NCBI GenBank assembly: GCA_020633435.1
Contig: JACKDP010000002.1
Span: 567,788 to 631,787, forward strand
Direction of reading: 5' to 3'
DNA: 64,000 bases
From: Myxococcales bacterium
Lineage (GTDB): Bacteria; Myxococcota_A; Bradymonadia; UBA7976; UBA1532
Shown: in pieces, positions 1 through 64,000 of the stretch
Layout: the number at the start of each line of letters is the position of its first letter
Position numbering within the stretch: the first letter of the stretch is position 1
The notes under the pieces: model-generated
Told to the model about the DNA's origin: nothing
The model's input: only the letters and a program-made list of their open reading frames with translations
Database searches by the model: none
Translations under genes and position numbers: made by a program

Positions 1-584
1 ATGGCCTCCAGGGCCCCCAGGACGGGGTGCTCGGCGCCGAAGGCCTGGCTGAAGCGGTCCCGCAGGCGCCGGCCCTCGTGCAGCACGAAGCCGGCCAGCA
101 GCAGCGTCAGGAACAGGTAGCCCAGCATCGTGCCGAGCGTCTGCACGCTCTCCTGCACCAGGGCCACGCCCTCCGCCAGGGCCTCGGGCACCAGCCGCTC
201 GCTCACCTGCCGCCGGATCTCCGTCCGCTCCTGCTCAGGGGCCACCCGCGTCAGCAGGCTGTCGACCGCGCCGGACACCTGCTGGGTGATCTGGGCCTGA
301 TATTTCGGCAGCTCCTTGGCCAGGGGGCCGGCCGTGGCCACGAAGACGAGGATGATGCCGAGGGCCGGCAGCGTGGCCGCCAGCTCGGCCAGCAGGATGG
401 CGAGGGGGTGCCCGACGCGGTGGCGGACCAGCCACGCCACCATGGGCGTGACCACCACCGCCAGCAGGATGGCGAGGAAGAGCGGCACCAGGATCGCCTT
501 GAGCTGCACCAGCAGGAACCCGATGAGCACGATGGCCGCCAGGCGGCCGGCCACGCTGCCCCCGCCGGGCGAGCCGGAGAGCAT
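1..584 (-). CDS. AI-2E family transporter (PerM/YhhT-like permease), N-terminal part; gene continues beyond window start
   Basis: Minus-strand frame not in the ORF track because it runs off the window. My translation from the ATG at 584 gives MLSGSPGGGSVAGRLAAIVLIGFLLVQLKAILVPLFLAILLAVVVTPMVAWLVRHRVGHPLAILLAELAATLPALGIILVFVATAGPLAKELPKYQAQITQQ..., i.e. multiple TM helices with AI-2E-like architecture. The listed ORFs 27..656+, 235..759- and 251..856- are wrong frames. Confidence 0.55.
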   Translation of the reverse strand, partial: MLSGSPGGGSVAGRLAAIVLIGFLLVQLKAILVPLFLAILLAVVVTPMVAWLVRHRVGHPLAILLAELAATLPALGIILVFVATAGPLAKELPKYQAQITQQVSGAVDSLLTRVAPEQERTEIRRQVSERLVPEALAEGVALVQESVQTLGTMLGYLFLTLLLAGFVLHEGRRLRDRFSQAFGAEHPVLGALEA

Positions 585-694
585 GGGCAGGGTGTTGCGG
601 GGCGGTGGCGGCTGGTCGTCCAAGGCGTACTTTCGGGTGCAGCAACGGCCGGATGATAGCACCAGCGAGGCCGATGGGAAGGCTCCAATGTAGA

Positions 695-720
695 CGACTG
701 CATACGCATGTTTGCAGTCG
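695..720. promoter_or_regulatory. Perfect 8-bp inverted repeat CGACTGCA-N10-TGCAGTCG immediately followed by TTGACA, inside an AT-rich (~50% GC) divergent intergenic region 585..884
   Basis: Read directly from the sequence. The GC content drops sharply relative to the flanks. It lies between the divergent starts of the AI-2E transporter (584, minus) and the ORF at 885 (plus). Confidence 0.3.
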
Positions 721-884
721 TTGACATGTCCTGTTCCAGCGCACACCCTGCGACCACACTGTGCGAAATCTTGGAATCTCTACGTTTTCCGGCGCGGGTA
801 GGTAGTTTCCGGCCCTTGTATTGTGTTCGGCTTTCTGCTCTCTTGGAGGTGCGCATTGTTCAGACCCCCTCCTGAGGATGTGAA

Positions 885-1331
885 ATGTCTCTCCAGATTG
901 AAGTCCCGCTGCACATGCTGCAGAGCCCTGCCGTCGCCCGCTCGGTCGCGGAGTTGATGAGGGCCCTCGCCACCGATCCCAGCGTCGCGCGCCCCCCGCG
1001 CAACGCCGGCTCGGCCCCGGCGCTGGCCCCCGTCGCTTCCGCCCCGGCGGCCCGTCCTGCCCGCACCGCCCCCGTCTCGGAGGCCTGGAATCGCTACCTC
1101 GCGGCGCTCCCCGAGCCGTCGCGGCGGTTCCTGGAGCTCCTGGAGCAGCGCGGCCAGATCACCGTGGATGAGGCCGTGAGCCTGCTGGGCCTCCCGGGCC
1201 CGAAGGCCATGGGCGGCCTCACCGGCGCCATGCGGCGCTGGGCCCCCAAGAAGGGGGTCGAGCTGCCCTTCATGGCCATCACCGACAACCAGCGCCGCCG
1301 CGCCTGGGTCTGGACGGGCATCCGCGCCTGA
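885..1331 (+). CDS. hypothetical protein (148 aa)
   Basis: ORF with a GAGGA Shine-Dalgarno 9 nt upstream of the ATG. Plausible non-low-complexity segments (RFLELLEQRGQITVDEAVSLLGLPGPKAMGGLTGAMRRWAPKKGVELPF) follow an Ala/Pro-rich N-terminus. No family recognised. Confidence 0.45.
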   Translation: MSLQIEVPLHMLQSPAVARSVAELMRALATDPSVARPPRNAGSAPALAPVASAPAARPARTAPVSEAWNRYLAALPEPSRRFLELLEQRGQITVDEAVSLLGLPGPKAMGGLTGAMRRWAPKKGVELPFMAITDNQRRRAWVWTGIRA

Positions 1332-1455
1332 CCGGCCCCACCCCCCGCCTGTCCCCCCAAAATCCCGCCCAGCACACCGTCCGTGGATCGGCGTCCGCCC
1401 CTCTGGCAGACTGCCGCCACCTTTTGGGCGCCCTCACGGCGCCGGGAGTGCTCGC

Positions 1456-2730
1456 ATGCTGGGAGTCCGCACCTCGTCTCTGCTCGCCCTGGGCCTCGCC
1501 CTCGCCGCCTGCCAGGCCGATGAGCCCGGCGGCCCCGGCGGGGCGCTGCTGCTGACCCCGAGCGCGCAGGACGCGGGCTCCCCGCCGGTGGCCGACGCCG
1601 CCCCCCGCCCCGCCCAGGACGCCAGCCCCCGCCCCGCCGAGGACGCGGCGCCGCGCCCGGAGCGCGACGCCGCGCCGCGCCCGGACGCCTCGCCCGAGCC
1701 CGAGCCGGAGCCCGAGCCCGAGCCCGAGCCCGAGCCGGAGCCCGAGCCGGAGCCCGAGCCCGACCCGCTCCCGCCCGATCCCGGCGTGAACGCTGGCTGG
1801 ATCGGCGGCCCCTGCGCCGGGGACGCCGACTGTGACTACCCGGAGGGCTTCTGTCTGGGCGCGGACGAGGGCTACCCCCGCGGGCAGTGCAGCCTGGGCT
1901 GCGATCGCTTCTGCCCCGACCAGGCCGGCATGCCGGTGACCTTCTGCGTCGACGACGTCATCGTCGGCTCGGGGGCCTGCGTGCAGCGCTGCGACTACGA
2001 GGCGTTCCCCGACGGCTGCCGGCCCGGCTACCACTGCGAGAACCGCGGCCGCTTCGGCGAGCCCGACACCCGCCGCGGGGTCTGCGTCCCCGGCCTGCCG
2101 ATGCCCGATCCCGACCTGGGCTGCGTCGATCAGCTCGACGCCCTCGGGGTGCAGTATGTGCGCGCCAACGATCCCATGGATCACCCCGACGGCCGCGCCG
2201 ATCTGACCTGCGACATCGAGGGGCCTGTGTCGGTCTCCAGCCCGATCAACGGTGTCAACTATCTGTATTACAACCAGAATGCCCCACGACCCATCTTCGC
2301 GTCCTGCCACCTGGCCGCGGCGCTGCACGAACTCTCGGCGCTCCTGCGGGAGCTCGACATCGTGCAGGTGGGCCACATCGGCACCTACAACTGTCGCCTG
2401 ATCGGCGGCACCGACCAGCTCAGCGAGCACGGCCACGCCAACGCCATCGACCTGGCGTGGTTCCGCACCTCCGACGGCCACGAGTACAACGTCGAGGATC
2501 ACTGGGAGCACGACGTCGACGCCCCGCGGACGCACGAGGGCCAGGTGCTGCAGCGCATCGCCCAGGAGATGTTCCGCCGGCGCATCTTCAACATCATCCT
2601 GACGCCCAACTACAACGCCGCCCACGACAACCACTTCCACGTGGATCTGACGCCCGGGGCCCGCTACATCGGCCGCGCCGACGGGCCGGTCGGCGGCGTG
2701 TACATGGGGCCGAACGAGCACGGAGACTGA
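1456..2730 (+). CDS. secreted lipoprotein: lipobox signal peptide, (Pro-Glu)n linker, Cys-rich module, C-terminal extensin-like/zinc-peptidase-fold domain
   Basis: N-terminus MLGVRTSSLLALGLALAAC is a lipoprotein signal with a lipobox Cys. PEPEPEPEP repeats follow, then about 20 Cys in the module CDYPEGFCLG..CDRFCPD..CVQRCDY. The C-terminus carries HLAAALHELS...HGHANAIDLAW...NYNAAHDNHFHVDL, His/Asp metal-ligand motifs typical of the extensin-like C-terminal domain family. A GGGAG RBS is 8 nt upstream. Confidence 0.6.
   Translation: MLGVRTSSLLALGLALAACQADEPGGPGGALLLTPSAQDAGSPPVADAAPRPAQDASPRPAEDAAPRPERDAAPRPDASPEPEPEPEPEPEPEPEPEPEPEPDPLPPDPGVNAGWIGGPCAGDADCDYPEGFCLGADEGYPRGQCSLGCDRFCPDQAGMPVTFCVDDVIVGSGACVQRCDYEAFPDGCRPGYHCENRGRFGEPDTRRGVCVPGLPMPDPDLGCVDQLDALGVQYVRANDPMDHPDGRADLTCDIEGPVSVSSPINGVNYLYYNQNAPRPIFASCHLAAALHELSALLRELDIVQVGHIGTYNCRLIGGTDQLSEHGHANAIDLAWFRTSDGHEYNVEDHWEHDVDAPRTHEGQVLQRIAQEMFRRRIFNIILTPNYNAAHDNHFHVDLTPGARYIGRADGPVGGVYMGPNEHGD
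1693..1764 (+). repeat. tandem hexanucleotide repeat (CCSGAG)x~12 encoding the (PE)n linker
   Basis: Read directly: cccgagcccgagccggagcccgagcccgag...; the antisense translation gives the spurious LGLRLGLGLG ORF 1279..3282. Confidence 0.9.
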
Positions 2731-2734
2731 GCGC

Positions 2735-3796
2735 GTGAGACGCACCGGGGGCGGGTCGTACCCGCTGATCGTGGGGGTGATCGCCCTCGGCGCCGTGCTG
2801 GCCGTCTGGCAGCTCGGCGAGGCGCCGGCGCCCACCGCCGCCCCGCCCTCCGCGGCCCCGCCCGACGCGGCGGTGCCCACGGCCGCCCCTGACGCGGAGG
2901 TGCCCGTGCCGCGGCTCGCCTGGACGCTGACCGGCGCCACGCTCCCCACGGCCGCGGACCTCGCGAGCTGCCTGCGGGCCGGTGGCTGGGACCGCGTCCG
3001 CGTCCTCGGCGGCAAGGGGCGCCCCCTCACCATCACCCATGGACCGCTCGCCATGCCCCTCGTGCTCGAGGCCGGCGCGGACGGCGTCGTCGTGCGCAGC
3101 CCCCTGGCCGAGAAGCGCCACCTCGCCTTGAGCCTGCACGCCGCGGTGACGGCCTGCGCGGCGGAGGGGGCGACGGGGCTGGTGGATGAGGTGACGGGCG
3201 CCCACGCCGAGCAGCGCCCGTCCACCCGCCGCGACGCCGGCCTGCCGCTGCCCCTGCTCGTCGCGATCGAGGCGACGCCCACCGCCCTCTACACCCGGGG
3301 CCTGGGCCGGCTCGGGCTCTTCGACGTCCTGCTGCTGGGGCCCGACTCCCCCCGCAACCGCCGGACGCTGGAGCGCGCGGCCGTGGCCGTCCTGCTGGCC
3401 GACGATCCCGCCACCACCGCCCTGACCCTGGGCGACCGGTCGGTGCCCCTCGTCGGATCCGAGGCCGCGTGGTGGCCGGCCGACGCGCCCGGCGGCCTGC
3501 GGGGCCTGGGCAGCGCCGACGCCGCGTTCGCCCTGCCGGCCCTCCCGGCGGCCCCGCCCACCCAGGCGGCGCCCGCGTCGGCGGCGGCCCCTCCGACCGC
3601 CAGCCCGCCGCGCCGGGTGCGGCCCGCCCTGCCCCACGGCCCCCCGGCCGGCGGCCGCGCCCGTCTTCCGCCCCGAGTATCGCTGACAGGCCAACCGGGC
3701 CGGCGTATGGTGCGGGGGCGGCGCAGCGAGGACACATGGGGCGCATCTACGACGACATCACCCAGACCATCGGCCGCACGCCGCTGGTCCGCCTGA
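2735..3796 (+). CDS. hypothetical membrane-anchored Pro/Ala-rich protein; C-terminal extent uncertain
   Basis: GTG start is coupled to the upstream stop, with GGAG 9 nt upstream. A TM-like segment [19 protein letters not shown] is followed by a globular-looking stretch ([59 protein letters not shown]). The last ~80 codons are low-complexity and overlap the cysK start, so the true stop may be earlier or a frameshift may be present. Confidence 0.35.
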
Positions 3797-4674
3797 ACCG
3801 GGTCACGGCGGGCCTGGGCGCCACCGTCCTGGCCAAGCTGGAGTTCTTCAACCCGCTCTCCAGCGTCAAGGACCGCGCCGGCCTCGCCATGATCGAGGAG
3901 GCGGAGGCCCGCGGCGCCCTGACCCCGGCCACCGTGCTCATCGAGGCCACCAGCGGCAACACCGGCATCGCCCTGGCCTTCGCGGCGGCCGTGAAGGGCT
4001 ACCGCCTCATCCTGACCATGCCCGAGACCATGTCGGAGGAGCGGCGCGCCCTCCTCGCCGGCCTGGGCGCCGAGCTGGAGCTGACCCCCGCCGCCACCGG
4101 CATGCAGGGCGCCGTCGACCGCGCCCGCGAGCTGGCGCGCACGCTGCCCAACGCCTTGATCTTGCAGCAGTTTTCCAACCCGGCCGGCCCCGCGATGCAC
4201 GCCCGCACCACGGGCCCCGAGATCTGGGAAGACACCGGCGGCCGACTGGACGTCTTCGTGGCCGGGGTGGGCACCGGCGGGACGATCACCGGCGTCGGCC
4301 GGTTCCTGAAGGCGCAGAACCCCCGCATCCGCATCATCGCGGTCGAGCCCGCCACCTCCCCCGTCCTGGCGGGCGGTCGCCCCGGCGGCCACCAGATCCA
4401 GGGCATCGGCGCGGGCTTCGTCCCCCCCGTCCTCGACCGCTCCGTCGTCGACGAGTACGTCACGGTGACGGACGAGGAGGCCTTCGACCACGCGCGCACC
4501 CTCGCGCGCCTCGAGGGCATCCCTGCGGGCATCTCCTCGGGGGCGGCGTGCCGCGCGGCCCTCGAGGTCGCGTCCCGGCCGGCGTACGCGGGCGCCACCA
4601 TCGTGACGCTGTTCGCCTCCTCGGCCGAGCGCTACCTGTCCACCCGCCTCTACCGGGATCTCGTCCGCTCGTGA
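3736..4674 (+). CDS. cysK: cysteine synthase A (O-acetylserine sulfhydrylase), PLP-dependent
   Basis: Strong conservation: [50 protein letters not shown]. The ATG at 3736 gives the canonical [14 protein letters not shown]-terminus. Confidence 0.9.
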
Positions 4675-5348
4675 CCGACGCTCGCTTCTCCGCCCAGGTC
4701 GTCGCCCGCCGCCCCGAGGGGCCGCGCGGCCAGGTGCTCACGCTGGCCGTACCCGCGGCCCTCGCCGCCGCCCATCGGCACGCCGGCCAGTACTGCGCCG
4801 TGGGCGTCTCCGGCGCCGAGGAGGGCATCTTCGCCCTCACGAGCCCCCCCGGCGCGCCCAACTTCGAGCTCTACATCCAGCCGGCCGGGGGCAGCAGCGA
4901 CCGCCTCGTGGCGTGCGCCCTGGGCGCGACGGTCTCGGTCTCGGCGCCGGCGGGCGCGGGCTACGGCGTCGAGGCGGCCCTGGACGCCGGCGGCCCCCTC
5001 TACGCCCTCGGCGCGGGCAGCGGCCTCTCGGGCCTGCTCGCCGCCGCCCGCGTCATCCACGCCCGGGGCCGCACCTTCCGCCTCTACGCGGGCTTTCGCA
5101 CCGTCGACGACGTCCTCTTCGCCGCCGACCTCGCCGCCTTCGCCGCGCGGGGCTCCCAGGTGCGCGTCATCCTCACGCGCCCGCCCGCCGGCCCCGGCCG
5201 CCGCGTCCAGCACGCCCTCGCCGCCGACGCCGCCGACCTGCGGGACGCCTGGGTCCTGGCCTGCGGCCCCGCCGCCATGCAGGCCGACGCCCGCGCCACC
5301 TGCCTGGCGCTGGGCCTGCCCCCCGACCGCTTCCTGACCAACTACTGA
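4671..5348 (+). CDS. FNR-like oxidoreductase with FAD/NAD(P)-binding domain
   Basis: The GTG start overlaps the cysK stop (GTGA). The hallmark C-terminal [29 protein letters not shown] (CGPxxM...F motif with aromatic terminus) and the NAD-binding [12 protein letters not shown] are present. The ORF track entry from 4548 includes the upstream read-through. Confidence 0.55.
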
Positions 5349-5353
5349 GCCCC

Positions 5354-5917
5354 ATGCGCCTCGCCAACCCCCTGGTTCTGCTCGGCTTTCTGCTCGTCGC
5401 GGGCCCCGCCGCCGCCGACGGCCGCGTCGACGCCCGCCTCGACATCGGCCCCAACGGCACCATCCGGGCCGACCTCGTCCTGGACCGGGCCCAGGCCACG
5501 GCCCTGCTCACGCTCGACCCCGAGGCCCCCGACGCGGCGCTCCGGGCGGCCCTCGCCGACGGCCTCGTCCCCGCCCTCGGCCGCTGGCTGCGCCTCTCCG
5601 CCGACCCCACTCCCTGCCTCTGGCAGGCCGCCACCTGGCAGGCCCAGGACGCCGGCCGCTACGCCATCGCCGCCACCGCCGCCTGCCCCCCGGCCCCGGC
5701 CTACGACCTGGACTGGGGTGGCCGCCGCGCCACCCTCGCCGTCCGCGTGGCCTTCAGCGGCCGCGGCGTCGACGACCTGACCCTCGCCCCCGGCGACGCC
5801 CCCGCGCGCCTCATCCGCCCCCCGCCCGCCACCGGCAGCGGCCTCCTGATCCCCGCCGGCATCGCCGCCGCCGTGGGCCTGCTCGGCTTCGCGTGGTGGC
5901 GCCGCCGCCGCCGTTGA
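5354..5917 (+). CDS. secreted protein with signal peptide and C-terminal sorting-signal-like tail (TM helix + RRRRR)
   Basis: MRLANPLVLLGFLLVAGPAAADG signal peptide. The C-terminus is ...PPPATGSGLLIPAGIAAAVGLLGFAWWRRRRR. The track ORF from 4913 is upstream read-through. Confidence 0.45.
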   Translation: MRLANPLVLLGFLLVAGPAAADGRVDARLDIGPNGTIRADLVLDRAQATALLTLDPEAPDAALRAALADGLVPALGRWLRLSADPTPCLWQAATWQAQDAGRYAIAATAACPPAPAYDLDWGGRRATLAVRVAFSGRGVDDLTLAPGDAPARLIRPPPATGSGLLIPAGIAAAVGLLGFAWWRRRRR

Positions 5918-5929
5918 CGAGGCGGCCCG

Positions 5930-6823
5930 TCAAGGTGGGCGGACGAACAGGCGTGGCAACCGCAAGAGGTCGGCCTCGGGACGCACGGGGCCAGGGATGC
6001 AGGTCACGGCCGATGAAGCGCCGGCGCGCCGAACAGCAGCGACCACCCGGGCGTCGTGGGCGCCGTCCGGGTAGGCGAACGGGACCTCGGTCCCGAGCGG
6101 TCGCAGGGCCTCGATGGAGAGCTCGACCTCTCGCTGGAGGGCGAGGTCGTCCACCTGGGTGAGGCGAGGATGGCCGACGCTGTGCGCTCCGACCCGCATG
6201 CCCGCGGCCGCGAGGGCCGTCCAGTCGTCCGGTCGGAGGTACAGCTGGCGCGCCAGATCGTGGGGGAGCTCGACGCCGACCTCGCTCGCCAGCGCCGCGA
6301 GCATCTGCCGCTGCTGCTCGGGGGTCGCGGCCAGGAGGGCCGCCTTCGGCTCGCCGACGATCCAGGCCTGCTTCCCAGGGAGGGTGTCGAGCCGGCCGCG
6401 GAACTCGCCGCCGCCCGGCAGGGGCACCTCGACGAACGGCGCGCAGGCGTGGTCGAGCAGCCAGTACCAGGCGTCGACCGCGGCGACGTCGCGGCCGGCA
6501 CCCTGGAGGCCAGTCGCGACGTAGAAGGTCGCGGTCGCGCCGCGCGCACCGAGCAGGGGGGCGACGACGTCCACGTGCTCTCGATAACCATCGTCGAAGG
6601 TCAACGCGACGCCGGCGGGCGGTGGCTGGTCGGCCGCCAACGCGCTCTCGATGTCTTCCAGAGGCACTATTGGGCCGGCCTCGTCGAGGAGTCGGCTGAG
6701 CTCGCCGATGGTGAGCGCCGTGCCGCGCAGGCGGTAGCACCCCGGCAGCCCGAAGGCGACAGGCCCGTCATCGAGGACGCGGTGGAGCATCAGGATGTGG
6801 GTGGCGTCAGGCGGCCTCGACAT
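5930..6823 (-). CDS. polysaccharide deacetylase family protein (NodB homology domain)
   Basis: LTFDDGYREHVDVVAPLL...ATFYV...GAHSVGHPRL motifs. Last gene of the coupled minus-strand operon. Confidence 0.75.
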   Translation of the reverse strand: MSRPPDATHILMLHRVLDDGPVAFGLPGCYRLRGTALTIGELSRLLDEAGPIVPLEDIESALAADQPPPAGVALTFDDGYREHVDVVAPLLGARGATATFYVATGLQGAGRDVAAVDAWYWLLDHACAPFVEVPLPGGGEFRGRLDTLPGKQAWIVGEPKAALLAATPEQQRQMLAALASEVGVELPHDLARQLYLRPDDWTALAAAGMRVGAHSVGHPRLTQVDDLALQREVELSIEALRPLGTEVPFAYPDGAHDARVVAAVRRAGASSAVTCIPGPVRPEADLLRLPRLFVRPP

Positions 6824-7469
6824 CGACTGCCTTTCGCGCCAGGAACCCCAGCTCCATCACGGGGTGGGGCGGACGGTCGAGGAGGTGGCCGTACACGCCT
6901 CGCCAGGGCTCTTCCCACTGCTGCACGACATCGAAGGGGGCCATGAGGCGGGCAATGGCGCCGCGGTCGAGGGCGTGGGGATGCCCGGCGTTGCGCGGCT
7001 TGTCTGGCGGATTCTCTTCGCACGTCAGCCAGAGCCAGCCCCCCGGCCGCAGGATCCGGTCGATCTCCCGCAGGACCGCGTGGGGATCGGCGGTGTGGTC
7101 GATGCAGTTGGTGCAGATGACCAGATCGCAGGAGCCCGAGACGAACGGCAGTGTCTCGCCCGAGATCGCGGCGTAGGTCACCTCGGCCAGCGGGAGCGGG
7201 AAGCGCGTCGCGTACTGTTCGGCCAGGGGATCCACGCAGATCCGCCGGCCCGGGAGCCAGCGGAGGGGCGTCGTCAGGCCCCCGCCGACGTCGACCGACA
7301 GGGATGTGGCGGACAGCTCCAGCTGCTGGAGGACTTCCCGCATGCGCCGGGCCTGCAGCCAGTAGTCGAGGAGACGCGCTTCGGCGCCCGGAAGGCCGAG
7401 GAGCGGCATGAGCTTGCGGGTCTGCCAGTCCAGCGTCCAGCGGAGTCGCTCGGGGAGGTCAGAAGCCAC
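6807..7469 (-). CDS. class I SAM-dependent methyltransferase
   Basis: SVDVGGGLTTP (motif I GxGxG-like) and ILRPGGWLWLT (motif post-II). The stop overlaps the start of the deacetylase by 17 nt. Confidence 0.7.
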   Translation of the reverse strand: MASDLPERLRWTLDWQTRKLMPLLGLPGAEARLLDYWLQARRMREVLQQLELSATSLSVDVGGGLTTPLRWLPGRRICVDPLAEQYATRFPLPLAEVTYAAISGETLPFVSGSCDLVICTNCIDHTADPHAVLREIDRILRPGGWLWLTCEENPPDKPRNAGHPHALDRGAIARLMAPFDVVQQWEEPWRGVYGHLLDRPPHPVMELGFLARKAVDVEAA

Positions 7470-8007
7470 GGCTCACCTCCCGCGTGCCTGCGAGGTGGAC
7501 CGCGAGGTGGATGGCCTCGGCGGCGCTCGTCGCGCGGTGGAGGCGATCCTCGCGGCGCTGGTCGAGTTGCTCGTCGGCCAGCCGGGCGCTCCAGCCTTCG
7601 CCCTGGTCGAGTACCACGATGGGCTTGCCGTGCTGCCAGGCGAGCGCGATCTCGCTCAGGGTGCCCGAGCCGCCCCCGACCGCGATGACCACATCGGCGA
7701 GGGCGACCAGGATCGTGTTGCGGGCGTAGTTCATCCCGGTCGGCACGGCCAGGTCGACGAACGGGTTGGCGGCCGTGGCCTGGAGGCCCGGCAGCACCCC
7801 GATGACGCTGCCGTCGGTCCAGCCAGCGGCGAGCCGGGCGCCCTTCGAGGCGGCCGCCATCACCCCCCCGAGGCCGCCGGTCGCGACCCGCAAGCCGGCG
7901 TCGACGAGGCCGGCGCCGATGGCTTCGGCTGCAGCCAGGAGGGTGGCTGAGGCGGCGTTGCCACCCACGACGGCGGCGATGAGCCGCCGGGACTGTCCGG
8001 TCATCAC
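7459..8007 (-). CDS. LOG/SLOG-family Rossmann-fold protein (TIGR00725-like)
   Basis: VATGGLGGVMAAASKGA...VIAVGGGSGTLSEIALAW...KPIVVL pattern typical of LOG/TIGR00725-type nucleotide-binding proteins. ATGA overlap with the upstream bEBP gene. Confidence 0.6.
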   Translation of the reverse strand: MMTGQSRRLIAAVVGGNAASATLLAAAEAIGAGLVDAGLRVATGGLGGVMAAASKGARLAAGWTDGSVIGVLPGLQATAANPFVDLAVPTGMNYARNTILVALADVVIAVGGGSGTLSEIALAWQHGKPIVVLDQGEGWSARLADEQLDQRREDRLHRATSAAEAIHLAVHLAGTREVSRGF

Positions 8008-9530
8008 GTCAACTCCTCTGGGTCGTCCGGGTGGTCGATGTCGAGCGACTTCTCCGCGGCCGCGAGGCGGCGGCCGAAGTTCCGGGTGCTCTTGGGGTCC
8101 ATGCCGACCAGGCGGCCGGCTCTGGCCTGGACGCCACCGGCCTCGCGACGCGCCGCTCGGAGCGTAGCGACCTCGATGCGCTTGAGCTCGCGGTCGAGGT
8201 CACAGGGCAGACGCAGCGCCCGGGCAGCGGGGGGCAGGCGGTTCGTCGCGAGGGCGGCTCGGATGGCGTCGGCGCCGAGCTCATCGCCGAGGGAGGGGGC
8301 GTCGATGAGAGCCCGGACGAGGATGAGGCGCAGCTCGCGGACGTTGCCGGGCCAGTCGTGCTCCCGCAGGGCGGCGACGCCATCGGCGGTGACCCGGATG
8401 TCGCCGCGTCCGATGCGCCGCAGGAGCGCTGGGCAGAGCTGCGGCAGATCGTCCAGGGTCTGCCGCAGCGGGGGCAGGCGGATGATGCCCGCGGACACGC
8501 GGTAGAAGAGGTCCGTCCGCATGGCGCTCAGGCCGTCGCGATCCTGCGTGCGGCGCGGATCGCCAAGCGCGGAGACCACCAGGCGTCCGTGGACGATGAC
8601 AGGCGGCCGGGATGAGCCGACCGGCTCGACCAGGATGACCCCCTCTTCGACCCGGTTGAGGGCCCGGAGCAGCTTCCCCTGGACGCTGGGTGCGAGGTTG
8701 AACGCCTCGTCGAGGAAGAAGGTCCCGCCGTCGGCCTCGCGGATGCGGCCCGACCGATCGGTGTCCGCGCCGGTGAAGGCGCCCTTGCTGTGGCCGAACA
8801 ACAAGCTGTCGGCCAGCTCGGGCGGCAGCTGGGCGGCGTTCTGGGCCATGAACCGCCCTCGGCGGCCAGACTGCTCGTGCAGCATCGTCGCGACGACCTC
8901 CTTGCCCGTCCCCGTCTCGCCGATGATCAGCACCGGGAAGGGCTGGTCGGCGTACCGCGCGACCTTCTCGCGGACCTTCTCGAGCGCAGGGCTGGCGCCG
9001 ACGAGGTCGGTCTTCGCCGCCGGCGGGGGCGCCTGGAAGAGGTCGCGGCGTGTCTCCCAGCGCAGCGTGGGCCCGAGTCGCCGCTCTCCGAGCCAGAGGT
9101 CGGTCCTCGCGTGGGTGGTCACCGCTTCGGTTGCCGCGGCGACGAGGGCCGGATCGAGGTCCGCCGGCAGGTGCACGTCGAGGGCAGGCCCCTGCTTGAG
9201 CGGCATGCGAAGGCCGACGTTGGCCAGGTAGTGCGCGAGCTGACGGGCCAGCGCGTCGGCGTCGTCCTCGCCAGCGAGCTCGGTAGGCGCGATGGCCGTC
9301 AGGCCGTCCTCCGCGATGCCCGACAGTCCGAGGCTGCGCTGCATTTCGGCCAGGCGCGCACTGCGGGCGTGGTCCCGCACCTCCGGCTTGCGGGGGGCCG
9401 CCTCCCCGATGAGGAGCACCCAGCAGGGCGGGTGCTGGGCGAAGTGCCGGGCGGTGTCGATGTCCTTGGGGTGGTTGTGGGTCCGGTGCTGGGGGTCCGG
9501 CCGTACGAGGACGAGGTGAACGGTCTTCAC
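8004..9530 (-). CDS. sigma-54-dependent transcriptional activator (bEBP) with an uncharacterised ~230-aa N-terminal domain
   Basis: AAA+ sigma-54 interaction domain (VLIIGETGTGKEVVA, GAFTGA, FFLDE, ELFYRV, GNVREL) and a C-terminal Fis-type HTH. The start is a GTG at 9530 with AGGAG directly upstream. The track ORF extends to 9755 but that part is low-complexity read-through. The N-terminal region (VHLVLVRPDPQHRTHNHPKDIDTARHFAQHPPCWVLLIGE...) has no REC/GAF/PAS signature I recognise. Confidence 0.8.
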   Translation of the reverse strand: MKTVHLVLVRPDPQHRTHNHPKDIDTARHFAQHPPCWVLLIGEAAPRKPEVRDHARSARLAEMQRSLGLSGIAEDGLTAIAPTELAGEDDADALARQLAHYLANVGLRMPLKQGPALDVHLPADLDPALVAAATEAVTTHARTDLWLGERRLGPTLRWETRRDLFQAPPPAAKTDLVGASPALEKVREKVARYADQPFPVLIIGETGTGKEVVATMLHEQSGRRGRFMAQNAAQLPPELADSLLFGHSKGAFTGADTDRSGRIREADGGTFFLDEAFNLAPSVQGKLLRALNRVEEGVILVEPVGSSRPPVIVHGRLVVSALGDPRRTQDRDGLSAMRTDLFYRVSAGIIRLPPLRQTLDDLPQLCPALLRRIGRGDIRVTADGVAALREHDWPGNVRELRLILVRALIDAPSLGDELGADAIRAALATNRLPPAARALRLPCDLDRELKRIEVATLRAARREAGGVQARAGRLVGMDPKSTRNFGRRLAAAEKSLDIDHPDDPEELT

Positions 9531-10555
9531 GGGATCTCCTCCAGAGGCAGGACCGAGTAGATCTTCGCGTGGCGAGCCGGATCGGTGAGGTCGGTGCGGG
9601 CGAGCAGGCGGCCGGAGCCGCGGTCCAGGAGCAGGACGCTGGTCTCGCTGCCCTCGGGGGGTCGGTCCGCCCAGCGATGCCGGGGCAGGCGGCCCGACCG
9701 CACCTCCGTCAGGCCGACGGCGAGGTGGGCGTCGCTGACGGCCAGGCCACGGCACCAGCCGTGGTGGCCGGTTGCGAACGCGTGGTGGCGCAGGCGCTCC
9801 TGGAGTGTCGAGGCGTCGAGCTCGATGACCGAGCCGTCGATGGCGGTGAGCCAGACGGTGTCGGCCTCGGCGAAGCCGTCGTGCAGGAAGTGCCCCGAGA
9901 AGCGCGCCGCGACCGTGAAGTCGTGCAGGTCACGCAGTGTGCCGTCGGCGAAGCACGTGGCGAGCAGACGGTCGCGGACCCGGGCTACGTGGTTGACGTG
10001 GAGGTAGTCCGGGACCTTGAGCTGGTGGAACGGGGCCGACCGCCGGTCGGCGCTGTAGTAGCCAGGCTCGGTAGATCCCAGGGGCCAGGGCGGGGGCGTG
10101 GTGCCAGTCCAGCCGGGCTGGACCGGCGGCGCGTCCGTCGGGAAGTCCTCGCCGCCCAGGCGGCGAGCGTTGGCCCACGCGGGGAGGAGCCCGTGGCTGC
10201 CATGAAAGCGTCCGTCGAGGCCCAGGACGTCGACGGCCCCGAGCCCGGTGTTGGCCACGAAGAGCCGGTCGCCGAGCACGGCGACGTGGTGCAGATCGTT
10301 CATGCAGGGCTGGTGGAGCACGCCGGTCACCTCAGCGCGGCGGGGGTCGATGCGGACGACCGCTGCGTGCGCGGCGACATAGAGGAGGCCATCGCGGCCC
10401 AGGCTGCCGCCGGCGAAGCCCTTCGTCGGCACGCGCAGGTGGGGCGGCGGCGCCCAGCGCACGACGATCTCGGCCCGCTCGGCAGCCAGATCGACGAGCC
10501 AGACGACGCCCTCACCTCCGTCATCGAAGTACCCTCCGGTCACGAGGGCCTTCAT
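9527..10555 (-). CDS. conserved hypothetical protein (342 aa; no domain confidently recognised, possibly beta-propeller-like)
   Basis: Globular composition with His/Trp/Asp-rich motifs (MNDLHHVAVLGDRLFVANTG, YLHVNHVARVRDRLLATCFADG). The start overlaps the upstream stop by 4 nt and the stop overlaps the bEBP start by 4 nt. Confidence 0.5.
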   Translation of the reverse strand: MKALVTGGYFDDGGEGVVWLVDLAAERAEIVVRWAPPPHLRVPTKGFAGGSLGRDGLLYVAAHAAVVRIDPRRAEVTGVLHQPCMNDLHHVAVLGDRLFVANTGLGAVDVLGLDGRFHGSHGLLPAWANARRLGGEDFPTDAPPVQPGWTGTTPPPWPLGSTEPGYYSADRRSAPFHQLKVPDYLHVNHVARVRDRLLATCFADGTLRDLHDFTVAARFSGHFLHDGFAEADTVWLTAIDGSVIELDASTLQERLRHHAFATGHHGWCRGLAVSDAHLAVGLTEVRSGRLPRHRWADRPPEGSETSVLLLDRGSGRLLARTDLTDPARHAKIYSVLPLEEIP

Positions 10556-12849
10556 GACGGGCTCCGCCAGGCGCGGACGGCCTCCGGCAGCCGGGCCAGG
10601 AAGGCGCCCAGCTCACGCGGATCGCCGGGCAACGGCTCGCTGGCGCTGGCGAGCTCTTCGAGGGCGTCGAGGACGGCGCCCGCGCTGGTGATGGCCCCCT
10701 CGACCTCTGGGTCGCCCCAGGCCATCAGCTCACCGAGGGCCGACCGCAGCCGCGCGAGCTGGACGCGCAGGCCGCGCCGTTGGGCGATGACCCGAGCCTC
10801 CCTCGCCGGGAGCTCGTCGTCCAGCGACCTCGCCTCGGCGACGGCGCGGGCCAGCGCGACACCCCGCACCTGCGACGCGGTCTGGCGCGCCGCGTCGGCG
10901 ATGGCCGTGCGGAAGGGCCAGCCGGTTTGCTGCTCTCGGTTGTGGTGCAGCGGCAGTGTCGCTTCGACGACGGCGCTCGGCTCGTCGGCCCGCGCGAGGG
11001 CGGCCCAGACGGTGTCGGCGCGCCGGGTCGTGACCCCGTCGGCCGTGGCCAGGACGGGGGTCGGCCACCGGAACAGGGCGTCCAGATCCAGAAAGACGGT
11101 GTTGCCGCCTCGCCGCAGGGAGGGCCGAGGGGTCGACTCCGCCCCGTCCCAGACGAGCTGGCGGGTCAGCTGCTGCCCGTCGAGCAGTCGGGCCAGGTCG
11201 GCGATCAGCCCGAGCGCGACGGTCCGGACGGGTTCGCCGGCGCGATGGGGCGCGTAAGGCCAGACGTCGCCAGCCTCGGGCGCAATGGCCTCGGTGAGGT
11301 CATAGTAGGCGTCGAACATCGCCGACCGCTGGTCAGGCGGCAGCCAGCCAGCGTCGGGCCCCAGCTGCCGCATGCGCGCGATGTTGGCGGCGAGGTCGCC
11401 GAGTTGCCCGCCCAGGCAGTCGAGCCCGGGGACGGGCGGGTCGCCGGTGTACGTCCCCAGGATCACGCTGTGCTGAGGGAGCTCTGCCCAGAAGCGCGCC
11501 ACCCGGAAGAGCAGGTTGGTCTGCCGGCCGACCCGGCCCGCGGCGTCGCGCTGCTCGAAGGCCATGTCATCGTCGACCATCCAGACGACGATCGGGCGCT
11601 CCGCCGGATGGGGCAGGCCGGGGACGGGCTTTGCCAGATGGGCGCGGAGGGCCGCGACCTGGGCCTCGCGGGCGACGCCGATGGGGACGGGCAGGCGATC
11701 CCCGACGGGGGGGATGACGCCGTTCTCAGCCGCGCGGTCGAGGGCCGGGCGGAGGACGTCGAGCGGCACGCGGTGGACGACCACCGATCCGGCGGCCCCC
11801 ACCTGGACGTCGTCGGCCTGGGTCGCCGGCGCGTGGTTCTCGACGATCAACACCCCGACGTGGCCCGGATAGCGGGACGCGCTCACCTCCCGCGCGAGGG
11901 ACGCGAGGAGTCGCTGCACGGACGCCACCCGCCCGACCGTGGCCAGCGACACGAGCACGTCCGGCACCTCGTCGCGGCCAGGCGGCGCGACGCCCATGCT
12001 CTCGCTGACCTGCCCCCGGCCGAGCGCGAACCAGCGCCGCTCAAGCAGGAGCTCGGGCCGGTGCCGATGGAGGGCGTCCAGGGCGCGGCCGACCAGATCC
12101 GCCGGGAGGTTGAACTGTGTCGAGAGGAGCGCTTGAAGCCCCTCGCGACCCCCGACCCGGCGCGTCGTCCGCCCGACCCGGGTGTCGCGGGTGTAGACCG
12201 CGTCCCGCAGGGTGAGCACCGCGTCAGCGTGGATGCGCACAGCACGCAGACTCGCGAGGAACGGCCCGAAGCCAGGCTCCGAGTAGTGCGCGCGCACCAT
12301 GGGAGCGAAGTCCGCATAGGCGCAGAGACCGGGCTCGACGACATAGACGGTCTTCAGCGCTCCGTCGGGCAGGCGGCGGGTGAGCGTGGGGCCCGCCGGC
12401 GCCTGGGGATCGAAGGAGAAGTCCCAGCCCCGAAACGACTGGGTCTGTGCGGGACCGTCGAGGCGCCATGGGCGCAGGTAGGGGTGGCCGTTGCCGACGT
12501 CGCAGAGGAACCGATCGGCGCCCACCCGGGCGACGCAGACGAAGTGGTCGCCCGGCGCCCGGACGGTCGCCGCCGCGAGGTGGGCCTCGAACCCGAGGGC
12601 CTGGAGGAGCGCTGTGAACGGCGGCGTCGTGCGATCGCAGTTGCCGCCAACCCCAGCGATGGCCGCGTCGATGACCGTCGGGAGGGAGGGAAGCTCCCAG
12701 GGCTGGCCGTCGTTGGCCACCAGCAGCAGGTTGTGGAACGGCACGGCCATCAGGTGGGCCGCCTGCAAGCGCGCCAGGCCTGCCGCGTCAACGCTGACGT
12801 CGGGCCGGCCGAGCCGGGCCAGGTAGGCGTCGAGCCGCGCCGCGTTCAC
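10552..12849 (-). CDS. fusion protein: N-terminal arylamine N-acetyltransferase (NAT)-like domain + ~490-aa C-terminal domain with possible GT-A-like (DxD) features
   Basis: The GTG start at 12849 overlaps the M20 gene stop (GTGA). The N-terminus VNAARLDAYLARLGRPD...LARLQAAHLMAVPFHNLLL...GVGGNCDRTTPPFTALLQALGF resembles NAT-family N-termini (VPFENL, RGGYC-type Cys region). The C-terminal domain has GVLIVENH and VWMVDDDMAF motifs. The track ORF 10552..14220 upstream of 12849 is Arg-rich read-through antisense to nothing real. Confidence 0.55.
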   Translation of the reverse strand: MNAARLDAYLARLGRPDVSVDAAGLARLQAAHLMAVPFHNLLLVANDGQPWELPSLPTVIDAAIAGVGGNCDRTTPPFTALLQALGFEAHLAAATVRAPGDHFVCVARVGADRFLCDVGNGHPYLRPWRLDGPAQTQSFRGWDFSFDPQAPAGPTLTRRLPDGALKTVYVVEPGLCAYADFAPMVRAHYSEPGFGPFLASLRAVRIHADAVLTLRDAVYTRDTRVGRTTRRVGGREGLQALLSTQFNLPADLVGRALDALHRHRPELLLERRWFALGRGQVSESMGVAPPGRDEVPDVLVSLATVGRVASVQRLLASLAREVSASRYPGHVGVLIVENHAPATQADDVQVGAAGSVVVHRVPLDVLRPALDRAAENGVIPPVGDRLPVPIGVAREAQVAALRAHLAKPVPGLPHPAERPIVVWMVDDDMAFEQRDAAGRVGRQTNLLFRVARFWAELPQHSVILGTYTGDPPVPGLDCLGGQLGDLAANIARMRQLGPDAGWLPPDQRSAMFDAYYDLTEAIAPEAGDVWPYAPHRAGEPVRTVALGLIADLARLLDGQQLTRQLVWDGAESTPRPSLRRGGNTVFLDLDALFRWPTPVLATADGVTTRRADTVWAALARADEPSAVVEATLPLHHNREQQTGWPFRTAIADAARQTASQVRGVALARAVAEARSLDDELPAREARVIAQRRGLRVQLARLRSALGELMAWGDPEVEGAITSAGAVLDALEELASASEPLPGDPRELGAFLARLPEAVRAWRSPS

Positions 12850-14153
12850 GAGGCCCTCTCGGCGATGGCCCCGGTCCACCGGAAGATGACGTCCAGCTCC
12901 GCGACGTGCAGCGGGAACGTCCAGGCAGGCAGCGACTCGTTCAAGCCGTGGATGCGGGCGCCCGAGTCGTTCACGCCGAGGGCCAGGTAGCGGGCGCCCG
13001 CCGGCAGGCTCCGGTTGAACGGGCAACCGCCAGCGACGACGCTCTTGTTGAGGCCTCGGCACTCGTGGCGGGCCGCCACTCCCCAGCGGGACGCAAGGCC
13101 GCCGAGGGCCTTGAGGAGCTGGAGCATGGCCCCATCCGGTGGTTCGCTGGCGTCGCCGGGGCGCACGGTGCGCGCAAGCAGCCGCAGCGTGCCGTCCTCG
13201 TGGTCGTGGTAGCCCGTCTCGTCGAGCCAGAGCGTCGGCCGAAGGTCCTCCATCACGGCGGGCAGGAGGGCGTGCGCGACGGCCGATCCGGTCTCCTCCT
13301 CGCCCTGGATCAGCCACGTCAGCGCGGGCGTGCGCTCGAGCGTCGCGAGGCCCGCCAGGCGGCACGCCAGGGGGCCCTTGTTGTCCGCCACCCCCCGAGC
13401 GAAGAGGCGGCCATTGGCCTCGGTGAGCTTCCGGGGTGGGTGCACCCACTTCTGCTCCCGGCCGAACGGCGTCACGTCGTAGTGGCCGTACAGCACGACA
13501 TGCCCGGCCAGGCCCCGGGCCTCCCGGCGGGCGACGATGAGCGGGCGCCCGCGGTCCGCGCCCGTGACCTCGACCGCGAAGCCGAGGTCGTCGAGCCGGG
13601 CCGAGAGCCAGGCGACGCAGGCGTCGTGGTCGGAGCCCGCGGGGCTGGTGTCGAAGGCCGTCAGCGCGCGCAGCGCCGTCAGGGCGGCATCGGCGGGGGC
13701 GCTGTCTGCGGTCGGCACGGCCTCGTCGCCAAGGGACGTGCCGAAGCGCTCGGCCACAGCGCGGCCGAGATCGGCGCAGACCAGGTCCCAGAGCCCCTTG
13801 TTGCTCGACCCGTAGATGTCTCGCCCCATGTGGGCGCGGTGGGCCCGGCCGCTGATGACCGCCGCCCGGAACGCCGCAGCCACGGCCGCATGGTCCAGGG
13901 CCGGGAGGGCGACGGCGGCGCGCCCTGCGTCGATCATCCCGCGGACCGCGGGTCGCCGGTACACGGCCGCCAGGCTCTCCAGCGAGAGTCGATGCAGGCG
14001 CCCAGCCTCCTGCTCCTCGGGCTCCAGTCCCGTCCACCAGGCGAGGGTGCCGCCGGCTTCGATGGGGGTCGAGAGGGCGTGGGTGACCGCCAGCGCGCGG
14101 TGCAGCCCCTGCTTGAGGTGCGTCGAGCTCGCGTACATCTGGATGCGGTTCAC
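12846..14153 (-). CDS. M20 family metallopeptidase/amidohydrolase (ArgE/DapE-like)
   Basis: VVLYGHYDVTPFG and GVADNKGPLA motifs (M20 His/Asp metal ligands). GTG start at 14153 with GGAGG 7 nt upstream. The track ORF to 14564 includes low-complexity read-through. Confidence 0.7.
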   Translation of the reverse strand: MNRIQMYASSTHLKQGLHRALAVTHALSTPIEAGGTLAWWTGLEPEEQEAGRLHRLSLESLAAVYRRPAVRGMIDAGRAAVALPALDHAAVAAAFRAAVISGRAHRAHMGRDIYGSSNKGLWDLVCADLGRAVAERFGTSLGDEAVPTADSAPADAALTALRALTAFDTSPAGSDHDACVAWLSARLDDLGFAVEVTGADRGRPLIVARREARGLAGHVVLYGHYDVTPFGREQKWVHPPRKLTEANGRLFARGVADNKGPLACRLAGLATLERTPALTWLIQGEEETGSAVAHALLPAVMEDLRPTLWLDETGYHDHEDGTLRLLARTVRPGDASEPPDGAMLQLLKALGGLASRWGVAARHECRGLNKSVVAGGCPFNRSLPAGARYLALGVNDSGARIHGLNESLPAWTFPLHVAELDVIFRWTGAIAERAS

Positions 14154-14949
14154 GCCGCACCTCCCCGGAGCGTGGCGAGATGCGCGGCCGACAGACCCGG
14201 ACCCAGCGTCGGGAACACATCTTCGTTGAACGTGGCGCCGGCCGGCACCGAGACTCGCCCCGCCATGGGGTGCCACGCCGCCCGGGTCGGGTCGTAGGTG
14301 CAGGTCGCGTCCAGGTAGATGGTGATGTAGGCCCGGCGCCAGCCCGCGGTCGAGTTCGGTGGGCTCGTGTGCCAGGACAGGCAGTGATGGAAGACCGCTG
14401 ACCCCGCTGGGACGGCCACGGGCACGGCGTCGCGCTCCCGCTCGCCCCACACCTTGGCTTCGTTCAGGAAGTCGATGGATCGCGTGACCGGCTCCCGGTG
14501 GCCACCCGGCATGAACCGCATGGCCCCCGACTCGGCGGTCACATCGTCGAGCGCCAGCCAGCACGACACCGCCCGGGGCTCAGCGACGGGCCAGTTGGGC
14601 AGGTCTCGGTGCCACGGCACGGTGCTGCCGCCGTGCGGGGGCTTCACGATCAGGTGGTCGTGGAAGACGCGCACCCGCTGGCACCCGATGAGCTCCGCGG
14701 CGATGGCGGCGGCCCGCTGGTGGTAGAGCTGCTCCCGGAACACGGGGTTGTGCTCCCACACATTCGTCCACTGGGAGACCACCGCGAGGTAGTCGTCGAG
14801 CGGCGTGTCGATCTCGGCCGCCCAGGCCGCCGCCTGGGCCTCGAAGGCCTGCCGGAGCCGCGCGACGTCGGCGGGCGGCAGGATGGGGCCGATGACCACA
14901 TGGCCCTGCTCCTCGAACAGGGCGTGCTGCTGCGGGGTGACCTCAGGCA
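14150..14949 (-). CDS. phytanoyl-CoA dioxygenase (PhyH) family Fe(II)/2-oxoglutarate oxygenase
   Basis: The ATG at 14949 gives MPEVTPQQHALFEEQGHVVIGPILPPADVARL (typical PhyH N-terminus). WHRDLP...HHCLSWHTSPPN matches a HxD...H facial triad context. Confidence 0.7.
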
Positions 14950-15719
14950 TGGGGATGCTCCGTGATGGGCGCGCCGTCGGCGACGACCCGGCAAAGGGGG
15001 TGGTTCGGCGCGTTGGCGTGGCACCAGCGCACCTGAGGCGACAGGAAGATGCACGACCAGGCGGCCCGCTCACCGGGACGGACCATGGCAGGCGAGGCGT
15101 GGAACGTCGTGGGCGTGAACGCCACGGCGTCCCCGGCCGCGTAGGTCGGCGCGAACGTGGGCCAGGCCGTCGGGTCGAAGGCGAGATCGGCGCCCGCCTG
15201 CTGGGGGCGGCCATTGTGCAGGTCGACCACGGGCCGCGGCCCCAGGCGGTGGCTGCCGGCGGCGAAGCGGAGCGCCCCGGACTCGCCGTCCGAGGGCTGC
15301 AGCGGTACCCAGAGGACCACACCGAGGGGACGATCGACAGGCCAGTAGCCGAAGTCCTGATGCCACGGGAACGCCTTCTGCCCTCGCCGCTTGACCAGGA
15401 GCAGGTCCTGAAACAGCACGCCCGGCTCCCCCAGCAGGCCCTCGGCCAGCGGGCGCACGGCGTCGGCGACGGCGCGCGTCGAGCCAGGGCCCTCGTGCTG
15501 GAATGGGCTGAGCCACTGATCCATGAGGGCCGACAGCGGTGGCCGGTCGGTGGGCGCCGGCTGGTGTGTGTACAGCACCTGGCGGCTCATCGGCCGCTCG
15601 AGCGCGCGGCTCTCGGCCACCGCTGCGCGCAGGGCCTCCAGCATCCCAGCCGGGACGACGCCCGGGAGCAGGGTCACGCCCTGATCGGCGAGGGCGAGCC
15701 TCGCGTGGTCGAGGCTCAC
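14943..15719 (-). CDS. phytanoyl-CoA dioxygenase (PhyH) family protein, second paralog
   Basis: MSLDHARLALADQGVTLLPGVVPAGMLEALR...FPWHQDFGYWP...FHASPAM. The 7-nt overlap with the downstream PhyH gene indicates coupling. Confidence 0.65.
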   Translation of the reverse strand: MSLDHARLALADQGVTLLPGVVPAGMLEALRAAVAESRALERPMSRQVLYTHQPAPTDRPPLSALMDQWLSPFQHEGPGSTRAVADAVRPLAEGLLGEPGVLFQDLLLVKRRGQKAFPWHQDFGYWPVDRPLGVVLWVPLQPSDGESGALRFAAGSHRLGPRPVVDLHNGRPQQAGADLAFDPTAWPTFAPTYAAGDAVAFTPTTFHASPAMVRPGERAAWSCIFLSPQVRWCHANAPNHPLCRVVADGAPITEHPHA

Positions 15720-16014
15720 CGGACACCTCGCGGGCGCCGCGTCCTCCGGACCCGCAGCCGGTGCCGGTTCGGGGAGCGCACGGCCGTCACCACCGTCCCG
15801 TCCTCCGCCACGACGACGGCGACGCCGACCGCGCTGTCCGGGATCGTCGCCCCGAGCGCCCGGGCGGCCTCGGCGTCGCGCCAGCCGAGGTGCCAGGCCA
15901 CGCGGCCGTCCTCCTGGACGATGGGGGTGCCCCAGTTGAGGGCGAGTTCGATATGGTCGTCGGGGATGCTCCGCTGTGCGCAGCGGCGCCTCGCATGGGG
16001 GCTGAAGTCCGTCA
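15716..16014 (-). CDS. DUF4258-like small protein (99 aa), first gene of the operon
   Basis: The ATG at 16014 has GGAGG upstream and gives MTDFSPHARRRCAQRSIPDDHIELALNWGTPIVQEDGRVAWHLG..., resembling the HAxxRmxeRgI... pattern of DUF4258. The track ORF to 16309 is 5' read-through. Confidence 0.5.
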
Positions 16015-16052
16015 TCTGAGCCTCCGAGATGTGGGGACGCGACGATGGAGAG

Positions 16053-16068
16053 AGCAGGCCGTGTGCCA
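16053..16068 (-). promoter_or_regulatory. candidate sigma-54 (-24/-12) promoter TGGCAC-N5-cTGCt upstream of the 10-gene minus-strand operon
   Basis: The reverse complement of 16053..16068 reads TGGCACACGGCCTGCT, with GG and GC at the correct 10-nt spacing. It sits ~38 nt upstream of the operon's first ATG (16014). The operon encodes its own bEBP. A 13-bp palindrome GTGATGCAATCAC also lies in the same intergenic region at ~16118-16130. Confidence 0.4.
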
Positions 16069-16184
16069 GCGATAGAGCCCAGGTGTTACGTTGGCGGCCT
16101 CTCGCCTGTGATGCAATCACCTCTCGCTCCTGAGAATCGGGTCGGCGGGACGGTGAGGTCGGCGCCGGCTGGAGGGACGTCGAG

Positions 16185-16736
16185 ATGAGCGCTGACCGGA
16201 CAAGCAAGACCGACCGGAGCGCCGGGTCGATCCTGATCGTCGCCCTCTCGGGCCTGGGCAAGAGCACGCTGACCCGAGACCGGCCCTCCCGGGTCCTGGA
16301 CGCGGACACCTTTCTCTACACCGCGGTCGCTGAGGGCTTCCCCGACCTGGAGCCCCGGGCTCGCCTGACCGCCTGGCGCGACTTGTGCCGACAGCGGCCC
16401 TGGACCCAGGAGGGCGACGCCCTGGCCCGCTGGGCGGCCATCCGCCGAGGCTGGGTGGAGCCGTTCGTCGACGCGCTGCGCAGAGGCACCCACCCCCTCG
16501 TCGTGACGAGCCTGCTCGACCCGCCGTGGGTCGTCAGCACCTACTACGGCGTCGAGCGCGGTCGCTATCTCGAGCACCTCCGGCTCGCCGGTCGCCTGGC
16601 GGACAACGGCCAGTCCGAGGCGATGAACGACCGCCTCGAGGGCTACAGCCCCCTCGTTCGCCTGGCGCCGGGGACCTTCCTCGCGTCTCGGCCGGAGCTC
16701 CTCGCCGTCATCGATGCGCCCGATCGCCGCCGTTGA
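16185..16736 (+). CDS. P-loop NTPase / small kinase-like protein (AAA_33-like)
   Basis: Walker A ILIVALSGLGKSTL. GGAGGG RBS before the ATG. Divergent from the operon. Confidence 0.55.
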   Translation: MSADRTSKTDRSAGSILIVALSGLGKSTLTRDRPSRVLDADTFLYTAVAEGFPDLEPRARLTAWRDLCRQRPWTQEGDALARWAAIRRGWVEPFVDALRRGTHPLVVTSLLDPPWVVSTYYGVERGRYLEHLRLAGRLADNGQSEAMNDRLEGYSPLVRLAPGTFLASRPELLAVIDAPDRRR

Positions 16737-16780
16737 CGAGGCCCTTTACGTCGGCGCCGCGCTGAACGACCATTCCTCTC

Positions 16781-17935
16781 ATGCTGATCGCCACGCTGCT
16801 CGCGCCGCTCGCTCTGGCGCCCATCCGGGCGGACGCCGTGAAGGTGGACGCCTTCTTCAACGAGTGGGAGGGCAAGGCCGCGCTGGTGCTCTCCGAGGCG
16901 GTCCGCGGGCGCGTGGACGGGCCGCTGGATCTGGGGCCGCGGGTCCAGATCGCGTGGTCCGGCACGGACTTGCTGGTGGCGGCGCAGGTGGTGGACGACC
17001 GCTTCCAGTTCGGGGATGGCAAGGCCGGCGACGGGCTGGCCTTCGTCTGGGGGGATCCGCCCCACCGCCTCGACATCGTGCTGCGGGATCTGGAGGACGT
17101 GCCGCCCATCGCCCGCGTGGACGGGCAGGACGTGAAGGGGGCGACGCTGCGCGGGACGTACCGCAAGGATGGCTGGGCCGTGGAGGCCGCCATCCCCCTG
17201 AGCGCCCTGCCTGGGCTCGTGGGCGGGCCGGTGCGGTTCGCGGCGCTGGTGCAGGACGCCGATGAGCGGGGCGAGGAGCCGGCCATCCGGGCGAGCGCGC
17301 CCCTCGACGCCCGGGGGGCGCCGACGGCGGTGACGCTGGATCTGAGCGCGAGCGCCGGCCTCGAGGCGCGCTACGAGGCGGAGCAGGATCACGCCGAGCC
17401 CCTGAAGCGGCTGACGGGCAACCTGTACGGCGGCGCGGGGCTGCCGGAGGTGGTGCGCATCAGCGATCGCGAGATCGTCGTGCTGGGCCATGAGCTGCCC
17501 GACGGGGTGGGCTACACCTTCGTGACCCATGGCTGGCGGGCCGGGGTGACGCTGGTGTCGGCCGAGCTCAAGGAGCTGGACGGGCGGCCCGGGGACGAGC
17601 TGTACGTCGTGCACCGCGAGTGGGCGGTGCCGGGCGAGACCGAGGTGGAAGTGGCCGAGATCTGGAGTGTTTTCGATGGGTCGCTGCGCTGCCTCTTCGC
17701 CCAGAAGACGCTGGAGCGCACCCCCTCGATGGGCGCCGAGGCGGCCACCGCCCTCGCCTTCGTGGGCAAGAAGCCGCCCCTGCGCATCGAGGTGCCGCCG
17801 GCGAAGGTGACCGGGTTCAACCCCGGCAACTACCGGTCCGTCGATCCCCCCGACATGCCGTTCAACCCGCTGCCGATGCCCTGGGAGAGCAAGAAGGGCG
17901 CGGCGTACACCTTCAAGGGGGACGCCTGGCGGTGA
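16781..17935 (+). CDS. secreted hypothetical protein (signal peptide; possible carbohydrate-binding-like N-terminal module)
   Basis: MLIATLLAPLALAPIRADA signal peptide. No recognisable catalytic motifs. Coding-like composition throughout. Confidence 0.5.
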   Translation: MLIATLLAPLALAPIRADAVKVDAFFNEWEGKAALVLSEAVRGRVDGPLDLGPRVQIAWSGTDLLVAAQVVDDRFQFGDGKAGDGLAFVWGDPPHRLDIVLRDLEDVPPIARVDGQDVKGATLRGTYRKDGWAVEAAIPLSALPGLVGGPVRFAALVQDADERGEEPAIRASAPLDARGAPTAVTLDLSASAGLEARYEAEQDHAEPLKRLTGNLYGGAGLPEVVRISDREIVVLGHELPDGVGYTFVTHGWRAGVTLVSAELKELDGRPGDELYVVHREWAVPGETEVEVAEIWSVFDGSLRCLFAQKTLERTPSMGAEAATALAFVGKKPPLRIEVPPAKVTGFNPGNYRSVDPPDMPFNPLPMPWESKKGAAYTFKGDAWR

Positions 17936-17947
17936 GGCCCGCCAGGA

Positions 17948-18880
17948 TCAGGGCAGCGGCGCGCAGGTGAGCGTCGTGCCGGGGTTGACGGTCTGCTCCC
18001 CGCAGACGGCGACGCTGGAGCAGCCGCAGAAGCCGTCGTAGCAGGTGTCCACGCCGCCCTGGTTGCAGTCGGCGTTCCCGGCGCAGCGGCAGATGCCGTC
18101 GTCGCCGCAGACCGACGCGTTCGTCATGCAGCTCCCGGCCGTGCACTTGCACAGGCCGCTGTCGACGTCACAGCGCGGGTACTCCCCCGAGCAGTCGGCG
18201 TCGCCCCGGCAAGGGAGCTGGCAGAACCGGTCGTCGTTGCAGATGGCCCGCGGCTGGCCGCACGCCGTCACCGTCCCCTCGGCGCCGAAGGCCGGGGCCT
18301 CGACCTCTTCCATGTTCAGGCTGGCGCACTGGATGAACTCGCCGGGGATGAGGGCACACCGGCCCTCGCCGCCGACGTCGATGCAGGCCTGCGTCCCGGC
18401 GGCGCCGCCGTCGCAGCCGCTGGTGTCGGCGCAGCTCATCAGCCAGCCGCTGAAGAGGGAGACGCACTGCTGGTTGCCGTCGCAGTTGGTGTTGCTGTCG
18501 GCCGGCCAGCACCGCTGGTCGCGACACTCGAAGCCCTGGATGCAGTCGGCGGTGTCCTCGCAGACCTCCTGGCAGAACATCGCCTCGCCGGGCGCGCCGC
18601 CGGCGCCCCCCTGGCCGCCCACGCCGCCCTCGCCGCCGACGCCCCCCTGGCCGCCCGCGCCGCCCTCGCCACCGAGACCGCCCTCGCCGCCGAGACCGCC
18701 CTCGCCGCCTGGACCGCCCTCGCCCCCAAGGCCGCCGACGCCCCCAAGGCCGCCCACGCCGCCTTCACCGCCGACGCCCCCCTGGCCCCCGGCGGCGTCG
18801 ATCTCGGCGTCCCCCGCCCCGACCCCGCAGGCAGCCAGGGCCAGCAAGAGTCCGAAAACAAATGACTTTCTGGCCAGCAT
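17948..18880 (-). CDS. lipoprotein with (GGxGG)n Gly-rich repeat region and Cys-rich C-terminal domain
   Basis: MLARKSFVFGLLLALAACG lipobox, a long GGQGGVGGEGGVGGLGG... stretch, then >30 Cys in a module (CQEVCEDTADCIQGFECRDQRCW...). Confidence 0.55.
   Translation of the reverse strand: MLARKSFVFGLLLALAACGVGAGDAEIDAAGGQGGVGGEGGVGGLGGVGGLGGEGGPGGEGGLGGEGGLGGEGGAGGQGGVGGEGGVGGQGGAGGAPGEAMFCQEVCEDTADCIQGFECRDQRCWPADSNTNCDGNQQCVSLFSGWLMSCADTSGCDGGAAGTQACIDVGGEGRCALIPGEFIQCASLNMEEVEAPAFGAEGTVTACGQPRAICNDDRFCQLPCRGDADCSGEYPRCDVDSGLCKCTAGSCMTNASVCGDDGICRCAGNADCNQGGVDTCYDGFCGCSSVAVCGEQTVNPGTTLTCAPLP
18586..18796 (-). repeat. degenerate tandem repeats encoding GG(x)GG units
   Basis: Periodic ggcggcgagggcggt/ctcggcgg units on the minus strand. 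Their antisense creates the spurious Pro/Ser-rich plus-strand ORF 18045..21395. Confidence 0.7.
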
Positions 18881-18965
18881 CGCCGCTCCCCCTCGCCGTT
18901 CACGCCGACAGACTACCGAGCGCCGCCACCCTGGCGCCCCTCCGGAAAAGTGGTGGGCGCCGCGC

Positions 18966-20504
18966 TCACTGCGGCAGGCAGGCCTCGCTGGCCAGGTAGA
19001 GCAGGCGGGTCTCCGGGCCTACGAGGTGATCGTCGGCGGGGTTGAGCAGATCGTCGCCGCCATCGCGCAGGCCGATGATCAGCACGCCGGTGCGCGCCCG
19101 GACGGCGACGCGCACCGCCTCGAACGGCCCCGGCTCGACGTCGCCGGGCAGCCGCCCCACGTACAGGCTCTGGTGCCCCACCGACGCCACCTCGCCCAGG
19201 ACCTCCGCCGTCCCCGGCTGCAGGGTGGCGTGGGCCATCAGCGCGAAGCCCACCCGCGTCGTCTCGATCACCTCGTCCGCCCCCGCCGTGCGGGCGTGGG
19301 TGACGTTCTCGGGATCCAGGATCTCGGCCACGACGTACAGCGGCCGCGCCCGGCGCGAGGCGCTGGCCCGGGCCTTCATGTAGGCGCGGAGGGTGAACGC
19401 CGTGAGGATGGTGTTGGCGTCGGCCTGCTGCGGCAGGAGCGCCCGCGGCGCCACCAGCACCGCCCCCGCCGCCCGGGGCAGGCTCACCTTGTCCAGCTCG
19501 CTCTCCTTGGTGGGATCGCCGCTGATCCAGGTGAACTCGGGCGGCAGGTCCGGCGGCCGCGCCCCCGGCGCGAACAGGACGATGGCGCGATCCTCCCCGG
19601 CCATCTCGGCGAGCAGGGCGTCGAGCAGCAGCCGCGCGCCGGGGTCGTAGCCGCAGACGACGATGTGGTTGAGGTAGCCGCTCATGCGGAACTGTTCCTC
19701 CCGGATGCCGAGGACGGCGTTGACGAGGGCGTGGCTGACCAGGGCGGCGAAGAGGCCCAGGTTGAAGAGGCCGGCCACCATGAGCAGGCCGCCGAGCAGG
19801 CGCCCCACCCCGGTCTCGGGGGCGATGTCACCGTAGCCCACGGTCGTGAGCGTCACCAGCGCCCACCACAGGCCGTCGCCGATGGACTCGATCTTGGCGT
19901 TCTGGCCCACCTCGGCCAGGTACATGGAGAGGCCGCCGATGATGGTGGTCACCCCCAGCAGCGACAGCCCGAAGGCGAAGAGCAGCCGGTTCTCCTCGAA
20001 GGCCCGGGCCAGGCCGGTGAACGGGTTGCTGTAGCGGAACAGCCGCGTGGCGCGCAGGAGCCGCAGCAGCCGGACCGCCCGCAGGCCCCGCAGGCCCGGG
20101 ACGACGGCGAGCACCGTGACGAGATCGACGAGGATCAGCGGCCGGAAGAGCAGGCGGACGCGGCCCGTGACGTGCGTGCGCACCCGCCCGGCGGCCGAGT
20201 GCTGGAAGAAGCCGAGGGCCGGCGGTCGGAACGACGCGACCCGCAGCAGCAGCTCGGCGCCGAAGACCCAGAGCAGCAGGCGGTCCACGGGCAGCAGCCA
20301 CGTCTGGACGAGGGCGTCGTCGAGGCCCAGCGCCAGCTCCACGACGAGGAGCAGCACCGACAGGCCGATGAGGGCGTAGACCGTGGCCTCCACCCGGCGC
20401 CAGGCGGCGGTGCCGGGCTCGTGGAAGGCGCGGTGCAACAGCGCGAAGAGAGAGGGCTCCACGCGGGCAGCATACCACCGGCGGGCGTGGTACGCTCCCG
20501 CCAT
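18966..20504 (-). CDS. voltage-gated K+ channel with C-terminal RCK/TrkA-N domain
   Basis: Selectivity filter TTVGYGD, S4-like RLLRLLRATRLFR, Rossmann HIVVCGYDPGARLL. Start chosen at ATG 20504 (MAGAYHARRWY...) with GAGGAG upstream. The track ORF to 20693 is upstream read-through. Confidence 0.8.
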   Translation of the reverse strand: MAGAYHARRWYAARVEPSLFALLHRAFHEPGTAAWRRVEATVYALIGLSVLLLVVELALGLDDALVQTWLLPVDRLLLWVFGAELLLRVASFRPPALGFFQHSAAGRVRTHVTGRVRLLFRPLILVDLVTVLAVVPGLRGLRAVRLLRLLRATRLFRYSNPFTGLARAFEENRLLFAFGLSLLGVTTIIGGLSMYLAEVGQNAKIESIGDGLWWALVTLTTVGYGDIAPETGVGRLLGGLLMVAGLFNLGLFAALVSHALVNAVLGIREEQFRMSGYLNHIVVCGYDPGARLLLDALLAEMAGEDRAIVLFAPGARPPDLPPEFTWISGDPTKESELDKVSLPRAAGAVLVAPRALLPQQADANTILTAFTLRAYMKARASASRRARPLYVVAEILDPENVTHARTAGADEVIETTRVGFALMAHATLQPGTAEVLGEVASVGHQSLYVGRLPGDVEPGPFEAVRVAVRARTGVLIIGLRDGGDDLLNPADDHLVGPETRLLYLASEACLPQ

Positions 20505-20601
20505 GCGGCCCGACTCCTCGCCCTCCGTCCTCGGCCCCCTGGGGCGCCTCGTCGCCCCCCTCATGCGCCCCCGCCGGCCCCTCAAGCCGGGCGGCCGGGC
20601 C

Positions 20602-21507
20602 ATGGAGCTGTTCTTCCGCACGCTCTCGGGCGCCAGCCGGCAGCACCCGGCGGCCCGGCGCCGGCTGGCCCGCGTCGAGCACCTGCGCGACATCTCCTAC
20701 GGCCCCGAGGCGGCGCACCACCTGGACGTCTACCGCGCCCCCGGCGTCGAGGGCCCCCGCCCGGCCGTGCTCTACCTGCACGGCGGCGCCTTCCAGATCC
20801 TCTCCAAGGAGACGCACTGGCTGATGGCGCTGGCCTTCGTGCGCATGGGCGGCGTCGTCTTCGTGGCCGACTACCGGCTGGCCCCCGAGCACCCCTACCC
20901 GGCCGCCGCCCAGGACGCCTGCCGGGCCGCCCTGTGGGTGCAGCAGAACGCCGCCCGGTATGGTGCCGATCCGTCCCGCCTCGTCGTCGCGGGGGAGTCC
21001 GCCGGCGCGAACCTGGCCCTGGCCGTCACCGTCGCCGCCTCGTACCGCCGCCCCGAGCCCTGGGCCGCGGCCGTCTTCGACGCCGGCGTCCGCCCCGTCC
21101 TCACCTTCCCCGCCTGCGGCATGCTCCAGGTGACCGACCCGGGCCGCTTCATCCGCCGCAAGCCCGGCATGAGCCGCTTCGTGCAGTCGCGTCTGCAGGA
21201 GGTCGAGGGGGGCTACCTGCGCGGCGTGCATCCCGGGCCCGGCTCCCTGGCCGACCCGCTCTGCGTCCTCGAGACGGCCGGCCCGCCCGAGCGCCCGCTG
21301 CCGCCGATGTTCGCCCCGTGCGGCACCGCCGATCCGCTCCTCGACGACACCCGCCGCCTGGGCGCCGCCCTCGATCGGCTCGGCGTGCCCCATGAGGTGC
21401 GCTACTACCCCGGCGAGGTGCACGCCTTTCACGCCCTGTACTTCCGGGAAGCCGCTCGCCGATGCTGGCGAGATCACAGCGCTTTCTGGGATCGCTTCCC
21501 TCCCTGA
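20602..21507 (+). CDS. alpha/beta hydrolase, esterase/lipase (HSL family)
   Basis: LYLHGGAF oxyanion motif, GESAGANLA nucleophile elbow, and DPLLDD...H catalytic residues. The start is ambiguous: ATG 20602 (MELFF...) or ATG 20503, which would overlap the divergent K+ channel start. Confidence 0.7.
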   Translation: MELFFRTLSGASRQHPAARRRLARVEHLRDISYGPEAAHHLDVYRAPGVEGPRPAVLYLHGGAFQILSKETHWLMALAFVRMGGVVFVADYRLAPEHPYPAAAQDACRAALWVQQNAARYGADPSRLVVAGESAGANLALAVTVAASYRRPEPWAAAVFDAGVRPVLTFPACGMLQVTDPGRFIRRKPGMSRFVQSRLQEVEGGYLRGVHPGPGSLADPLCVLETAGPPERPLPPMFAPCGTADPLLDDTRRLGAALDRLGVPHEVRYYPGEVHAFHALYFREAARRCWRDHSAFWDRFPP

Positions 21508-21530
21508 ACCACCACCGCCCGGGTGCCCCG

Positions 21531-22925
21531 ATGCTGCGCGCGCTCCTCCTCTCCCTGCTGGCGCTGGCGCCCCTGGCCCACGCCGACGAGCTGCACTTCT
21601 CCACGTTCCGCTTCGGCCAGCGGGCCATGGGCATGGGCGGCGCCGTCACGGCCTACGCCGACGAGCCCGAGGCGACGTTCTACAACCCGGCCGGCCTCGC
21701 CATGCTCGGGGGCACCCGCTTCTCGGGGGCGCTCAACTTCATCGGCTTCGACCGGCGCACCCAGCGCGGGGCCCTGCGCGACGCGGCGTTCTTCCAGCCC
21801 GGCGACCTGGACTCGGAGGAGTTCGTCGCCATCCCGGCCAGCAGCGTCCTCACGTCGACGTTCGCCGAGGGGCGCCACGTCCTCGCCCTGTCCACGTTCC
21901 TGCAGAGCGACAGCGAGGAGGACTTCTCGGGCAGCCACGAGCAGGCCCTGACCGGCGACACCTACGACTTCGTCCGCTTCACCACCGAGCGGCGCCGCGA
22001 GGACGAGATCCTGCTGCGCGGCGTGAGCTGGGGCTACCGCGGCGGGCCGACGTGGGCCGTGGGCGCCAGCGTCTTCCTGGCCCGGCAGATCCGCCGCGAG
22101 GTGGCGCGCCGCGCCGAGGTCCTGCAGCGCGTCTCCAACGGCGACTCCCTCTTCCTCGACGTGAGCACCCGCGAGGAGAGCACCACCCACGGCCTGCTGG
22201 CCCGCGTGGGCGCCCTCTGGCGGCCGAGCGAGCGCTGGTCGTTCGGGATCGCCTGCAGCACCCCCAGCGTCACCGTCCTCGGCGAGGGCAAGGTGGGCTA
22301 CACCCAGATCCGGTCCGGCGGCCTGGCCGGCGACGATCGCCCCCTGCTCGTCGACGAGCGCGTCGACCTGGACGCCACCACCGTCCTCCCGGCCGACTGC
22401 CGGGCGGGCCTGGCCTGGCGCGTCCCGGACCGCCTGGTCGTGGGCTTCGACGTGGCCGTGCACCTGCCCGTCGATTACGACCGCTACACCCTCACCCCCG
22501 CCCTCGCGCCGCGCGCCGACGAGCTGCAGGCGCACGTCCAGACGGACGCGGTGGTCAACGCCGCCGTCGGCCTGGAGTGGCGGGCGAGCGACCGCTGGCC
22601 CCTGCGCGTGGGCCTCTTCACCAACCGGACGGCCGCCCCGGCCATCGACGCCCGCCCCGCCGCCCTCGCGCCGGCCCACGTCGACCTGTACGGGGCGACG
22701 GCCAGCCTCGGCTACCTGGGCGACGACGGCTCGGTGAACGTGGGCGCCGAGCTGCAGGTGGGCAGCGGCGAGGACGCCATCTCCGCCGACCTGGAGAGCC
22801 TGCGCGCCGACCGCGACTTCATCCGCGTCGACCGCAGCGAGTGGCGCCTGCTGCTCTTCGTGTCGGGCGCGGTGACGTTCGCCAAGGCCGCCGCGAAGGC
22901 CATCAGCAGCGCCTGGGGCGAGTGA
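21531..22925 (+). CDS. outer membrane transport protein, FadL/OMPP1/TodX-like beta-barrel
   Basis: Signal peptide MLRALLLSLLALAPLAHA. The N-terminal motif GMGGAVTAYADEPEATFYNPAGLAML resembles the FadL-family NPA(G/L) region. The terminal aromatic residue (W) is followed by GE. Confidence 0.55.
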   Translation: MLRALLLSLLALAPLAHADELHFSTFRFGQRAMGMGGAVTAYADEPEATFYNPAGLAMLGGTRFSGALNFIGFDRRTQRGALRDAAFFQPGDLDSEEFVAIPASSVLTSTFAEGRHVLALSTFLQSDSEEDFSGSHEQALTGDTYDFVRFTTERRREDEILLRGVSWGYRGGPTWAVGASVFLARQIRREVARRAEVLQRVSNGDSLFLDVSTREESTTHGLLARVGALWRPSERWSFGIACSTPSVTVLGEGKVGYTQIRSGGLAGDDRPLLVDERVDLDATTVLPADCRAGLAWRVPDRLVVGFDVAVHLPVDYDRYTLTPALAPRADELQAHVQTDAVVNAAVGLEWRASDRWPLRVGLFTNRTAAPAIDARPAALAPAHVDLYGATASLGYLGDDGSVNVGAELQVGSGEDAISADLESLRADRDFIRVDRSEWRLLLFVSGAVTFAKAAAKAISSAWGE

Positions 22926-22964
22926 GCGAACGGCCGATTTCTTCGCAGATACGAGGGGTTGCCT

Positions 22965-23342
22965 TCAGGGATCGGGCAGGACGACGACGGTCGCGGCCCG
23001 CAGGACGCGGTCGCCCCCGGCGGTGCCCTGCGTCCACGCGCCCGTCGCGTCCTGGTGGGCCTGGAACGCGTCGGTGGTGCTCAGCACGCCCGTGACCTCG
23101 ACCCACTTGCCCACCTGGTCGGCGGGCCAGGCCGGCAGCTCGATGAGGTAGACGACGTCCGCGTCGCTGACGACGGCGGCGGCCAGCTTGGCGTCGCGGG
23201 CGCGGCCGCGCAGCGTCACGCGCGGGGCCTCCGAAGCGGGCGCCGCCGTCGGCGCGGTGGCGGGCGCGGGCGCGCTCGGCGGGGCGCTCGGCGGGACGGC
23301 GGGCGGCGTCGCCAGGACGATGAGCCAGGGCAGCAGGTGCAT
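22965..23342 (-). CDS. small secreted hypothetical protein (125 aa)
   Basis: The ATG at 23342 has GGAGG upstream. MHLLPWLIVLATPPAVPP signal-like N-terminus, then an AP-rich linker and a globular C-terminus. The track ORF to 23663 is read-through. Confidence 0.4.
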   Translation of the reverse strand: MHLLPWLIVLATPPAVPPSAPPSAPAPATAPTAAPASEAPRVTLRGRARDAKLAAAVVSDADVVYLIELPAWPADQVGKWVEVTGVLSTTDAFQAHQDATGAWTQGTAGGDRVLRAATVVVLPDP

Positions 23343-23420
23343 GGTGCCTCCGCGCCGGGGAGCGTCCCGGCCAGGCCCCAGGATGCCACGCCGGCCGTCA
23401 CCGATCACGCGCGCTCTCCA

Positions 23421-23446
23421 CCGATATTTCGGTACCGATTTTTCGG
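23421..23446. promoter_or_regulatory. two tandem 12-bp palindromes CCGA-N4-TCGG (CCGATATTTCGG ta CCGATTTTTCGG) in an AT-rich divergent promoter region
   Basis: Read directly. It contains an embedded perfect 10-bp palindrome TCGGTACCGA. It lies 147 nt upstream of the rubrerythrin ATG and 79 nt upstream of the divergent small secreted gene. Confidence 0.4.
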
Positions 23447-23592
23447 TATCGTGGCGCGCACCGGCCCACCGACCCGCGTGGCCACGGCGGTCCGCGGCCC
23501 CTTCCCCTTTGGAACGGGGGTTGCTATCAGGGGGCGGCACCGATGCGTCGGCGGGCGCCACCCGCCATGATGGACGAGGAGAGACGAGCACG

Positions 23593-24012
23593 ATGAGCAC
23601 CCTCAAGGGCAGCAAGACCCACGAGAACCTCAAGGAGGCCTTCGCGGGCGAGTCCCAGGCCAACCGCCGCTACCTGTGGATGGCCAAGGTGGCCGACGTC
23701 GAGGGCTACCCGGAGATCGCCGGCAACTTCCGCGACACCGCCGAGGGCGAGACGGGCCATGCCCATGGCCACCTCGACTACCTGCGCAAGGTGGGCGATC
23801 CGGCCACCGGCCTGCCCATCGGCGCCACCGACGACAACCTCCGCGCCTCGGTCGCCGGCGAGACCCACGAGTACACCGACATGTACCCGGGCTTCGCGCG
23901 CACCGCCCGCGAGGAGGGCTTCGAGGAGATCGCTGACTGGTTCGAGACGCTGGCCAAGGCCGAGAAGAGCCACGCTGGCCGCTTCCAGGCCCTCCTCGAC
24001 GAGCACTTCTAG
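23593..24012 (+). CDS. rubrerythrin-family diiron protein (no rubredoxin domain)
   Basis: [64 protein letters not shown]... shows the E..H and ExxH ferritin-like diiron ligands. GAGGAG RBS. Confidence 0.85.
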
Positions 24013-24075
24013 TCGAGCTGGCCGCGCCCGGCCCTCCCGGGGGCCGGGCGGCCCCATCCTGTCTCTGGAGCATCG

Positions 24076-25428
24076 ATGAGCGAGACCGGCCACATTTCGT
24101 ACCAGCCCACCGACGGCCTGAGCTACGACCCGACGGAGGAAAAGTACTGGGATTCCGGTGCGTTGCAGAAGGAGATCACGCGCGCGTTCGAGATCTGCCA
24201 CGGCTGCCGCATGTGCTTCAAGTACTGCGACTCGTTCCCGCTCCTGTTCAAGTTCGTCGATGAGGCGTCGGGCGACGTGCGCAAGCTCAGCGCCGACCAG
24301 GTCGACGAGGTGGTGGACGCCTGCTTCCAGTGCAAGCTCTGCGAAGTCCAGTGCCCCTACACCCCCAACGACAACCACGAGTTCCTGCTCGACTTCCCCA
24401 AGCTGATGCACCGCTACACCGCCCAGCGGGCGCAGCGCGTCGGCCTGAAGCTCGGGGAGAAGATGCTGGCCGATCCCGACCGCAGCGCCCGGCTGGCCCG
24501 CGCGAGCCTGGGGATGGCCAACGTCATGAACCGCGTCGGCCTGCACCGCTGGTTCATGGAGAAGATGCTCGGCATCCACCGCGACAAGCTGCTGCCCGAC
24601 TTCGCCTCGACGACGTTCGAGAAGTGGGCCGCCCGCGAGGGCCGCATCGCGCGGGAGGCGGGGCACGAGGCCATCCTGTTCCAGACCTGCTACGTCCAGA
24701 ACAACGAGCCCCAGATCGGCCGCGACACCGTCGAGGTGATGGAGAAGAACGGCGTCGATCTCAAGTGCGTGGCCGGGCTGCAGTGCTGCGGCATGCCGCG
24801 CTGGGAGAAGGGCGACCTCGAGGCCCTGCGCAAGCAGGCGAAGCACAACCTCGACGTGCTCATGCCCCATGTGGACGCCGGCTCGAAGGTGCTGGTCGTC
24901 AACCCGACGTGCTCGATGATGATGCGGCGCGAGTACCCCGAGCTGCTCGACGGCGCCGACCGGGAGCGCGCCCTGCGCCTGTCGGCCGCCGTGGCCGACA
25001 CCAGCGAGTTCCTGTGGTCGCTGCGCCAGGAGGAGCGGTTCAACACCGACTTCCAGAGCAGCCCCGGCGACAAGGTGTCCTACCACGCGCCCTGCCACCT
25101 GCGCGCCCAGCGCGTGGGCTTCAAGGGTCGGGATTTGTTGAGGAAGATCCCCGGCGTCAAGCCGGCCACCGTGATGGAGTGCTGCGGCCACGATGGCACC
25201 TATGCCATGACGGTCGACGGCTTCGAGCCCTCGGCCCGCATCGGCAAGAAGGCCTTCGACGAGATGAAGGAGCAGCAGGCCGAGATCTGGGCCACCGACT
25301 GCCCCCTCGCCGCCCTCCAGTTCCAGCAGCACGCGGGCGTCAAGCCCATGCACCCCATGAGCATCCTGGCGCGGGCCTACCGGCCCGACGGCTTCCCGAA
25401 GCCCCTCGCCCCGAAGGAGCAGAGCTGA
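24076..25428 (+). CDS. (Fe-S)-binding oxidoreductase with 4Fe-4S ferredoxin motifs and two CCG domains (GlpC/GlcF/HdrD-like)
   Basis: [15 protein letters not shown] and [13 protein letters not shown] ferredoxin motifs. CCG cysteine-rich domains include [18 protein letters not shown] and CCGHDGTY. Confidence 0.8.
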
Positions 25429-25991
25429 TGCGTCCCGTCCAGCGCAGCGAGATCCTCGACTACGTGACCTACACCGACGGCCGCGAGGCCCTGCGGGCCG
25501 CCGTCCTGGCCGCCAAGCGGCCGCGGCGCCTGCACGTGGGCCGCTACCTGACGTTCCTGTTCGAGAACCGCGACACCGTGCGCTACCAGGTGCAGGAGAT
25601 GATGCGGGTCGAGCACCTCGTCCGGGAGGCCGACATCCAGCACGAGCTCGACACCTACAACGAGCTGCTGGGCGGCCCCGGCGAGCTCGGCTGCACGCTG
25701 CTCATCGAGATCGATGACGCCAGCGGCCGCGGCGAGAAGCTGGTGGCCTGGCAGGGCCTCAACGGGCACCTCTACCTGGAGCTGGCCGATGGCACCCGCG
25801 TCCGCCCCACCTGGGACGAGCGGCAGGTGGGCGACGACCGCCTCAGCTCCGTGCAGTACCTGAAGTTCGATGTGGGCGGCGCCACCCCCGTGGCCATCGG
25901 CTGCGACTTCCCGGCCGAGGACGTCCGCGGCCGCAGCGCCCTCACCGACGAGCAGCGCGCGGCGCTCGCCGCGGACCTCGCCGACGCCTGA
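25428..25991 (+). CDS. DUF3501-family protein
   Basis: The ATG overlaps the stop of the Fe-S gene (TGATG). The 187-aa product ([63 protein letters not shown]...) matches my recollection of DUF3501, which commonly follows rubrerythrin/CCG Fe-S genes. Confidence 0.55.
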
Positions 25992-26097
25992 CAGGATCTG
26001 TTGGCGGGTGTGATGGCACCCACCGGACAGCGCTGGAGACCCCGGCGGGACGGGGCTATGCTCGCCTGGCGGCCCGGGAGCCGCCAGGGAGGGAGCC

Positions 26098-26958
26098 ATG
26101 TCTCGGCATGTGTGGGGGGTGTGGGCGCTCGTGCTCTTCGCGGCGGGCGCCGCGTCGGCGGACGGGCGGCGGGCGCAGAAGAAGCTGGCCTTCACCCAGG
26201 AGGCGGGGGGCAAGACGCTCCTGCAGGCGTGGAAGCGGGCGGCCCAGAAGCCCCCCACCCTCGTCCGGCTCGCCGACGCCGCGAAGTGCCCGGGGGGCAA
26301 GGGCGTGTGCGTCGAGGTCTGCACCGACGCCGGCGCGAAGTGCCGCTTCGAGGCGCGCCGTCCGGCGGCGCTCGGGGCGGCGGCGAAGGACGCCGGCTAC
26401 GTCTGCAACGCCCAGCGCTGCGTCGCGGCCGTCGTCGGCCCGGGGGGCCTGACGCTCCTCGATGCGCCGGGGGGCGGGCGCTTCAGCCGCCTCGTCCAGA
26501 AGGTGGGCGTCGAGGCGTCGGGGGTCGTGGGCGTCATCCCGCCCTTCGTGTGGAAGTGGCTCACGGGCAGCCCGTTCTGCTGCGAAGACTGCTGGGGCAA
26601 GCACCGGTCCTGGGGCCTGCCCTGCGGGGCTGATTACGCTTGCTGCGCTGGCACTTGCGGCATGCAGCCCGGCTGCGGCGGGGGCGGCGGCGGTGGCGGG
26701 GGCGCGGCCGGCGGCTCGGGTGGGACGGGCGGCGGCGGCGGCAACGGCGGTGAGACCTGCGGCGCCGCCCGCGAGGTGCAGGGGGTGACCGTCACCATGC
26801 AGACCGGCCAGCAGTGCTACTTCGATGGCACCGTCCAGCCCACGATGGTCGGCGGGAAGTGCGTCGACGTGGCCGGCGAGGGCGTCTACTACGGCTGCTC
26901 GGGCGAGGTGATCATCGAGGTCGAGGAGCCCGTCGAGGTCGAGACCCCGGACCCCTGA
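26098..26958 (+). CDS. secreted Cys-rich protein with poly-Gly linker
   Basis: Signal peptide MSRHVWGVWALVLFAAGAASADG. Cys-rich modules flank a GGGGGGGGGAAGGSGGTGGGGGNGG linker. Confidence 0.5.
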   Translation: MSRHVWGVWALVLFAAGAASADGRRAQKKLAFTQEAGGKTLLQAWKRAAQKPPTLVRLADAAKCPGGKGVCVEVCTDAGAKCRFEARRPAALGAAAKDAGYVCNAQRCVAAVVGPGGLTLLDAPGGGRFSRLVQKVGVEASGVVGVIPPFVWKWLTGSPFCCEDCWGKHRSWGLPCGADYACCAGTCGMQPGCGGGGGGGGGAAGGSGGTGGGGGNGGETCGAAREVQGVTVTMQTGQQCYFDGTVQPTMVGGKCVDVAGEGVYYGCSGEVIIEVEEPVEVETPDP

Positions 26959-27053
26959 TCGGGGACCCCCCGAAAATCTGGTGGTGCCCGCGTCGCCGAG
27001 GCGCCGGGAGGATGACCGCCGGCCGGTCCTCCCTCCCCGGCCTCGGAGGTCTC

Positions 27054-29945
27054 ATGCGCTCGACCCTGCGCACCGCGCTCCTCGCCCTCGCCCTGGCCCC
27101 CACCGGCGCGAGCGCCCTCAGCCTGCAGGACTGCGTCCCCAGCCAGGCGTCCCCCGGCGCCATGCTGCCCATCGGCGCGCCCGGCGACGACGGCTACCTG
27201 TACCGGAGCGTGCTCTACCAGTTCCTCCAGACCACCCAGCTCGCCGACGTCAGCTACCCGGCGACGTGGTGGCCGGCCGTCACGGCGTTCTCCCAGAACA
27301 CCGCCCTGCTGCAGATGCCGCCGATCGCCTACGGCGTCTACACCTACGTCTTCGGCAGCGGCACGCTGAACGCCGCCCAGCAGCCCGTGCCGGGCAACGG
27401 CTACGAGGGCATCTGCAAGGCCGACTGGAGCCAGGCAGCGCCGACCCTGACCGCCACCGACCGCCTGCAGATCGAGCAGCTCCTGCTCATGACCGTCCAG
27501 TACGGCATCGTGCCCGACCTCACCTACCGCTGCCTCTTCGAGCCCGCCATCTTCGAGCTCTCGTACATCGAGGACGTCGCCCGCTGCGAGGCCCGCGTGC
27601 CGGCGTTCCACGACCACTCGACGCTGACGTGGCTCATGCAGTGGGACTACCCCGGCAACATCTTCCGGCTCGCGCCGGACGTGACGCTGCGCCGCTTCGC
27701 CACCCACCTGGCCTTGCAGCTCATCCAGCTCGACTGGGCCGTCTGGCAGGGCGGGCCGGCGTCAGCGCCCATGACGGTGCCCTACCCGCCCCAGGGCACG
27801 CCCCCGGCCAACGGGGAGGTCTTCCCCCACCCGGGCCCCCTGAACGCCAACCACTACCCGTCCGGGGTGGGCAACCTCGCGGGGGACGACCTGGCGGACC
27901 GGCTGGTGCTGCTCGCCCGCATCTACGCGTGGGCCGACGAGGCCCAGCCAGCCTGGCTGACGCCCGGCCTGAAGGCGGCGTTCCAGGAGGGCCTCGCGCG
28001 CAACGGCGAGCGCCTGGCCCGCATGAACGTGCTGGGCATGCACACAAACCGGGCCTTCCAGGCCGTCCACGCCCTGGCCGCCATCAAGGCGGCGCTGGTG
28101 GGAACGTCCTGGCAGAACGCCGCGGTCGGGTGGCACAACCGGACGCTGGAGCGCTTCCTCGACGTCTTCCGGGAGGCCGGCTACTACGGCGACGATGATG
28201 GCCTCTACGACGCGGCCTACAACCGCTACGGCCTGCTGCACACCGTCCGGGCGCTGGTGCAGGACCCCGGCACGATCCTCGCCAACGTCGTCCGCCTGAC
28301 CGATCAGGCCCGCAAGCTGGGCAACCTGGAGGCGCACCTGACGTTCACCGACCGGACGGGCATCCACACCTCGCCCTCCGGCATGAGCGTGCGGACGGGC
28401 GCCGGGGTGGCGGGCCGCAGCCGCCGCGTCGTCGCGAGCGCCGACTTCGGCGTCAACCAGCTCGCCGCCCACGCCTTCGGGGTGCCCTACGCCTACGCCC
28501 GCGCCCGCGACCTGTCCCACGTCGGGCCCTACGACGCGGGCGGCTTCGCCGGCGCGGTGGACGCGCGCACGAACAACCCGGCCTACGAGGCCGACCTGGC
28601 CTGCTACGTCCACCCGAACTTCGACGCCTTCCCCTGGCTGCCCCAGCTCACCCCGCCGCCGCTGCCCCAGCAGACGGAGGACGGCCTGAGCGGCTGGTAC
28701 CGCCAGTACGGCACCCCGGTGCACGCGGTGGAGCAGCTCGCCCCGGGCTCCCTGCAGGCCTACGCCGACGCCCTCGACCAGGACCCGGGCGCGCCCCTGC
28801 TGCCCTTCGAGGAGGCGGGGCCGCATCTCGCTGATTTCGATGGGGAATTCGTCTTCGCCAAGTTCGGCGGGGCGGGCGTGTACTTCGAAGGCGCGCCGGG
28901 CGGGCCGAGCTTCGATGCCTACCAGCCGGCCAGCGCGCGCGACTACGCGGCGGTGGTGCACCTGGGCCCCGTCTCGCCGGGCCACAACGTCCCCCCCTGC
29001 GGCGAGAGCAACCCTCATGGCTACGGCGGCGGGCAGCTCGCGACGCTCTGGGCGCCCGGCGGCGGCCTGTTCTCGATGACGCGCCGCAAGGGCTACAACA
29101 ACGACTGCGAGTCCTGGCAGCACGGCGAGTGGACGGCCATCGCCCTGCACCACGTGGCGCTGCTCGACACCGCCGAGCGCGTCGCCACCAGCGCCCGCAT
29201 CCCCCTGCCCGCCACCTTCACCGCGTTCACGGCGGGCGCCCTGCCGTCCGGCGCCGACCGCGACTTCCTGGACGACGGCGCCGCCGGCATCGCGGGCCTC
29301 GCGACGCTGCCGGCGGATCAGGCCGACCACGCCTTCCTGGAGGCCGCCGGGCCGTTCTCGAGCCAGCGCTACCCCACCGACGGCAGCCTCGTGGAGACCG
29401 CGGCCACCCCCATCGACTACCGGCGGCGCTTCGTCCTCGGCGAGGGCGGCGTGACGGTGCGCACCGAGCTGCTGACCCAGACGGTCATCATGCCCACGGA
29501 GCGCCAGGGCCAGCCGGTGAAGCAGAAGGAGTACCCGCAGCCCATGCCGAAGGTCTTCCAGGCCTGGGAGATCTTGCCCCTCGGGACGGCGGAGGGGCCG
29601 ACGGCGACCGGGCACGTCGCCACCGACATCACCCTCATCACCGCCCAGGGCGCCGAGGTGGGCGTGCCGGGCCCCTCGCCGTCCTCGGAGGCCGTGGCCT
29701 ACGCCGACATCAAGTACGTCGTCGTCACGCGCGAGGCCGGGACGCTGACCATCGAGTTCGCGAGCCCCCAGACCATCGCCTTCTCGGAGGACTACACCGC
29801 CTTCGGGGGCGACACCCCGTCGCGCAACCTGATGGTCGACCTGACCCCGAGCCGCCTCTCCAGCGCCAACGTCCTGGCGGCGGCGCCCCAGGCCGAGGTG
29901 CTGCAGCCCGTCGTGGTGGAGTACACCCTGCGCGCCTCGCTGTAG
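27054..29945 (+). CDS. large secreted hypothetical protein (963 aa)
   Basis: The ATG at 27054 has GGAGG 5 nt upstream. MRSTLRTALLALALAPTGASALSLQDC signal peptide. Consistent coding composition, no recognised catalytic motif. The track ORF from 26814 is 5' read-through. Confidence 0.55.
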   Translation: MRSTLRTALLALALAPTGASALSLQDCVPSQASPGAMLPIGAPGDDGYLYRSVLYQFLQTTQLADVSYPATWWPAVTAFSQNTALLQMPPIAYGVYTYVFGSGTLNAAQQPVPGNGYEGICKADWSQAAPTLTATDRLQIEQLLLMTVQYGIVPDLTYRCLFEPAIFELSYIEDVARCEARVPAFHDHSTLTWLMQWDYPGNIFRLAPDVTLRRFATHLALQLIQLDWAVWQGGPASAPMTVPYPPQGTPPANGEVFPHPGPLNANHYPSGVGNLAGDDLADRLVLLARIYAWADEAQPAWLTPGLKAAFQEGLARNGERLARMNVLGMHTNRAFQAVHALAAIKAALVGTSWQNAAVGWHNRTLERFLDVFREAGYYGDDDGLYDAAYNRYGLLHTVRALVQDPGTILANVVRLTDQARKLGNLEAHLTFTDRTGIHTSPSGMSVRTGAGVAGRSRRVVASADFGVNQLAAHAFGVPYAYARARDLSHVGPYDAGGFAGAVDARTNNPAYEADLACYVHPNFDAFPWLPQLTPPPLPQQTEDGLSGWYRQYGTPVHAVEQLAPGSLQAYADALDQDPGAPLLPFEEAGPHLADFDGEFVFAKFGGAGVYFEGAPGGPSFDAYQPASARDYAAVVHLGPVSPGHNVPPCGESNPHGYGGGQLATLWAPGGGLFSMTRRKGYNNDCESWQHGEWTAIALHHVALLDTAERVATSARIPLPATFTAFTAGALPSGADRDFLDDGAAGIAGLATLPADQADHAFLEAAGPFSSQRYPTDGSLVETAATPIDYRRRFVLGEGGVTVRTELLTQTVIMPTERQGQPVKQKEYPQPMPKVFQAWEILPLGTAEGPTATGHVATDITLITAQGAEVGVPGPSPSSEAVAYADIKYVVVTREAGTLTIEFASPQTIAFSEDYTAFGGDTPSRNLMVDLTPSRLSSANVLAAAPQAEVLQPVVVEYTLRASL

Positions 29946-30015
29946 CCCCCGGCGCCCCGCTGTACGGCTCTGCGGGCCTCCGCTACCGTGGAGCGAGACC
30001 GCCCACGGAGCCGCC

Positions 30016-31105
30016 ATGCGCGCCCTCGCCCTGCTCGCCCTCCTCAGCTCGCCGGCCTGGGCCGACCAGCTCCGCCTGACCGGCCTCCTGCGCGACTTCA
30101 CCGACGCCCACCCCGACTTCGAGGCCGAGCTCGGCTCGGATCGGGGCATCGTCGAGGACCGCCTCGGCGCCGATGGCAAGCCCGTCTACGCGCCGGCTGA
30201 CCGCAGCGACACCACCCATGGCCGGGCCGCCTTCGACCAGTGGTACCGCGACGTGCCGCAGGTCAACCAGCGCGCCCCCATCGTGCTCACCCTCGTCAAT
30301 TCTCCCGCAGATCCGCACATCTACACGTTCCGCGACCTGGACTTCTTCCCCATCGACGGCCAGCTCCTGGGCGACCAGGGGCGCGACCACAACTTCCACT
30401 TCACCGTCGAGCTGCACACCACCTTCGTCTACGAGGGCGGCGAGGTGCTGACGTTCGAGGGGGATGACGACCTCTGGGTGTTCGTGAACGGGCGGCGCGT
30501 CATCGACCTGGGCGGCGTGCACGGCGTCGAGACGGAGACGGCCGACTTCGACGCCCTCGCCGGCGCCATCGGGCTGCAGCGCGGCCAGACCTACCCGCTC
30601 GATCTCTTCTTCGCGGAGCGGCACACCAGCGAGTCCCACTTCACCCTCTCGACGACGGTGCGCTTCGAGGACGCGGGCGACCCGAACGACCCCGGCGGGG
30701 GCGGCGCCGGGGGCGGGGGGGCTGGCGGGGCCGGCGGGGCCGGCGCCGGGGGCGGCGCGGGCGAGCCCGGTGGCGGCCCCCGCGAGGATCCCTGCCTGGG
30801 GGATCCCACCTGCGTCATCCCATGCAGCGATGGCGAGTGCCCCTACGAGCGCGTCTGCCGCGACGAGCGCTGCGTGGATCCCTGCGAGGGGGTGGCCTGC
30901 GGCGCCGGCGAGACCTGCCAGCGCGGCGCCTGCGTGGCGGGGCCTGCGGGGCGGACGCCGGCTCTGCGCCGCCTCGGCCGCGGCGGACGCCGGGTCGGGC
31001 GCCGACGGCGACGGCGGCGGCTGTACGCAGGCCCCCGCCCCCCCGGCCGGCCTGGCCGCCCTCGCGCTCCTCCTCGCCCTGCGGCGTCGGCGGCGCCCCG
31101 CTTGA
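30016..31105 (+). CDS. fibro-slime (PA14-like) domain secreted protein with Gly-rich linker, Cys-rich module and MYXO-CTERM-like tail; body and tail are in different frames (frameshift/indel near 30935-30990)
   Basis: Signal peptide MRALALLALLSSPAWA. Fibro-slime-like motifs: LTGLLRDFTDAHPDFE, DGKPVY, FDQWYRD, FFPIDGQLLGD, DDLWVFVNGRRVIDLGGVHG, LDLFFAERHTSESHFTLSTT. The tail ...GDGGGCTQAPAPPAGLAALALLLALRRRRRPA* is in the +1 frame (track ORF 30770..31105), whereas the body frame reads through to 31224 with Arg-rich nonsense. Confidence 0.55.
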
Positions 31106-31160
31106 CACCGCCGCGGGGGCCGTCTACTCCCTCACCCCACCCTGCGTGGAGATCCCCTGC

Positions 31161-31862
31161 ATGCCTCAGAGCCTCGACGTGCTGCTCTTCGCCGCCGTCT
31201 CCGTCGCCGGCCTCCACACCCTGATCGGCATCGACCACACGCTGCCCTTCGTCGCCCTCGGCCGCGCCCGGGGCTGGTCGCTGCGCCGCATCCTGGCCGT
31301 CACCGCCCTGTGCGGCCTGGGCCATGTGCTCTCTTCGGTGGTCCTGGGCGTGGTGGGCATCGGCCTGGGCACCGCCCTGGAGCAGCTCTCCTGGATCGAA
31401 TCGAGCCGCGGCGAGCTGGCCGCCTGGCTGCTCATCGCCTTCGGCCTGGCCTACGCCGGCGGGGCCCTCCTGCGCCGCGCCGGCCGCCAGCCCGGCCGGC
31501 ACGAGCTGCACAGCCACGGCGACGCCCTGGTGCACGCCCACCCCCACGCGCCAGGCCATGGCCACGCCCGCAGCGCGGCCTCCGTCACCGTCTGGAGCCT
31601 CTTCATCATCTTCGTGCTGGGTCCCTGCGAGCCGCTCATCCCGCTGCTGATGGCCCCGGCCGTGGAGCATGGGGCCGGCGCCGTCGTGCTCGTGGCGTCG
31701 GTCTTCGGCGCCGTCACCATCGGCACCATGCTCGTGGTCGTGACGCTGCTGCACCACGGCCTCAAGCTCGCCGCCCTCCAGGGCCTCGAGCGGCACGCCC
31801 ACGTCCTCGCCGGCCTGGCCATCGCGGCCTCGGGCGTCGCCATCCAGAGCCTCGGGATCTAG
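31161..31862 (+). CDS. NicO/RcnA-like nickel/cobalt efflux membrane protein with His-rich loop
   Basis: Multiple TM segments and a central HELHSHGDALVHAHPHAPGHGHARS His-rich loop. VLGPCEPLIPLL resembles the RcnA GGLIPCPAA motif. The N-terminal LIGIDHTLPF resembles HGLEPGHS. Confidence 0.5.
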   Translation: MPQSLDVLLFAAVSVAGLHTLIGIDHTLPFVALGRARGWSLRRILAVTALCGLGHVLSSVVLGVVGIGLGTALEQLSWIESSRGELAAWLLIAFGLAYAGGALLRRAGRQPGRHELHSHGDALVHAHPHAPGHGHARSAASVTVWSLFIIFVLGPCEPLIPLLMAPAVEHGAGAVVLVASVFGAVTIGTMLVVVTLLHHGLKLAALQGLERHAHVLAGLAIAASGVAIQSLGI

Positions 31863-32897
31863 GTGCGCGTCCTCGTCGTCGGCGGCGCGGGCTACTACGG
31901 CCGGCGGGTGCTCGCCGCCCTCGCCCAGGTGCCCGGCGTCGAGGCCCACGCGGCCGGGCGGCGCGGCCCCGTCATCGTGGATCTGGCTGATTCTACGACG
32001 TTTTCTGCGTTCTCCGGCTTCGACGCCGTGGTCGGCTGCCACGACAGCGTTGGGGTGGCCAGCGACGCCGCGGTGGCCTGGTGCGTGGCGCAGGGCCTCG
32101 TCTGGCTCGACATGGGCGCCGACGCCCAGAGCGTGGAGCGGCTGCTGGCCCTTGAGCCGGCGGGGCCGGGCCTCGCGCTCGTCGGCGTGGGCCTCTTCCC
32201 GGGCCTGAGCACGGCGCTGGCCGTCGAGGCCGCCAGCGCGACCGGGCGCCCCGACCGCGTCGAGATCGGCGTGCGCCTCGCCGCGCTCTCGGGGGCGGGC
32301 CGGGGCCTCTGCGATCTGATGGTGGCGCTGCTGGCCCGGCCGTCGGTCTGGACGCTGGGGGGCCGGCGCCTCACGGGGCCGGCGCTCGGCCCGGGCCGCT
32401 ACGTCGACTTCCTGGGCGCCGGGCCCGCCTGGGCGCGCCGGGTGGGGCTGGCGGACGCCCCCCTGCTGCCCGCCGCCACCGGGGCCGGCGACGCCGCCAT
32501 CCGGCTGGCGCTGCGGCCGCGCTGGCTGGGCCCCCTGCTCGTGCTGGCGGCGGGCATGGTGCGGCTCGCCGGCCCGCTGCGGCCGGCCCTGCTCCGCGTC
32601 ATCGGCTGGCAGCTGCGCCTGGTCCGCGGCTGGCTGCTGAAGCGCCGCCCCGCGACGGTCGAGATCACCGCCGTCGCCGAGCCCGGCGGCGCCACCGCGC
32701 GCCTCGCCTGCCCGGACGGCCAGCGCGCCACCGCGGCCGCCGTGGCGGCCACCATCGCGTTGCTGCAGGCCGAGAAGCGCCGCCCCGCCGGGCTGCACCC
32801 CCTCACGGACGTACTGCCCCCCGACGCGCTGCTGCGCGCGACCCAGGCCCTCGACGCCAGCGTCGTCGTGGAGCTGCCGTCAGTCGGCGGGCGCTGA
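31863..32897 (+). CDS. NAD(P)-binding Rossmann protein, saccharopine dehydrogenase-like
   Basis: The GTG start immediately follows the previous stop. VRVLVVGGAGYYGRRV glycine-rich dinucleotide loop. Confidence 0.5.
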   Translation: MRVLVVGGAGYYGRRVLAALAQVPGVEAHAAGRRGPVIVDLADSTTFSAFSGFDAVVGCHDSVGVASDAAVAWCVAQGLVWLDMGADAQSVERLLALEPAGPGLALVGVGLFPGLSTALAVEAASATGRPDRVEIGVRLAALSGAGRGLCDLMVALLARPSVWTLGGRRLTGPALGPGRYVDFLGAGPAWARRVGLADAPLLPAATGAGDAAIRLALRPRWLGPLLVLAAGMVRLAGPLRPALLRVIGWQLRLVRGWLLKRRPATVEITAVAEPGGATARLACPDGQRATAAAVAATIALLQAEKRRPAGLHPLTDVLPPDALLRATQALDASVVVELPSVGGR

Positions 32898-33677
32898 GGC
32901 CGCCCACGTCACGGGCGCCGGCAGGCCCTCGCGGAACACCACCATCTCGCCAGGCGCCATGCGGTGCCAGACCTCCTGCCGGGTGAGCGGCTGGGTGGCC
33001 ACGATGGTCACGATGTCGTTGGGCGTCGTCTCCTGCTTGAAGTCGACGCTGACCTCGGTGTCGAGCAGCCGCGCCACGCCGAACGGGGCGCGCCGCGTGA
33101 TCCAGCAGAGCTTCGTGGTGCAGTACGCGAACAGGTGGGTCGCGTCGCTCAGCAGCATGTTGAAGGTGCCGTGGCCCCGCAGCTCCTCGGCCAGGCCATA
33201 GACGAAGCGGTGCAGGCTCGCGGGCCGCCGCGGCGGCTTCGGGAAGCGCGTGCGGATGGCGTCGAGCAGCCAGCAGAAGGCGTGCTCCGAGTCGGTGGTG
33301 CCCACCGGCTGGTAGAAGCCGAGGGGCCGGTCCTTCACGCCGGGGAGCTTGCCGTTGTGGGCGAAGCACCAGTGGCGGCCCCAGAGCTCCCGCACGAACG
33401 GGTGGGTGTTGGCCAGGCAGACGCGGCCGTGGGTGGCCTGGCGCACATGGCTGACCACCACGCAGCTCTTGATGGGGTAGTCGCGCACGAAGGCCGCGAA
33501 GGCCGACTCCGCGCTGGGGGCCGCCTCGTGGAAGGCCCGGCAGGCCCGCCCATCATAGAAGGCGATGCCCCAGCCGTCGGTGTGCGGACCCGTCTTGCCG
33601 CCCCGGACGCTCAGGCCCGTGAAGCTGAAGCAGATGTCCGTCGGAGTGTTGGCGCTCATGCCGAGGAGCTCGCACAT
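32880..33677 (-). CDS. class II glutamine amidotransferase (YafJ-type, N-terminal Cys nucleophile)
   Basis: MCELLGMSAN... N-terminal nucleophile Cys2 pattern, HVRQATHG, HNG motifs. Confidence 0.75.
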   Translation of the reverse strand: MCELLGMSANTPTDICFSFTGLSVRGGKTGPHTDGWGIAFYDGRACRAFHEAAPSAESAFAAFVRDYPIKSCVVVSHVRQATHGRVCLANTHPFVRELWGRHWCFAHNGKLPGVKDRPLGFYQPVGTTDSEHAFCWLLDAIRTRFPKPPRRPASLHRFVYGLAEELRGHGTFNMLLSDATHLFAYCTTKLCWITRRAPFGVARLLDTEVSVDFKQETTPNDIVTIVATQPLTRQEVWHRMAPGEMVVFREGLPAPVTWAASAPAD

Positions 33678-33770
33678 GGCCCCAGTGTACTCCGGGCGGC
33701 CGCGCGGCCCAAGGCCCTTGGCGGGCCGGTCGCGCTGGCGTGGATCCGCCGGTTTCTGCAGTGCTTTCAG

Positions 33771-35320
33771 CTACCTGGGCGGCCCGTCGCCCCGCAGCAG
33801 CGCCAGCAGCAGGGCCGCCGTCTCGCGGTCCGCGAGGAGCGCCCGGCAGCGCGCGCGCAGCTCGGCCTCGTCCTCGATCTCTTCGCCCGTGACCCGGCCG
33901 ACGTGGCGCGCGACCCGCAGCAGATCGGCCAGGGGCAGCGACTCGGTGGCGTCGACGCGCACATGCCGCGACGTCCACGCGGCCGCGGGCGGGGCCTCGG
34001 GCGTCCGCTCCGGCAGCCGCGCGCCCCAGCGGCCCGCGACCCGCGGCCGCACCCGCAGGGGCCGCCCCTCCCGGGTGGTCGAGGCGTCGACGGGCATCCA
34101 GCGCGGCCCCTGGGCCGTCCCCAGCAGCGCCATCGCCCACAGATGATCCGGCTCGTCCACCTGCCCCCGGTCGAAGATCCACCCCGTCGCCACCGCCGCC
34201 GGCACGCCCGCGCGGCGCAGCAGCTCCACGGCCAGCACGTTGAGCTCGTAGCAGACGCCGGCGCCCAGGTGCCGGGCGTCCCGGCCGGCGTGCAGCGCCG
34301 CGAGCTGGGCGTTCTGCCGCCCGCGGCTCAGGCGCCGGAGCCAGCCGGCCAGGCGCGGATCCTCGAAGCGCGCCGGGTCATAGCGGTAGCTGGCGCGGAT
34401 GAAGTCGCGGATGGCGATGGCCCGCTCCAGGGGCGCGATGCCGCTGACGCGATCCACCAGCGCGTGGCACTCGGCGGGCAGCTCGTTGTCGGGGGCCGTC
34501 GGGCGCAGGAGCGTGGCCGGGGCGTCGACGACGTAGGCCGGGCCGAACTCCGGGGCCTGGCCGAGGGCGATCTCGCAGCGCACGTCGGCGTCGCGCGAGG
34601 CGCTGAGGAGCGGCAGGCCGCCCGGGGTGCGGATGACGAGCGCCGCGGGCTGCGCGTCGGCGGAGAGCAGGCGGCCGTGGAGCGGCACCGGCAGGACGGA
34701 CTCGCCCGCGGGCAGCCGGCCCGCCAGGCTCACCCGGTGGCGCGACTCCCCCGCCGCGGCCGACCAGGCCGGATCGATGGCCTCGGCCGTCCAGTGCTGC
34801 GTGCGCGGATCGAAGCGGTCGGCGATGAGCGCCGGGGCGTAGAGCCAGGGCGACGGGAGCTGGCGCGGGGCCGTAGCGAACCCATACGCCGCCGGGCGAC
34901 CCCGGTCCTCCAGCCAGGCCCGCCCGTCGTCGAGCTGCGGGCCCACGTCGCCGCGGGGGCGGAAGAAGCGGTCGTGGCTGGCCTGGAAGGGCCGGCTCGC
35001 GTCGCCCCCCGTGGCGGGGCTGCGGCGCGAAAGGCCGCCGGGCGCGACGGGCGTGGGGGCTGGCGGCGGCGTGGGCTGCGCGGGCGCCTCCGGCGGCGGC
35101 GCCTCGCTCCGGCTCTGGCGGCGCCTCCTCCCCGCCCAGCCACTTGCGGAACCGCGCCAGCAGCCAGGGGCCGAGACGGCCTCCTCGGCGGCCGCCGGGG
35201 TCGCTGGCTCTGGCGGGGCGGCGGCGGGGCCGCGGGGGCGTGGGCGCGGGGTCGGGGCGCTGCCGCCGCGGGGCCGGGCGCGGGCGCTGGGCGCGGCGCG
35301 TCGAGCAGCAGCCGCATGGC
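33771..35320 (-). CDS. C-terminal transglutaminase-like cysteine-protease-fold segment of the giant protein; out of frame with the upstream body
   Basis: From the track ORF 33771..39656, only the last ~500 codons look real: ...RDARHLGAGVCYELNVLAVELLRRAGVPAAVATGWIF...DHLWAMAL is a transglutaminase-core (G.C....L.....LR..G.PAR...G) signature. The upstream part of that ORF is G/R/P nonsense antisense-frame material. Confidence 0.5.
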
Positions 35321-38300
35321 CGGCAGGCGCACGCAGGCCAGCAGATCGGCCACCAGGGCCACCTGCTCCGGCGTGGCCTTGCCGCTGACGAGGCGGTCCC
35401 GGCAGAGGGCGTCTGCGACGGTCGCCAGGTCCGGATCGCCGCGCACGACCAGCGTGTCGGCCACGACGGCGGCCTCGACCGGCCAGCGGACGGCCTCCCC
35501 GAGCAGCCGCCCCTGGCGCTCGATGCGGTCGGCCAGGTGCGCCGTCGGCACGCGCCCGAAGTCGGCCCTCCAGCGGGCCGGCCAGCGGCGCAGCGCGTCG
35601 CCGAGGCCCCAGAGGGCGGCCACGCTCGCGCCCAGCTCGCCGGCCAGCGGCGCGATGCCGGTGGCGGTCGGCGCCCCCCGATCCTCGAACAACGCCCCCG
35701 CCCGGGGCACGCCGGCCTGGGCCAGGACCGCCTGCAGGGCGTCGGGATCGCTGTCCCCCGCGTGCACCGCCAGCAGATCCACGCCCTCGGCGCGCGCGGC
35801 GTGGACCAGGCTCATCGGCGCCGGCCACACCAGCCGCGGATCCGACGTCCAGCAGAGCGCCAGGCGCCCGCCGGCGTCGGCCACCACCACACCGCGGGCC
35901 GGCGCGGCCTCGCCCGCTCGCACCCAGGCGCGGGGGATGACGTCCGCCAGCTCGGGCTCGGGGCCGAGCAGCGCGTCGCCCTGGGCCATGAACGCCGTCG
36001 CCAGCTCGTCGAGCACGTCGGCGTAGTGGCGTGGCGCCGGGCCGGGGGGGATGCGCAGGGCCGCCACCAGCCGCGGCAGCGTCCGCCCCGCGCTGAAGCC
36101 GCCCCGCCGGCGCCCCAGCTCCCCCGGGGGCAGGTCGCGGATGAGCGTGCGGGCCGGGTGGCGGCTGTCGTCGTCGGCCAGGAACCAGGGCCCGTCGCCC
36201 AGGCCGTCCCGCGCCGCCTCGGCCGTCAGCCGGCGCGCCTCGATCTGATCCTCCAGCCAGCGCAGCACCACCTCGTCCAGGGCGCCGCCCGGCGGCACGC
36301 GGCCGAGGACGTCGGCCAGGCGGGCGTCGTCGGCGCCCCGGCAGCCCAGCCGGCGCCACACCGCCTCGGGCACGTCGGCCCGCAGCGCCACGGCCGGGTA
36401 GAGGCCGCCCGCGTCGGCCCCCAGCAGCGCCTGCACCGCGGGCGTGGGCCAGTAGAGGCGCGACGGTGAGCGCAGCCCGCCCTGGGCGTCGGGCAGCCAC
36501 GTCCGATCCCGCAGGCTGAGCGCCTCGATCAGCCGGGGGGCCTCGACGGCCCGGTCCAGCACGTAGCGCGCGCAGGCGAGCCGCTGCTCGCGGCCCTCCC
36601 CGGGGGGGTGGTCCAGCAGGGCCGTGAGGGCGGCGTCGTCCAGGTCGGCGTCGGCCCCGGCGCCGCGGATCAGCGCCCGCGTGGCCGCGTCGTAGCGCGG
36701 GTGCAGGATGGGGGGCGGCGCCGGCAGGAAGCCCGCCAGCGTGGTGGCCAGGTCGTCCCGGGCCGGCACCAGCACGGCCTTCGGGCGGTGGAAGGCCCCG
36801 TCGAGGGCCTGCACCCGGATGCGCCGGCCCAGCTTGAACCGCTGCGCCTGCTCGGCGGCGTGGGCCGGGCGGTCCGCCTCGACCCGCAGCGTCCGGGCCA
36901 GGAACGCCAGCAGCGTGGCCTGCCGCTCCCCGTCCCCGTCCGCCATCTGCAGGCCCTCCAGCACATGGTCCACCAGGGTGTGCAGCCGCGTTTTCTCCAA
37001 AGAATACAGGTCCTTGAAGAGGGCGCGCAGCGCCTCGGGCAGCTCGGCGGTCGGGTTCCACGAGAGGTCCAGATCGGGCAGGCCAGGCTCGAAGAGCAGC
37101 GCGTTGGCGGGGCGCAGCAGCCCGTCGGGGGTGGGCAGCACGCAGGCGCGCCCCAGGGCCGCGCGGGCCGCCTCGTCGGCGCCGATGACCTCGGCCCGGG
37201 CGAGCACGGCGCGGTACAAGGCGTGCCGGGCCTCGGGATCCGCGAAGGTGGGGTGCGTCTCCGCGGGCACCGGGGACGTCGCGTGCTCGGCCAGGGCCTC
37301 CAGCCAGCTGCGCACCGGCAGGCGCGGCGCGAGGGCCGGCGCGACGCCCCGGGCCACGGCGGCCCACGTCGGGTCGGCCAGCCGCACCACCAGCGGGGTG
37401 CGCGCCACGGTGGCCAGCTCGTCGAACGTCGCCTCGAAGCGGGCGCCACGGCACAGGCAGCCCTGGGCGTCCACGGTCAGCGGCAGGCGCGCTGGATCGA
37501 GGCCGGGCTCCTCCATGGCGACGACGAGCAGGCGCCCCACCTGGCCGGGCGTCTGCAGCCACGGCGGCTGCTCGGCCAGGGGCTCCCCGGGCCGGGCCTC
37601 CTCGGCCAGCTTCTCCAGCAGCAGCGACACCGGCGAGCGGAACCGCAGCACGCTGGCCAGGGCGTCGGCGTCGGCCTCCGCCCGGTGCTCGAGCAGCCCC
37701 GCCGGCGGCACCTCCACCACGCCCAGGAGCGCGGATCCTCGCAGCGCGGACGGCCGCACGAGGGCGGACGCCCGGGCGTGGCCGCCATCCTGGTGGGGCC
37801 ACACCGCCAGGTCGGCGAGGGCGGAATCCCAGGCGTCGACGAGGTGCACCAGCGTGTCGCGGACGGTGTCGAGCGCCACCGGGCGGGCGTCGGCCGTGAC
37901 CACCAGCGCCAGATCCGCCGGCCCCGCCGGCCGCAGCCGCAGCGCCTCCAGCAGCGGGGCCAGCGCGGCCTCCGCCGAGGGCTCCAGGCGCCGCCGCCCG
38001 GTGTGCTCCAGCGCGGCGGCCAGGGCGGCCGGGACGCGGTGCGCCCCGCCCCGATCCGGGGCGTCCCAGTGCCCGAGGGGGGCACGCTCGCCATCCGTCG
38101 TCGGGTACAGCGGCAGCGTCGTCAGCGGCGCGAGGCGCGACGGCGGCAGGCTCTGCCCGGCGGCGGCGAGGGCCTCGAAGAGCGCGTCGATGGGCACCTC
38201 GGCCACGTCGTCGGCCTCGGCGCTCGCCAGATCCTGCACCATGCGGCCCAGATCCGGCGTCCGCAGCGCCTCCTCCAGGCCCAGGGCCGTGGCGGCGCGG

Positions 38301-41236
38301 ATGGCCTCGGCGCCCGCGAGGGGCCAGGCCGCCAGCGCCCGGTACACGGCCGCCACGCGCGGATCGGCGGCCGGCGGTCGCAGGGCCGCGAGGGGCCGCA
38401 GCGCCCCGTCGCGGGCGGGCCAGATGGGGGCCTCGGCCAGCGCCTGCCGGGTCGGGCCGCTGATGCGCTCCGCGCGCTCCGCCACGAACGCGAGGGCCGC
38501 GCCGACGTCGCCGATGGCCTGGCCCGCCAGCTCGGGGGGCGGGCGCCCGGCCAGGTGCCGCGCCAGGTGGTCGGCCGTGAGCGCCACGATGGGCAGGCGC
38601 CCCACATGCGGCGCGCCCCGCGCCAGATCGCGGCGCAGCCAGGCCACCCCGGGCAGCAGGCCCCGCAGGCCATCTTCGGCGGGCACGAGGGCGCGGTCCG
38701 GCCCGAGGAGCGGGCGACGCTCGCCGGTGTCCGTGGGGAACACGGCGGCCGCCGCCAGCCGGTCGAGCTGGCGGCCCGACAGCTCGCCCTGGGTCTCGGC
38801 CAGGACGGCGTGCAGGGCGTCGAGCGCCGCGTCGTCGATGGGCAGGCCGTCGGCCGCGTAGAGCGCCAGCACCGCCGGCAGGTCGAGGACGGTCACCCCG
38901 AGGCGGCGCAGCAGATCCGCCTGGCTGGCCTGGATGCCGGCGTCGACGAGGGGCGGCCGCACCTCCAGGCCCCGCAGCCAGCCGCCGAGGGGGCCGGGCG
39001 CCGGCAGGAAGACGGCCTGGGGCCCCCGCACCGACCGCAGCCGCCCCCGCTCGTCGGGCACCAGCGGGGCGTCCTTGACCTGCTCGAGCTGGGCCGCGGG
39101 CCGCCCCGCCAGCCACCGCAGCACCCGACCAGCGCCGGCGCGGCTGACGATGGCCGCGGCGTCGGCCGCCAGATCGGCCAGCACGTCCTCGGCCGTGAGG
39201 CTGCCGACGCGCAGGCGCGCCCACAGGGGCCCCAGGTGCAGATCGGCGTCCAGTTCCGGGGCCAGCAGGGCCCGCCCCGGCGCGGCCAGCGCCCGCAACT
39301 CGGCGTCCGCCCTCAGGATTTCGGACGGCGCATGCAGCACGCCCGCGGCGTCGGGCAGCACCGCCAGCCCCCGCAGGGCGTCCACGGGCCAGCGCTCCCG
39401 GGCCAGGAACCGCAGGATGACGGGCATCGCGCCGGGCAGCCAGGCGGCCCCCTGGGCGGCGGTGAGGAGTGCGTCGAGGTCGGCGGGCGCCAGCGCCACC
39501 GCCCCCAGGTCCCGCGCCACCTCGGCCAGGCCCCCGGGCAGCGGCGCCACGGGGCGTCGCCCGGGCGCGGGCGCCAGCACGGCGGCGAGCGCGGCGTCGG
39601 GGACGAGCAGGGCGCCCGTCGGCGTGACCGGCTGGCCCTGGGCGTCCTGCAGCCACGGCACCTGGCGGACGGCCTCGCGAAACCCGGTCGCGACGTGCTC
39701 GAACGGCGCGGTGACGGCCTGCCGCGGCGCGACGGCCATCAGCGGGCGGGCGTCCAGGCCGGCCGCGACGCGGCGCTGGACGAGGCCGCCCAGCAGCGCC
39801 CCGGCCCGCGCCAGCGCGGCGTGGTTGGGGGCGTCGTCGCCGTCGATGCGCTCCCGATCCACGGGCACGGCGAAGCGGGCGTGGATCAAGAAGTCGTGGC
39901 CGCTCGGCTGCCGCGTCGGCAGGAACGCGAAGACGGAGGGCTCCCCGGCGGGCCAGCGCGCGGGCTGGCCTGCCGCGTCCAGGGCCACGGCCACCAGCAC
40001 CTCGTCCGCCGGGGCCCGGGGGCGCTCGGCGTGGTGGGCGGCCACCAGGAACCCCCGCCGCACCACCGGCCCGCCCTGGTCGTCGACGAGCTCCACGCGG
40101 TCGTCGCCGGTGCCCGGGCGCCGGGTCAGGCGGCGACGACCCGCGGCGTCCTCGATCTCGATGGTCTGCACGCTGCGCAGGGTGAGCAGGACGTGGGCCG
40201 GCAGCGCCCGGGCGCGGCGGGCGAGCGCCGCCACCCCCCGCGCCTCGTCGGCCGGATCGCGCAGCGGCAGGACGAGCGTCGTGCCCACGCCGCCGGGGCG
40301 GCGCTCCAGGGGCCGGGGCAGCGACACGTCGGCGATCTCGAAGGCGAAGACGTCGGAGTAGACGCGGGGCCGCTCGCAGACGGCGTAGACGGACTTGAAC
40401 CCCACGCCGAACAGGCCGATGTGGCCGGCCACCTTCGTGGTCTGGCCGATGGAGAGGACCCCCACCACGTCGCGCACGTCGAAGGGGGCCCCGTCGTGCC
40501 GGATCTCGACGGCGTCATCGGTGAACGTGACCCGCCAGGACCGGGCCCCGGCGTCGTCGGCGTTCTGCAGCAGCTCGGCCAGAAAGTGTCCGGGTTCCGT
40601 ATAGATACGCTGGGACAGCAGCTCCTCGGCCCGGGCCAGCGACAGGGAGCGGGGCTGGCTCGCGAGGACGGCGAGGACGCGGTCCCCGAAGGCCGCCCGG
40701 CGGGCGCGGAGGGCGTCGTCATCGGCCAGCGCGGCGATCCGGGCCCCGGGCAGCAGCAGCAGATCCTGGTCCGTCCCCTCCCCGGCGGCGACGCGCGCGC
40801 CGGCGGCGGCCTGGAGGTCGGCCAGGGTGGCGGGGGCGTGGCGCCCGAGCCAGCGCAGGATGACGCAGCTCTCGGCCAGGCGCTCGACGGGCTGGGCCAG
40901 GAGCGTGCGGGCCAGGAGCGCGGCGAGGGCGGCCTGGGCCTCGGCGTCGCCGGCCTGGCTGCCCGGGCCGAGGGCGCGCGCCAGCCCGGCGGCCGGGAGC
41001 GTGGCGAGGGCGTCGGCCAGGGCGCCTCGCACCGTCGGCTCCAGCACCGCCCCCGAGGCCAGCAGGCCCGCCATCAGGCGCGCGAAGGGCTCGAAGTCCG
41101 GGCCCTGGGCCGTCAGCGCCGTGAGCGTGGCGAGGCCCTGACCCGCGGCCACGGCGGCGTCGATGATCGCCGCCTGCGCGGCGAAGGGGGCCCGGGCGGC
41201 GGCGGCCCAGGCCTCGGCGGTCGGTGCGTGGGCCAT
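35321..41236 (-). CDS. giant (~1,970-aa in this frame) protein with N-terminal sacsin/NOV-type GHKL (Hsp90-like) ATPase domain and a long Ala/Leu/Arg-rich helical region; probably continuous with the transglutaminase-like segment
   Basis: Start taken at ATG 41236 (MAHAPTAEAW...). SQRIYTEPGHFLAELLQNADDAGARSWRVTF...IRHDGAPFDVRDVVGVLSIGQTTK...GLFGVGFKSVYAV is the Bergerat-fold N-box/G-box pattern seen in sacsin SRR/NOV-type GHKL ATPases. Coding-like composition runs to a Pro-rich linker at ~35300-35400, where the frame degenerates. The track ORF continues to 34730 as Arg-rich nonsense. Confidence 0.6.
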
Positions 41237-41324
41237 GGCGGAGGGAGTCGCACGGGCCGGGCCCCGGCCGCAAGATCGCGCGGTTCCTTGACGCCCACGC
41301 CCGACCACCGCACCCTCCCACGCC

Positions 41325-42020
41325 ATGGCCGAGACCCGCACCGTCCTCCCCACGCCGCACCCGAGGCTCGTCCGCGACGCCGCCGGGCAGCCCCTCCACC
41401 CGCCCGCCGACTGGAGCCTCCTGCCCCCTGGCGACGCCGCCCTCACCCGCCGCGTGCGGGCCGAGGGCGACCACTGGATCATGGAGGAGCGCCGGGGCCG
41501 CAAGGTCTTCTCCCGGGGCACCTGGGCGCCGACCGACCGCATCGAGCGCATCACCCGGATGCTGGAGCGCGAGCGCGCCCAGCCCGCCCATGGCGAGCGG
41601 CTGGCCCGGGATCGCGCCCGCCGCGACAAGGCCCAGGCCGCCTACGTCGAGGAGTTCCGCCGCGAGGTCCTGGCCTTCCTGGCCTTCGCCCCGCGGCACG
41701 CCGCCGTGGGGCTCGAGCTGGCGACGCGCATCGCCGAGCACGCGACCCCCGTGGGCAGTGGCACGGTGGCGCGCACGGCCCGCATCCCCGTGGCCGAGCG
41801 CGCCGAGGCCGCCGTCATCGCCTGGATGCGCCACCAGACCACGGCCTACGACCGCATGGTCATCCCCCGCATCAAGGGCGAGCGGCGCGAGACACGGCGG
41901 CGGCTGGCCGAGCGCTCGCGGCAGGTGCTGCAGCGCTACCGCGTCGACGCCGACCCGCCCGCCGACTGCCCCCTGCAGGCCGCCCTGGCCCGCCCGGCGC
42001 CCCCGCCCGACCCCGCCTGA
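41325..42020 (+). CDS. conserved hypothetical protein (231 aa), divergent from the giant gene
   Basis: Globular composition (WIMEERRGRKVFSRGTWAPTDRIERITRMLERE...AVIAWMRHQTTAYDRMVIPRIKGERRE). No family named with confidence. Confidence 0.5.
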   Translation: MAETRTVLPTPHPRLVRDAAGQPLHPPADWSLLPPGDAALTRRVRAEGDHWIMEERRGRKVFSRGTWAPTDRIERITRMLERERAQPAHGERLARDRARRDKAQAAYVEEFRREVLAFLAFAPRHAAVGLELATRIAEHATPVGSGTVARTARIPVAERAEAAVIAWMRHQTTAYDRMVIPRIKGERRETRRRLAERSRQVLQRYRVDADPPADCPLQAALARPAPPPDPA

Positions 42021-42129
42021 GCCGCCCCGCTTGACCGGCGCCCGGACCGCTGGTAGTCCCCTCGTTCCCCCGCCGTCTCCGCGCCACGCCCCGTGGCCGA
42101 GGCCGGTGGGGTCGGCGCGAGGGAGGATC

Positions 42130-43650
42130 ATGGCCGGCGTGGTGCTGACAGAGGCGGCGGCGACCGTCTGGCGGGCCCTGGAGGCGGGGCCCCGCGAGGT
42201 GGGGAGCCTGGTGGCGAGCACCGGGCTGGATCAGAGCCGCGTGATGGTGGTGGCGACGGAGGGCGAGGCCGGGGGCTTCCTGCACGTGGTGGCCCGGCCC
42301 CGCGACGAGGTGGAGCCCGCCGAGGATCTGGCGGCGCAGCTCGCCCTGGGCCTGCCCGAGCGGCGCGCGGCCCGCCTGCTGGCCGACGCCGGCGGCGCCC
42401 TCGCCATGGCGGACTTCGTGGCGGCGGCCCGCGACGCGGACGTGGCCGTCAACGAGGTCTTCCGCTTCGGGACCGCCCGCGGCTGGGTGCAGCGCGGCAA
42501 GGGCGAGGTGGTGCTCACCGACGCCGGCCGCGCCGCCCTCGACGCCCCCGCCGCCGACGAGGCCGCGCTGGCCCAGGTGCTGGCCGGCCAGCGCTTCGCC
42601 GATGAGTGGGCGGGCGTGGACGCGGCCGAGGCCCTGCGGCTGCTGCAGGGTCGCGCCGGCCTCGCGAAGCTGCGCAAGCGCACCGAGCGCGTGCTGGCCC
42701 TCACCAACGCCGGCGCCGCCGCCCTGGCCGCCGGCGTCACCGTGAAGCGCGAGCAGAACGCCCTGAGCCAGGAGGACCTGCGCTCCGGGGCCTGGCGCGA
42801 CATCACCCTGCGCCCGTACGACGTCACGCTGCCGGCGGCCACCGTCCGCCCGGCCCGCCTGCACCCGGTCCGCCGCATCATCGAGCAGGCCCGCCAGGCG
42901 TTCCTGGAGCTCGGCTTCGAGGAGGTCGCCTCCCCGGCCGTCGAGAGCGCGTTCTGGAACTTCGACGCCCTGTTCCAGCCCCAGGACCACCCCGCCCGGG
43001 ACATGCAGGACACCTTCTACATGGCCGAGCCGGCGCGCACGACGCTGCCCGATCCGGCCATCGTGCAGGCCGTCCGCGGCGCGCACGAGGACGGCGGCGA
43101 CACCGGCTCGACGGGCTGGGGCTACACCTGGCGGCCCGAGCGCGCCGAGGCGGTGGTGCTGCGCACGCACACCACGGCGGCCACCATCCGCGCCCTCGCC
43201 CGCAAGCCGAACCCGCCCCACAAGGCCTTCTGCGTCGGGTGGACGCACCGCAACGAGACCTTGAGTTTCAAGCACTTGCCGGTGTTCCACCAGATCGACG
43301 GCATCATCATCGACGAGCACGCCAACCTGGCCACGCTGCTGGGGACGCTGGACGCGTTCTACCGGAAGATGGGCTTCTCGGGCGTGCGCTTCAAGCCGGC
43401 CTTCTACCCCTACACCGAGCCCAGCGTGGACGTGATGGTCTACATGGAGAGCCGCGGGAAGTGGATCGAGATGGGCGGCAGCGGGATCTTCCGCCCCGAG
43501 GTCACCGAGCCCCTGGGCTGCAAGCACCCCGTGCTGGCGTGGGGCCTGGGCGTCGAGCGCCTGGCCATGCTGCGCCTGGGCTTCCCGGACATCCGGGAGC
43601 TGTACCAGGGCGGCCTTGACACCGTGGAGGGGGTGCCGCTGTGCCGGTAG
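42130..43650 (+). CDS. pheS: phenylalanine--tRNA ligase alpha subunit, archaeal/eukaryotic-type (long form, 506 aa)
   Basis: Class II motifs: FQPQDHPARDMQDTFY, the motif-2 region FRPE, and motif 3 GLGVERLAMLRLGFPDIRELY. The ~200-aa N-terminal extension and overall length fit the archaeal/eukaryotic-type alpha subunit rather than the ~340-aa bacterial one. GGGAGGA RBS. Confidence 0.8.
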   Translation: MAGVVLTEAAATVWRALEAGPREVGSLVASTGLDQSRVMVVATEGEAGGFLHVVARPRDEVEPAEDLAAQLALGLPERRAARLLADAGGALAMADFVAAARDADVAVNEVFRFGTARGWVQRGKGEVVLTDAGRAALDAPAADEAALAQVLAGQRFADEWAGVDAAEALRLLQGRAGLAKLRKRTERVLALTNAGAAALAAGVTVKREQNALSQEDLRSGAWRDITLRPYDVTLPAATVRPARLHPVRRIIEQARQAFLELGFEEVASPAVESAFWNFDALFQPQDHPARDMQDTFYMAEPARTTLPDPAIVQAVRGAHEDGGDTGSTGWGYTWRPERAEAVVLRTHTTAATIRALARKPNPPHKAFCVGWTHRNETLSFKHLPVFHQIDGIIIDEHANLATLLGTLDAFYRKMGFSGVRFKPAFYPYTEPSVDVMVYMESRGKWIEMGGSGIFRPEVTEPLGCKHPVLAWGLGVERLAMLRLGFPDIRELYQGGLDTVEGVPLCR

Positions 43651-45446
43651 TCAGCATCGACGCGGCGCGGCTCAACGCGCTGCTGGCCAACAGCTACGCG
43701 CCCGAGCGGCTCTCGGACGCGCTGGAGCAGATCGGCTGCGACGTCGAAGAGGTCGTCGAGCTGGGGCGGTTCCGCTGCCCCGTCTGCGCCTCCATGGTCG
43801 AGGGCAGCCAGGGCGCCGAGACGCGCGTCTGCGGCGTCTGTGGCCACAGCCAGGAGGCCGTCTTCGAGCAGGTCGACACCATCACGGCCATCCGCCTGGA
43901 CCTGCTGGCGGCGCGCCCCGACCTCTTCGACATCGGCGGCCTGGCCCGCGCCCTCCAGGGCTACCTGGGCGAGGTGCGCGGCATGCCGCAGTACCCGACG
44001 GCGGCGTCGCCGGTGGTGGTGCGGGTGGACGCCAGCGTCGCGCGGCCCGAGAGCTTCCGGCCGCACATCCGCTGCGCCGTGGTGCAGGTGCCGCCGCTCG
44101 ACGACGTGGGCCTGGCCACCCTGATGAAGCTGCAGGAGAACCTGCACTGGGGCGTCGGCCGCGACCGCAAGCTGGCCAGCATCGGCGTCTACGACCTCGA
44201 CACGCTTGAGGGCGACATCGCCTATACCACCCTCGATCCCGACGCCGAGCCCTTCGAGCCCCTGGGCATGCCCGGCGTGACGATGAGCGGGCGGACGATC
44301 CTGGAGGAGCACCCCAAGGGCACGGCCTACGCCCACCTGCTGGCGGATCTGAAGCGCTACCCGGTGCTGCGCGACGCCGCCGGTCAGGTGCTGTCGATGC
44401 CGCCCATCATCAACAGCGAGGGCACCCGCGTCCGCGTGGGCTCGACGCGCCTCTTCGTCGACGTGACGGGCCCCTCCGAGGCGGCCGTCGTCAACAGCCT
44501 GAACATGCTGGTCTCGTCGCTCTGCGAGCTGGGCGGCCAGGTGTCGACGGTGCGGGTGATCGGCAGCGACGGCGCCGAGGTCGTCTCCCCCGACCTGACG
44601 CCCCGGAAGTACGAGGTCTCGCTCTCGCGGGCGAAGCAGTGGCTCGGCCTGCCCCTCGACGCGACGAGCCTGGTGGACTGCTTCGAGCGGATGCGGCTGG
44701 ACGTCGCGGCCCTCGACGGCGGCGATCTGTTCCAGGTCACCTGCCCCGCTTTCCGCAGTGATGTCCGGCACATGGTCGATCTCTTCGAGGATCTGGCCAT
44801 CGGCTTCGGCTACGAGAACATCGTCCCGGCCATCGTGCCGACGATGACGGTGGGGCGGCCCCGGCCGGAGGAGCAGCTCTCCCACCTCGTGCGCACGGCC
44901 CTCGTCGGCCTGGGCTACACCGAGACGATGAGCCTGCCCATGACGACGGAGGCGGACCACTTCACCCGCCTCGGCCAGCCGGTGCCCGAGCACTTCGTCC
45001 GGGTAGCCAACCCGAAGCTGCGGGCCCTCACGGTGGTGCGCTCGCACCTCATGGGCGGGGTGCTGCAGGCCCTGCACGAGAACCGCCGCCGTCCCATGCC
45101 CGTGCGCATCTTCGAGCTGGACAACTGCGTGCGCCTGGACCCGGCGGGCGAGAACGGCACCACGGAGGAGCGCCGCCTCTGCTTCGCCGACATCGGGCCC
45201 GACGCGGGCTACGCCTCGGTGCGCGCGCGGCTGGACGCCCTGCTCTGGGAGCTCGGCCTGACGGCCACGTTCACCGCCGTCGAGCACCCCGCCTTCGTGC
45301 CCGGCCGCGTGGCCCGCTTCACCACCGGCACCCCGGTGGAGGGCCTCATCGGCGAGGTGGCCCCCGGCGTCCTCGACGCCTTCGGCATCGACCTCCCCGT
45401 CGGCCTCGTGGAGTGCCTGATCGCCCCCCTCGCCTGGGACCTTTGA
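43641..45446 (+). CDS. pheT: phenylalanine--tRNA ligase beta subunit, archaeal/eukaryotic-type (601 aa)
   Basis: The GTG start overlaps the pheS stop by 10 nt. MPVVSIDAARLNAL... resembles an archaeal PheT N-terminus. B3/B4 and B5 regions are present with no bacterial-type N-terminal tRNA-binding or C-terminal anticodon-binding domains. ~600 aa versus ~800 aa for bacterial PheT. Confidence 0.8.
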   Translation: MPVVSIDAARLNALLANSYAPERLSDALEQIGCDVEEVVELGRFRCPVCASMVEGSQGAETRVCGVCGHSQEAVFEQVDTITAIRLDLLAARPDLFDIGGLARALQGYLGEVRGMPQYPTAASPVVVRVDASVARPESFRPHIRCAVVQVPPLDDVGLATLMKLQENLHWGVGRDRKLASIGVYDLDTLEGDIAYTTLDPDAEPFEPLGMPGVTMSGRTILEEHPKGTAYAHLLADLKRYPVLRDAAGQVLSMPPIINSEGTRVRVGSTRLFVDVTGPSEAAVVNSLNMLVSSLCELGGQVSTVRVIGSDGAEVVSPDLTPRKYEVSLSRAKQWLGLPLDATSLVDCFERMRLDVAALDGGDLFQVTCPAFRSDVRHMVDLFEDLAIGFGYENIVPAIVPTMTVGRPRPEEQLSHLVRTALVGLGYTETMSLPMTTEADHFTRLGQPVPEHFVRVANPKLRALTVVRSHLMGGVLQALHENRRRPMPVRIFELDNCVRLDPAGENGTTEERRLCFADIGPDAGYASVRARLDALLWELGLTATFTAVEHPAFVPGRVARFTTGTPVEGLIGEVAPGVLDAFGIDLPVGLVECLIAPLAWDL

Positions 45447-45504
45447 CCGCGGGCCCACAAGGTACGATGATGCCGGGAGAGGTGCGTCACCGCTGGAGGC
45501 ACCG

Positions 45505-47160
45505 ATGGACACGGCGACGGACTTCTCCCGCGTCGACCTGCTGCTGTACCTGACCGAACGCCTGGAGTCGGGCACCCAGGCGGGCATCCAGGACGCGCTG
45601 GCGCTCGCCACGCGCATGCTCCAGATGAAGTTCGGCATCATCAGCAAGGTGGTGGGCGATGACTACCTGGTGGAGCGCGTCGCCCCCGCGGACGGCGAGC
45701 TGCAGCAGGGGCAGCGCTTCAGCCTGGGTCAGACGTTCTGCTGCAACACCTTGAAAGCCAACGATGTCGTGTCGATCAGCGACGCGGACACCGAGGCCTG
45801 GCGGGGCCACCCCTGCTACACCGAGCTGGGCGTCGGCAGCTACATCGGCGTGCCCCTGCGGGTGGGTGGCCGGGCCCGGGGCACCCTCAACTTCTCCGGC
45901 CCCACCGCCCGCGAAGAGCCCTGGGCGGACTCGGACCGGCAGCTCGTCCGCCTGCTCGGCCACTGGGTCGAGGCCGCGCTGGAGCAGGAGGAGCTGCGCC
46001 GCCAGGTCAACACCATCGTCGGCGCGCTGGCCGACTCCAACCGCGACCTGCGCGGGTCTCGCCGGGCGCGCGAGGCCCTGCTCGCGGCGCTGCCCGATCC
46101 CATCCTCGTCCTCGACCGCGCCGGGCGCTGCGTGCGCTGCCAGCTCCCGCCCGACGCGCCCCTGAAGCGCAGCGCCGTGGAGCAGCAGCCCCTCGACCAC
46201 TTCCTGCCCCCGGACGCGGCCGCCCGGCTACGCGACGCCGCCCGCCGCGCCAGCGGCACGGGCAAGCTCGAGGTCACGGAGCTGGTGCTGCCCTGGGGAG
46301 ATGGCGACCGTGTCTTCGAGGCCCGCGTCGCGCCCGTGGACGCCGACGACGGCTCGGGCCAGGTGACCGTCGTCGTGCTGCGCGACCTGACCGATCGCGA
46401 GGAGGCCCGCCGTCTGGCGCTGCAGCAGCGCGACCTGCAGCACGCCAACGACCGCCTGCGCGCCGCCAACGAGGAGCTGGAGACCTTCGCGTACGCCGCC
46501 TCCCATGACCTCAAGACGCCCCTGCGGGCCCTCTCCAGTATCAGCACCTGGATCGACGAGGAGCTGCGCGGCGCGGGCGAACCGCAGCTCCAGACCTACC
46601 TGGGCATGATGCGGGATCGGGTCGACCTGCTCGTCCGCCTGGTGGACGGCCTGCTGGCGTACTCGCGGATCGGGCGGGAGGAGGCGGCCATCGAGCGCAT
46701 CGAGACGCGCACGCTGGTGGCCGAGATCGTCGGCCTGCTGGCGCCGCCGGCCGGGTTCTGCGTCGAGGCCGACGCCGGGCTCCCGGTGCTGCAGACGGCC
46801 CGCCCGCCGCTGGAGCGCGTCCTGGCCAACGCCATCGCCAACGCGGTGCACCACCACGACCACGGCACGGGGCTCATCCGGGTGACGGCGACGACCCGCG
46901 GGCACCTGGTGGAGTTCCGGGTGGCCGATGACGGCCCTGGCGTGCCCGAGGAGTTCCGCCAGCAGGCCTTCGGCGTCTTCAAGCGCCTGCGCCGCAACGA
47001 CCGCGGCCCCGGCACGGGCCTCGGCCTGGCGCTCATCCGCAAGACCGTGGAGTCCCTCGGCGGCACGACGTGGCTGGAGCCCAACCGCCCCCGGGGGACG
47101 GTCCTGGTCTTCACCTGGCCCATCCGCTGGCCGAAGGGTCAGGTGGGGTCGTCCTTGTAG
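45505..47160 (+). CDS. sensor histidine kinase with GAF and PAS domains
   Basis: H-box [18 protein letters not shown] boxes ([27 protein letters not shown]). The N-terminal GAF-like and central PAS-like regions are followed by a coiled-coil. Confidence 0.8.
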
Positions 47161-48194
47161 GGGTCCTCGACGCCGAGCCGCTGGTGCATCTTGGGGCTGG
47201 TGGTCGTGTACTGCAGGAAGACGCGCTCCTCGGGGTTGAGGTAGCTGTACACGGCGAAGGCCGCCAGCGCCGCCTCGTGGAAGCCCGAGAGGATGAGCTT
47301 CTTCTTCCCCGGGTAGGTGTTGATGTCCCCGATGGCGAAGATGCCGGGCACGCTGGTCTGGAACTTCTCGGTGTCCACCGCGATGGACTTCTTGTCGAGG
47401 TCCAGGCCCCACTCGGCGATGGGCCCGAGCTTGGGGGCCAGGCCGAAGAAGCAGAGCAGCTCGTCGAACTGCACGCTGCGGGTCACGCCGTCGGCGCCCC
47501 GGACCTTGATGCCGCGCAGCGCCCCCTTCTTCTCGATGATCTCGGTGGCGCGGCCCTCGAGGTACTGCATCTTCTCCTCCGCGCAGAGCGCCCGCATGCG
47601 GGCCACGGAGGCGGGCTGGGCCTTGAACACCGCCCGGCGGTGGATGAGCACGACGTTGGCGTGCTCCGCCAGGGCCAGCGCCCAGTCCAGCGCCGAGTCG
47701 CCGCCGCCGAAGATCACGACATCCTTGCCGTGGTAGCGCTCGGGGTTCTTCACGCGATAGTTGAAGTTCTGACCCTCAAAGGCCTCTAGACCCTCCACCG
47801 ACAGCTTGCGCGGGCTGAAGGCCCCCACCCCCGCCGCGATGATGACGGCGCGGGTGTGGAAGACGGTGCCGGCGCTGGTCTCGACCACGAAGTCGCCCTC
47901 GCCGCGCTTCTCGACCTTCTCCACCTGCTGGCCCAGGTAGAACTCGGGCAGGAACGGCTGGATCTGCGCCATCAGGTTGTCGATGAGCGCCTGGCCCGTG
48001 CACATGGGCACCGCCGGGATGTCGTAGATGGGCTTGTCGGGGTAGAGCTCGACGCACTGGCCGCCGATGTGGGGCAGCGCGTCGATGACCGCCGTCTTGA
48101 GGCCGAGGAGGCCCAGCTCGAACACCTGGAAGAGCCCCACGGGCCCGGCGCCGACGATGACGGTATCGATCTCGATGATCTGAGGGGCGGTCAT
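47139..48194 (-). CDS. ferredoxin--NADP reductase, thioredoxin-reductase-like (YumC-type)
   Basis: [14 protein letters not shown] (FAD), [14 protein letters not shown] (NADP), [18 protein letters not shown] and C-terminal YTTTSP motifs. The ATG at 48194 gives [18 protein letters not shown]. Confidence 0.8.
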
Positions 48195-48410
48195 GATCCT
48201 CGTCCAGTCCAGGCCCGAAGGCAGCGGCGGGACCATGCCACAGGGCCCCAAACTACATCAAGCCGACCGGATGAGTGCTGGTTTTCTGCCCCACCACGGC
48301 GGCGTCGGCGGCGCAGGTTAGGGCGGGCCCCGGCGGGAATCAATGGGCCGTAGATCCATTCCCCGGCCAGGGCGTTGGAGGCCCCGTCCCCTGCACCGAC
48401 GGAGCCCACG

Positions 48411-49604
48411 ATGTCCCTCGCCACCCTGCTCCTGCTCGCCGTCTCGCTCGCCCCGCCCGGCCTCGCCTCGGCCCCCTTCGCCCAGCTCCCCACCCAGGGC
48501 GTCGCCGCCGGCATCCGCTGGACCTGGCCCGACGCCGGGGCGTTCAGCGACGTCCTGGCCCGCCCGGTGCGCCCCTACGCCGTCATGGCCGGCCCCCTGA
48601 CCGTCGTCGCCCGCAAGGGCATCGGCCGCCGCGTCCAGCGCGGCATCGCCGCCGGCAAGGGCGCCGATCAGCTCGCCTGGCTCCAGAAGCAGCAGCCCGA
48701 GGTGCCCTTCGGCGTCCTCACCTGGTCGACGCGCGGCGGCCCGGCCATCCTCGACAACCTGGAGTGGGGCAGCCGCCTCGCCGAGGGCACGCCCGAGGAG
48801 GCCCGCGTCGGCGACCGCCTCGTCCTCATCTGGCCCGAGGTCGTCGTCGCCGGCCCCGCCCCGGCCGCCGAGGGCGACGGCAACCCCGACACGCTGCTGG
48901 CCTGGGCCTATGCCACCACGCTGCTGGTGAGCGAGCCGCCCGTCTACGACGAGGAGGTCGACCGGGACTGGAGCAACCAGGAGAAGCTGGCCGCCCTCAA
49001 GGCCGACGGGAAGAAGGCCGAGATGGTGGCCGTCTACCGCCGCTACCGCCCGATGGGCCGCTGCTCCATGGACACCGCCCCCGCCCAGACCGCCCGCGAC
49101 TACGCCGACCTCTGCTACGAGCTCGGGCAGATCGGCTGCTTCCTGCAGCTCCAGGTGCGCATCATGGGCGATCGCTTCGAGCGGGTGGCCGCCTCCAGCT
49201 ACGGCGAGCGGGCGGCGTCGACGGGCTCGGCCGCCCTCATCGCCGCGGGCGTGGACGCCCGGCGCTTCCTGCTGGGCCTGCTGCTGCAGTACGACGTGGA
49301 GGGCCTGCGCCCCCGCGAGGAGATGGGCCCGTGGCGCCTGGCGCGCTCGATGGCCGAGAGCGGCCTGGACTTCGGCCCCGACCTGCTGGCGCTGGCCACC
49401 GACGCCCACCTGGACGCCGCGAACCGCCTGCGCGCCTCGACGGTGCTCTGGCTGCTCTGGCGCCGGGCCGAGGAGCTGCCCGCGACCACCCTGGTCGAGC
49501 GCCTGAAGGGCCAGCCCCTGCTGCCGATGGCGCGCGCCTGGATGCAGGCGGTCGAGGCGAAGATCGACCCCAACGCCCCGGAAACGTTGACGTTGTTCGA
49601 GTGA
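48411..49604 (+). CDS. secreted hypothetical protein
   Basis: MSLATLLLLAVSLAPPGLASA signal peptide. No recognised domain. Confidence 0.5.
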   Translation: MSLATLLLLAVSLAPPGLASAPFAQLPTQGVAAGIRWTWPDAGAFSDVLARPVRPYAVMAGPLTVVARKGIGRRVQRGIAAGKGADQLAWLQKQQPEVPFGVLTWSTRGGPAILDNLEWGSRLAEGTPEEARVGDRLVLIWPEVVVAGPAPAAEGDGNPDTLLAWAYATTLLVSEPPVYDEEVDRDWSNQEKLAALKADGKKAEMVAVYRRYRPMGRCSMDTAPAQTARDYADLCYELGQIGCFLQLQVRIMGDRFERVAASSYGERAASTGSAALIAAGVDARRFLLGLLLQYDVEGLRPREEMGPWRLARSMAESGLDFGPDLLALATDAHLDAANRLRASTVLWLLWRRAEELPATTLVERLKGQPLLPMARAWMQAVEAKIDPNAPETLTLFE

Positions 49605-49607
49605 GGC

Positions 49608-50744
49608 TCAGGCCAGCGGGCGGCTGAGGAAGTCGGAGAGCAGCGGCGCGAAGGCCTCGATGTCCACCAGGAAGGCGTCGTGGCCCTGCAGCGAGGTGAG
49701 CTCGGCGTACTCGACGGGGCGCCCCGTGCTGCGCAGCACATCGGCCAGGCAGCGCTGCTGATCCACCGGGAAGAGGATGTCGGTGGTCACGCCGATGACG
49801 AGGGCCGCCTTCGCGGTGATGCGGGCCGCCGCCTTCTCCAGGCTGCCGCCGTGCTCGGCCAGGTCGAAGAGATCCATGGCCCGCGAGAGGTACAGGTAGC
49901 AGTTGGCGTCGAAGGCATCGACGAACTTGCTGGCGTGGTGCTCCAGGTAGCCCTCGACCTCGAACTCGGGGCCGAAGGCCTCGCCGCCCCAGCCCGCCAG
50001 GCGCTCGCGCCCGAACCGCCCCCGCCACTCCTCGGCCGACCGGTACGAGAGCATGCCGATCTTGCGGGCGAGCCGCATGCCGGTGGCCGGCAGGCTGCGG
50101 TCGTCGTAGTAGCCGCCCTGCCAGCCCGGGTCGGAGCGGATGGCCTCCCGCTGCAGCGAGTGGATGGCGATGGCGAAGGGCAGCGCCCGCGCCGCCGACG
50201 AGATGACCGCCAGGCGCTCGACGGGCAGCGAGAGCGCGATGGCCAGCGCCGTCATGCCGCCCAGCGACGGCCCCACGACGGCCGCCAGCCGCGTGATGCC
50301 CAGGTCGGCGAGGCCCTGCTTGAAGGCGGCGGCCACATCCTCGATGGTGAGCACCGGGAAGCTCAGGCGGTACGGCGCCCCGGTGGCCGGATCGAAGGAG
50401 GCCGGCCCCGTGGAGCCGAAGCAGCCGCCCAGGTTGTTGAAGCAGATCACGAAGTAGCGATCGGTGTCGATGGCCTGGCCGGGCCCGATCATGGCCTCCC
50501 ACCAGCCGGGGCTGGGGTCGTCGGCCGAGGACCGCGCGTGGGCGCGAGGAGAGAGCCCGGTGCAGAGCAGCAGCACGTTGTCGCGCGTCGGGCTCAGGGT
50601 GCCCCAGGTCTCGTACGCCAGCTCGACCGCCGCGAGGCTGCCCCCCTGGCGCATGCCGAAGGGGCCCTCGAGCTGGACGAAGTGGGCCGCGCCCGGGCTC
50701 CACCGACGACGCGGCGGCAACAGGCGCAGGTTCTCGGCGTTCAT
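49608..50744 (-). CDS. metX: homoserine O-acetyltransferase
   Basis: Alpha/beta hydrolase with GPSLGGMTALA nucleophile elbow and ELTSLQGHDAFLVD catalytic Asp/His context. The overall pattern matches MetX. Confidence 0.85.
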   Translation of the reverse strand: MNAENLRLLPPRRRWSPGAAHFVQLEGPFGMRQGGSLAAVELAYETWGTLSPTRDNVLLLCTGLSPRAHARSSADDPSPGWWEAMIGPGQAIDTDRYFVICFNNLGGCFGSTGPASFDPATGAPYRLSFPVLTIEDVAAAFKQGLADLGITRLAAVVGPSLGGMTALAIALSLPVERLAVISSAARALPFAIAIHSLQREAIRSDPGWQGGYYDDRSLPATGMRLARKIGMLSYRSAEEWRGRFGRERLAGWGGEAFGPEFEVEGYLEHHASKFVDAFDANCYLYLSRAMDLFDLAEHGGSLEKAAARITAKAALVIGVTTDILFPVDQQRCLADVLRSTGRPVEYAELTSLQGHDAFLVDIEAFAPLLSDFLSRPLA

Positions 50745-50847
50745 GGGCGGCTCCCCCGGCTCCCCAGCGTTTCCGCAGGACGATTACAACAAATCCCGAC
50801 CAGAAAACGAGGGTTGAGATGCAACTGGCCCCCGGAGGGGTTGCGCG

Positions 50848-51387
50848 GTGAGCGAAGAAGACGCGGAAGTCCGCATGCGGGGCTGGGTGGAGCGCGCGGT
50901 GGTCGGGCTGGATCTCTGCCCGTTCGCCCGCCGGGTGGTGCGCGCGGAGGGGCTGCGCTACGTCACGGTGCCGACCGCCGACGTCGCGACCATCCTGGCC
51001 GCGGTGCATGAGGAGCTGATGGAGCTCGCCCTGCCGGCGCCCGGCTCGACGGTGGAGACGACGCTGGTGCTGGTGCCCGGGCTGGCGGGGTTCGAGCGGT
51101 TCCTGGCGGTGCTGGCGCGGGTGGAGGCGCTGCTGCCCCGCCTCGAGCTGCGGGGCGTGATCCAGGTGGCCCACTTCCACCCCGACTACCGCTTCGCCGG
51201 GGTGCCGGCCGACGCGCCCGGCAACGCCACGAACCAGGCCCCGGTGCCCGCCTTCCACCTGCTGCGCGAGGCGGACGTCGCGGCCGCCGTCGCGGCCCAC
51301 CCCGATCCCGAGGGCATCCCCCGCCGCAACATCGCGCGGTTGGAGGCCCTGGACGCCGAGGCCCGCCGCCGCCTGCGCGACGGCTGA
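50848..51387 (+). CDS. DUF1415-like protein
   Basis: GWVERAVVGLDLCPFARRVVRAEGLRYV shows the conserved CPFA motif I associate with DUF1415. GTG start with GGAGGGG upstream; the alternative start is ATG 50875. Confidence 0.5.
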   Translation: MSEEDAEVRMRGWVERAVVGLDLCPFARRVVRAEGLRYVTVPTADVATILAAVHEELMELALPAPGSTVETTLVLVPGLAGFERFLAVLARVEALLPRLELRGVIQVAHFHPDYRFAGVPADAPGNATNQAPVPAFHLLREADVAAAVAAHPDPEGIPRRNIARLEALDAEARRRLRDG

Positions 51388-51389
51388 TC

Positions 51390-52154
51390 CTAGAGGTCGA
51401 AGTCCGTCCAGATGGGCGCGTGATCACTGGGCTTTTCGCCGCGGCGCTCGTCCAGGTCGATGGCCACGTCGGCCACCGTCCCGGCCAGGCTGGCCGTCGC
51501 CCAGATCTGGTCGATGCGCAGGCCGTCGTCCTTCTGGAAGCCGAGGTTGCGGTAGTCCCACCAGGTGTGGTGGCCGTCGCCCTGCTCCTTGAGCCGGAAG
51601 GTGTCGACGAGGCCCCAGTCGGTGACGCGCTGGAGGGCGGCGCGGGCCTCGGGCCGGCAGAGCACCGAGTCGGCCCAGCGCTCGATGTTGCGCACGTCGC
51701 GATCCTCGGGGGCCACGTTGAAGTCGCCGCAGAGCGCCACCGGCATGCCCGGATCGAGCCGCCGGTCCAGCCAGTCGCGCAGCTTCGCGTACCACTGCAG
51801 CTTGTAGACCCACTTGTCGCTGTCCGGCTCGCCGCCGTTGGGGACGTAGGCCGAGATCACCCGCACCCCGTCCACCACCCCGGCGATGAGGCGCGCCTGG
51901 GGGTCGTCGTCATCCAGCGTGCGCCACACGTCCTGAATGGGCGAGCGCGCCACGATGGCCACGCCGTTGTACGTCTTCTGGCCCAGGATCTCGGCGTAGT
52001 AGCCCAGCTCGCCGATCTCGTCCCAGGGGAAGCGATCCCCCTCGTTCTTGAGCTCCTGCAAGCAGACGACGTCGGGCTCGCGGGACTCCAGCCAGTTCAG
52101 GAACCGGTCGGTCCGCGCGACGATGGAGTTGACGTTCCAGCTCGCGATCCTCAT
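51390..52154 (-). CDS. xthA: exodeoxyribonuclease III (AP endonuclease)
   Basis: MRIASWNVNS, CLQELK, GDFNVAP, SDHAPIWTDF: the canonical EEP-fold Xth motifs. Confidence 0.85.
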   Translation of the reverse strand: MRIASWNVNSIVARTDRFLNWLESREPDVVCLQELKNEGDRFPWDEIGELGYYAEILGQKTYNGVAIVARSPIQDVWRTLDDDDPQARLIAGVVDGVRVISAYVPNGGEPDSDKWVYKLQWYAKLRDWLDRRLDPGMPVALCGDFNVAPEDRDVRNIERWADSVLCRPEARAALQRVTDWGLVDTFRLKEQGDGHHTWWDYRNLGFQKDDGLRIDQIWATASLAGTVADVAIDLDERRGEKPSDHAPIWTDFDL

Positions 52155-52155
52155 C

Positions 52156-53403
52156 TCAACCCCTTGGTCTCGTTCGTAGATCACTGAGAGAAGCCTGCGC
52201 CTTGGGCCGGAAGCCCTCCAGCCGATCGAGGACGCGGCGCGCGCTCATGACGCCCTTGTAGACGTAGAGCTGGCCGGGCAGGTCGTCCTCCAGCGCCGCC
52301 TCGCTGACCCGCAGGCGCTCGGTCACGGCGAAGAGGACGTTCTCGCGCAGGCCGGCGCGCACCAGATCGACGCGCTTCCAGACGGCGTCGCGGCTCCAGA
52401 ACCCCAGCACCTCGAGGTAGGCCCGGGTGCCGTCGGGGTGGCTGAACACCAGGTCGGGCACGCAGAGGCCCACGCCCGGCAACGCCAGCAGCCGCGTCGA
52501 GCGCCGCACGCGCCAGTCGGTCTCCAGGGCGCCGAACCGCTGCACCAGGTCGGCGACGTCGTCGGGCAGCGGCAGCTCGGCGCCGGGGCCGCCGTCGCGC
52601 TCCCCCTTGAGGAGGAAGCGCACCCGCTCGGGCGGCTTGCCGAACAGCAGATCCGCCTCCAGGGCCCAGCGCGCGCAGGCCCGGATGGGCTCCAGCATCA
52701 TCGCCAGCCGCAGGCCGTACTTCCGCGTCGCCGAGAAGAGGCTCTGGGGGCCGTCGAGGGTGACGCGGTAGCCGCCGTCCCGGGCCTCGATGGTGTAGAG
52801 AAGCCGGTGGAACTTCAGGGAACGAAAGAGGTTTCGCCAGATGGCGGCGTCCTCTTCCTCGATGTCCACGACCACGCGCACGGCCAGCAGCAGGGCGGCC
52901 CGCTCCTGCTCGCGCTCGTACAGCGCCAGCAAGGCCTCGGGCGTCGTGGCCTCGAACTCGACCAGCAGGTGGGCGTCCTTCAGGTCGGCGAAGAGGGCGC
53001 CCTCCAGCGCCTTCACCTCCAGGCCCAGGGCCGCCGCGGCGTCGGCGATCACCGCGCCCCGATCGAAGGCCTGCAGGTGGTCGAGGGCCCGCCGGGCCGC
53101 CGTCGCGCGGGTGAAGACCTCGGCCCGCAGCGCCACCGGGGGCTGCCCCACGTCCATCTCGAAGGTGCAGCGGTCCGTCACGAGCTTCTGCAGCCCGGCG
53201 AAGACGCGCTGATCGGCGTGGCTCACGGGGACGTCGCCGCAGGCCGCCTTGAAGACCTCCCGGCTCTCGCCCACGCTGTTGGCGGCCGCCTGCAGCAGGC
53301 CCTCGGCGGCCTCCAGCAGCCGCGGCCGCGCCGCCGCCGGGATGGGCCGGACCTCGACGACGTCCTTCGTGCGCTTCCAGCGCACCAGATCAGCGGTAAG
53401 CAC
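52156..53403 (-). CDS. DUF790 / Bax1-like nuclease (partner of the XPB-type helicase)
   Basis: A 415-aa protein whose start overlaps the helicase stop by 14 nt and whose stop is 1 nt from the xthA start. The family assignment rests on size, composition and the obligatory pairing with the XPB-like helicase. The conserved acidic nuclease region is ...VVVDIEEEDAA.... Confidence 0.6.
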   Translation of the reverse strand: MLTADLVRWKRTKDVVEVRPIPAAARPRLLEAAEGLLQAAANSVGESREVFKAACGDVPVSHADQRVFAGLQKLVTDRCTFEMDVGQPPVALRAEVFTRATAARRALDHLQAFDRGAVIADAAAALGLEVKALEGALFADLKDAHLLVEFEATTPEALLALYEREQERAALLLAVRVVVDIEEEDAAIWRNLFRSLKFHRLLYTIEARDGGYRVTLDGPQSLFSATRKYGLRLAMMLEPIRACARWALEADLLFGKPPERVRFLLKGERDGGPGAELPLPDDVADLVQRFGALETDWRVRRSTRLLALPGVGLCVPDLVFSHPDGTRAYLEVLGFWSRDAVWKRVDLVRAGLRENVLFAVTERLRVSEAALEDDLPGQLYVYKGVMSARRVLDRLEGFRPKAQASLSDLRTRPRG

Positions 53404-54751
53404 TGTGCTCCCGGCGCCGCTGGCTGGTGTACGTCTCGGCCGTCTCCTCGGCGACGAGCTCGTAGAGGATGGCCTGCTTGTCGCCCTGCTTGCGCAGGAT
53501 GCGGCCGAGGCGCTGGACGTGCTCGCGCACCGAGCCGGAGCCCGAGATGACGATGGCGACGTTGGCCGACGGCACGTCGACGCCCTCGTTGAGCACCTTG
53601 GACGTCGCGACGGCGCCGTAGCGGCCCTCGGCGAAGCCGGCCAGGATCTCGCTGCGCTCCACCACCGGCGTCTGGTGGGTGATGACGGGGATGAGGAAGC
53701 GCCGGGCGACCTGGTAGGCCGTGTTGTTGTTCTGGGTGAAGAGCAGCACGCGATCCTGGCGGTGGCGGTGCAGCAGGTGCTCGACGAAGCGCAGCTTCGA
53801 GGGGGCGGCCGAGGCCAGGGCCTTCTGCCGCTGCCAGGCGAGGAGCGCGCGGCGGCCCTCCGCCGATCGGGCGGCGCGCTGCAGGAACTGCTGCCAGGCC
53901 CCCTGCTGGGAGAACCGGATGCCTTGCGAGGCCACGAAGGCCCGGTAGATGCCGCGCTCGTGCTCGTAGGCCTGCCGCTCGGCGTCCGTCAGCGGCACCG
54001 TGAGCGTCTCCGTCGTGTACTCGGCCAGGTAGTCGCCCGCCAGCTCCACCACGTCGCGCTGGTAGACGGTGGGGCCGATGAGGCGCTCCAGCTCGACGTG
54101 GCGGCCGTCCGCGCGCTCGGGGGTGGCCGAGAGGCCCAGCCGGTACGGGGCGAGGCACATCTCGGCGCCGAGGGCGTACGACTCGCCCGGCAGGTGGTGG
54201 CACTCGTCGAACACCACGAAACCAAAGCGGTTTCCCAGGTGCTCCATCTGCGCCCAGGCGGAGTCGTAGGTGATGACGGTGAGGGGCTGGACGTCGTGGC
54301 TGCCGCCGCCGACCACGCCGACGGGCTGCGCGAAGGCGCTGCCGAGCAGGTCGTACCACTGCCGCACCAGGTCGAGCGTCGGGGCGACGACCAGCGTCGA
54401 TCGGCGGATGGCGTCGATGGCCAGCATGGCCACCCAGCTCTTGCCGGCCCCGGTGGGCAGGGCCACCACCCCGCGGCCGCGGTTCTTCTGCCAGGCAGCC
54501 AGGGCCTCGGTCTGGAAGGGCCGCGGGGGCCGCTGGATGGCCAGGCCGGCGTCCAGCTCGGTGTACCGGCGGGCCTCGTCCGTCCAGGCGAGCTTGCGGC
54601 GCACGAGCCCCATCACCACCTCGGCGTAGGCCTGGGCGGGGGTGCGCCAGCAGCGCGTCCGATCGTCGAAGCGCGCCACCTCGGGCAGGATGGCCGGGTC
54701 CTCGACGTCGTGGACTTCGAGGGTGCCGGCGTTGAAGACGAGCCGGGTCAT
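53390..54751 (-). CDS. XPB/ERCC3-like SF2 DNA helicase (DEAD/DEAH box)
   Basis: Motif I ALPTGAGKSWVA, motif II VVFDECHH, motif III GLSATP, motif VI QRLGRILR. The N-terminal damage-recognition-like region resembles XPB. Confidence 0.75.
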   Translation of the reverse strand: MTRLVFNAGTLEVHDVEDPAILPEVARFDDRTRCWRTPAQAYAEVVMGLVRRKLAWTDEARRYTELDAGLAIQRPPRPFQTEALAAWQKNRGRGVVALPTGAGKSWVAMLAIDAIRRSTLVVAPTLDLVRQWYDLLGSAFAQPVGVVGGGSHDVQPLTVITYDSAWAQMEHLGNRFGFVVFDECHHLPGESYALGAEMCLAPYRLGLSATPERADGRHVELERLIGPTVYQRDVVELAGDYLAEYTTETLTVPLTDAERQAYEHERGIYRAFVASQGIRFSQQGAWQQFLQRAARSAEGRRALLAWQRQKALASAAPSKLRFVEHLLHRHRQDRVLLFTQNNNTAYQVARRFLIPVITHQTPVVERSEILAGFAEGRYGAVATSKVLNEGVDVPSANVAIVISGSGSVREHVQRLGRILRKQGDKQAILYELVAEETAETYTSQRRREHSAYR

Positions 54752-54891
54752 CCCGGGCTTTCTACCTTATCCGGCGCGCGCCCGCGAGGGCGCTTCGGCC
54801 CATGCGGCCGCCCCCCGGGCGAAAACCGCTGGCCACCCTCCGCGTCGTTGGGCATCATGCGCGACCTTGGCCACGTCTCTGGGGGACGCCC

Positions 54892-55872
54892 GTGATCCGA
54901 CGCGCCGCGCTGCTGGCGCTGCTCGCCGCCTCGTCGGCGGGGGCGACGACGCCGGACCGGGGGTTCGCCCCCTACGGGGTCATCGACGGCTACGTCGAGG
55001 CCCTGCGCGTGATCATGGTGACGGTCCGCGACAGCCTGTCGATGGAGACGCTCATCCGTCACCACCCGCCGGCGGCCGTGGGGCGCGTCCAGGGGCGGCT
55101 GCTCTTCGGCGTCCAGATGCAGGACAGCGAGGGCGTCTGGCTGCGCGATCGCGACGCGGCCTGGGCGGTGCCCGAGACCATCGACGCCCTGGTGGCGGCC
55201 GCCGCGGAGGTCCGCCGCCTCCACCCCGGCGGCATGGAGCTCTCCATCGGCGACATCTCGCGCCGCACGGGGGGCCGCTTCCCGCCCCACCGCACCCACC
55301 AGTCCGGGCGCGACGCCGACATGCGCTACTACCTGGTGGACGTGCAGCCCGGCGACCGCGAGCACCACTACACCGGCGTCGACAACGTCGATCTGCCCCG
55401 CCAGTGGACGTTCATCAAGACGCTCATCGACCGCGGTCAGGCCGAGGTCATCTACATGGACTACCGGCACCAGGAGCGGCTGTACAAGTACGCCCGCGCC
55501 CAGGGCATGACCCCCGAGCAGCTCACCCCGATCTTCTCGTACCCGCGGGGCAAGCGCGTCATGTCGGCCGTGATCCAGCACATGAAGAACCACTTCAACC
55601 ACCTGCATGTGCGGGTGTTCGCGCCGAAGTCCCAGCTCTTCGGCCTGCTGTGGACGCCGGCCGAGGCCTTCGCCCTGCAGCAGCAGGTCGACCTGGCGAC
55701 GCTCGGGCACTTCGACTACGTGATCCGGGACGGCGAGACCCTGGGCAAGATCGCCCGCAACCACAAGGTGGAGCTGGCCGACCTGATGGCCTGGAACGGC
55801 CTCGGCCCGCGCTCGAAGCTGCGCCCTGGCATGGTCCTCAAGATCCGCCAGAAAATGCCCAGCCGGCCGTAG
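54892..55872 (+). CDS. penicillin-insensitive murein endopeptidase (MepA-like) with C-terminal LysM domain
   Basis: Signal peptide from the GTG at 54892 (MIRRAALLALLAASSAGA). HQSGRDADMRY...HFNHLHVRVF matches the MepA zinc-ligand pattern. The C-terminus DYVIRDGETLGKIARNHKVELADLMAWNGL is LysM. Confidence 0.65.
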   Translation: MIRRAALLALLAASSAGATTPDRGFAPYGVIDGYVEALRVIMVTVRDSLSMETLIRHHPPAAVGRVQGRLLFGVQMQDSEGVWLRDRDAAWAVPETIDALVAAAAEVRRLHPGGMELSIGDISRRTGGRFPPHRTHQSGRDADMRYYLVDVQPGDREHHYTGVDNVDLPRQWTFIKTLIDRGQAEVIYMDYRHQERLYKYARAQGMTPEQLTPIFSYPRGKRVMSAVIQHMKNHFNHLHVRVFAPKSQLFGLLWTPAEAFALQQQVDLATLGHFDYVIRDGETLGKIARNHKVELADLMAWNGLGPRSKLRPGMVLKIRQKMPSRP

Positions 55873-55935
55873 GCCCCTCCCGGCTTCTGTGCTACTGTCC
55901 GGGCCGCGGGGTTCTGCCACGTGGGCGTTGGACTT

Positions 55936-56009
55936 CAAACATTTGTCTAGCCTGGTCAAGACATTCGACTCGCATTCGAAGAACGCCGGTTCAAATCCGG
56001 CATGTACGA
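55936..56009 (+). tRNA. tRNA-like element (74 nt, anticodon CGC, Ala-type) with imperfect acceptor stem; possible pseudo-tRNA or att-site remnant
   Basis: Manual fold: D-stem gtct/agac with an agcctGGtca loop, a 5-bp anticodon stem ttcga/tcgaa with loop cTCGCat (U33, A37), a 4-nt variable loop, and a perfect T-arm gccgg-TTCAAAT-ccggc. The acceptor caaacat/atgtacg has two adjacent mismatches (2:71, 3:70). It is AT-rich relative to the genome and lacks G3:U70. Confidence 0.35.
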
Positions 56010-56065
56010 TCGGTCCGCCGCCGGGTGGGCCCCGCGCTTCACTCCCTCTCCCAGCCTGAGGCTCC

Positions 56066-57820
56066 ATGGACATCCTGGTCATCAACTGCGGCAGCTCGAG
56101 CCTGAAGGTCGACGTCGTGGACGCGGCCACCGGCGCGCGCCGCCACCAGGCCCGCGCTGAGCGCCTGGAGGCCGGCGAGCTGGCCACGGCCCTCGCGCGC
56201 GTCCTCGGCGGTCTGCCCCTCGAGGGCGTCGCCGCCGTCGGCCACCGCGTCGTCCATGGCGGCGAGCGCTTCACGCACCCGACGCGCATCGACGACGACG
56301 TGGAGGCCGCCATCGGCGCGCTGGTGCCCCTGGCGCCGCTGCACAACCCCGCGAATCTCCAGGGGATCCAGACGGCTCGCCGCCTGCTCCCGGGCGTGCC
56401 CCATGTGGCCGTCTTCGACACCGCGTTCCACCACACGCTGCCCACCCGCGCCCGCACGTATGCCCTGCCGGCCGACGTCGCGGCCCGCCACGGGGTGCGC
56501 CGCTACGGCTTCCACGGCCAGAGCCACCGGTTCGTGGCCGCCCGCGCCGCCGCCCACCTCGGCGAGGACGTCGCGAGCCTGCGGCTGATCACCTGCCACC
56601 TGGGCAACGGGGCCTCGGTCTGCGCCGTCGAGAACGGCCGGTCCGTCGACACCAGCATGGGCATGACGCCCCTGGAGGGCCTGGTGATGGGCACCCGGGC
56701 GGGCGATCTGGACGCCGGCCTGCTGCTCACCCTGCTGCGGGAGGAGGGCCTGGACGCCGACGGCCTGGACCGCCTGCTCAACCGCGAGAGCGGGCTCAAG
56801 GGGCTGTCGGGCGTCGGCAACGACATGCGCGACATCGAGGAGCGGGCGGCCGACGGCGACGAGGCGTGCCGCCTGGCCCTCCACGTCTTCTGCCACCGCC
56901 TGCGCAAGTACATCGGGGCCTACGCCGCGGTCATGGGCGGCGTGGACGCCATCGTCTTCACAGCCGGCATCGGCGAGAACAGCGCCCTGGTGCGCCACCG
57001 CGCGGCCCAGCGCCTCCAGTACCTCGGCGCCCGGCTCGACGAGGACCGAAACCGCGACGCCCGGGTGTCGGCGACGTCCCCCGTGGCCGAGATCTCCGAG
57101 CCTGGCAGCCGCGTGAAGCTGCTGGTGGTGGCCACCGACGAGGCCCACGCCATCGCCGCCGACGTGCGGGATCTGGTGCAGGCCCAGGACGCCGTCGAGG
57201 GCCAGCTCGACATCCCCATCGCCGTCTCGGCCCGCCACATCCACCTGTCCCCCGAGGCGGTGGAGGTGCTCTTCGGCCCCGGCCACACCCTCACGCCGCT
57301 CAAGGAGCTCAGCCAGCCGGGGCAGTTCGCCTGCGCCGAGCAGCTCACGGTGATCGGCCCCCGCCGCCAGATCGAGGGGGTGCGCGTGCTGGGCCCCGCC
57401 CGGGGCAAGTGCCAGGTCGAGATCTCGCGCACCGACGAGTTCTTCCTGGGCATCGACGCCCCGGTCCGGCGCTCCGGCGACGTGGCCGCCTCCCCCGGGA
57501 TCACCCTCGAGGGGCCCGCTGGCCGCCTCACGCTCACCGAGGGCGTCATCTGCGCCTGGCGGCACATCCACATGACCCCGGAGGACGCGGCGCGCTTCGG
57601 CGTGGCCGACCGGGACATCGTGGAGGTGGCCATCGACAGCCAGGATCGCGACCTGATCTTCGGGGACGTGATGGTGCGCGTCTCGCCCGCCTACCGGCTG
57701 GAGATGCACATCGACACCGACGAGGCCAACGCGGCCGAGATCGGCCGGGACTTCAAGGGCGTGCTGGTGGACACGGGGCGCACGGCCCACCTGCGCCGCC
57801 GCGAGCCCCGCGCCACCTGA
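56066..57820 (+). CDS. ackA: acetate kinase fused to a C-terminal PduL-type phosphotransacylase domain
   Basis: The N-terminal ~395 aa carry MDILVINCGSSSLK, HRVVHGG, VFDTAFH, GFHGQSH, ITCHLGNGASV and TAGIGENS, all acetate-kinase motifs. The C-terminal ~190 aa carry two RHIH motifs (VSARHIHLSPE...; ICAWRHIHMTPED) and DTDEANA, typical of PduL. Confidence 0.8.
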   Translation: MDILVINCGSSSLKVDVVDAATGARRHQARAERLEAGELATALARVLGGLPLEGVAAVGHRVVHGGERFTHPTRIDDDVEAAIGALVPLAPLHNPANLQGIQTARRLLPGVPHVAVFDTAFHHTLPTRARTYALPADVAARHGVRRYGFHGQSHRFVAARAAAHLGEDVASLRLITCHLGNGASVCAVENGRSVDTSMGMTPLEGLVMGTRAGDLDAGLLLTLLREEGLDADGLDRLLNRESGLKGLSGVGNDMRDIEERAADGDEACRLALHVFCHRLRKYIGAYAAVMGGVDAIVFTAGIGENSALVRHRAAQRLQYLGARLDEDRNRDARVSATSPVAEISEPGSRVKLLVVATDEAHAIAADVRDLVQAQDAVEGQLDIPIAVSARHIHLSPEAVEVLFGPGHTLTPLKELSQPGQFACAEQLTVIGPRRQIEGVRVLGPARGKCQVEISRTDEFFLGIDAPVRRSGDVAASPGITLEGPAGRLTLTEGVICAWRHIHMTPEDAARFGVADRDIVEVAIDSQDRDLIFGDVMVRVSPAYRLEMHIDTDEANAAEIGRDFKGVLVDTGRTAHLRRREPRAT

Positions 57821-57830
57821 CCCGCAGGCG

Positions 57831-58298
57831 CTACTTGTCGGTGCCGACCCAGCCGGTGCCCGACACGGCCGTCCCGGGCACGAACGAGAGGGGCGCGGTG
57901 TCGGTGGGCGTGGGCAGGAGCGGGCCCGTCGTCGTGTAGGTGGTCTGGTACATGTACCACTGCGCCGTCTTGGCGCTGGCGTCCACGTAGACGTGCCCGA
58001 CGCGGGTGCTCTGGTACCAGATCTGATAGCTCGTGCCGCTGCCGGACGGGCTGATGCTGGTGGCCGAGCCCAGGAACTCCTGCGCCCGCGTCTTGAGGGT
58101 GGTGCCGCTGACCGGGGAGGTGGTGGTGCCTCCCATGTCCCAGCTCCCGGTGGGCCAGCCGCTGGCCCACGTCCACTTGTCGTACCAGACGCCCGCCTCC
58201 TTGCGGACGGTGAAGTTCCCGGTCGGGCTGCTGATGGTCGGACCGGTCTTGAAGTCCATGTCCGGCGGGACTTCCTCGACGATGGGCTGGTTCTTCAC
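57831..58298 (-). CDS. hypothetical small protein (155 aa), Trp/Tyr/Thr/Gly-rich, no signal peptide
   Basis: GTG at 58298 with AGAGGAG 6 nt upstream gives MKNQPIVEEVPPDMDFKTGPTISSPTGNFTVRKEAGVWYDKWTWASGWPTGSWDMGG...YQIWYQSTRVGHVYVDASAKTAQWYMYQTTYTTTG.... The rest of track ORF 57831..60749 is antisense of the kinase gene. Confidence 0.45.
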   Translation of the reverse strand: MKNQPIVEEVPPDMDFKTGPTISSPTGNFTVRKEAGVWYDKWTWASGWPTGSWDMGGTTTSPVSGTTLKTRAQEFLGSATSISPSGSGTSYQIWYQSTRVGHVYVDASAKTAQWYMYQTTYTTTGPLLPTPTDTAPLSFVPGTAVSGTGWVGTDK

Positions 58299-58376
58299 GC
58301 GGGCTCCTCTCTGCCTGCCACGGGGGTGGCACTCGGGGGATGGCGGGTGCCACCGACAGGTGTACCATCCCAGGCG

Positions 58377-60698
58377 ATGACACGCGAAACCGACGACCGT
58401 GGGAGTGGAATCGGGCGGGCCGTGACGCTGCCCGAACGCCGGGTGGAGGGGGCGCCCGTCCTCGATCCGCGCTACGCCGACATGGGGGTCATCGGCCAGG
58501 GCGGCATGGGCGAGGTGCGACGCGTCTGGGATCGCCACCTGGACCGCCCCGTCGCCATGAAGCTCATGCGGCTCGACCAGGTGGCCGCCGAGGAGCAGCG
58601 CGCGCGGTTCCTGGCCGAGGCCCGCCTCACCGCCGGCCTCCAGCACCCTGGCATCATCGCCGTCCACGACCTGGGCGAGCTGGCCGATGGCCGCGTCTGG
58701 TTCGCCATGCGGGAGGTGCGCGGGCGCGATCTGGCCGAGCTCATGCGCCAGGATCGGGTGCCGTTCCGGCGCCGCATCGAGATCTTCGCCCGGGTTTGCA
58801 GCATCGTCGCCTACGCCCATGAGCGCGGCATCGTGCACCGGGATCTCAAGCCCGAGAACGTGATGGTGGGCGAGTTCGGCGAAGTGCATGTGGTGGACTG
58901 GGGCATCGCGGTGGCCCTCGCCGACCGGCCCAGCCAGCAGATCGTCGGCACGCCCGCCTACATGTCCCCCGAGCAGGCGCGGGGCGGCGTGCTCACCCCC
59001 GCCAGCGACGTCTACGCCCTCGGCGTGATGCTGCGGGAGACGCTCACCGGCCTGCTGCCGCCCAACGGCACCGTCACGGCCCTGCTGCGGCAGGTGGCCG
59101 TGGGGCCGCCGCCCCCGGTGACGGGCGTCGCCGCCGACCGGGCCGAGCTCGCCACCATCGCCGAGCGCGCCATGGCCCCCCTCGCCGCCGACCGCTTCGC
59201 CAACGCCCTCGCCCTCGGCCGCGCCGTGGAGGGGTGGCTGGACGGGACGCAGCAGACCGAGCGGGCCCGCGGCCTCACCACCGAGGCCGTGGCCGAGCTG
59301 GGCACCCTCGGCGCCCTCCGACAGCAGGCCGAGATGCTCCGCGCAGAGGCGCTCGACCTGCTCTCGGGCCTGGACCCCCACGCCGCCGACGCCGAGAAGC
59401 GCGGCGCCTGGCAGCTCGAGGACGACGCCGCCACCCTCGACCGGGAGGCCGCCGGCGCCGAGGCGCGCTTCCTCCAGCGCCTCCAGGCGGCGCTGACGCT
59501 CAGCCCCGACCTGGCGGAGTGCCACGATCTGCTGGCCGACCACCACCGCGAGCAGGCCGAGCGCGCCCGCGGCCGCCGTGACGGCGACGCCGCCGCCCTG
59601 CACCGCCTGCTCGTCCAGACCCATGACCGCAGCGGCCGTCATGTGGCGTGGCTCGCCCGCCGGGGCTACCTGTCCCTGACCGTCCAGACCCCCGAGGCCC
59701 GCATCAGCGTGCACCGCCACCGCACGCACGGCCGTCGCAAGCACCTGGAGTTCAAAGGTTTTCTCCCCTCGCCCGCCCGCCGGGAGCTGCTCGCGGCGGG
59801 GACGTACACGCTCGCCATCCAGGCCCCCGGCCATGACGAGCTGCGGCTCCTGCTGGTGATCGAGGCGGGCCAGGACTGCGATCGCCGCCGCCCGGGCTCC
59901 CTGCACGCCGATCCCGTCCACCTGCCGCCAGCGGGCACGCTGACCCCGGACGTCGTGCTGGTGCCGGCGGGCTGGTTCATCGCCGGGGGCGATCCGGCCG
60001 CCACCGACGGCCTGCCCCGGCGGCGGCTCTGGCTCGACGCCTTCATCATCGAGCGCTGCCCGGTGACGCTGCGCCAGTACGCCACCTTCCTGAACGCGGT
60101 GGCGGCGACCGGCGAGGACGTCGCGCCGTGGCTCCCCCAGGATCGCCACGGCCCCCGCTTCATCACCCTGGGCGAAGCCGGCTACGCCCCCGCCCCGGGC
60201 GACGAGGACCTGCCGGTGGCCCTCATCACCTGGTACGCCGCCCAGCGCTACGCCGCCTGGCGGGTCGCCGAGACGGGCCAGCCCTGGCGCCTGCCCCACG
60301 ACCTGGAGTGGGAGAAGGCCGCCCGGGGGGTCGACGGCCGCAGCTGGCCCTGGGGCGAGCACGCCGAGCCGACGTGGGCCCAGGTCGCCGGCTCCTCCAG
60401 CGAGCCGCCCGGGCCCGCCTCGGTGTTCGCCGGCGCGGTGGACGTCTCGCCGGTGGGGGCGCGGGGCATGGTCGGCAACGTGCGCGACTGGTGCGCCAAC
60501 CCCTATGACCGCCGGGGACCGCCCGAGGGGGACTGCATCGATCCCCTCGTCGATCCGGGCGGGGAGCTGCGCTTCATCCGCGGCGGCAACTGGGGCGCCT
60601 CGCTGGTGCAGTGCCGGCCCGCCGGTCGCTACGCGGCGCCCCCGGACAGCCGCTACCTGGCGGTGGGCTTCCGCCTCGTCCGCTCCTGGCCGGGGTAA
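58377..60698 (+). CDS. Ser/Thr protein kinase fused to C-terminal FGE-sulfatase (SUMF1-like) domain
   Basis: Kinase motifs: GQGGMGEV, AMK, HRDLKPEN, DWG, TPAYMSPE. The C-terminal ITWYAAQRYAAWRV...RLPHDLEWEKAARG...GNVRDWCAN...RGGNWG matches the formylglycine-generating-enzyme fold. Confidence 0.8.
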   Translation: MTRETDDRGSGIGRAVTLPERRVEGAPVLDPRYADMGVIGQGGMGEVRRVWDRHLDRPVAMKLMRLDQVAAEEQRARFLAEARLTAGLQHPGIIAVHDLGELADGRVWFAMREVRGRDLAELMRQDRVPFRRRIEIFARVCSIVAYAHERGIVHRDLKPENVMVGEFGEVHVVDWGIAVALADRPSQQIVGTPAYMSPEQARGGVLTPASDVYALGVMLRETLTGLLPPNGTVTALLRQVAVGPPPPVTGVAADRAELATIAERAMAPLAADRFANALALGRAVEGWLDGTQQTERARGLTTEAVAELGTLGALRQQAEMLRAEALDLLSGLDPHAADAEKRGAWQLEDDAATLDREAAGAEARFLQRLQAALTLSPDLAECHDLLADHHREQAERARGRRDGDAAALHRLLVQTHDRSGRHVAWLARRGYLSLTVQTPEARISVHRHRTHGRRKHLEFKGFLPSPARRELLAAGTYTLAIQAPGHDELRLLLVIEAGQDCDRRRPGSLHADPVHLPPAGTLTPDVVLVPAGWFIAGGDPAATDGLPRRRLWLDAFIIERCPVTLRQYATFLNAVAATGEDVAPWLPQDRHGPRFITLGEAGYAPAPGDEDLPVALITWYAAQRYAAWRVAETGQPWRLPHDLEWEKAARGVDGRSWPWGEHAEPTWAQVAGSSSEPPGPASVFAGAVDVSPVGARGMVGNVRDWCANPYDRRGPPEGDCIDPLVDPGGELRFIRGGNWGASLVQCRPAGRYAAPPDSRYLAVGFRLVRSWPG

Positions 60699-60747
60699 CG
60701 TCTCGCCGCACGCCGCGTAGGCCGCCGCGTCGATCCCGGAGGACGCC

Positions 60748-62019
60748 ATGGACCGCCGCCTGTTCCTGCGCCGCCTGCTGGCGGCCAGCTCCGCGCTCTA
60801 CCTCGGCTGCGGCGAGGGCGGCCCCGGCGATCACGGGGGGGCCGACGCCGGCCCCGACGCCGAGGGGCTCGCGGGCTTCGACGACGCCCAGGGCTTCGAC
60901 GACGCCCAGGGCTTCGCCGACGCGGGCCCCCTCCCCGACGCCGGCCTGGGCTGCCCCGGCCTCTTCGACGACGCCTCGTTCGAGGCCGTCGTGCCGTTCA
61001 CCGGCGAGCGCGACCTGCAGTTCCACACGCTGGTGAACCCCGGCTGGGACGGCCGCCTCTACACCGACCTCGCGCTGCTCGACGCCGACGACCTCATCAC
61101 GCCCACCGCCTGCTTCTACGTGCGCACCCGCTTCCCCGACCGCCTGGACCTGGCCGCTCGCCTGCCCTGGCGCATCACGGTCGATGGCCTCGTCACCGCC
61201 CCGACGAGCCTCGCCCTCGACGACCTGCTCCCCCTCGCGCGCCCCATGGGCACCCACGTCATGGAGTGCAGCGGCAACAGCCGCGGCGCCCACTTCGGCC
61301 TGATGAGCGCGGCGAGCTTCACCGGCGTCCCCCTGCGCGACGTCCTCGACGCCGTGCCCCGCCGCCCTGAAGCCACCTTCGTCGAGCTGACCGGCTTCGA
61401 CGATCACAGCGTGCCCTCGGCCAACAACCACTCCACCCCGGGCGCCTCGTGGATCTTCCGCCTGGACCAGCTCGACCGCGCCTTCCTGGCCACCGGCATG
61501 AACGGCGAGCCCCTGCCCCTCGACCACGGCTTCCCGGTGCGCCTGCTGGTGCCCGGCTGGTACGGGTGCACCTGCATCAAGTGGCTGGAACGCTTGACGT
61601 TTCACGACGACGCCGTGCCCGCGTCGTCCCAGATGATCGAGTTCGCGAGCCGGACGCACCAGGACGGGACGCCCGCCCTCGCCCGCGACTTCCGGCCGGC
61701 GGCGATGCACCAGGCCGCCCTGCCGGTGCGGGTGGAGCGGTGGCGGACGGCCAGCGGCCCCGTCTTCCGGGTGGTCGGGGTGCTCTGGGGCGGCAGCCGG
61801 CCGACGGACGCGCTGACCATCCGGTTCGGGGCCGACGAGCCCTTCGTGCCCGTGGCGACCTGCCCGCCGATGGTCGGGAACGAGACGTGGACGCTCTTCG
61901 AGCACCGCTGGGCGCCGGCGGCCCCGGGGGACTACGTGATCCGCTGCGCCATCGACGATCCCGGCGTGCCGACGCAGCGGCTCGACGCGGGCTACTACGA
62001 CCGGACGCTCACCGTCTGA
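60748..62019 (+). CDS. Tat-exported lipoprotein, molybdopterin-dependent oxidoreductase (sulfite oxidase family)
   Basis: MDRRLFLRRLLAASSALYLGCG is a twin-arginine signal plus lipobox. The Moco-binding motifs HVMECSGNSRG and FPVRLLVPGWYGCTCIKWLERL are present. Confidence 0.75.
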   Translation: MDRRLFLRRLLAASSALYLGCGEGGPGDHGGADAGPDAEGLAGFDDAQGFDDAQGFADAGPLPDAGLGCPGLFDDASFEAVVPFTGERDLQFHTLVNPGWDGRLYTDLALLDADDLITPTACFYVRTRFPDRLDLAARLPWRITVDGLVTAPTSLALDDLLPLARPMGTHVMECSGNSRGAHFGLMSAASFTGVPLRDVLDAVPRRPEATFVELTGFDDHSVPSANNHSTPGASWIFRLDQLDRAFLATGMNGEPLPLDHGFPVRLLVPGWYGCTCIKWLERLTFHDDAVPASSQMIEFASRTHQDGTPALARDFRPAAMHQAALPVRVERWRTASGPVFRVVGVLWGGSRPTDALTIRFGADEPFVPVATCPPMVGNETWTLFEHRWAPAAPGDYVIRCAIDDPGVPTQRLDAGYYDRTLTV

Positions 62020-63467
62020 TCCGGCGGCGGCGCAGGGCGAGGCCCAGCAGCAGCCCCAGCACGCCCCCCCCGCCGCCCGGCCCCTGCGTGCAGCCATCGC
62101 CGCCGCTGGCGCCGCCACCAGCGCCGCGTCGGCCGGCGCGGCGTCGGAGGCCAGCGCCGCGGCGTCCGCCGCCGCCAGGCGCGCCATGTCCGCCCTGGCG
62201 GCGTCCTCGAGGGCCGCGTCCGCCGGGCGGCGTCCGGGCGGGCGGCGTCGACGACGGCCGCGTCGACGACCGCCGCGTCCGGCGGCCCCGCGTCCGGCGG
62301 CACCGGCGGCCGCGGGGGCTCCCCGCCCATGGGCTCGGGCGCGCAGGGCGCCTCGACGCAGGTGCTCTCGAACGTGAAGACCAGCGTGTCGGCCAGCACC
62401 TCGCCCGTCGTGCGCTGGATGCCCGGGCGCAGCTCCACGGTGTAGGTGGTCGAAGGCGCCAGGGCGACCTCGGGGATGATCCGCACGAGGCGCGTGGAGT
62501 CGTCGGCGCCGCCGCTCCAGCGGGTGTGGCGGACGCGGGTGGGCACGGGCTGACCATCCGGGTCGAGCAGGACGACCGTGTCGGCGTTCAGGCTGCCCAC
62601 CACCACGCCCGCGCCGAAGACGATGGTCGCCCAGGCATCCACGATCTCGGGGCCCAGGGCGCGCAGCCGCCGAGGCGCCACCGGCCAGCCATGGGTCGCG
62701 ATGGCCGCCATGGGGTAGCGGTCGTGCAGCCGGTCCCAGATGGCCTGCAGGTACGCGGCCGTGGGCGGGATCTCGCTGGCCAGGCTGCCGGGCACGGCCG
62801 GATCGACGTAGTGCTCCGCCGTCCAGGCCAGGAAGGGCCGGTGCTGGGCCTCCAGGCCCGGCGCGATGGCGGCGAAGCCATCGATGACCAGCAGCTTCAC
62901 CCGGTTCATGCCCGCGCGGATCGTGTCCTGGTCGACGACGTGGCCATGGGCCTCCAGGAAGATCCCCGGCAGGTCGTCGAAGGGGGCGTACAGGGGCGGC
63001 TTGTACTGCAACCACCCGTCCGCAAACAGGAAAGAGTCGGTGCCCGGGTCGGCGCGATCCTGCCCTTCGTGGTCGTGCAGCTCGACCTGGTAGAGGAAGA
63101 GCGAGTCGAAGAGCTCGTCCTGCAGGCCGTGGCTGGCGAGGCCCATGAGGAAGGCCACGTGCTTGCGGGCCTCCAGCGTCTCGAAGGGCGGGCCCAGGTG
63201 CCCCTGGATCCACGCCAGGTGCGCCCCGACGTAGGGCTCCCAGTGCGCCAGCTCCCCATACGGATCGCCGATCGCGTAGCCGGAGTCGGGGAAGGCGGCC
63301 CCGATGAGCGCGGCGTCGCGGACCTCCGGCTCGGCGAAGAAGTCGGCCAGCTCCCCCGGGGGCAGGGCCTCGATGGCCCAGCCGGTGACGTGGACGTGCC
63401 CGTTGATGCCATGGGCGAGCGCGGCGGGGGCCGCGCAGAGGGCCAGGAGCGTCGTGAGGGTGCGCAT
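62009..63467 (-). CDS. secreted zinc-dependent phospholipase C / P1-nuclease-like protein with DAA-repeat linker and out-of-frame MYXO-CTERM-like tail
   Basis: The ATG at 63467 gives MRTLTTLLALCAAPAALAHGINGHVHVTGWAIEAL. FLMGLASHGLQDELFDSLF resembles the PLC YLG.S.HY.GD motif. The body frame degenerates after ...DAAVVDAAVVDAARPDAA. The tail ...GGDGCTQGPGGGGGVLGLLLGLALRRRRIRR* is in another frame (track ORF 62009..62557). Confidence 0.5.
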
Positions 63468-63645
63468 GGCGCCAGGGTAGCACGCCGACCACCGAGCGAG
63501 CTTGCGTCCGGAGGCTGGGCGGGGAAATGATGGCCCACCGACCCGGAGGCCGCCCCTGCCCCTCGCCGACCAGCTCATCTGCCCTGTCTGCCGGAGCACC
63601 TGGCCCGCGGGCAAGCGCGTCTGCGCCCGGGACAACGCCCCCCTC

Positions 63646-64000
63646 ATGCCCAACCTGGTGGGCCGCCGCATCGCCGGTCGGCTCGTCACCGACGTCCTGG
63701 GCATGGGCGCGACGTCGGCGGTCTACCGCGTCCGCCACGTCGCCCTGGGTCGCGAAGAGGTCCTGCGCATCCTGCGCGACGAGATCGAGCAGGACCGCCT
63801 CAACCACGTCCTGCCCATCGTCGCCCAGCTCCGCGATCCGCACGTCGTCCGCCTGCACGACCTGGTGCCCCCCGAGAGCGGCCGCGCCATCGAGCTGGAC
63901 CACCCGATGCTGCTCACCGAGCTCGCTGACGGTCGCTCCCTGGCCGTCCGCCCGCCCGGCACGCAGCTCAGCCCCACGGCCGCGGCCCGCATCATCCACC
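63646..64000 (+). CDS. Ser/Thr protein kinase-like protein, N-terminal fragment (continues past window end); possible upstream zinc-ribbon with alternative TTG start at 63502
   Basis: Frame-1 translation from 63481 gives ...LICPVCRSTWPAGKRVCARDNAPLMPNLVGRRIAGRLVTDVLGMGATSAVYRVRHVALGREEVLRIL..., a glycine-rich loop-like G.G..S.VY. It is not in the ORF track because there is no stop within the window. Confidence 0.4.
   Translation, partial: MPNLVGRRIAGRLVTDVLGMGATSAVYRVRHVALGREEVLRILRDEIEQDRLNHVLPIVAQLRDPHVVRLHDLVPPESGRAIELDHPMLLTELADGRSLAVRPPGTQLSPTAAARIIH

Follow-up and report, generated by a model that had tools for sequence, protein, structure and literature searches.

Sacsin-type Hsp90-like ATPases are poorly understood both in human disease (ARSACS) and in bacterial immunity (Tiamat), and for the latter our literature search found no mechanism. 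Sacsin itself combines three SRR modules with a ubiquitin-like domain at its N-terminus and with DnaJ and HEPN domains at its C-terminus (PMC3710099), whilst the engine of the MORC and MutL proteins is a GHKL domain joined to a transducer domain (PMC2292703). For the transglutaminases the closest described enzyme is TgpA of Pseudomonas aeruginosa, the periplasmic domain of which shows transglutaminase activity in vitro (PMC3507681).

The gene described here lies within a 64,000-nucleotide stretch of DNA from a Myxococcales bacterium, the whole of which is referred to as the window. The minus strand from 41236 to 33771 encodes one giant protein, with an ATG at 41236 and a TAG at 33773..33771, and all of the domains described below are on that strand. 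The whole gene (33771..41236) gives about 2,470 codons after the repair of frame breaks in a linker, as judged from the GC3 plot, translations and homologs, with the span of 7,466 nt being 2 mod 3. The order of the domains is a helical N-domain, a GHKL ATPase with a middle domain, repeats with a cap, a linker, a beta-sandwich with a transglutaminase, and a basic tail. That this is a sacsin-type ATPase/repeat array/transglutaminase-like giant protein is given a probability of about 0.9. A preliminary description, made from the sequence alone, had placed a sacsin/NOV-type GHKL ATPase and a transglutaminase-like Cys-His-Asp domain on a single giant protein, and the profile matches and more than 100 fused homologs bear this out. 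The two outcomes named beforehand as fatal to that description were profile searches that fail and segments that prove to be independent genes; both were examined and neither was found. Two AF2 models of the protein are of high confidence (pLDDT 88.7 and 86.5). No hydrophobic segment or N-terminal signal is evident in it, the maximum 19-residue hydropathy being 1.73, in a buried helix; the product is a soluble protein of about 2,470 aa, from a stand-alone chromosomal gene.

The N-terminal domain (aa 1-195; 40652..41236) is all-helical, with ten predicted helices and pLDDT mostly above 90 (AF2 model md271c4827e83), and is family-specific, an exhaustive search matching this region to the giant family only. 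It is followed by a sacsin-type GHKL (Bergerat-fold) ATPase at aa 200-350 (40187..40639), identified by Pfam SACS, NF047352, a PDB profile and conservation. The Bergerat-fold signature that had been read at the N-terminus is indeed there, as ELLQNADDAGA (aa 221-231) and GLFGVGFKS (aa 274-282), with both Pfam SACS PF25794 (E=3.6e-10; 40.5 bits, cut-off 32.8) and the NCBIfam sacsin N-terminal ATP-binding-like model NF047352 (E=1.4e-21, 76.8 bits against 50) above their cut-offs, and with a profile match to sacsin SRR1 in the PDB (5v44-5v47) at E ~1e-6. Motif I (E/N/D), motif II (DxG) and motif III (GxxGxG) of the fold are all present. Residues E221, N225 and D228 of ELLQNADDA, D248-G249, T267-K268, G274/G277/G279 of GxxGxGFK and K281 recur in 95% or more of 100 sequences, whilst in 41-sequence alignments the catalytic residues of both enzymes are invariant except D248 (at least 90%). 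As read from the sequence, the ATP-binding residues of the window protein are all intact. An Hsp90-middle-like transducer domain at aa 351-500 (39737..40186), assigned from Foldseek against the PDB and from conservation, carries the conserved motifs LPT (439-441) and DRER (460-463). The Foldseek search of the model finds the N+M domains of TRAP1/Hsp90 at E ~1e-7 over more than 500 columns and N-terminal fragments of MutL/MLH1 at E ~1e-5.

The middle of the protein had been described as Ala/Leu/Arg-rich helical sequence, but the AF2 models instead give an ordered tandem repeat array at aa 501-1780 (35897..39736), of about 12 units of about 105 aa. Each repeat is a helical unit plus a beta-hairpin with the motif hh-P-x3-G-x4-P, the hairpins lying at aa 528, 625, 725, 832, 938, 1043, 1145, 1253 and 1366 and at about aa 1475, 1580 and 1684. 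As the array is net acidic and a Pfam profile search of the giant protein detected no nucleic-acid-binding domain, the repeats are proposed to be a protein-binding scaffold and not a nucleic-acid one. An alpha/beta cap domain (aa 1781-1985; 35282..35896), modelled with pLDDT above 90 (AF2 m9f3bb457e1a3, residues 511-707), opens with a thirteenth, degenerate hairpin (aa 1784) and has the lowest conservation of the ordered parts in the conservation profile.

Beyond the linker, a beta-sandwich domain (aa 2070-2225; 34515..34982) precedes the transglutaminase/papain-like core at aa 2226-2375 (34065..34514). The suggestion of a C-terminal transglutaminase/cysteine-protease core is upheld by a match to Pfam Transglut_core PF01841 (E=1.7e-10; 41.6 bits, cut-off 23) and by a conserved triad of Cys2313 in GAGVCYEL (34253..34251), His2349 in DHLW (34145..34143) and Asp2368 in PVDAS (34088..34086), all three residues being retained in no fewer than 95% of the 100 sequences and without exception in the 41-sequence alignments. 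The fold of the domain matches a solved member of the TgpA-like branch of the PF01841 superfamily. The protein ends in a helical bundle (aa 2376-2472; 33774..34064; AF2 helices at model residues 1148-1193), which is net basic across the family, with a median charge of +8.

The repeats and the enzyme are joined by a Pro/Ala-rich disordered linker of about 85 aa (35040..35281; AF2 pLDDT below 50), which has a GC content of 86% and ten G/C runs of at least 4, and it is here that three-frame translation, tblastn and alignment to a relative, L005, locate the frame breaks. A conserved amphipathic linker helix (PWLLARFRKWLGGEE; 35107..35169) is readable in the window in the third frame only, as is the conserved motif LLARFRKWL. 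This motif, in the form (L/F)xxR(F/L)(R/K)(R/K)W(L/F)xG(D/E), is in-frame in the homologs P0002-P0025 and in L005, and AF2 predicts a helix within the linker at aa 2010-2019. GC3 tracks frame A to about 35300, then the third frame, then frame B to the stop, so that the frame does not run uninterrupted, at least two changes falling within the roughly 200 nt of 35040..35281. A frame problem near 35320 had been noted previously; the problem is real, and it is more complicated than a single shift. The NCBI annotation has the frame-A ORF only, as a 2,168-aa 'hypothetical protein' (P0001, MCB9546033.1).

How the breaks are to be read depends on whether they belong to the organism or to the assembly. 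It is conceivable, though distinctly unlikely, that this copy is a genuine pseudogene, its linker having acquired real indels that end the protein after 2,168 aa and leave the transglutaminase domain separate; the presence of at least two frame changes in so short a stretch and the annotation of the truncated ORF alone would fit this. The other gene pairs that were checked in the window showed neither split domains nor obvious frame breaks, which gives no clear sign of an indel-ridden assembly, and a generally error-prone assembly is not demonstrated. Against a pseudogene, the 1.3 kb downstream of the breaks has no stop, GC3 is maintained at about 0.95, and every conserved residue and the triad are intact. 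Further to this, the breaks sit exactly in the homopolymer-rich sequence where consensus errors concentrate, and L005, which is the closest relative at 80% nucleotide identity and is also a MAG, has four frame breaks at other places and none at the linker junction, which it crosses in one frame (aa 761-2400), suggesting a technical cause. Because the breaks are confined to this GC-rich, homopolymer-laden linker, and because the coding signal and conserved residues continue intact beyond it, they are probably a consensus or assembly error in a low-complexity stretch, and the organism therefore probably makes the full protein. The idea of two abutting independent genes, to which the different frames of the two parts in the window might point, is virtually excluded: more than 100 proteins of 2,300-2,900 aa, almost all from Myxococcota, share the fused architecture with both Pfam domains, the linker motif is conserved and in-frame in homologs, the span of about 7.5 kb is contiguous at every locus with enough contig, and the single frame of L005 crosses the junction.

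The fusion of ATPase and transglutaminase is thus genuine and conserved. Homology is full-length and collinear, with 99-100% of the conceptual fusion protein covered at 36-63% identity to proteins of 2,479-2,663 aa, and the family search gave 136 clusters at E<=1e-30. The family is found in 42 loci (tens of species representatives), and this sparse taxonomic spread means that an accessory role fits at least as well as a core role. A cultured example is Hoch_5788 of Haliangium ochraceum DSM 14365 (ACY18265.1 / WP_012830857.1 / UniProt D0LHC0). The combination of domains had been called unknown, which stands in so far as the literature yielded no paper on Hoch_5788 and no characterised system with an ATPase-transglutaminase fusion, but the family is already in databases, where Hoch_5788 is annotated as a 'transglutaminase-like domain-containing protein'.

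The position of the gene had been given correctly, with a co-oriented class-II GATase gene downstream (33677..32880; PF13230, E=1.4e-110) and a small divergent gene, encoding DUF2293, on the other side (41325..42020); pheST is 0.9 kb away. That these neighbours are functional partners is not supported, as they are shared with L005 only and are absent from the 45 other neighbourhoods. When the 45 homolog neighbourhoods were compared beside that of the window, five of them also with called-gene tables, no conserved neighbour was found across the 46 loci except for ubiquitous Ser/Thr kinases. As the GATase and DUF2293 genes are not conserved partners, the gene is regarded as solo. Synteny is kept within sub-clades (the window with L005; L007-L009; L002 with L006), one homolog adjoins an AAA_15/AAA_21 + DUF3226 pair, and the surrounding genes, both in the window and at the five tabulated loci, are of a housekeeping or metabolic kind, with no defence island, integrase or transposase found around the gene in any of these. 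The family was not found in IMG/VR and no full-length copy was found on plasmids.

From analogy with better known proteins it may be that an ATP-gated scaffold presents protein targets to a tethered transglutaminase/peptidase, a mechanism to which we give slightly less than even odds. ATP binding would close and dimerise the N-terminal ATPase, as in Hsp90, MutL and MORC, and hydrolysis, helped by the DRER arginines of the middle domain, would reopen it, with this cycle altering the shape of the long repeat scaffold. The scaffold would hold a protein partner, not a nucleic acid, and the cycle could govern whether the cysteine enzyme, on its flexible tether, reaches that partner, which would then be crosslinked, deamidated or cleaved. 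The helix in the linker might anchor the enzyme to the scaffold or the membrane, and the GATase and DUF2293 neighbours would play no part. The biological role might lie in stress or proteostasis, or in conflict. It is possible, but tentative, that the family is a class of single-polypeptide machine in Myxococcota, not recognised before, in which the ATPase switch and scaffold capture a specific cellular or viral assembly for covalent modification by the transglutaminase.

An alternative, which we think unlikely but worth weighing and which takes up the earlier suggestion of an effector or conflict system, is a Tiamat-like single-gene anti-phage or abortive-infection protein, the ATPase and repeats sensing an invader component and the transglutaminase-like domain acting as a toxic or neutralising effector in place of the NOV_C/DUF3883 or HNH of smaller relatives. 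PADLOC TmtA models do match aa 209-723 (E=2.4e-39), but the match spans just 36% of the TmtA model and 21% of the window protein, in which Pfam finds no NOV_C domain. TmtA matches of up to 1e-103 are seen in the nearest outgroup proteins, which have about 1,000 aa, carry NOV_C (P0217, P0219, P0221) and are also matched by the repeat-unit HMMs; on plasmids, proteins related to the ATPase core bear the annotation DUF3883 or HNH. Published lists of conflict-system components include both sacsin modules and transglutaminase-like peptidases (PMC8195603), and the sparse distribution and the AAA_15/AAA_21 + DUF3226 pair would also suit defence, yet the lack of defence-island or mobile context, the closeness of pheST, the persistence of synteny in sub-clades, an effector domain that is invariant even among the most distant members, and the absence from IMG/VR and, at full length, from plasmids all speak against it. 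It is very doubtful that the protein is a MORC/MutL-like GHKL clamp acting on DNA to compact or patrol it, with the repeats as a DNA-binding arm and the transglutaminase as an accessory. The MutL/MLH1 fragments are significant structural matches and the GHKL plus transducer arrangement is that of MORC/MutL (PMC2292703), but Hsp90/TRAP1 and sacsin are better matches than either, the repeats are strongly acidic, and neither Pfam nor the gene neighbourhoods of the window and the compared loci showed any domain or neighbour of a DNA-binding, nuclease or methylase type.

Should the scaffold-capture machine prove true, it would represent a novel mechanism of immunity or proteostasis, and the working of sacsin-type ATPase modules would gain its first tractable model in bacteria. 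Judged by its sequences the family appears to be a conserved bacterial version of the sacsin type, with catalytic residues intact and a clear enzymatic output domain, and since Hoch_5788 comes from a cultured organism the link between ATPase cycle and effector is directly testable. There is also a lesson for annotation, as frame breaks in an extremely GC-rich linker have split the gene in the deposited record and the fusion is therefore invisible in the protein set of this genome.

Amongst known systems, Hsp90/TRAP1/HtpG are the top overall structural match to aa 200-700, at about 12% identity, but the C-terminal dimerisation domain of Hsp90 is missing and the NCBIfam HSP90 model, which has a cut-off of 455 bits, reaches just 17. 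Membership of MORC/MutL was rejected, since Hsp90/TRAP1 outrank MutL/MLH1 in Foldseek and sequence profiles recover sacsin and Hsp90 only. Eukaryotic sacsin is likewise giant and multidomain and shares the Hsp90-like ATPase subtype (ELxQNAxDAGA and GxFGxGFxS), but the window protein has one ATPase module, another repeat array and a transglutaminase domain; as an ortholog of sacsin it was rejected, with a single SACS match and with DnaJ, HEPN and UBL absent in Pfam. TgpA (PA2873; 6g49/6g4h), at 17% identity, is an inner-membrane protein with an N-terminal transmembrane region and a periplasmic enzyme domain, a topology not seen in the hydropathy of the window protein, which has no membrane segment and is fused to a GHKL ATPase. 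The tgpA gene is co-transcribed with PA2875 and PA2874, which we take to be a MoxR-type ATPase and a DUF58 protein.

TmtA (PADLOC PDLC03964-03972) is homologous in the module formed by the GHKL and middle domains and in the first repeat units, with model positions 69-610 (of 1,486) aligned to aa 209-723 (of about 2,470). Both are single-gene systems, and TmtA and related sacsin/NOV-type proteins of about 1,000-1,700 aa contain a detectable version of the hairpin repeat unit; however, the relatives of TmtA end in NOV_C/DUF3883 and the window family in a TgpA-like transglutaminase, with 12-13 repeats against a few, an extra N-terminal domain and no defence-island context. The closest counterpart is Hoch_5788 (2,543 aa), which is alike in full architecture, length and both Pfam domains and gives a match of 912 bits (E=3.7e-268); its best BLASTP segment covers 15% of the query at 47% identity. 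Frame breaks within the linker set the window copy apart, and from its sequence the window protein is a member of the Hoch_5788-type family.

The giant gene is on the minus strand (41236..33771) of a window that is 73-80% GC, and for this reason genes were located by the GC content of third codon positions (GC3). In frame A of the minus strand GC3 is ~0.95-1.0 from ~41240 down to ~35370, below which the signal passes through a brief second frame and then follows frame B until the stop at 33771 (TAG, 33773..33771). The start of frame A is the ATG at 41236 (MAHAPTAEAW...), which lines up with the N-termini of homologs. Promoter and terminator scans of this region, of 80% GC, found neither. The motifs from which the preliminary description had read a sacsin-type ATPase and a transglutaminase are present, with ELLQNADDAGA at aa 221-231, GVGFKS within GLFGVGFKS at aa 274-282, and GAGVCYEL and DHLW in the C-terminal part, where PVDAS is also found. 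In profile searches both domains score above the curated thresholds, as Pfam SACS (PF25794, E=3.6e-10) and Transglut_core (PF01841, E=1.7e-10), and there is a further match to NCBIfam NF047352, 'sacsin N-terminal ATP-binding-like' (E=1.4e-21).

That ATPase and transglutaminase are carried on one giant protein, as first proposed, is borne out by its homologs. When the conceptual fusion of 2,472 aa was searched against a collection of 5.8 billion proteins, PF25794 and PF01841 were found together in more than 100 proteins of 2,300-2,900 aa, the best intact homolog being P0002 (2,479 aa), with 63% identity across 99% of the query's length. In a scan that took one genome per species there were 42 loci, and wherever the contig was long enough a single contiguous span of ~7.5 kb runs from the N-terminus to the transglutaminase end, therefore the fusion is the native state. 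The possibility of two independent, abutting genes is ruled out by these loci and the fused homologs. The sole 100% match is MCB9546033.1 at NCBI ('hypothetical protein H6706_09290 [Myxococcales bacterium]', 2,168 aa), which is frame A up to its first stop.

The frame breaks fall in the linker (35040..35281, minus strand), which has a GC content of 86% and ten G or C runs of at least four. Homologs have a common linker motif, (L/F)xxR(F/L)(R/K)(R/K)W(L/F)xG(D/E), the window copy of which (PWLLARFRKWLGGEE, 35169..35107) is readable in the third frame only. Thus the frame changes at least twice, first leaving frame A for the third frame somewhere in ~35300 to 35170 and then passing into frame B somewhere in ~35107 to 35040; the whole span measures 7,466 nt, which is 2 modulo 3. 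Repaired to a single frame, the linker would run ...PAAPPPP-(x)-LLARFRKWLGGEE-(x)-APPPEAP.... The closest relative, L005 (3803..11249 of its contig in MAG ABC2.71), has 80% nucleotide identity across the whole gene and reads from aa 761 to 2400, the whole linker included, in a single frame; its own frame breaks are elsewhere, at four points near aa 34, 150, 761 and 2400. Real pseudogenisation of the window copy is the less likely explanation of the breaks, since 3' of them neither the coding signal nor any conserved residue is lost, and a consensus error is favoured over it by roughly 3:1.

As a gauge of assembly quality, four pairs of ORFs that overlap on one strand were checked in other parts of the window, and three of the pairs, with Pfam domains, are distinct genes. 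The fourth pair, 26014..26958 and 26754..29945 (both plus strand, GC3 0.93-0.94), overlaps by ~200 nt in different frames and gave no Pfam match in either ORF; it could be another frame break, within a protein of ~1,300 aa, or two genes. As the other pairs checked were not found to be split, an error-prone assembly across the window is not demonstrated.

The anatomy of the protein was drawn from two AlphaFold2 models made with a 41-sequence family alignment, covering aa 1-1200 (pLDDT 88.7) and aa 1273-2472 (pLDDT 86.5, pTM 0.72), and from a 100-sequence alignment. A helical domain (aa 1-195), found by exhaustive phmmer search to be exclusive to the giant family, is followed by the Bergerat-fold ATPase (aa 200-350), with conserved E221, N225, D228, D248-G249, G274, G277, G279 and K281, and by an Hsp90-middle-like domain (aa 351-500) with the conserved motifs LPT and DRER. 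About 12 tandem repeats of ~105 aa each (aa 501-1780) lead to an alpha/beta cap that has a degenerate 13th hairpin at its start (aa 1781-1985), then to the disordered Pro/Ala linker with its conserved amphipathic helix (aa 1986-2069), a beta-sandwich in the AlphaFold2 model (aa 2070-2225), the transglutaminase core with conserved C2313, H2349 and D2368 (aa 2226-2375) and a basic helical bundle (aa 2376-2472). No transmembrane-like segment was found in the protein. For the model of aa 200-700 the best structural matches are the N and M domains of TRAP1/Hsp90 (Foldseek E ~1e-7), with MutL and MLH1 at E ~1e-5, and by sequence the only PDB matches are sacsin SRR1 and Hsp90; a sequence-profile search of the PDB for solved relatives of the repeats likewise returned just sacsin and Hsp90.

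The ~1,700 aa in the middle had been described as helical sequence, and whilst helices are present, the region is not generic helical sequence but, from its repeat units, their hairpins and the models, a highly ordered repeat scaffold. Each unit consists of helices and a beta-hairpin with the motif hh-P-x3-G-x4-P, the hairpins being placed at aa 528, 625, 725, 832, 938, 1043, 1145, 1253, 1366, ~1475, 1580 and 1684, and HMMs of single units match other units at E 1e-6 to 1e-8. Throughout the family the array is strongly acidic; the median charge of one half is -18 and that of the other -20.

When aa 1-1200 were searched exhaustively with phmmer against 1.84 billion representatives, 136 clusters at E<=1e-30 made up the giant family, below which the score falls sharply to proteins of ~1,000 aa that match aa 205-560 only. 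The hosts are almost all Myxococcota (Haliangium, Kofleriaceae, Sandaracinaceae, Polyangiaceae, Paraliomyxa and Bradymonadia), with a few members in MAGs labelled Planctomycetota or Thermoleophilia; three loci on contigs of such MAGs (L008, L015 and L028) were either mis-binned or passed horizontally out of Myxococcota. The transglutaminase is kept at the C-terminus of all members, even those of 2,850-2,930 aa, and as even the most distant match Transglut_core, if weakly, effector swapping is rejected. The giant family has no match in the viral contigs of IMG/VR, and plasmid and phage searches returned the ATPase core alone, in unrelated architectures. The plasmid proteins are annotated DUF3883, HNH or 'HSP90 family' and suggest that the superfamily may hold a wider set of ATPase-plus-effector fusions; four plasmid matches (H4, H5, H10 and H12), bacterial and haloarchaeal, are annotated DUF3883 or HNH endonuclease.

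A class-II GATase gene (PF13230) does lie downstream and co-oriented, and a small DUF2293 gene upstream and divergent, but any wider conservation of the two was not upheld when flanking ORFs of 46 loci were clustered all-against-all, both being common to the window and L005 only. Five homolog neighbourhoods have no gene in common with the window or with one another, and a conserved operon partner is rejected, as the only recurrent flanking genes in the 46 loci are Ser/Thr kinases (9 loci), with no fixed side or strand. The giant gene is solo and these neighbours are irrelevant to it, with local synteny kept in three small sub-clades. At locus L002 an AAA_15/AAA_21 ATPase and DUF3226 pair (6256..7925, minus strand), directly upstream of and divergent from the homolog P0004, resembles a small defence-type module and is the sole such neighbour seen.

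Past the DUF2293 gene, ~0.9 kb beyond the start of the giant gene, is a pheS-pheT operon (42100..43650 and 43641..45446, both plus strand) encoding long-form subunits, an alpha subunit of ~516 aa (tRNA-synt_2d, E=3.9e-86) and a beta subunit of ~600 aa with B1, B3_4, B5 and CLM domains, of the archaeal/eukaryal type and not the ~800-aa bacterial chain. On the other side, long antisense ORFs make gene assignment ambiguous across 30016..32897, which includes a PA14-domain ORF (30016..31224, plus strand) and a coding-like ORF of GC3 0.97 that lacks a Pfam match (31863..32897, plus strand). Long proline-rich tracts of PPxPP type are found at 18582..18947 (plus frame), adjoining an ion-channel gene (18966..20696, minus strand), and at 1180..2730 (plus strand), in a protein with an Extensin-like_C domain (E=5.2e-24). 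Rfam matched nothing in the window but a single tRNA gene (55936..56009, plus strand), distant from the giant gene.

The family thus keeps both of its enzymatic centres and a fixed architecture, and the gene stands alone. By analogy with Hsp90, MutL and MORC, ATP binding would cause the N-terminal ATPase to dimerise and close, with hydrolysis resetting it. This cycle would remodel the acidic repeat scaffold, for which a protein is the most plausible binding partner, and would gate the tethered Cys-His-Asp enzyme, so that the partner may be crosslinked, deamidated or cleaved; the conserved amphipathic helix of the linker could act as a docking or membrane-binding element. To this picture as a whole, an ATP-gated scaffold with a tethered enzyme, we give a tentative probability of about 0.45. 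The domain logic of the preliminary description was right, whereas the neighbours it brought in have no part.

An immune function like that of Tiamat would agree with the relationship to TmtA-type proteins and the sparse distribution of the giant family, yet it is made unlikely by the genomic context, the invariant effector, the local synteny and mobile elements that lack the family. A lineage-specific role in proteostasis or cell biology is about equally probable. For a DNA clamp the acidic repeats are ill suited and the fold is Hsp90-like, not MutL-like, which leaves such a role highly improbable. The giant protein is large, clean, conserved and experimentally approachable.

The PADLOC models of TmtA, the only protein of the defence system Tiamat, match the giant protein at aa 209-723 (E=2.4e-39), a match that covers only positions 69-610 of the 1,486 in the model. 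The ~1,000 aa outgroup proteins give far stronger TmtA matches, up to 1e-103, several of them end in NOV_C/DUF3883, and they have a few copies of the hairpin repeat of the giant family. The giant family is therefore a branch of its own among bacterial ATPases of the sacsin/NOV/TmtA type, from the rest of which it differs in a repeat array expanded to 12-13 units, an added helical N-domain and a C-terminal domain that is a TgpA-like transglutaminase. PA2875 and PA2874, for a MoxR-type ATPase and a DUF58 protein, are co-transcribed with tgpA and would offer a loose parallel to the pairing of a chaperone-like ATPase with a TgpA-type transglutaminase. In vitro the periplasmic domain of TgpA shows transglutaminase activity that does not depend on Ca, and tgpA is an essential gene of P. 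aeruginosa (PMC3507681). Eukaryotic sacsin has the ATPase subtype alone in common with the giant protein (PMC3710099). In the papers searched no mention was found of Hoch_5788, the family member of Haliangium ochraceum, or of a sacsin-transglutaminase fusion, and nothing relevant on the mechanism of Tiamat. The giant protein falls within a database family that already exists, though uncharacterised, and what is new is the variant of the bacterial sacsin/TmtA-type ATPases that it represents.

Follow-up and report, generated by a model that had tools for sequence, protein, structure and literature searches.

A giant GHKL–transglutaminase gene whose frame break is best explained by single-base assembly errors in a GC-rich linker

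On the minus strand of the stretch of DNA analysed here (64,000 nucleotides from a Myxococcales bacterium, hereafter the window), a giant gene appears to lead from a GHKL-type body through a Pro-rich linker into a transglutaminase-like (TGase) module, but in the sequence as given the body, a short linker motif and the TGase module occupy three frames and are not joined in one ORF. Does this break reflect faulty sequence, a decaying gene, a recoding signal or two separate genes? An earlier sequence-only reading had pointed to the discontinuity and had offered an indel error, an authentic frameshift or programmed frameshifting as explanations. We consider it very probable that the frame break consists of single-base assembly errors, at least two in number, in the GC-rich linker of one giant gene, with two or three such errors being most likely (Table 1).

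Table 1. Features of the giant gene and of other disrupted genes in the window
Feature	Coordinates	Strand	Remarks
Repaired giant gene	33771..41236	-	GHKL body, Pro-rich linker and TGase module; ~2487-2488 aa
Stop codon of giant gene	33771-33773	-	Ends TGase frame
GHKL body	35300..41236	-	Third codon positions on phase 2; intact, single HSP with orthologues
Bergerat-fold N-box ELLQNADD (ExxxNAxD)	40553..40576	-	Seen in translation; inside SACS and NF047352 matches
Linker, Pro/Ala/Arg/Glu-rich	35000..35299	-	~100 codons, 84-87% GC; holds all frame changes
Interval of upstream shift(s)	35167..35299	-	Eight C4-C5 runs inside
Linker motif WLLARFRKWLGGEE	35125..35166	-	Third minus frame only ('phase 1')
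Downstream shift	35109..35110	-	One extra G in window; GAGCCGGAGCGAGG versus GAGCCG-AGCGAGG in L082
C-terminal TGase module	33771..35105	-	Phase 0 frame
Out-of-frame Arg/Pro-rich tail of body frame	34730..35105	-	Non-coding; overlaps true TGase frame
Catalytic triad	34086..34253	-	Cys 34251-34253 (GVCYELN), His 34143-34145 (DEPDHLW), Asp 34086-34088 (PVDAST)
Second three-frame gene	62009-63704		486-aa protein; its body, middle part and MYXO-CTERM tail each in a different frame
Third gene, fibro-slime/PA14	~31000		MYXO-CTERM tag out of frame; TIGR03382, 16.6 bits versus cut-off 15.85

The discontinuity itself is well founded. In a frame plot, GC3 remains at 0.95–0.99 on phase 2 from ~41200 to ~35250 and then moves to phase 0 from ~35100 to 33771, a Viterbi segmentation of the minus strand recovers the same change from body to TGase frame, and orthologues of 2402–2707 aa aligned to the window with tblastn yield two HSPs in different frames (frame -1 over 41143..35300 and frame -3 over ~35030..33786). 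The body frame does degenerate as had been described, albeit slightly downstream of the ~35400 first proposed, given that recognisable body homology extends to MRLLLD (35317–35300) and that both GC3 and codon usage abandon the frame at ~35300. Its first stop (34730–34732) lies 473 nt past the end of its coding signal, which is an overshoot far larger than that of any other gene in the window; the two that follow in size, of ~200 nt each and located near 31000 and 62100, mark two further suspected frameshifts. The observation that the TGase segment lacks an internal start also holds, as the only start codon in its frame over 35800–34900 is a GTG at 34946 within the conserved RFFRPRGDV block, and the motif frame contains none. 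Removal or addition of two to three bases restores a stop-free ORF of 2487–2488 aa, for which ATG 41236 is the predicted start (first residues AMAHAPT).

Comparison with orthologous loci, a check that the sequence-only reading had proposed, shows how the linker is read elsewhere. The body C-terminus, linker and TGase module share one stop-free frame in 57 of the 63 informative loci, in which the TGase frame is open for 5–7.3 kb upstream and the uninterrupted ORF reaches about 2400–2700 aa, so that the earlier treatment of body, linker and TGase module as one gene is borne out. Two separately initiated genes, the arrangement that would have spoken against it, were found in none of the 63. Of the six exceptions, four are scaffolds whose N gaps coincide with the linker and two are contigs of long-read style in which shifts are scattered along the sequence; none shows a linker shift apart from N-gap artefacts. 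L002–L005, with 100-N scaffold gaps exactly in the linker, are uninformative for frame continuity. In the closest relative (L008), which is collinear with the window over 12 kb at 81% nucleotide identity and shares 93% amino acid identity in the TGase module, the linker is read in one frame. The linker also gives trouble in assemblies of the relatives: the 0.8 kb upstream of the TGase module holds 8 contig ends and 4 N gaps, compared with 16 contig ends over the adjoining 6.8 kb.

The linker is not devoid of coding signal. The sequence-only reading had noticed that a third frame reads WLLARFRKWLGGEE (35166–35125), and missed that this peptide is conserved and coding: it is the window's copy, not a chance occurrence, of a family-wide motif, G-phi-phi-x-R-phi-(R/K)-x-(W/F)-(L/F)-x-G-(D/E)(D/E), which the strict pattern recovers, sharing the TGase frame, from about 37 orthologous loci (for most of the others, of which a subset was inspected, looser variants were recognised visually) and which has the form GLLARFRRWLGGAEE in L008. 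Codon usage in the window prefers the motif frame over 35180–35121. AlphaFold2 predicts a disordered linker (pLDDT <50) for the orthologue P0019, save for a short helix at the motif, which is isolated and modelled with low confidence (pLDDT ~57–60). We regard the motif as a conserved, truly coding and amphipathic segment upstream of the TGase module. The motif 24-mer had zero matches among JGI metagenome contigs.

On either side of the linker, the encoded domains appear to be intact. The TGase module comprises a conserved N-terminal block (RFFRPRGDV, 34970–34944), a beta-rich domain, the TGase core and a helical tail; the core matches Pfam Transglut_core (PF01841) at about 34083–34436 with 41.7 bits against a cut-off of 23, and its catalytic triad corresponds to invariant columns (C257, H293 and D312) of a 22-sequence alignment (A1). 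Its frame runs for 420 codons with no stops and no decay, and with a dN/dS of 0.09 against L008, the nearest relative, the module is under strong purifying selection. In the P0019 model the module reaches pLDDT 85–95, and Foldseek gives the periplasmic domain of TgpA as the best structural match (6g49; E=4.7e-10, TM 0.64 on target), which points, as judged on this orthologue, to a TGase/papain-like, TgpA-like fold; a PDB sequence search with the module returned no match. The body matches Pfam SACS (PF25794; 40.5 bits, cut-off 32.8) and NCBIfam NF047352 (76.7 bits, cut-off 50), its ATP-binding domain shows a weak sequence match to the sacsin SIRPT structures 5v44–5v47, and residues 210–725 are matched by PADLOC TmtA profiles (best E=3.2e-39, covering profile positions 69–611 of 1486 only). 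We predict on these grounds that the body is a sacsin/TmtA-like GHKL ATPase; dN/dS against L008 is 0.21 for its C-terminal part. Tiamat, the anti-phage system to which TmtA belongs, was reportedly named by Millman et al. in 2022. The genes neighbouring the giant gene are not obviously defence genes, and searches of the literature on sacsin with transglutaminase and on Tiamat/TmtA found nothing relevant.

Where, then, does the frame change? The discontinuity noted earlier is real, but it is composed of at least two shifts that flank the motif (roughly at 35300–35167 and at 35109/35110), which had gone unrecognised. The downstream shift can be located to the base. A short-read contig (L082; Logan SRR12358675) aligns to the window with 99.19% identity over 35121..32640 and with a sole indel, namely the extra G of the window at 35109/35110; without this G, the motif frame continues directly into the TGase frame (..EEAPPEPSEAPPPEAP..), and both frameshift-aware dynamic programming (DP) and blastn against L008 locate the shift at 35106–35118. 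The setting is a GG/G dinucleotide with no long homopolymer. The first 100 nt of linker differ from L082 by 5 SNPs, compared with ~0.6% elsewhere, and as this contig and L085 (see below) derive from other strains that are 0.3–0.8% divergent, indels relative to them might be true strain differences.

For the upstream side, the near-identical contig L082 begins only at 35121, downstream of the shift interval, and the number of shifts (one or two) and their place were derived by comparison with a diverged relative and by codon usage, two methods that conflict. In one reading, a single +1 shift, best placed by DP against the L008 protein at ~35176, leads from the body frame to the motif frame; in the other, there are two -1 shifts, the first from the body to the TGase frame within 35300–35210 and the second from there into the motif frame in the CCCC/GG run at 35170–35165. 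Codon-usage Viterbi follows a three-shift path and prefers the TGase frame over 35191–35175, and the three-shift path is also backed by the DNA CCGCCGAGGAGGC, which is homologous to the in-frame P-A-E-E-A of L008. Over the whole linker, DP thus arrives at two +1 shifts and Viterbi at -1, -1 and +1. A DNA alignment of the window with L008 was discarded for placing the upstream indel, as the linker is too diverged and of too low complexity for the gap position to be other than arbitrary.

The giant gene is not the only one in the window to be broken in this manner. A second gene likewise falls into three frames, and comparison with a strain contig (L085; 99.73% identity over 3.7 kb) reveals no difference other than two homopolymers that are each 1 nt shorter in the window (CCC to CC at 62112 and GGGG to GGG at 62225). 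The MYXO-CTERM tail of this gene has only a weak NCBIfam match (E=0.97) and was assigned from its GC...LLLGLALRRRR* pattern and from the intact ORF in L085. In a third gene, the tag is again out of frame; exact-protein look-ups for 31161–31862 and 31863–32897, directed at the ~31000 frameshift in other strains, returned no record. All break sites lie within 81–88% GC (the window median is 74%), and no further indel occurs in the other ~7 kb that were compared with strain contigs. In these 64 kb the contig has at least five single-base indels, each of which lies where GC exceeds 80%. Among the explanations offered by the sequence-only reading, the indel error is the one favoured by the orthologue ORFs, by L082 lacking the extra G and by similar lesions in GC-rich stretches of two other genes, and we infer that the window, not the strain contigs, carries the wrong bases.

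Authentic frameshifts, recent and strain-specific, would instead make the gene a fresh pseudogene or leave a GHKL-only protein with an Arg/Pro junk tail to 34730 and an untranslated TGase module. We regard this as unlikely, although the indels do stand in the sequence as given, the linker is fast-evolving and rich in C4–C5 runs that might slip in vivo, and polymorphism is possible where the comparison contigs come from other strains. Such a history would require that two or more indels arose independently in ~200 nt, between flanks evolving at dN/dS 0.09–0.21, and that two further genes in 64 kb each acquired one or two frameshifts, all in the most GC-rich stretches; given that lesions in multiple genes are confined to GC-rich stretches, a technical bias fits better than mutation. 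The junction is moreover intact in the sister strain L082, and the selection on the TGase module, its intact triad and its lack of stops speak against a pseudogene, although this test is insensitive to very recent events. Were the indels real, the C-run-rich linker could also be conceived as a hypermutable tract of the contingency type, with slippage deciding from strain to strain whether the GHKL body is made together with the motif and TGase effector; we give this little credence. If it were true, tracts of this sort ahead of MYXO-CTERM tags would switch the surface anchoring of secreted proteins on and off.

Programmed recoding (that is, ribosomal frameshifting or transcriptional slippage yielding a short GHKL-only product and the full-length fusion at a set ratio) might seem to be invited by the linker, given that no stop occurs there in any of the three frames, such that shifted ribosomes could continue, and that the GC-rich downstream sequence could form a putative structure. 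We nevertheless judge it highly improbable and abandon this option of the earlier reading: orthologues do not share the break (57 of 63 loci, including L008, are in frame, and L082 lacks the downstream shift), at least two successive shifts would be required, and the interval 35320–35080 contains neither an X_XXY_YYZ heptamer nor an A/T run of 3 or more, nor a stop codon in the zero frame that could serve as a shifty stop. A like pattern in an unrelated gene is, in addition, explained by plain 1-nt deletions. Even less credible is a pair of genes, in which a GHKL gene ends at 34730 and overlaps an independently started TGase gene. Protein-database matches to the TGase part are only 229–677 aa long and on their face suggest a stand-alone protein; this candidate was rejected on the DNA of the loci, where N gaps, contig ends and long-read frameshifts identify the short proteins as truncated calls and continuous giant ORFs are present. 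In the window, two genes would further need a 375-nt out-of-frame overlap, the TGase frame offers no start codon from 35800 to 34947, and initiation at GTG 34946 would cut into the conserved block, with no Shine-Dalgarno-like sequence upstream.

Under the assembly-error explanation, one ORF would be split inside the linker by the extra G at 35109/35110 together with at least one indel in 35300–35167, as a result of which the body, motif and TGase module would end up in three frames; the indels would be consensus or assembly errors, typical of the most GC-rich and low-complexity stretches of this assembly, rather than mutations. The source organism would then produce a full-length GHKL–TGase fusion, in which a disordered Pro-rich linker of ~100 residues with a short amphipathic helix would tether the GHKL body to the TgpA-like, TGase-fold module. 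One may speculate that the GHKL part acts as an ATP-driven switch on the effector tethered to it, be this a cysteine protease or a cross-linking enzyme, and possibly does so in a Tiamat-like manner. Indels of this kind are flagged as 'frameshifted' pseudogenes by annotation pipelines (for example, NCBI's PGAP). If our explanation is correct, the break carries no weight as a biological signal, the annotation should be one protein of ~2487 aa, and calls of 'pseudogene', 'split gene' or 'recoding' from this assembly in sequence of >80% GC should be distrusted. The GHKL–TGase family of Myxococcota consists of conserved giant fusions whose N-terminal third is TmtA-like and whose disordered linker carries an invariant amphipathic helix. 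As the linker breaks assemblies and gene calls, this family is known from protein databases almost solely as truncated fragments (230–680 aa), and work on it must return to the underlying DNA.

The lesions resemble the GC-rich and homopolymer indel errors of draft and metagenome-assembled genomes in being of one base, in 81–88% GC low-complexity sequence and in several genes per contig, in being missing from near-identical strains and orthologues, and in lying between intact flanking ORFs under purifying selection; they differ from errors that have been seen as such in that error is here inferred and that one indel is an insertion in a GG dinucleotide. With programmed frameshift sites (the +1 site of prfB, and the -1 sites of dnaX and IS elements) the locus shares two protein parts in different frames and a stop-free junction, but it lacks conservation in orthologues and a slippery sequence and would need at least two shifts in series. 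The predicted protein is like sacsin SIRPT and Hsp90-like GHKL proteins (PF25794, NF047352; 5v44–5v47) in its HMM scores past curated cut-offs and its Bergerat N-box, whereas only ~90 residues match, one such domain is found at the N-terminus of a 2000-aa body, and the protein is bacterial and without UBL, DnaJ and HEPN domains, with a TGase module at its end instead. As in TmtA of Tiamat, a very large single polypeptide begins with an N-terminal GHKL domain, yet the TmtA profiles include neither the TGase module nor the linker motif nor the 1700 residues at the C-terminus. Finally, the module is akin to TgpA-type transglutaminase-like cysteine protease domains (PF01841; 6g49, 3isr) in its Transglut_core score, its Cys-His-Asp triad and its modelled fold, despite a sequence identity of ~14%; the TgpA domain is periplasmic and part of a membrane protein, whereas here it would sit at the C-terminus of a giant GHKL protein that looks cytoplasmic.

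The window has a GC content of 68–82% and contains long open reading frames (ORFs) in all six frames, so that ORF lists alone are useless here. In the giant minus-strand gene that joins a sacsin/TmtA-like GHKL body to a C-terminal transglutaminase (TGase) module through a Pro-rich linker, third-codon-position GC carries the signal of the body on phase-2 coordinates from ~41200 to ~35250 and that of the TGase module on phase-0 coordinates from ~35100 to 33771, and a six-state Viterbi segmentation of the whole window places the switch at ~35203. The first stop of the body frame lies at 34730; in nearly all other genes of the window, the signal ends within a few tens of bases of the stop codon. 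Between 35800 and 34900, the only possible start of the TGase frame is a GTG at 34946, within a conserved block, and the third minus frame, which encodes WLLARFRKWLGGEE at 35166–35125, has no start codon. A sequence-only reading had described this discontinuity between body and TGase segment, the lack of an internal start for the latter and the peptide in the third frame, and its observation is correct in every part.

Protein searches with the TGase part returned only matches of 229–677 aa, all from Myxococcota metagenome-assembled genomes (MAGs), the longer of which carry a conserved motif (for example, GLLGRFRRWLRGDEE) upstream of the TGase module; this motif is what the third frame of the window encodes. 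At the DNA level, we mapped the two parts of the gene onto the loci of these matches and onto 73 further loci from GTDB representative genomes. In this orthologue comparison, which the sequence-only reading had proposed, 57 of 63 informative loci carry a single frame, unbroken by any stop or gap, from the C-terminal third of the body through the linker into the TGase module, and a stop/start junction between body and TGase (that is, a separately initiated pair) was found at none of the 63. Upstream of the TGase module, its frame stays open for 5–7.3 kb, giving ORFs of 2402–2707 aa. In four of the six exceptions, all Illumina scaffolds, a 100-N gap falls exactly within the repetitive linker, and the sequences flanking each gap overlap and read through; the other two (L001 and L065) have frame changes spread over the entire gene. 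The short database proteins had at first suggested a stand-alone TGase gene, but the continuous ORFs in the DNA show them to be truncated calls. Although intact ORFs of 2400–2700 aa exist in dozens of genomes, no full-length family member was found in a large protein collection, and the called-gene tables of three loci (L002–L004) omit the giant gene and give spurious antisense ORFs instead; protein-only searches thus misrepresent the architecture. Outside Myxococcota, MAGs labelled Candidatus Obscuribacterales contain diverged members (L075–L080; TGase module 33–36% identical), again with the whole architecture in a single ORF, a distribution that reflects either horizontal transfer or a wider range of the family.

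Under a strict pattern, the motif is in frame with the TGase at ~37 loci, and looser variants were seen by eye in most of the remaining loci; in the closest relative (L008), one frame throughout reads ...LLLDARRPPPP...PAEEAAPPPESPVAQGLLARFRRWLGGAEEPERP...RPFQARHDRFFRPQ... The motif is short and amphipathic (G-phi-phi-x-R-phi-(R/K)-x-(W/F)-(L/F)-x-G-(D/E)(D/E)), lies ~60–120 codons upstream of the TGase module in the orthologous loci (L001–L080) and is seen across the family, with a diverged form (GFLDFLFGRS) in 'Obscuribacterales', whereas the linker around it is otherwise fast-evolving, disordered, charged or Pro-rich. In the orthologous loci, the 0.8 kb adjoining the TGase module on its upstream side contain eight contig ends (L006, L007, L019, L021, L028, L045, L047 and L051) and four N gaps (L002–L005), and the 6.8 kb further upstream contain 16 contig ends. 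Contig ends per kb are ~4 times as frequent in the linker as in the rest of the gene, an enrichment that is only indicative given that some loci replicate one organism. The pattern suggests that sequencing or assembly of the linker is difficult in many genomes.

Intact orthologues align to the window as two segments, in frame −1 (41143..35300) and frame −3 (~35030..33786), which limits the damage to ~270 nt of linker. L008 (JAWKQS010000026.1, from MAG ABC2.71) is 81% identical to the window at the nucleotide level over 12 kb, and frameshift-aware alignment of its protein to the window DNA calls for one +1 shift at ~35176 and another at ~35106 at all penalties tried. A codon-usage Viterbi path agrees on the motif frame (35174–35122) and on the last shift (~35121) but, unlike the protein alignment, prefers the TGase frame over 35191–35175, a stretch whose DNA also aligns with the in-frame P-A-E-E-A of L008. 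This path would mean three shifts (−1, −1, +1), and under it a base missing in CCTGG^CTG would produce the family-typical ...PG-LLARF. Under both readings the net frame change is −1, and both repairs yield a stop-free ORF of 2487–2488 aa from ATG 41236. The L008 copy has frame changes of its own (single-base gaps relative to the window, at ~3859, 4185–4260, 6050 and 10993–11004), within its N-terminal third and close to the end of the TGase module. The window is intact at these positions, so the damage differs in place from one assembly to another.

Near-identical strains were found by exact look-up of window proteins in public assemblies, and the neighbouring GATase_4 protein (32880–33677) is present in four short contigs. 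One of these strain contigs, L082 (from the Logan assembly of SRR12358675), matches window 35121..32640 at 99.19% identity, and the sole indel is an extra G in the window at 35109/35110 (GAGCCGGAGCGAGG versus GAGCCG-AGCGAGG). There, the motif-frame tail of L082 (..PPEP) continues directly into the TGase frame (..SEAPPPEAPARPTPPPAPTPVAPGGLS...RFFRPRGDV), and the downstream shift is therefore a window-specific 1-nt insertion; as this contig begins at 35121, it spans that shift and stops short of the upstream shift or shifts. The two strains differ by 5 SNPs in the first 100 nt of linker (window 35021–35121) and by ~0.6% elsewhere in the 2.5-kb comparison, making the linker a hot spot of substitution at strain level.

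The Viterbi segmentation shows coding signal and stop codon out of step at two more sites, ~31027 and ~62000–62220, whose GC content, like that of the linker, is among the highest for 250-nt windows. At the latter, the body, Asp/Ala-rich middle and MYXO-CTERM-like tail (GGDGCTQGPGGGGGVLGLLLGLALRRRRIRR*) of a secreted protein lie in three frames. An 8.3-kb Logan contig (L085; SRR15882951), located through an adjacent 423-aa protein, is 99.73% identical over 3698 nt with exactly two indels, both 1-nt homopolymer deletions in the window, and encodes a single 486-aa ORF with the MYXO-CTERM-like tag at its end; the three-frame split is caused by these two deletions relative to L085. In the fibro-slime/PA14 protein, the coding signal is lost at ~30960–31027 and the MYXO-CTERM tag (GCTQAPAPPAGLAALALLLALRRRRRPA*) is in the +1 frame, not that of the body. 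The stretch is 85% GC, and a further single-base indel is the probable cause; public assemblies yielded no strain contig that would confirm it. Across the ~7 kb compared with strain contigs there are three indels, all in 81–88% GC sequence and none elsewhere.

Relative to L008, dN/dS is 0.09 for the TGase module and 0.21 for the C-terminal part of the body, and the Cys-His-Asp triad, invariant in the family, is intact in the window; the giant gene thus either still functions or did so until very recently. Of the causes that the sequence-only reading had offered, indel error is favoured by the single frame of the orthologues, the absence of the extra G from L082 and the deletions relative to L085. 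We consider it highly probable that single-base assembly errors in the most GC-rich low-complexity stretches produced the break and that the gene is intact in the organism, where it would be unbroken while the indels of the window would stem from assembly. This account is the simplest for all the observations.

Authentic strain-specific frameshifts are unlikely, as they would need several independent indels in every one of two or three genes that are otherwise well conserved, all inside 64 kb, and a hypermutable linker by which the effector is switched on or off is less likely still. Programmed frameshifting, also raised by the sequence-only reading, is contradicted by the tests run: the break is not conserved in the orthologues, and 35320–35080 contains no X_XXY_YYZ heptamer or A/T run. 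Eight C4–C5 runs are present. We give it almost no credence, and as little to a two-gene arrangement, against which the lack of a stop/start junction at any of the 63 loci speaks.

Features of the giant gene and of the two other genes with displaced frames
Feature	Position	Strand	Evidence
Sacsin-type GHKL domain	upstream part, N-terminal	minus	PF25794, 40.5 bits; NF047352, 76.7 bits; both above cut-offs
N-box ELLQNADD	40576–40553	minus	translation
Linker motif	35125–35166	minus	
TGase core	downstream part	minus	Transglut_core PF01841, 41.7 bits
Secreted protein	62009–63704	minus	weak Big_5 match; indels at 62112 (CCC to CC) and 62225 (GGGG to GGG)
Fibro-slime/PA14 protein	30016–31224	plus	TIGR02148, 2.4e-29; PF07691
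MYXO-CTERM tag of the fibro-slime/PA14 protein	31019–31105	plus	TIGR03382, 16.6 bits (cut-off 15.85)

No paper on the GHKL–linker–TGase architecture was found in the literature. An AlphaFold2 model of an orthologue (P0019; mean pLDDT 73) has a disordered linker, a short isolated helix at the motif (pLDDT ~57–60) and a confident C-terminal module (pLDDT 85–95). Plausibly, a putative ATP-driven GHKL machine would control a cysteine protease or cross-linking module tethered to it, and the conserved amphipathic helix may act as a putative docking or autoinhibitory element. Among known systems, residues 210–725 of the repaired protein are similar to the Tiamat defence protein TmtA (PADLOC, E = 3.2e-39), with only a third of the TmtA profile covered, and the sole solved relatives by sequence are the SIRPT domains of sacsin, a weak match. 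In structure, the C-terminal module of the P0019 model best matches the TGase-like periplasmic domain of TgpA from Pseudomonas aeruginosa (6g49, E = 4.7e-10), and a putative cysteine protease (3isr) ranks next.

Follow-up and report, generated by a model that had tools for sequence, protein, structure and literature searches.

The window analysed here, a stretch of 64,000 nucleotides from a Myxococcales bacterium, contains three minus-strand genes (positions 51390-54751) that encode an XPB helicase, a DUF790/Bax1 nuclease and an exodeoxyribonuclease III. The explanation that we favour, with a probability of roughly 0.7, is that the helicase and nuclease are the bacterial orthologue of the archaeal XPB-Bax1 machine, which is familiar mainly from DNA repair in archaea, and that xthA, a housekeeping base-excision-repair gene, has become attached to the 3′ end of the operon in this lineage only.

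Organisation and transcription of the minus-strand unit

The helicase gene (53390-54751, 453 aa, ATG start) terminates in a TGA codon at 53392-53390, and the GTG start codon of the Bax1 gene (52156-53403, 415 aa) is at 53403. The two reading frames consequently overlap by 14 nt on the minus strand (53390..53403, GTGCTTACCGCTGA), an arrangement expected of a translational-coupling junction. The Bax1 gene ends with TGA at 52158-52156, which is followed by a single G (52155) and then by an ATG codon at 52154. Although the third open reading frame is listed as 51390-52184, its start is this ATG rather than the upstream GTG at 52184, because the TIGR00195 profile aligns residue 1 of the protein with profile position 1; xthA thus occupies 51390-52154 on the minus strand and encodes 254 aa. 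A Shine-Dalgarno-like sequence for xthA, AAGGGG (52160..52165, minus strand), lies within the non-conserved 3′ tail of the Bax1 gene. The overlap of 14 nt and the 1-nt gap in the preliminary description thus agree with the coordinates. The GC1/GC2/GC3 values of the three frames (0.72/0.47/0.97, 0.77/0.46/0.94 and 0.68/0.42/0.97, respectively) are those of real genes in a genome of 73% GC; long overlapping frames on the opposite strand and in other phases have the GC patterns of shadow ORFs.

The unit comprises exactly three genes, as it is flanked upstream by a divergent gene for a LysM/M74 peptidase and downstream by a DUF1415 gene that converges on xthA, with its stop codon 2 nt away. XPB, Bax1 and xthA are packed so tightly that their co-transcription is likely in the source genome. 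The neighbouring genes of the window have housekeeping or metabolic functions (pheT, a sensor kinase, an oxidoreductase, a hydrolase, DUF1415, the M74 peptidase and AckA-PduL), and the sole tRNA confirmed by Rfam, a tRNA-Ala at 55936-56009, is flanked by housekeeping genes. A mobile-element origin was rejected on the basis of this tRNA context, the uniform GC content of the region and the lack of an integrase or transposase among the scanned genes of the window.

A hexamer resembling a -10 element, TAGAAA (54759..54764, minus strand), precedes the XPB start codon by 7 nt and falls in a GGTAGAA/GCTACAA block that is the sole conserved stretch when the intergenic region is aligned with those of four related loci (L001, L004, L005 and L014); this alignment contains no conserved palindrome. 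Hexamers of the form TANNN[AT] are concentrated 6-11 nt before the XPB start among 59 loci, with 16 in this bin versus approximately 1.3 per bin elsewhere. Transcription is probably driven by a -10-only promoter that immediately precedes the XPB start codon, which suggests that the XPB mRNA is leaderless or has a very short leader. A consensus promoter scanner found no sigma-70 -35/-10 pair, and the single terminator-like site obtained by scanning is on the wrong strand, inside xthA. A search for LexA or other boxes had been proposed as a check of inducibility by DNA damage, but no match with one mismatch or fewer to eight published box types was present between 54700 and 54950, where the lineage's own motif may differ from those scanned. 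One of these types is the Myxococcus xanthus LexA box, which reportedly stems from the work of Campoy et al. in 2003.

Relationship of the three proteins to known enzymes

[quoted passage not shown] The DRD profile (PF18458) aligns over its full length (positions 1-57 of 57) with residues 4-60 at 44.8 bits, above the cut-off of 26. The closest solved structures are AfXPB (E 8e-106), with which residues 18-448 are colinear through the DRD, the thumb region and HD2, and StXPB2 (E 1e-101), whereas eukaryotic XPB reaches only E ~1e-27. The SF2 core motifs are represented by Walker A (PTGAGKS), FDECHH, motif III (SAT) and motif VI (QRLGRILR); these motifs, together with R213 and D215, are retained in 55-59 of 59 relatives. 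The RED-motif position following motif III reads SATPE-R213-A214-D215 in the window helicase. R213 is conserved in all 59 relatives and D215 in 57, and the intervening position is occupied by Ala, Thr, Gln or Ser across the clade in place of Glu. The central Glu is not universal, since the corresponding position of StXPB2 reads R-D-D. A thumb-like (ThM) insertion is predicted between HD1 and HD2 from gap-free alignment with AfXPB through query residues 222-323 and with StXPB2 through residues 179-280.

The stand-alone XPB of mycobacteria (NF045503), exemplified by M. tuberculosis XPB, is likewise an XPB-family SF2 helicase in a bacterium. However, the window helicase falls approximately 95 aa short of the 548 positions of this profile, which it matches only in two pieces at 200 bits, below the cut-off of 610; its score against solved archaeal XPB is 358 bits, although the two scores are not directly comparable.

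The nuclease aligns with almost the entire PF05626 profile (protein residues 1-394, profile positions 1-386 of 387; E 1.6e-79, 268 bits, cut-off 28.8), and its sequence matches the solved Bax1 chains 6p4f_B, 8gy8_A and 6p66_B. We compared it with the archaeal complexes and proteins from Archaeoglobus fulgidus (6P66), Sulfurisphaera tokodaii (6P4F/6P4O/6P4W) and Pyrococcus furiosus (Bax1, 8GY8). The AlphaFold (AF2) model has a pLDDT of 90.9, and the top eight PDB matches returned by Foldseek are all archaeal Bax1 (E 4e-25 to 4e-20, TM 0.53-0.68), and the fold agrees with theirs along its length (E ~1e-25). The model predicts the four-domain fold of Bax1: an N-terminal domain with a beta-hairpin and two tri-helix bundles, a Cas2-like central domain, a VRR-Nuc-like nuclease domain of PD-(D/E)XK type and a short C-terminal tail. 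D140 (within the F-x-D-L interface motif shared with archaeal Bax1), the acidic residue at 282 (Asp or Glu), D317 and E331 occur without exception in all 81 sequences. The acidic residues of the AfBax1 nuclease motif (E275, D305 and E318) served as reference for the triad, which is conserved in the window protein; D317 and E331 align with the StBax1 motif PD...E-x-x-GFW, and residue 282 is the likely counterpart of AfBax1 E275, judging from its position and conservation.

The window pair thus shares gene order, domain content and catalytic residues with archaeal XPB-Bax1, but it differs in several respects. Its host is a mesophilic bacterium of high GC content, the RED motif reads R-A-D, the overlap of the two genes is fixed at 14 nt, and xthA is appended. 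Bax1 is only ~17-20% identical to the solved structures and scores 89.8 and 83.9 bits against the archaeal equivalogs NF053695 and NF053694, far below the cut-off of 500; it represents a distinct bacterial subfamily. The C-terminal domain is much shorter than that of AfBax1, being reduced to ~35 residues, of which 403-408 have a pLDDT below 50, and most homologs stop near residue 397-409. Because the dimerisation domain at the C-terminus of the archaeal protein is largely missing here, regulation may differ from that in archaea.

The third protein matches TIGR00195 (249.6 bits, cut-off 182.55) and TIGR00633 (234.5 bits, cut-off 99.05), both over the full length, as well as Pfam Exo_endo_phos. 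It is a canonical exonuclease III equivalog (AP endonuclease/3′-5′ exonuclease) without distinguishing features, and differs from E. coli-type XthA only in the position of its gene at the end of an XPB-Bax1 operon. Profile, solved-structure or fold comparisons therefore bear out the identities first proposed for all three products: the helicase is XPB-like and has a DRD, the nuclease is DUF790/Bax1 and the third enzyme is exonuclease III. Of the checks then suggested, the profile searches gave matches above cut-off to PF05626 and XPB_DRD, and the thumb-like region aligned without gaps with AfXPB.

Conservation of the gene pair and the placement of xthA

For comparison we examined the best 80 of at least 365 DUF790 loci, all from metagenome-assembled genomes, which represent Myxococcota, Vicinamibacterales, Poribacteria and Planctomycetota. 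XPB is located directly 5′ of Bax1 in 78 of these loci; the exceptions are a contig end (L003) and a solitary Bax1 gene (L056). The 14-nt overlap (NTGCTTACCGCTGA) recurs with near-identical sequence in 69 of the 78, across several phyla. When all ORFs of the 80 loci were clustered all-against-all, only XPB and Bax1 emerged as conserved, with no third partner; ORF clusters 1, 3 and 4 are shadow ORFs of these two genes. An xthA gene is found within 6 kb in only four of the 80 loci, all of them inside the window's own Bax1 clade. From the adjacency, the overlap and the scarcity of xthA it follows that the conserved unit is a bicistron of XPB and Bax1 joined by translational coupling. In all likelihood xthA is an ordinary gene of base excision repair and has become a passenger of the operon.

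The preliminary description took the three genes as one unit and suggested a dedicated damage-processing module. The former holds with respect to packing and likely co-transcription in the source genome, but not with respect to conservation. The latter would require a pathway in which DNA opening by XPB and incision by Bax1 are followed by an indispensable ExoIII step, either the trimming or cleaning of the 3′ end or the extension of the nick into a gap. DNA is the substrate of all three enzymes, and the 1-nt spacing from stop to start, together with the Shine-Dalgarno sequence of xthA itself, makes co-transcription likely. The same Bax1-xthA junction is kept in a near-identical relative (L001), and in L004, L005 and L014 xthA lies ~2 kb or less downstream on the same strand. 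We nevertheless consider such a pathway unlikely. The 6-kb flanks of 76 loci lack xthA, including those of clade members L020, L042, L006 and L065. L001 is the only compared locus in which xthA adjoins Bax1, and in the other three unrelated genes for secreted proteins separate the two; the encoded XthA is unremarkable, and clustering recovered the helicase and nuclease alone. The intervening gene in L004 and L005 encodes an N-terminus that resembles a lipoprotein signal by eye, and that of L014 encodes a Cys-rich repeat protein. Cu-binding_MopE (PF11617) matched two members of the set of 112 flanking proteins. Selection for co-expression could still account for the 1-nt junction of xthA, which L001 also has.

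A more specific proposal is that the myxobacterial XPB-Bax1 has recruited ExoIII into a UvrABC-independent excision route of three enzymes, in which duplex opening by XPB and junction incision by Bax1 would lead on to resection or cleaning of the 3′ end by ExoIII. If true, this would be a bacterial analog of eukaryotic-type nucleotide excision repair incision coupled directly to the end-processing of base excision repair, but we regard it as quite improbable.

It was also suggested that the genes could form a defence module, with XPB-Bax1 recognising and cutting phage, plasmid or other foreign DNA. A helicase combined with a PD-(D/E)XK nuclease is a common architecture in defence, similarity of the helicase core extends to PbeA (E 2.8e-48) and to the dnd restriction helicase TIGR04095, a "selfish character" was left possible by Kosinski et al. 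2005 (PMC1189080), and the Bax1 family is rare overall, with 1958 clusters at 50% identity among 1.84 billion. However, PbeA is matched only across the common SF2 core (profile positions 250-635 of 672), the 124 bits reached with TIGR04095 are far from its cut-off of 600, and Bax1 matches neither PADLOC nor PHROG, nor does xthA match PADLOC. Searches of all three proteins against PADLOC and PHROGs thus yielded generic helicase matches alone. No enrichment of defence functions was detected in the flanking genes of the 80 loci when 112 flanking proteins were searched with PADLOC and Pfam. These proteins matched 112 different Pfam families, none present in more than five proteins and none recurrent across loci, and the families read are of the housekeeping type, for example gyrB, acetyl-CoA carboxylase and FTHFS; no PADLOC families other than PD-T4-6, mad6, C3a189 (described as a kinase) and MkoA are common to two flanking proteins. 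Two flanking proteins have Pfam protein-kinase domains. The lack of integrase and transposase genes among those scanned in the window also argues against defence, as does the mode of descent. In the Bax1 tree the 11 Vicinamibacterales sequences together form a monophyletic group, and their local synteny is conserved, a pattern indicative of vertical inheritance. XPB is 59-72% identical to the window protein in all full-length loci, which span four phyla, except for the near-identical L001 (94%), and the helicase thus appears to evolve slowly, unlike typical defence genes. A defence function is accordingly very improbable.

Predicted mechanism and significance

The steps outlined here follow archaeal structures and biochemistry (PMC7293015, PMC13024598), and for the window pair we infer complex formation, substrates and a role in repair by analogy with that work. 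XPB would use its DRD, R-x-D motif and thumb to engage a distorted duplex, a bubble or a fork, and ATP-driven translocation would open the DNA. The N-terminal domain of Bax1 is expected to dock onto the thumb and HD2 of XPB, and its PD-(D/E)XK domain (acidic 282, D317 and E331) would nick one strand at the junction between single-stranded and duplex DNA. The overlapping frames with their conserved 14-nt junction fit translational coupling and a stoichiometric XPB-Bax1 heterodimer. ExoIII, which has a separate ribosome-binding site and a start codon 1 nt past the Bax1 stop, most likely performs its usual task on AP sites and blocked 3′ ends, being co-expressed with the other two enzymes but not mechanistically required by them.

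The pair might instead act on DNA structures other than lesions, such as stalled forks, R-loops or transcription bubbles, and not in excision repair. Archaeal knock-outs have no clear sensitivity to damage: deletion of xpb or bax1 in Sulfolobus islandicus had no observed phenotype, and deletion of xpb in Thermococcus kodakarensis caused only marginal damage sensitivity (PMC4471258). The absence of an SOS box in the region scanned and the apparently constitutive promoter of -10-only type are also in keeping with this view. On the other hand, the DRD is present and the sequence data fit repair equally well; we give the proposal very little credence.

Kosinski et al. 2005 (PMC1189080) predicted COG3372/DUF790 to be a PD-(D/E)XK nuclease that usually adjoins an SF2 helicase of the SSL2 type (COG1061) in Archaea and Cyanobacteria. 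The association, including bacterial members, was thus already reported in 2005, and the window pair, which has exactly this neighbourhood, is a further member. Myxococcota, Acidobacteriota and Poribacteria were outside the coverage of that study, and the overlap junction and the linkage with xthA are unreported there. According to a 2012 study of M. tuberculosis, an XPB-Bax1-type complex had not been identified in bacteria up to then. The bacterial literature that we found treats XPB as a stand-alone helicase, and our searches of the literature located no experiments on any bacterial XPB-Bax1 pair.

For annotation, the names Bax1 and XPB can be given in these phyla to a "DUF790 family protein" and the "DEAD/DEAH helicase" that it adjoins, respectively, and tight packing with xthA should not be taken as a conserved functional module. 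Even in archaea XPB-Bax1 has only a putative role in vivo, and knock-outs there have little or no phenotype. The present analysis indicates that Myxococcota, Vicinamibacterales and Poribacteria have kept XPB-Bax1 by vertical descent as a translationally coupled cassette whose catalytic residues are invariant, and thus identifies mesophilic bacterial lineages in which a culturable carrier, if one can be found, would allow the function of XPB-Bax1 to be tested.

Gene organisation and identity of the products

The helicase gene (53390-54751, 453 aa), the DUF790/Bax1 nuclease gene (52156-53403, 415 aa, GTG start at 53403) and xthA (51390-52154, 254 aa) are encoded consecutively on the minus strand. 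The helicase TGA (53392-53390) lies within the Bax1 gene, giving a 14-nt overlap (GTGCTTACCGCTGA), and the Bax1 TGA (52158-52156) is separated by one base from the xthA ATG at 52154, ahead of which is found AAGGGG. The preliminary description, which reported this arrangement of overlap and gap, was thus accurate. GC is ~73% throughout the window, and codon-position GC (GC3 0.94-0.97, GC2 0.42-0.47) identifies the three frames as real genes; by the same measure, the long ORFs found in other frames or on the other strand are shadows. A divergent M74/LysM peptidase gene lies upstream, and on the downstream side xthA faces a convergent DUF1415 gene (50848-51387, plus strand), the two stop codons being 2 nt apart. 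As no terminator-like structure was found between these stops (51387-51392), the two transcripts must overlap or end inside the opposing gene.

Profile searches with the helicase matched the XPB_DRD, ResIII and ERCC3_RAD25_C domains. Among solved structures it matched Archaeoglobus fulgidus XPB (E 8e-106, colinear over residues 18-448) and Sulfurisphaera tokodaii XPB2 (E 1e-101), whereas matches to eukaryotic XPB reached only ~1e-27 and were confined to HD2; the mycobacterial-type XPB equivalog of NCBIfam was not reached (200 bits versus 610). Archaeal XPB is by far the nearest solved relative, and the proposed XPB-like identity is borne out. Walker A, DECHH, motif III, R213, D215 and motif VI are retained among the XPB relatives, and the central residue of RED is A, T, Q or S in the window's clade.

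The second protein, identical to a DUF790 protein (P0001) annotated from a Myxococcales metagenome-assembled genome, aligned end to end with the DUF790 profile (E 1.6e-79) and its sequence matched solved Bax1 chains. An AlphaFold model built from 35 homologues (pLDDT 90.9) contains the beta-hairpin, two tri-helix bundles, central beta-sheet domain and nuclease domain seen in A. fulgidus Bax1, but the C-terminal dimerisation domain of archaeal Bax1 is largely missing. The eight best PDB matches to the model are all Bax1 (E 4e-25 to 4e-20), confirming the assignment. Four Bax1 positions do not vary among the 81 sequences: D140, which corresponds to the F-x-D-L motif located at the XPB interface in archaeal Bax1, an acidic residue at 282, D317 and E331. 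Given the conserved residues in XPB and Bax1, both enzymes are predicted to be active. The xthA product is a canonical exodeoxyribonuclease III, as originally proposed, scoring above the trusted cut-offs of TIGR00195 and TIGR00633.

Elsewhere in the window, a 2303-aa ORF (34730-41641, minus strand) occupies a stretch of ~80% GC, distinctly above the 73% of the rest of the window; the one domain recognised in it by Pfam is sacsin-like (PF25794, residues 347-431). In a 584-aa protein (56066-57820, plus strand), acetate kinase (PF00871) and a PduL-type phosphotransacylase (PF06130) are fused, uniting both steps between acyl-CoA and the free acid in one polypeptide. The only confirmed tRNA is tRNA-Ala (55936-56009, Rfam). 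ARAGORN calls for tRNA-Pro (1696-1785) and tRNA-Val (29342-29426) are probably false positives, as they fall below the Rfam threshold and inside high-GC3 ORFs (1180-2730 and the long ORF 26754-29945, respectively).

A conserved XPB-Bax1 cassette

The DUF790 family is uncommon, with 1958 50%-identity clusters at E <=1e-3 and 407 at <=1e-30 among 1.84 billion representatives. Scanning one genome per species confirmed 365 loci, and the 80 best (L001-L080) were retained; these derive from Myxococcota, Vicinamibacterales (Acidobacteriota), Poribacteria, Bradymonadia and one Planctomycetota bin. Bax1 immediately follows XPB in 78 of these 80, the exceptions being L003, which is cut by a contig end, and L056, a solitary Bax1. 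In the latter (L056:4524-6462) the gene is preceded, at a distance of 8 nt, by a 230-aa Lys/Ala-rich ORF, and the 5 kb upstream contain no helicase; Bax1 may be an orphan here, or the cassette may have been rearranged.

The 14-nt overlap of the window recurs, with nearly the same sequence (NTGCTTACCGCTGA), in 69 of the 78 loci. This junction is constrained in two reading frames and is older than the divergence of these lineages; it supports translational coupling of XPB and Bax1 and their production in equimolar amounts, which would fit the heterodimer seen in archaea. All-against-all clustering of ORFs of at least 90 aa in the 80 loci brought out no further gene family common to more than small sets of closely related loci. 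The conserved entity is thus a two-gene, probably translationally coupled, helicase-nuclease cassette.

Induction by DNA damage had been suggested as a check, but a scan for eight known LexA box types detected no operator near the XPB start. When the intergenic region was aligned with four syntenic relatives, the sole conserved stretch was a GGTAGAA/GCTACAA block 7-10 nt upstream of the ATG. Across 59 loci TANNN[AT] hexamers, often preceded by TG-N, cluster 6-11 nt ahead of the XPB start (16 in this bin versus ~1.3 per bin elsewhere); the window's -10-like copy, found also in many relatives, lies at 54759-54764 (minus strand). This suggests a putative -10-only or extended -10 promoter and a leaderless or near-leaderless cassette mRNA.

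Position of xthA and the defence alternative

The three genes form a tight unit in the window, but comparison did not support the dedicated module including xthA that the preliminary description suggested: an xthA homologue occurs inside the 6-kb flank in only 4 of the 80 loci. In L001, whose XPB is 94% identical, xthA is adjacent and the whole neighbourhood is syntenic; the acetate kinase-PduL fusion is also conserved there. In L004 and L005 xthA lies 1.1 kb downstream, beyond a gene whose product has an N-terminus resembling, by eye, a lipoprotein signal (in L004 this unrelated inserted gene occupies 7637-8302). In L014 the downstream distance is 2 kb, and a long Cys-rich protein with CNGxDDDCDGxxDEG repeats (7300-9155), unrelated to the cassette, is encoded in between. 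Cu-binding_MopE (PF11617) was matched by two proteins of the flank set, not assigned to particular loci. In the Bax1 tree all four xthA-bearing loci belong to the same clade as the window, and this clade also includes members without xthA nearby (L020, L042, L006 and L065). The last ~15 codons of the window Bax1, which hold the xthA ribosome-binding site, are non-conserved and of low confidence. The xthA-Bax1 junction looks as if DNA once lying between the two genes had been lost, and the simplest reading is that local synteny collapsed into an operon fusion, rather than that a three-component system has been conserved; xthA is probably a lineage-specific operon passenger.

A nucleic-acid-targeting defence module had been offered as an alternative. 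PADLOC families common to two flanking proteins were limited to PD-T4-6, mad6, the kinase-described C3a189 and MkoA; Pfam protein-kinase domains occur in two flank proteins, although the PADLOC hits are not assignable to specific ones. Bax1 itself gave no PADLOC or PHROG match, and the PbeA and TIGR04095 matches of the helicase are limited to the shared SF2 core. The 112 cassette-flanking genes from the 80 loci hit 112 different Pfam families, each in five proteins at most, and the families that were read are housekeeping (e.g. gyrB, acetyl-CoA carboxylase and FTHFS). The scanned window genes include no integrase or transposase and nothing recognisable as a restriction or other defence gene, and the Vicinamibacterales sequences form a monophyletic group with shared synteny. 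Together these features mark a chromosomal function inherited vertically rather than a defence island. The gene identities originally proposed stand, but neither a dedicated module including xthA nor one devoted to defence is supported by these comparisons.

Relation to known XPB-Bax1 systems

The co-occurrence of DUF790 (COG3372) with SSL2-type helicases in Archaea and Cyanobacteria, with a predicted role in repair or recombination, was noted in 2005 (PMC1189080), and the archaeal XPB-Bax1 complex has been dissected structurally (PMC7293015, PMC7672443). A 2012 paper on Mycobacterium tuberculosis XPB stated that no XPB-Bax1-type complex had been identified in bacteria, and the searchable literature contained neither a study of a bacterial pair nor a paper linking XPB-Bax1 to phage defence. 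The bacterial cassette is a further case of the previously reported association. As archaeal deletions have little or no phenotype (PMC4471258), "repair" stays an inference even for the founding members. The present cassette is of value mainly because it points to bacterial systems where the still-enigmatic function of XPB-Bax1 could be tested.

Follow-up and report, generated by a model that had tools for sequence, protein, structure and literature searches.

Does the locus at 56066-57820 encode a single polypeptide that carries both an acetate kinase (Ack) and a PduL-type phosphotransacylase, and if so, what would such a protein do? The window, by which we mean the whole 64-kb stretch of DNA that was analyzed, contains at this position one continuous open reading frame (ORF) of 584 amino acids (aa) plus a stop codon on the plus strand, as seen in the ORF list of the window. 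The gene and the parts of it that we refer to below are as follows.

56066-57820, plus strand: ackA-pduL fusion gene, complete; a single ORF with both Pfam domains and a GC3 of 0.98
56058-56061, plus strand: GAGG Shine-Dalgarno-like motif, 4 nt 5' of the ATG, overlapping the in-frame TGA at 56057-56059
56066-57187, plus strand: acetate kinase (ASKHA) domain, residues 1-374, short-hairpin form (PF00871, TIGR00016)
57188-57211, plus strand: interdomain junction, residues 375-382 (QDAVEGQL), short and probably flexible, with low AF2 confidence
57212-57817, plus strand: PduL/PTAC phosphotransacylase domain, residues 383-584 (PF06130, NF011652)
57233-57244, plus strand: first RHIH motif, R390-H393, equivalent to the Zn1 ligands His48/His50 of R. 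palustris PduL
57560-57571, plus strand: second RHIH motif, R499-H502, equivalent to the Zn2 ligands His157/His159 of R. palustris PduL

The start of the protein is well defined. Reading the sequence upstream, we found an in-frame TGA at 56057-56059, two codons before the ATG at 56066, and thus an N-terminal extension of the ORF is impossible. The N terminus, MDILVINCGSSSLK, is the true start and agrees with the canonical Ack N terminus. The GC content by codon position is 0.77/0.48/0.98 in a window with 74% GC. Since the GC3 of 0.98 holds throughout the ORF, we concluded that this is native coding sequence. A scan for sigma-70 promoters and terminators from 55700 to 58500 revealed no site resembling a promoter and nothing else that bears on the fusion gene.

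The first-pass annotation had claimed that a complete AckA is joined in frame to a PduL-type phosphotransacylase, and the Pfam and NCBIfam scores, every catalytic residue, and both predicted folds agree with this. A Pfam search of the 584-aa product, the check proposed in that annotation, returned both Acetate_kinase and PTAC. The N-terminal half matched PF00871 with an E value of 1.9e-132 (442 bits; cutoff, 22) and the NCBIfam ackA model TIGR00016 with 417 bits (curated cutoff, 293). In contrast, the propionate kinase equivalog NF009045 (TdcD/PduW) was not reached (381 bits; cutoff, 580). The Ack domain is 43 to 49% identical to the AckA proteins 1G99, 2IIR, and 4IJN, with 48% identity to the T. 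maritima and mycobacterial AckAs. The ASKHA motifs are present at N7..K14, D118, H178-S184, and T299-N305. We placed individual residues by HMMER alignments to the M. thermophila (1G99) and T. maritima (2IIR) Acks, using as a guide the catalytic and nucleotide-binding residues that we take to be Asn7, Arg91, Asp148, His180, Asn211, Arg241, Glu384, Gly331/Ile332/Asn335, and others in the M. thermophila enzyme. All 20 of the 20 positions checked are intact (N7, S10, S12, K14, R61, V63, L92, H93, D118, F149, H150, H178, N181, P202, R211, R255, G301, I302, N305, and E359). Among 80 homologs, 17 of these 20 are invariant, and the remaining three (V63, L92, and I302) are at least 90% conserved. The M. 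thermophila acetate kinase has the same four acyl-pocket residues as the window protein (V63, L92, F149, and P202). The AF2 model of this half has the two-domain ASKHA fold and superimposed on the mycobacterial AckA 4IJN with a TMt of 0.92 and a root mean square deviation (rmsd) of 1.9 to 2.1 Å in a Foldseek search of the PDB.

The Ack domain differs from those of most close Ack-PduL relatives in its N-terminal hairpin region (residues 25 to 55), which is variable in length. The window protein has 31 aa here, whereas most of its close relatives have 47 to 54 aa and the canonical form has 60 aa. We considered whether the short hairpin marks a degenerate kinase and rejected this idea: the region has a pLDDT of 86 to 94, the mycobacterial AckA crystal structures are equally long, and several fused lineages share the short form. 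Because the hairpin is confidently modeled and matches the length of the crystallized mycobacterial AckA, we see in it no sign of decay.

The C-terminal half is equally complete. It matched PF06130 (PTAC) with an E value of 2.4e-76 (256 bits) over residues 384 to 559, covering profile positions 1 to 175 of 176, and the NCBIfam phosphate propanoyltransferase model NF011652 with 258 bits (curated cutoff, 209). The Gram-positive EutD model NF040837 was not reached (235 bits; cutoff, 315). R. palustris PduL (5CUO) was matched with an E value of 3e-44 and 42% identity. The AF2 model has the double-beta-barrel PduL fold, with a TMt of 0.93 to 0.94 and an rmsd of 2.0 Å to 5CUO (Foldseek search of the PDB). 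Thus, the proposal that the C-terminal region is a PduL holds by sequence and by fold. The two RHIH motifs and the DTDEANA motif that had suggested it are located at residues 390 to 393, 499 to 502, and 550 to 556, respectively. Placing residues by alignment to 5CUO and by the residue list of Erbilgin et al. 2016 (PMC4784909), we found that all 18 of the metal-ligand and substrate-contact residues checked are intact. These include the predicted Zn1 ligands H391, H393, and E452 (Glu109 of R. palustris PduL), the predicted Zn2 ligands H500, H502, and H548 (His204), the predicted phosphate contacts R446 and S470 (Arg103 and Ser127), and the predicted coenzyme A (CoA) contacts S388, K413, R440, L442, and N555. 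The further conserved PduL residues Q417, Q420, Q450, and R538 are also present. In an alignment of the 80 homologs, which are 66 to 73% identical to the window protein, every site residue of both domains is either invariant or conserved in at least 90% of the sequences.

Is the fusion genuine? The source of the window is a metagenome-assembled genome (MAG), and frameshifts occur in a few MAG orthologs; we therefore weighed the rival possibility that the fusion is an artefact of misassembly or of a frameshift, or else a pseudogene uniting two neighboring genes. We found that both domains lie within one ORF of at least 560 aa in 75 of 81 loci (the 80 relatives and the window). The six exceptions do not divide the domains: two loci (L042 and L048) are cut off by contig ends, three (L025, L055, and L080) have a frameshift inside a domain, and one (L067) has an in-frame stop inside the Ack domain. 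No stop, start, or frameshift dividing the domains at the junction was found in any of the 81 loci, and the four defects of sequence all fall within domains, never at the junction. In a collection of 5.8 billion proteins, all 120 of the best matches hold both Pfam domains at 580 to 630 aa, and isolate genomes have the same architecture. The reading frame of the window gene is unbroken at its GC3 of 0.98, and the length of the junction is conserved. The homologs and loci refute the artefact, to which we give practically no remaining chance. The first-pass annotation had also asked whether a frameshift or stop is hidden near residue 395. There is none at the junction in orthologs, but the position was off, as the junction really lies at about residues 375 to 382. 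The pairwise identities of the Ack halves and of the PduL halves correlate with a Pearson r of 0.82 over 2,775 pairs. This correlation and the nearly constant junction length indicate that the two halves have been passed on together and are under common constraint.

The Ack C-terminal helix (residues 359 to 374) and a linker of about 8 residues directly precede the PduL domain. The segment that spans the junction, from residue 367 to residue 386, is 20 aa long in 68 of the 80 close homologs, and most of the distant homologs have this length too. The AF2 model of the whole fusion, built on the alignment of the 80 homologs, has a mean pLDDT of 87.4 and a pTM of 0.65. Confidence is low at the junction, where block 371-380 has a mean pLDDT of 58 and residues 376 to 378 fall below 50. 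Beyond the junction, the only other low-confidence stretches are a loop near residues 201 to 210 (block mean, 52) and the C-terminal tail at 581 to 584 (below 50). A pTM of only 0.65 lends no structural support to the modeled orientation of the domains, and hence none to channeling between them. No solved chain spanning both domains was found among the PDB matches of the Foldseek and sequence searches.

We then come to how widespread such proteins are. The fusion had been called uncommon, and this claim did not survive: at least 568 species-representative genomes (one genome per GTDB species) from at least 8 phyla encode an Ack-PduL relative, all 120 of 120 best matches are fused, and the architecture was published in 2016. 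The best 80 of these at least 568 include Myxococcota (among them Plesiocystis pacifica SIR-1 and Haliangium), Bacteroidota (Neolewinella and Lewinella isolates), Gammaproteobacteria (Granulosicoccus and Spongiibacteraceae), Verrucomicrobiota, Planctomycetota, Acidobacteriota, Binatia, and others. In a library of representatives at 50% identity, the PduL family comprises 2,831 representatives at an E value of ≤1e-3. If we take the 150 of the 2,831 that are nearest to the PduL domain of the window protein, about 23 represent Ack-PduL or cNMP-Ack-PduL proteins at full length, whereas a larger number are pieces from the C-terminal end of such fusions. Erbilgin, Sutter, and Kerfeld (PLoS Biol 2016; PMC4784909) described PF06130 domains fused to acetate kinase without an encapsulation peptide and proposed that PduL-Ack fusions replace Pta and channel the intermediate. 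The window protein has the same architecture and likewise no encapsulation peptide, and nothing essential differs. Within this known architecture it is unexceptional, and the identical protein has already been deposited at NCBI as MCB9546046.1, titled "acetate/propionate family kinase [Myxococcales bacterium]." Our literature search found no biochemical characterization of any Ack-PduL fusion and only the one-paragraph mention in PMC4784909.

Two variant fusions were seen among the relatives. Three-domain cNMP_binding-Ack-PduL proteins occur in Verrucomicrobiota, Binatia, Fibrobacterota, and Desulfobacteraceae MAGs (for example, at 7500-9821 of locus L070). They share with the window protein a homologous Ack-PduL core of about 50% identity in the same domain order. 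Unlike the window protein, they carry an additional cyclic-nucleotide-binding domain at the N terminus, their Ack hairpin is of the canonical long type, and their junction segment, also of fixed length, is 25 aa rather than 20 aa. The second variant, the PduL-Ack fusion P0217, is reversed, with PTAC at 4 to 178 and Ack at 246 to 559. This opposite domain order suggests that coupling of PduL and Ack was selected for, more than once.

The genes that surround the fusion in the window are functionally unrelated to it:

53390-54751, minus strand: XPB-like helicase
54802-55872, plus strand: LysM/M74 murein endopeptidase
55936-56009, plus strand: tRNA-like gene
57834-58238, minus strand: small convergent gene with no Pfam match
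about 58377-60698, plus strand: Ser/Thr kinase with an FGE-sulfatase domain
60721-62019, plus strand: molybdopterin oxidoreductase

We found no pta, acs, phosphoketolase, PFOR, or BMC genes among the immediate neighbors or 20 further window proteins. No BMC shell gene (PF00936/PF03319) gave a Pfam match among the 30 window proteins scanned, and when PduA and EutN served as tblastn queries, neither the 64-kb window nor any of the 80 related loci gave a shell protein hit. All-against-all ORF clustering of the 80 loci and the window revealed no universally conserved neighbor; the top clusters are antisense shadow ORFs, and synteny is only subclade specific. A search of JGI metagenomes for an exact 33-mer taken from the tRNA-like gene upstream gave no match. 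Because the neighbors are metabolically uninformative, the substrate and direction of the window copy are not fixed locally. The three-domain fusion, in contrast, adjoins genes for L-serine dehydratase, pyruvate formate-lyase (PFL), PFL-activase, an Asp-Al_Ex permease, and a DcaP porin, and this serine dehydratase/PFL/PFL-activase cluster is absent around the window protein. Judged by its gene content, the three-domain neighborhood is a predicted module from serine through pyruvate and acetyl-CoA to acetate and ATP.

What, then, would the window protein do? We propose, at a probability of about 0.8, that it is a cytosolic, microcompartment-independent bifunctional enzyme in which PduL replaces Pta and which catalyzes acetyl-CoA + Pi + ADP <-> acetate + CoA + ATP. 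We infer the two activities from the domains and their intact sites. The PduL domain would form a di-zinc site from the two RHxH motifs, Glu452, and His548 and would interconvert acetyl-CoA and Pi with acetyl phosphate and CoA. The Ack domain would then interconvert acetyl phosphate and ADP with acetate and ATP. The PduL domain would thus stand in for the unrelated Pta of the classical Pta-AckA pathway. Compared with that pathway, the fusion is predicted to carry out the same two reactions through the same acetyl phosphate intermediate, but it uses the PduL type, which is not homologous to Pta (PF01515), and it places both predicted activities on one polypeptide. Compared with stand-alone AckAs (1G99, 2IIR, and 4IJN), it has the same ASKHA fold, catalytic residues, and acetate pocket, with a length and N-terminal topology closest to those of the mycobacterial AckAs of about 375 aa, and it adds a C-terminal PduL domain of about 210 aa behind the 8-residue linker. 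BMC-associated PduLs (Salmonella PduL and the R. palustris rPduL 5CUO) share with it the fold, both RHxH motifs, Glu109, His204, and all CoA and phosphate contacts. Unlike them, the fusion lacks the N-terminal encapsulation peptide, since its N terminus is the Ack domain, and its gene lies outside any pdu, eut, or grm locus, with no shell genes in the 64-kb window.

The same domains could be read as a PduL/PduW-like pair specific for propionyl- or short-acyl-CoA, which would make propionate and ATP from odd- or branched-chain catabolism. The best NCBIfam name of the C-terminal domain is phosphate propanoyltransferase, the NCBI title mentions an acetate/propionate kinase, and the PduL acyl pocket is formed by A497 with S388 (Ala154/Ser45 of R. 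palustris PduL), as in PduLs that prefer propionyl-CoA. The kinase half points the other way. Its pocket has the same residues as that of a bona fide acetate kinase, and the score for NF009045 (381) is below the cutoff of 580. V63 corresponds, by offset arithmetic, to Ala88 of Salmonella TdcD, A88V and A88G mutants of which were crystallized with propionate. We also found no pdu or BMC genes, and the PFL context in relatives gives acetyl-CoA. We regard a propionyl-specific pair as quite improbable. The acetate kinase-like pocket, the NF009045 score below cutoff, and the PFL context in relatives suggest a preference for acetyl over propionyl. The same PFL/serine dehydratase context, that of the subclade of about 50% identity, also counts for the bifunctional enzyme proposed above, as that pathway ends in acetyl-CoA. 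Use of propionyl-CoA is nonetheless possible, given S388 and A497.

A different question is the direction in which a bifunctional Ack-PduL enzyme would run. Both steps are reversible, and therefore the same protein could also turn acetate into acetyl-CoA. It might work mainly in this reverse sense (acetate + ATP + CoA -> acetyl-CoA), or in balancing overflow, rather than in fermentative substrate-level phosphorylation, in a host that is probably an aerobic myxobacterium. Many genomes that encode the two-domain form belong to taxa that are presumably aerobic heterotrophs (Plesiocystis, Haliangium, Neolewinella, and Granulosicoccus), which counts for this view, as does the lack of fermentative neighbors in the window. 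Pta-Ack operates in reverse in Methanosarcina (PMC4784909), which we count on the same side. In contrast, the sequence itself fixes no direction, and the sole informative context, the PFL/serine dehydratase cluster of the subclade, points to a catabolic role. A mainly reverse or overflow role is a real, if doubtful, alternative; formation of acetate and ATP from acetyl-CoA would be the direction that the subclade context suggests.

If the window protein is the bifunctional acetyl-CoA/acetate enzyme that we propose, acetyl phosphate could pass directly from one site to the other. Such channeling is plausible and would be consistent with the short, nearly constant junction and with the existence of fusions in both domain orders, although the sequence by itself does not imply it. 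A bolder version holds that Ack-PduL is a sealed two-site machine that passes acetyl phosphate directly and acts like an ADP-forming acetyl-CoA synthetase (ACD; EC 6.2.1.13). We consider this version speculative and rather unlikely. ACD carries out the same net reaction in a single enzyme, and the likeness is an analogy: ACD is unrelated to the fusion in sequence and fold, and it uses an enzyme-bound acyl phosphate and a phosphohistidine rather than acetyl phosphate passed between two active sites. The cellular acetyl phosphate pool drives nonenzymatic protein acetylation and the phosphorylation of response regulators. If the sealed machine were real, the flux between acetyl-CoA and acetate would be kept apart from this pool. 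It would then represent a widespread third route between acetyl-CoA and acetate, taking the place of Pta-AckA in its host lineages (at least 568 species), and its scope would include both domain orders and the cyclic-nucleotide-gated variant.

The name under which these proteins are stored also matters. That of MCB9546046.1 covers the kinase only, and the PduL half is missing from it. Because NCBI names such fusions as kinases only, the pathway from acetyl-CoA to acetate may be mis-scored as incomplete for want of pta. This may affect the metabolic models reconstructed for MAGs of Myxococcota, Bacteroidota, Verrucomicrobiota, and other groups.

The fusion gene ackA-pduL is flanked upstream by a tRNA-like gene and downstream by two protein-coding genes. 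The features are as follows (window coordinates, strand).

55936-56009 (+), tRNA-like gene (Rfam tRNA, 46.7 bits), 56 nt ahead of the ackA-pduL ATG
57834-58238 (-), small gene of ~135 aa, convergent with the fusion gene (GC3, 0.99)
57993-60698 (+), ORF encoding a Ser/Thr protein kinase with a C-terminal FGE-sulfatase (formylglycine-generating-enzyme-like) domain in one protein

The tRNA-like gene is the sole Rfam tRNA match within the window. Its GC content is 49%, versus 74% for the genome, and its acceptor stem has mismatches at pairs 2:71 and 3:70. Alanyl-tRNA synthetase needs a G3:U70 pair in its tRNA. We found that this pair is missing from the gene despite its Ala anticodon (CGC). Scanning 25 relatives revealed no tRNA at the equivalent site before the fusion gene, and an exact 33-mer of the gene had no matches in JGI metagenomes. 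The gene probably represents a pseudo-tRNA or a tRNA acquired from a foreign source. ARAGORN called two other tRNAs in the window.

1696-1785 (-), tRNA-Pro(CGG), 90 nt
29342-29426 (-), tRNA-Val(CAC), 85 nt

Neither call attained the Rfam tRNA gathering score, and both are probably false positives from GC-rich sequence.

Downstream, only 10 nt separate the stops of the fusion gene and the small convergent gene. Given its GC3 of 0.99, the small gene is truly coding. Thr, Ser, Gly, and Trp residues are abundant in its product, which gave no matches in a Pfam search. In the kinase-FGE-sulfatase ORF, GC3 is merely 0.52 over the opening ~128 codons. Thus, the actual start of this gene is probably the Met codon at ~58377 rather than 57993.

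Elsewhere in the window, we noted three further features.

34733-41641 (-), 2,303-aa ORF with one Sacsin-type domain (Pfam E value, 5e-10) and nothing else in Pfam
41292-42017 (+), DUF2293 ORF, overlapping the 2,303-aa ORF on the opposite strand
43620-45443 (+), PheRS beta-subunit-like protein of 608 aa with B1, B3_4, B5, and CLM domains

The usual bacterial PheT is ~800 aa, and the archaeal/eukaryotic form is shorter; at 608 aa, the window protein is below the former and nearer the latter.

Among loci holding relatives of the fusion gene, L057 to L066, L068, and L070 to L077 encode a ~775-aa protein with cNMP_binding, Acetate_kinase, and PTAC domains (for example, L070, 7500-9821). The hosts are MAGs of Verrucomicrobiota, Binatia, Fibrobacterota, and Desulfobacteraceae. 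In these MAGs, it forms a cluster with the genes for L-serine dehydratase, pyruvate formate-lyase, PFL-activase, an Asp-Al_Ex permease, and a DcaP porin. The cNMP_binding domain on an Acetate_kinase-PTAC protein, together with this cluster, suggests that substrate-level phosphorylation is under cyclic-nucleotide control. We found no literature on this variant.

PduL also occurs in other fusions. In the representative library, P0217 (573 aa) has the reversed order, with PTAC at residues 4 to 178 and Acetate_kinase at 246 to 559. The PduL representatives nearest to the window domain include the fusions PduL-Flavoprotein (P0173 and P0181), ComFB-PduL (P0198, P0242, and P0274), and Cob_adeno_trans-PduL (P0232).

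The public record of the window protein (NCBI MCB9546046.1) and its homologs P0006, P0037, P0053, P0088, and P0115 are named solely "acetate kinase" or "acetate/propionate family kinase." Because the phosphotransacylase half is absent from these names, pathway reconstructions could overlook the Pta-equivalent step in organisms carrying Ack-PduL fusions.
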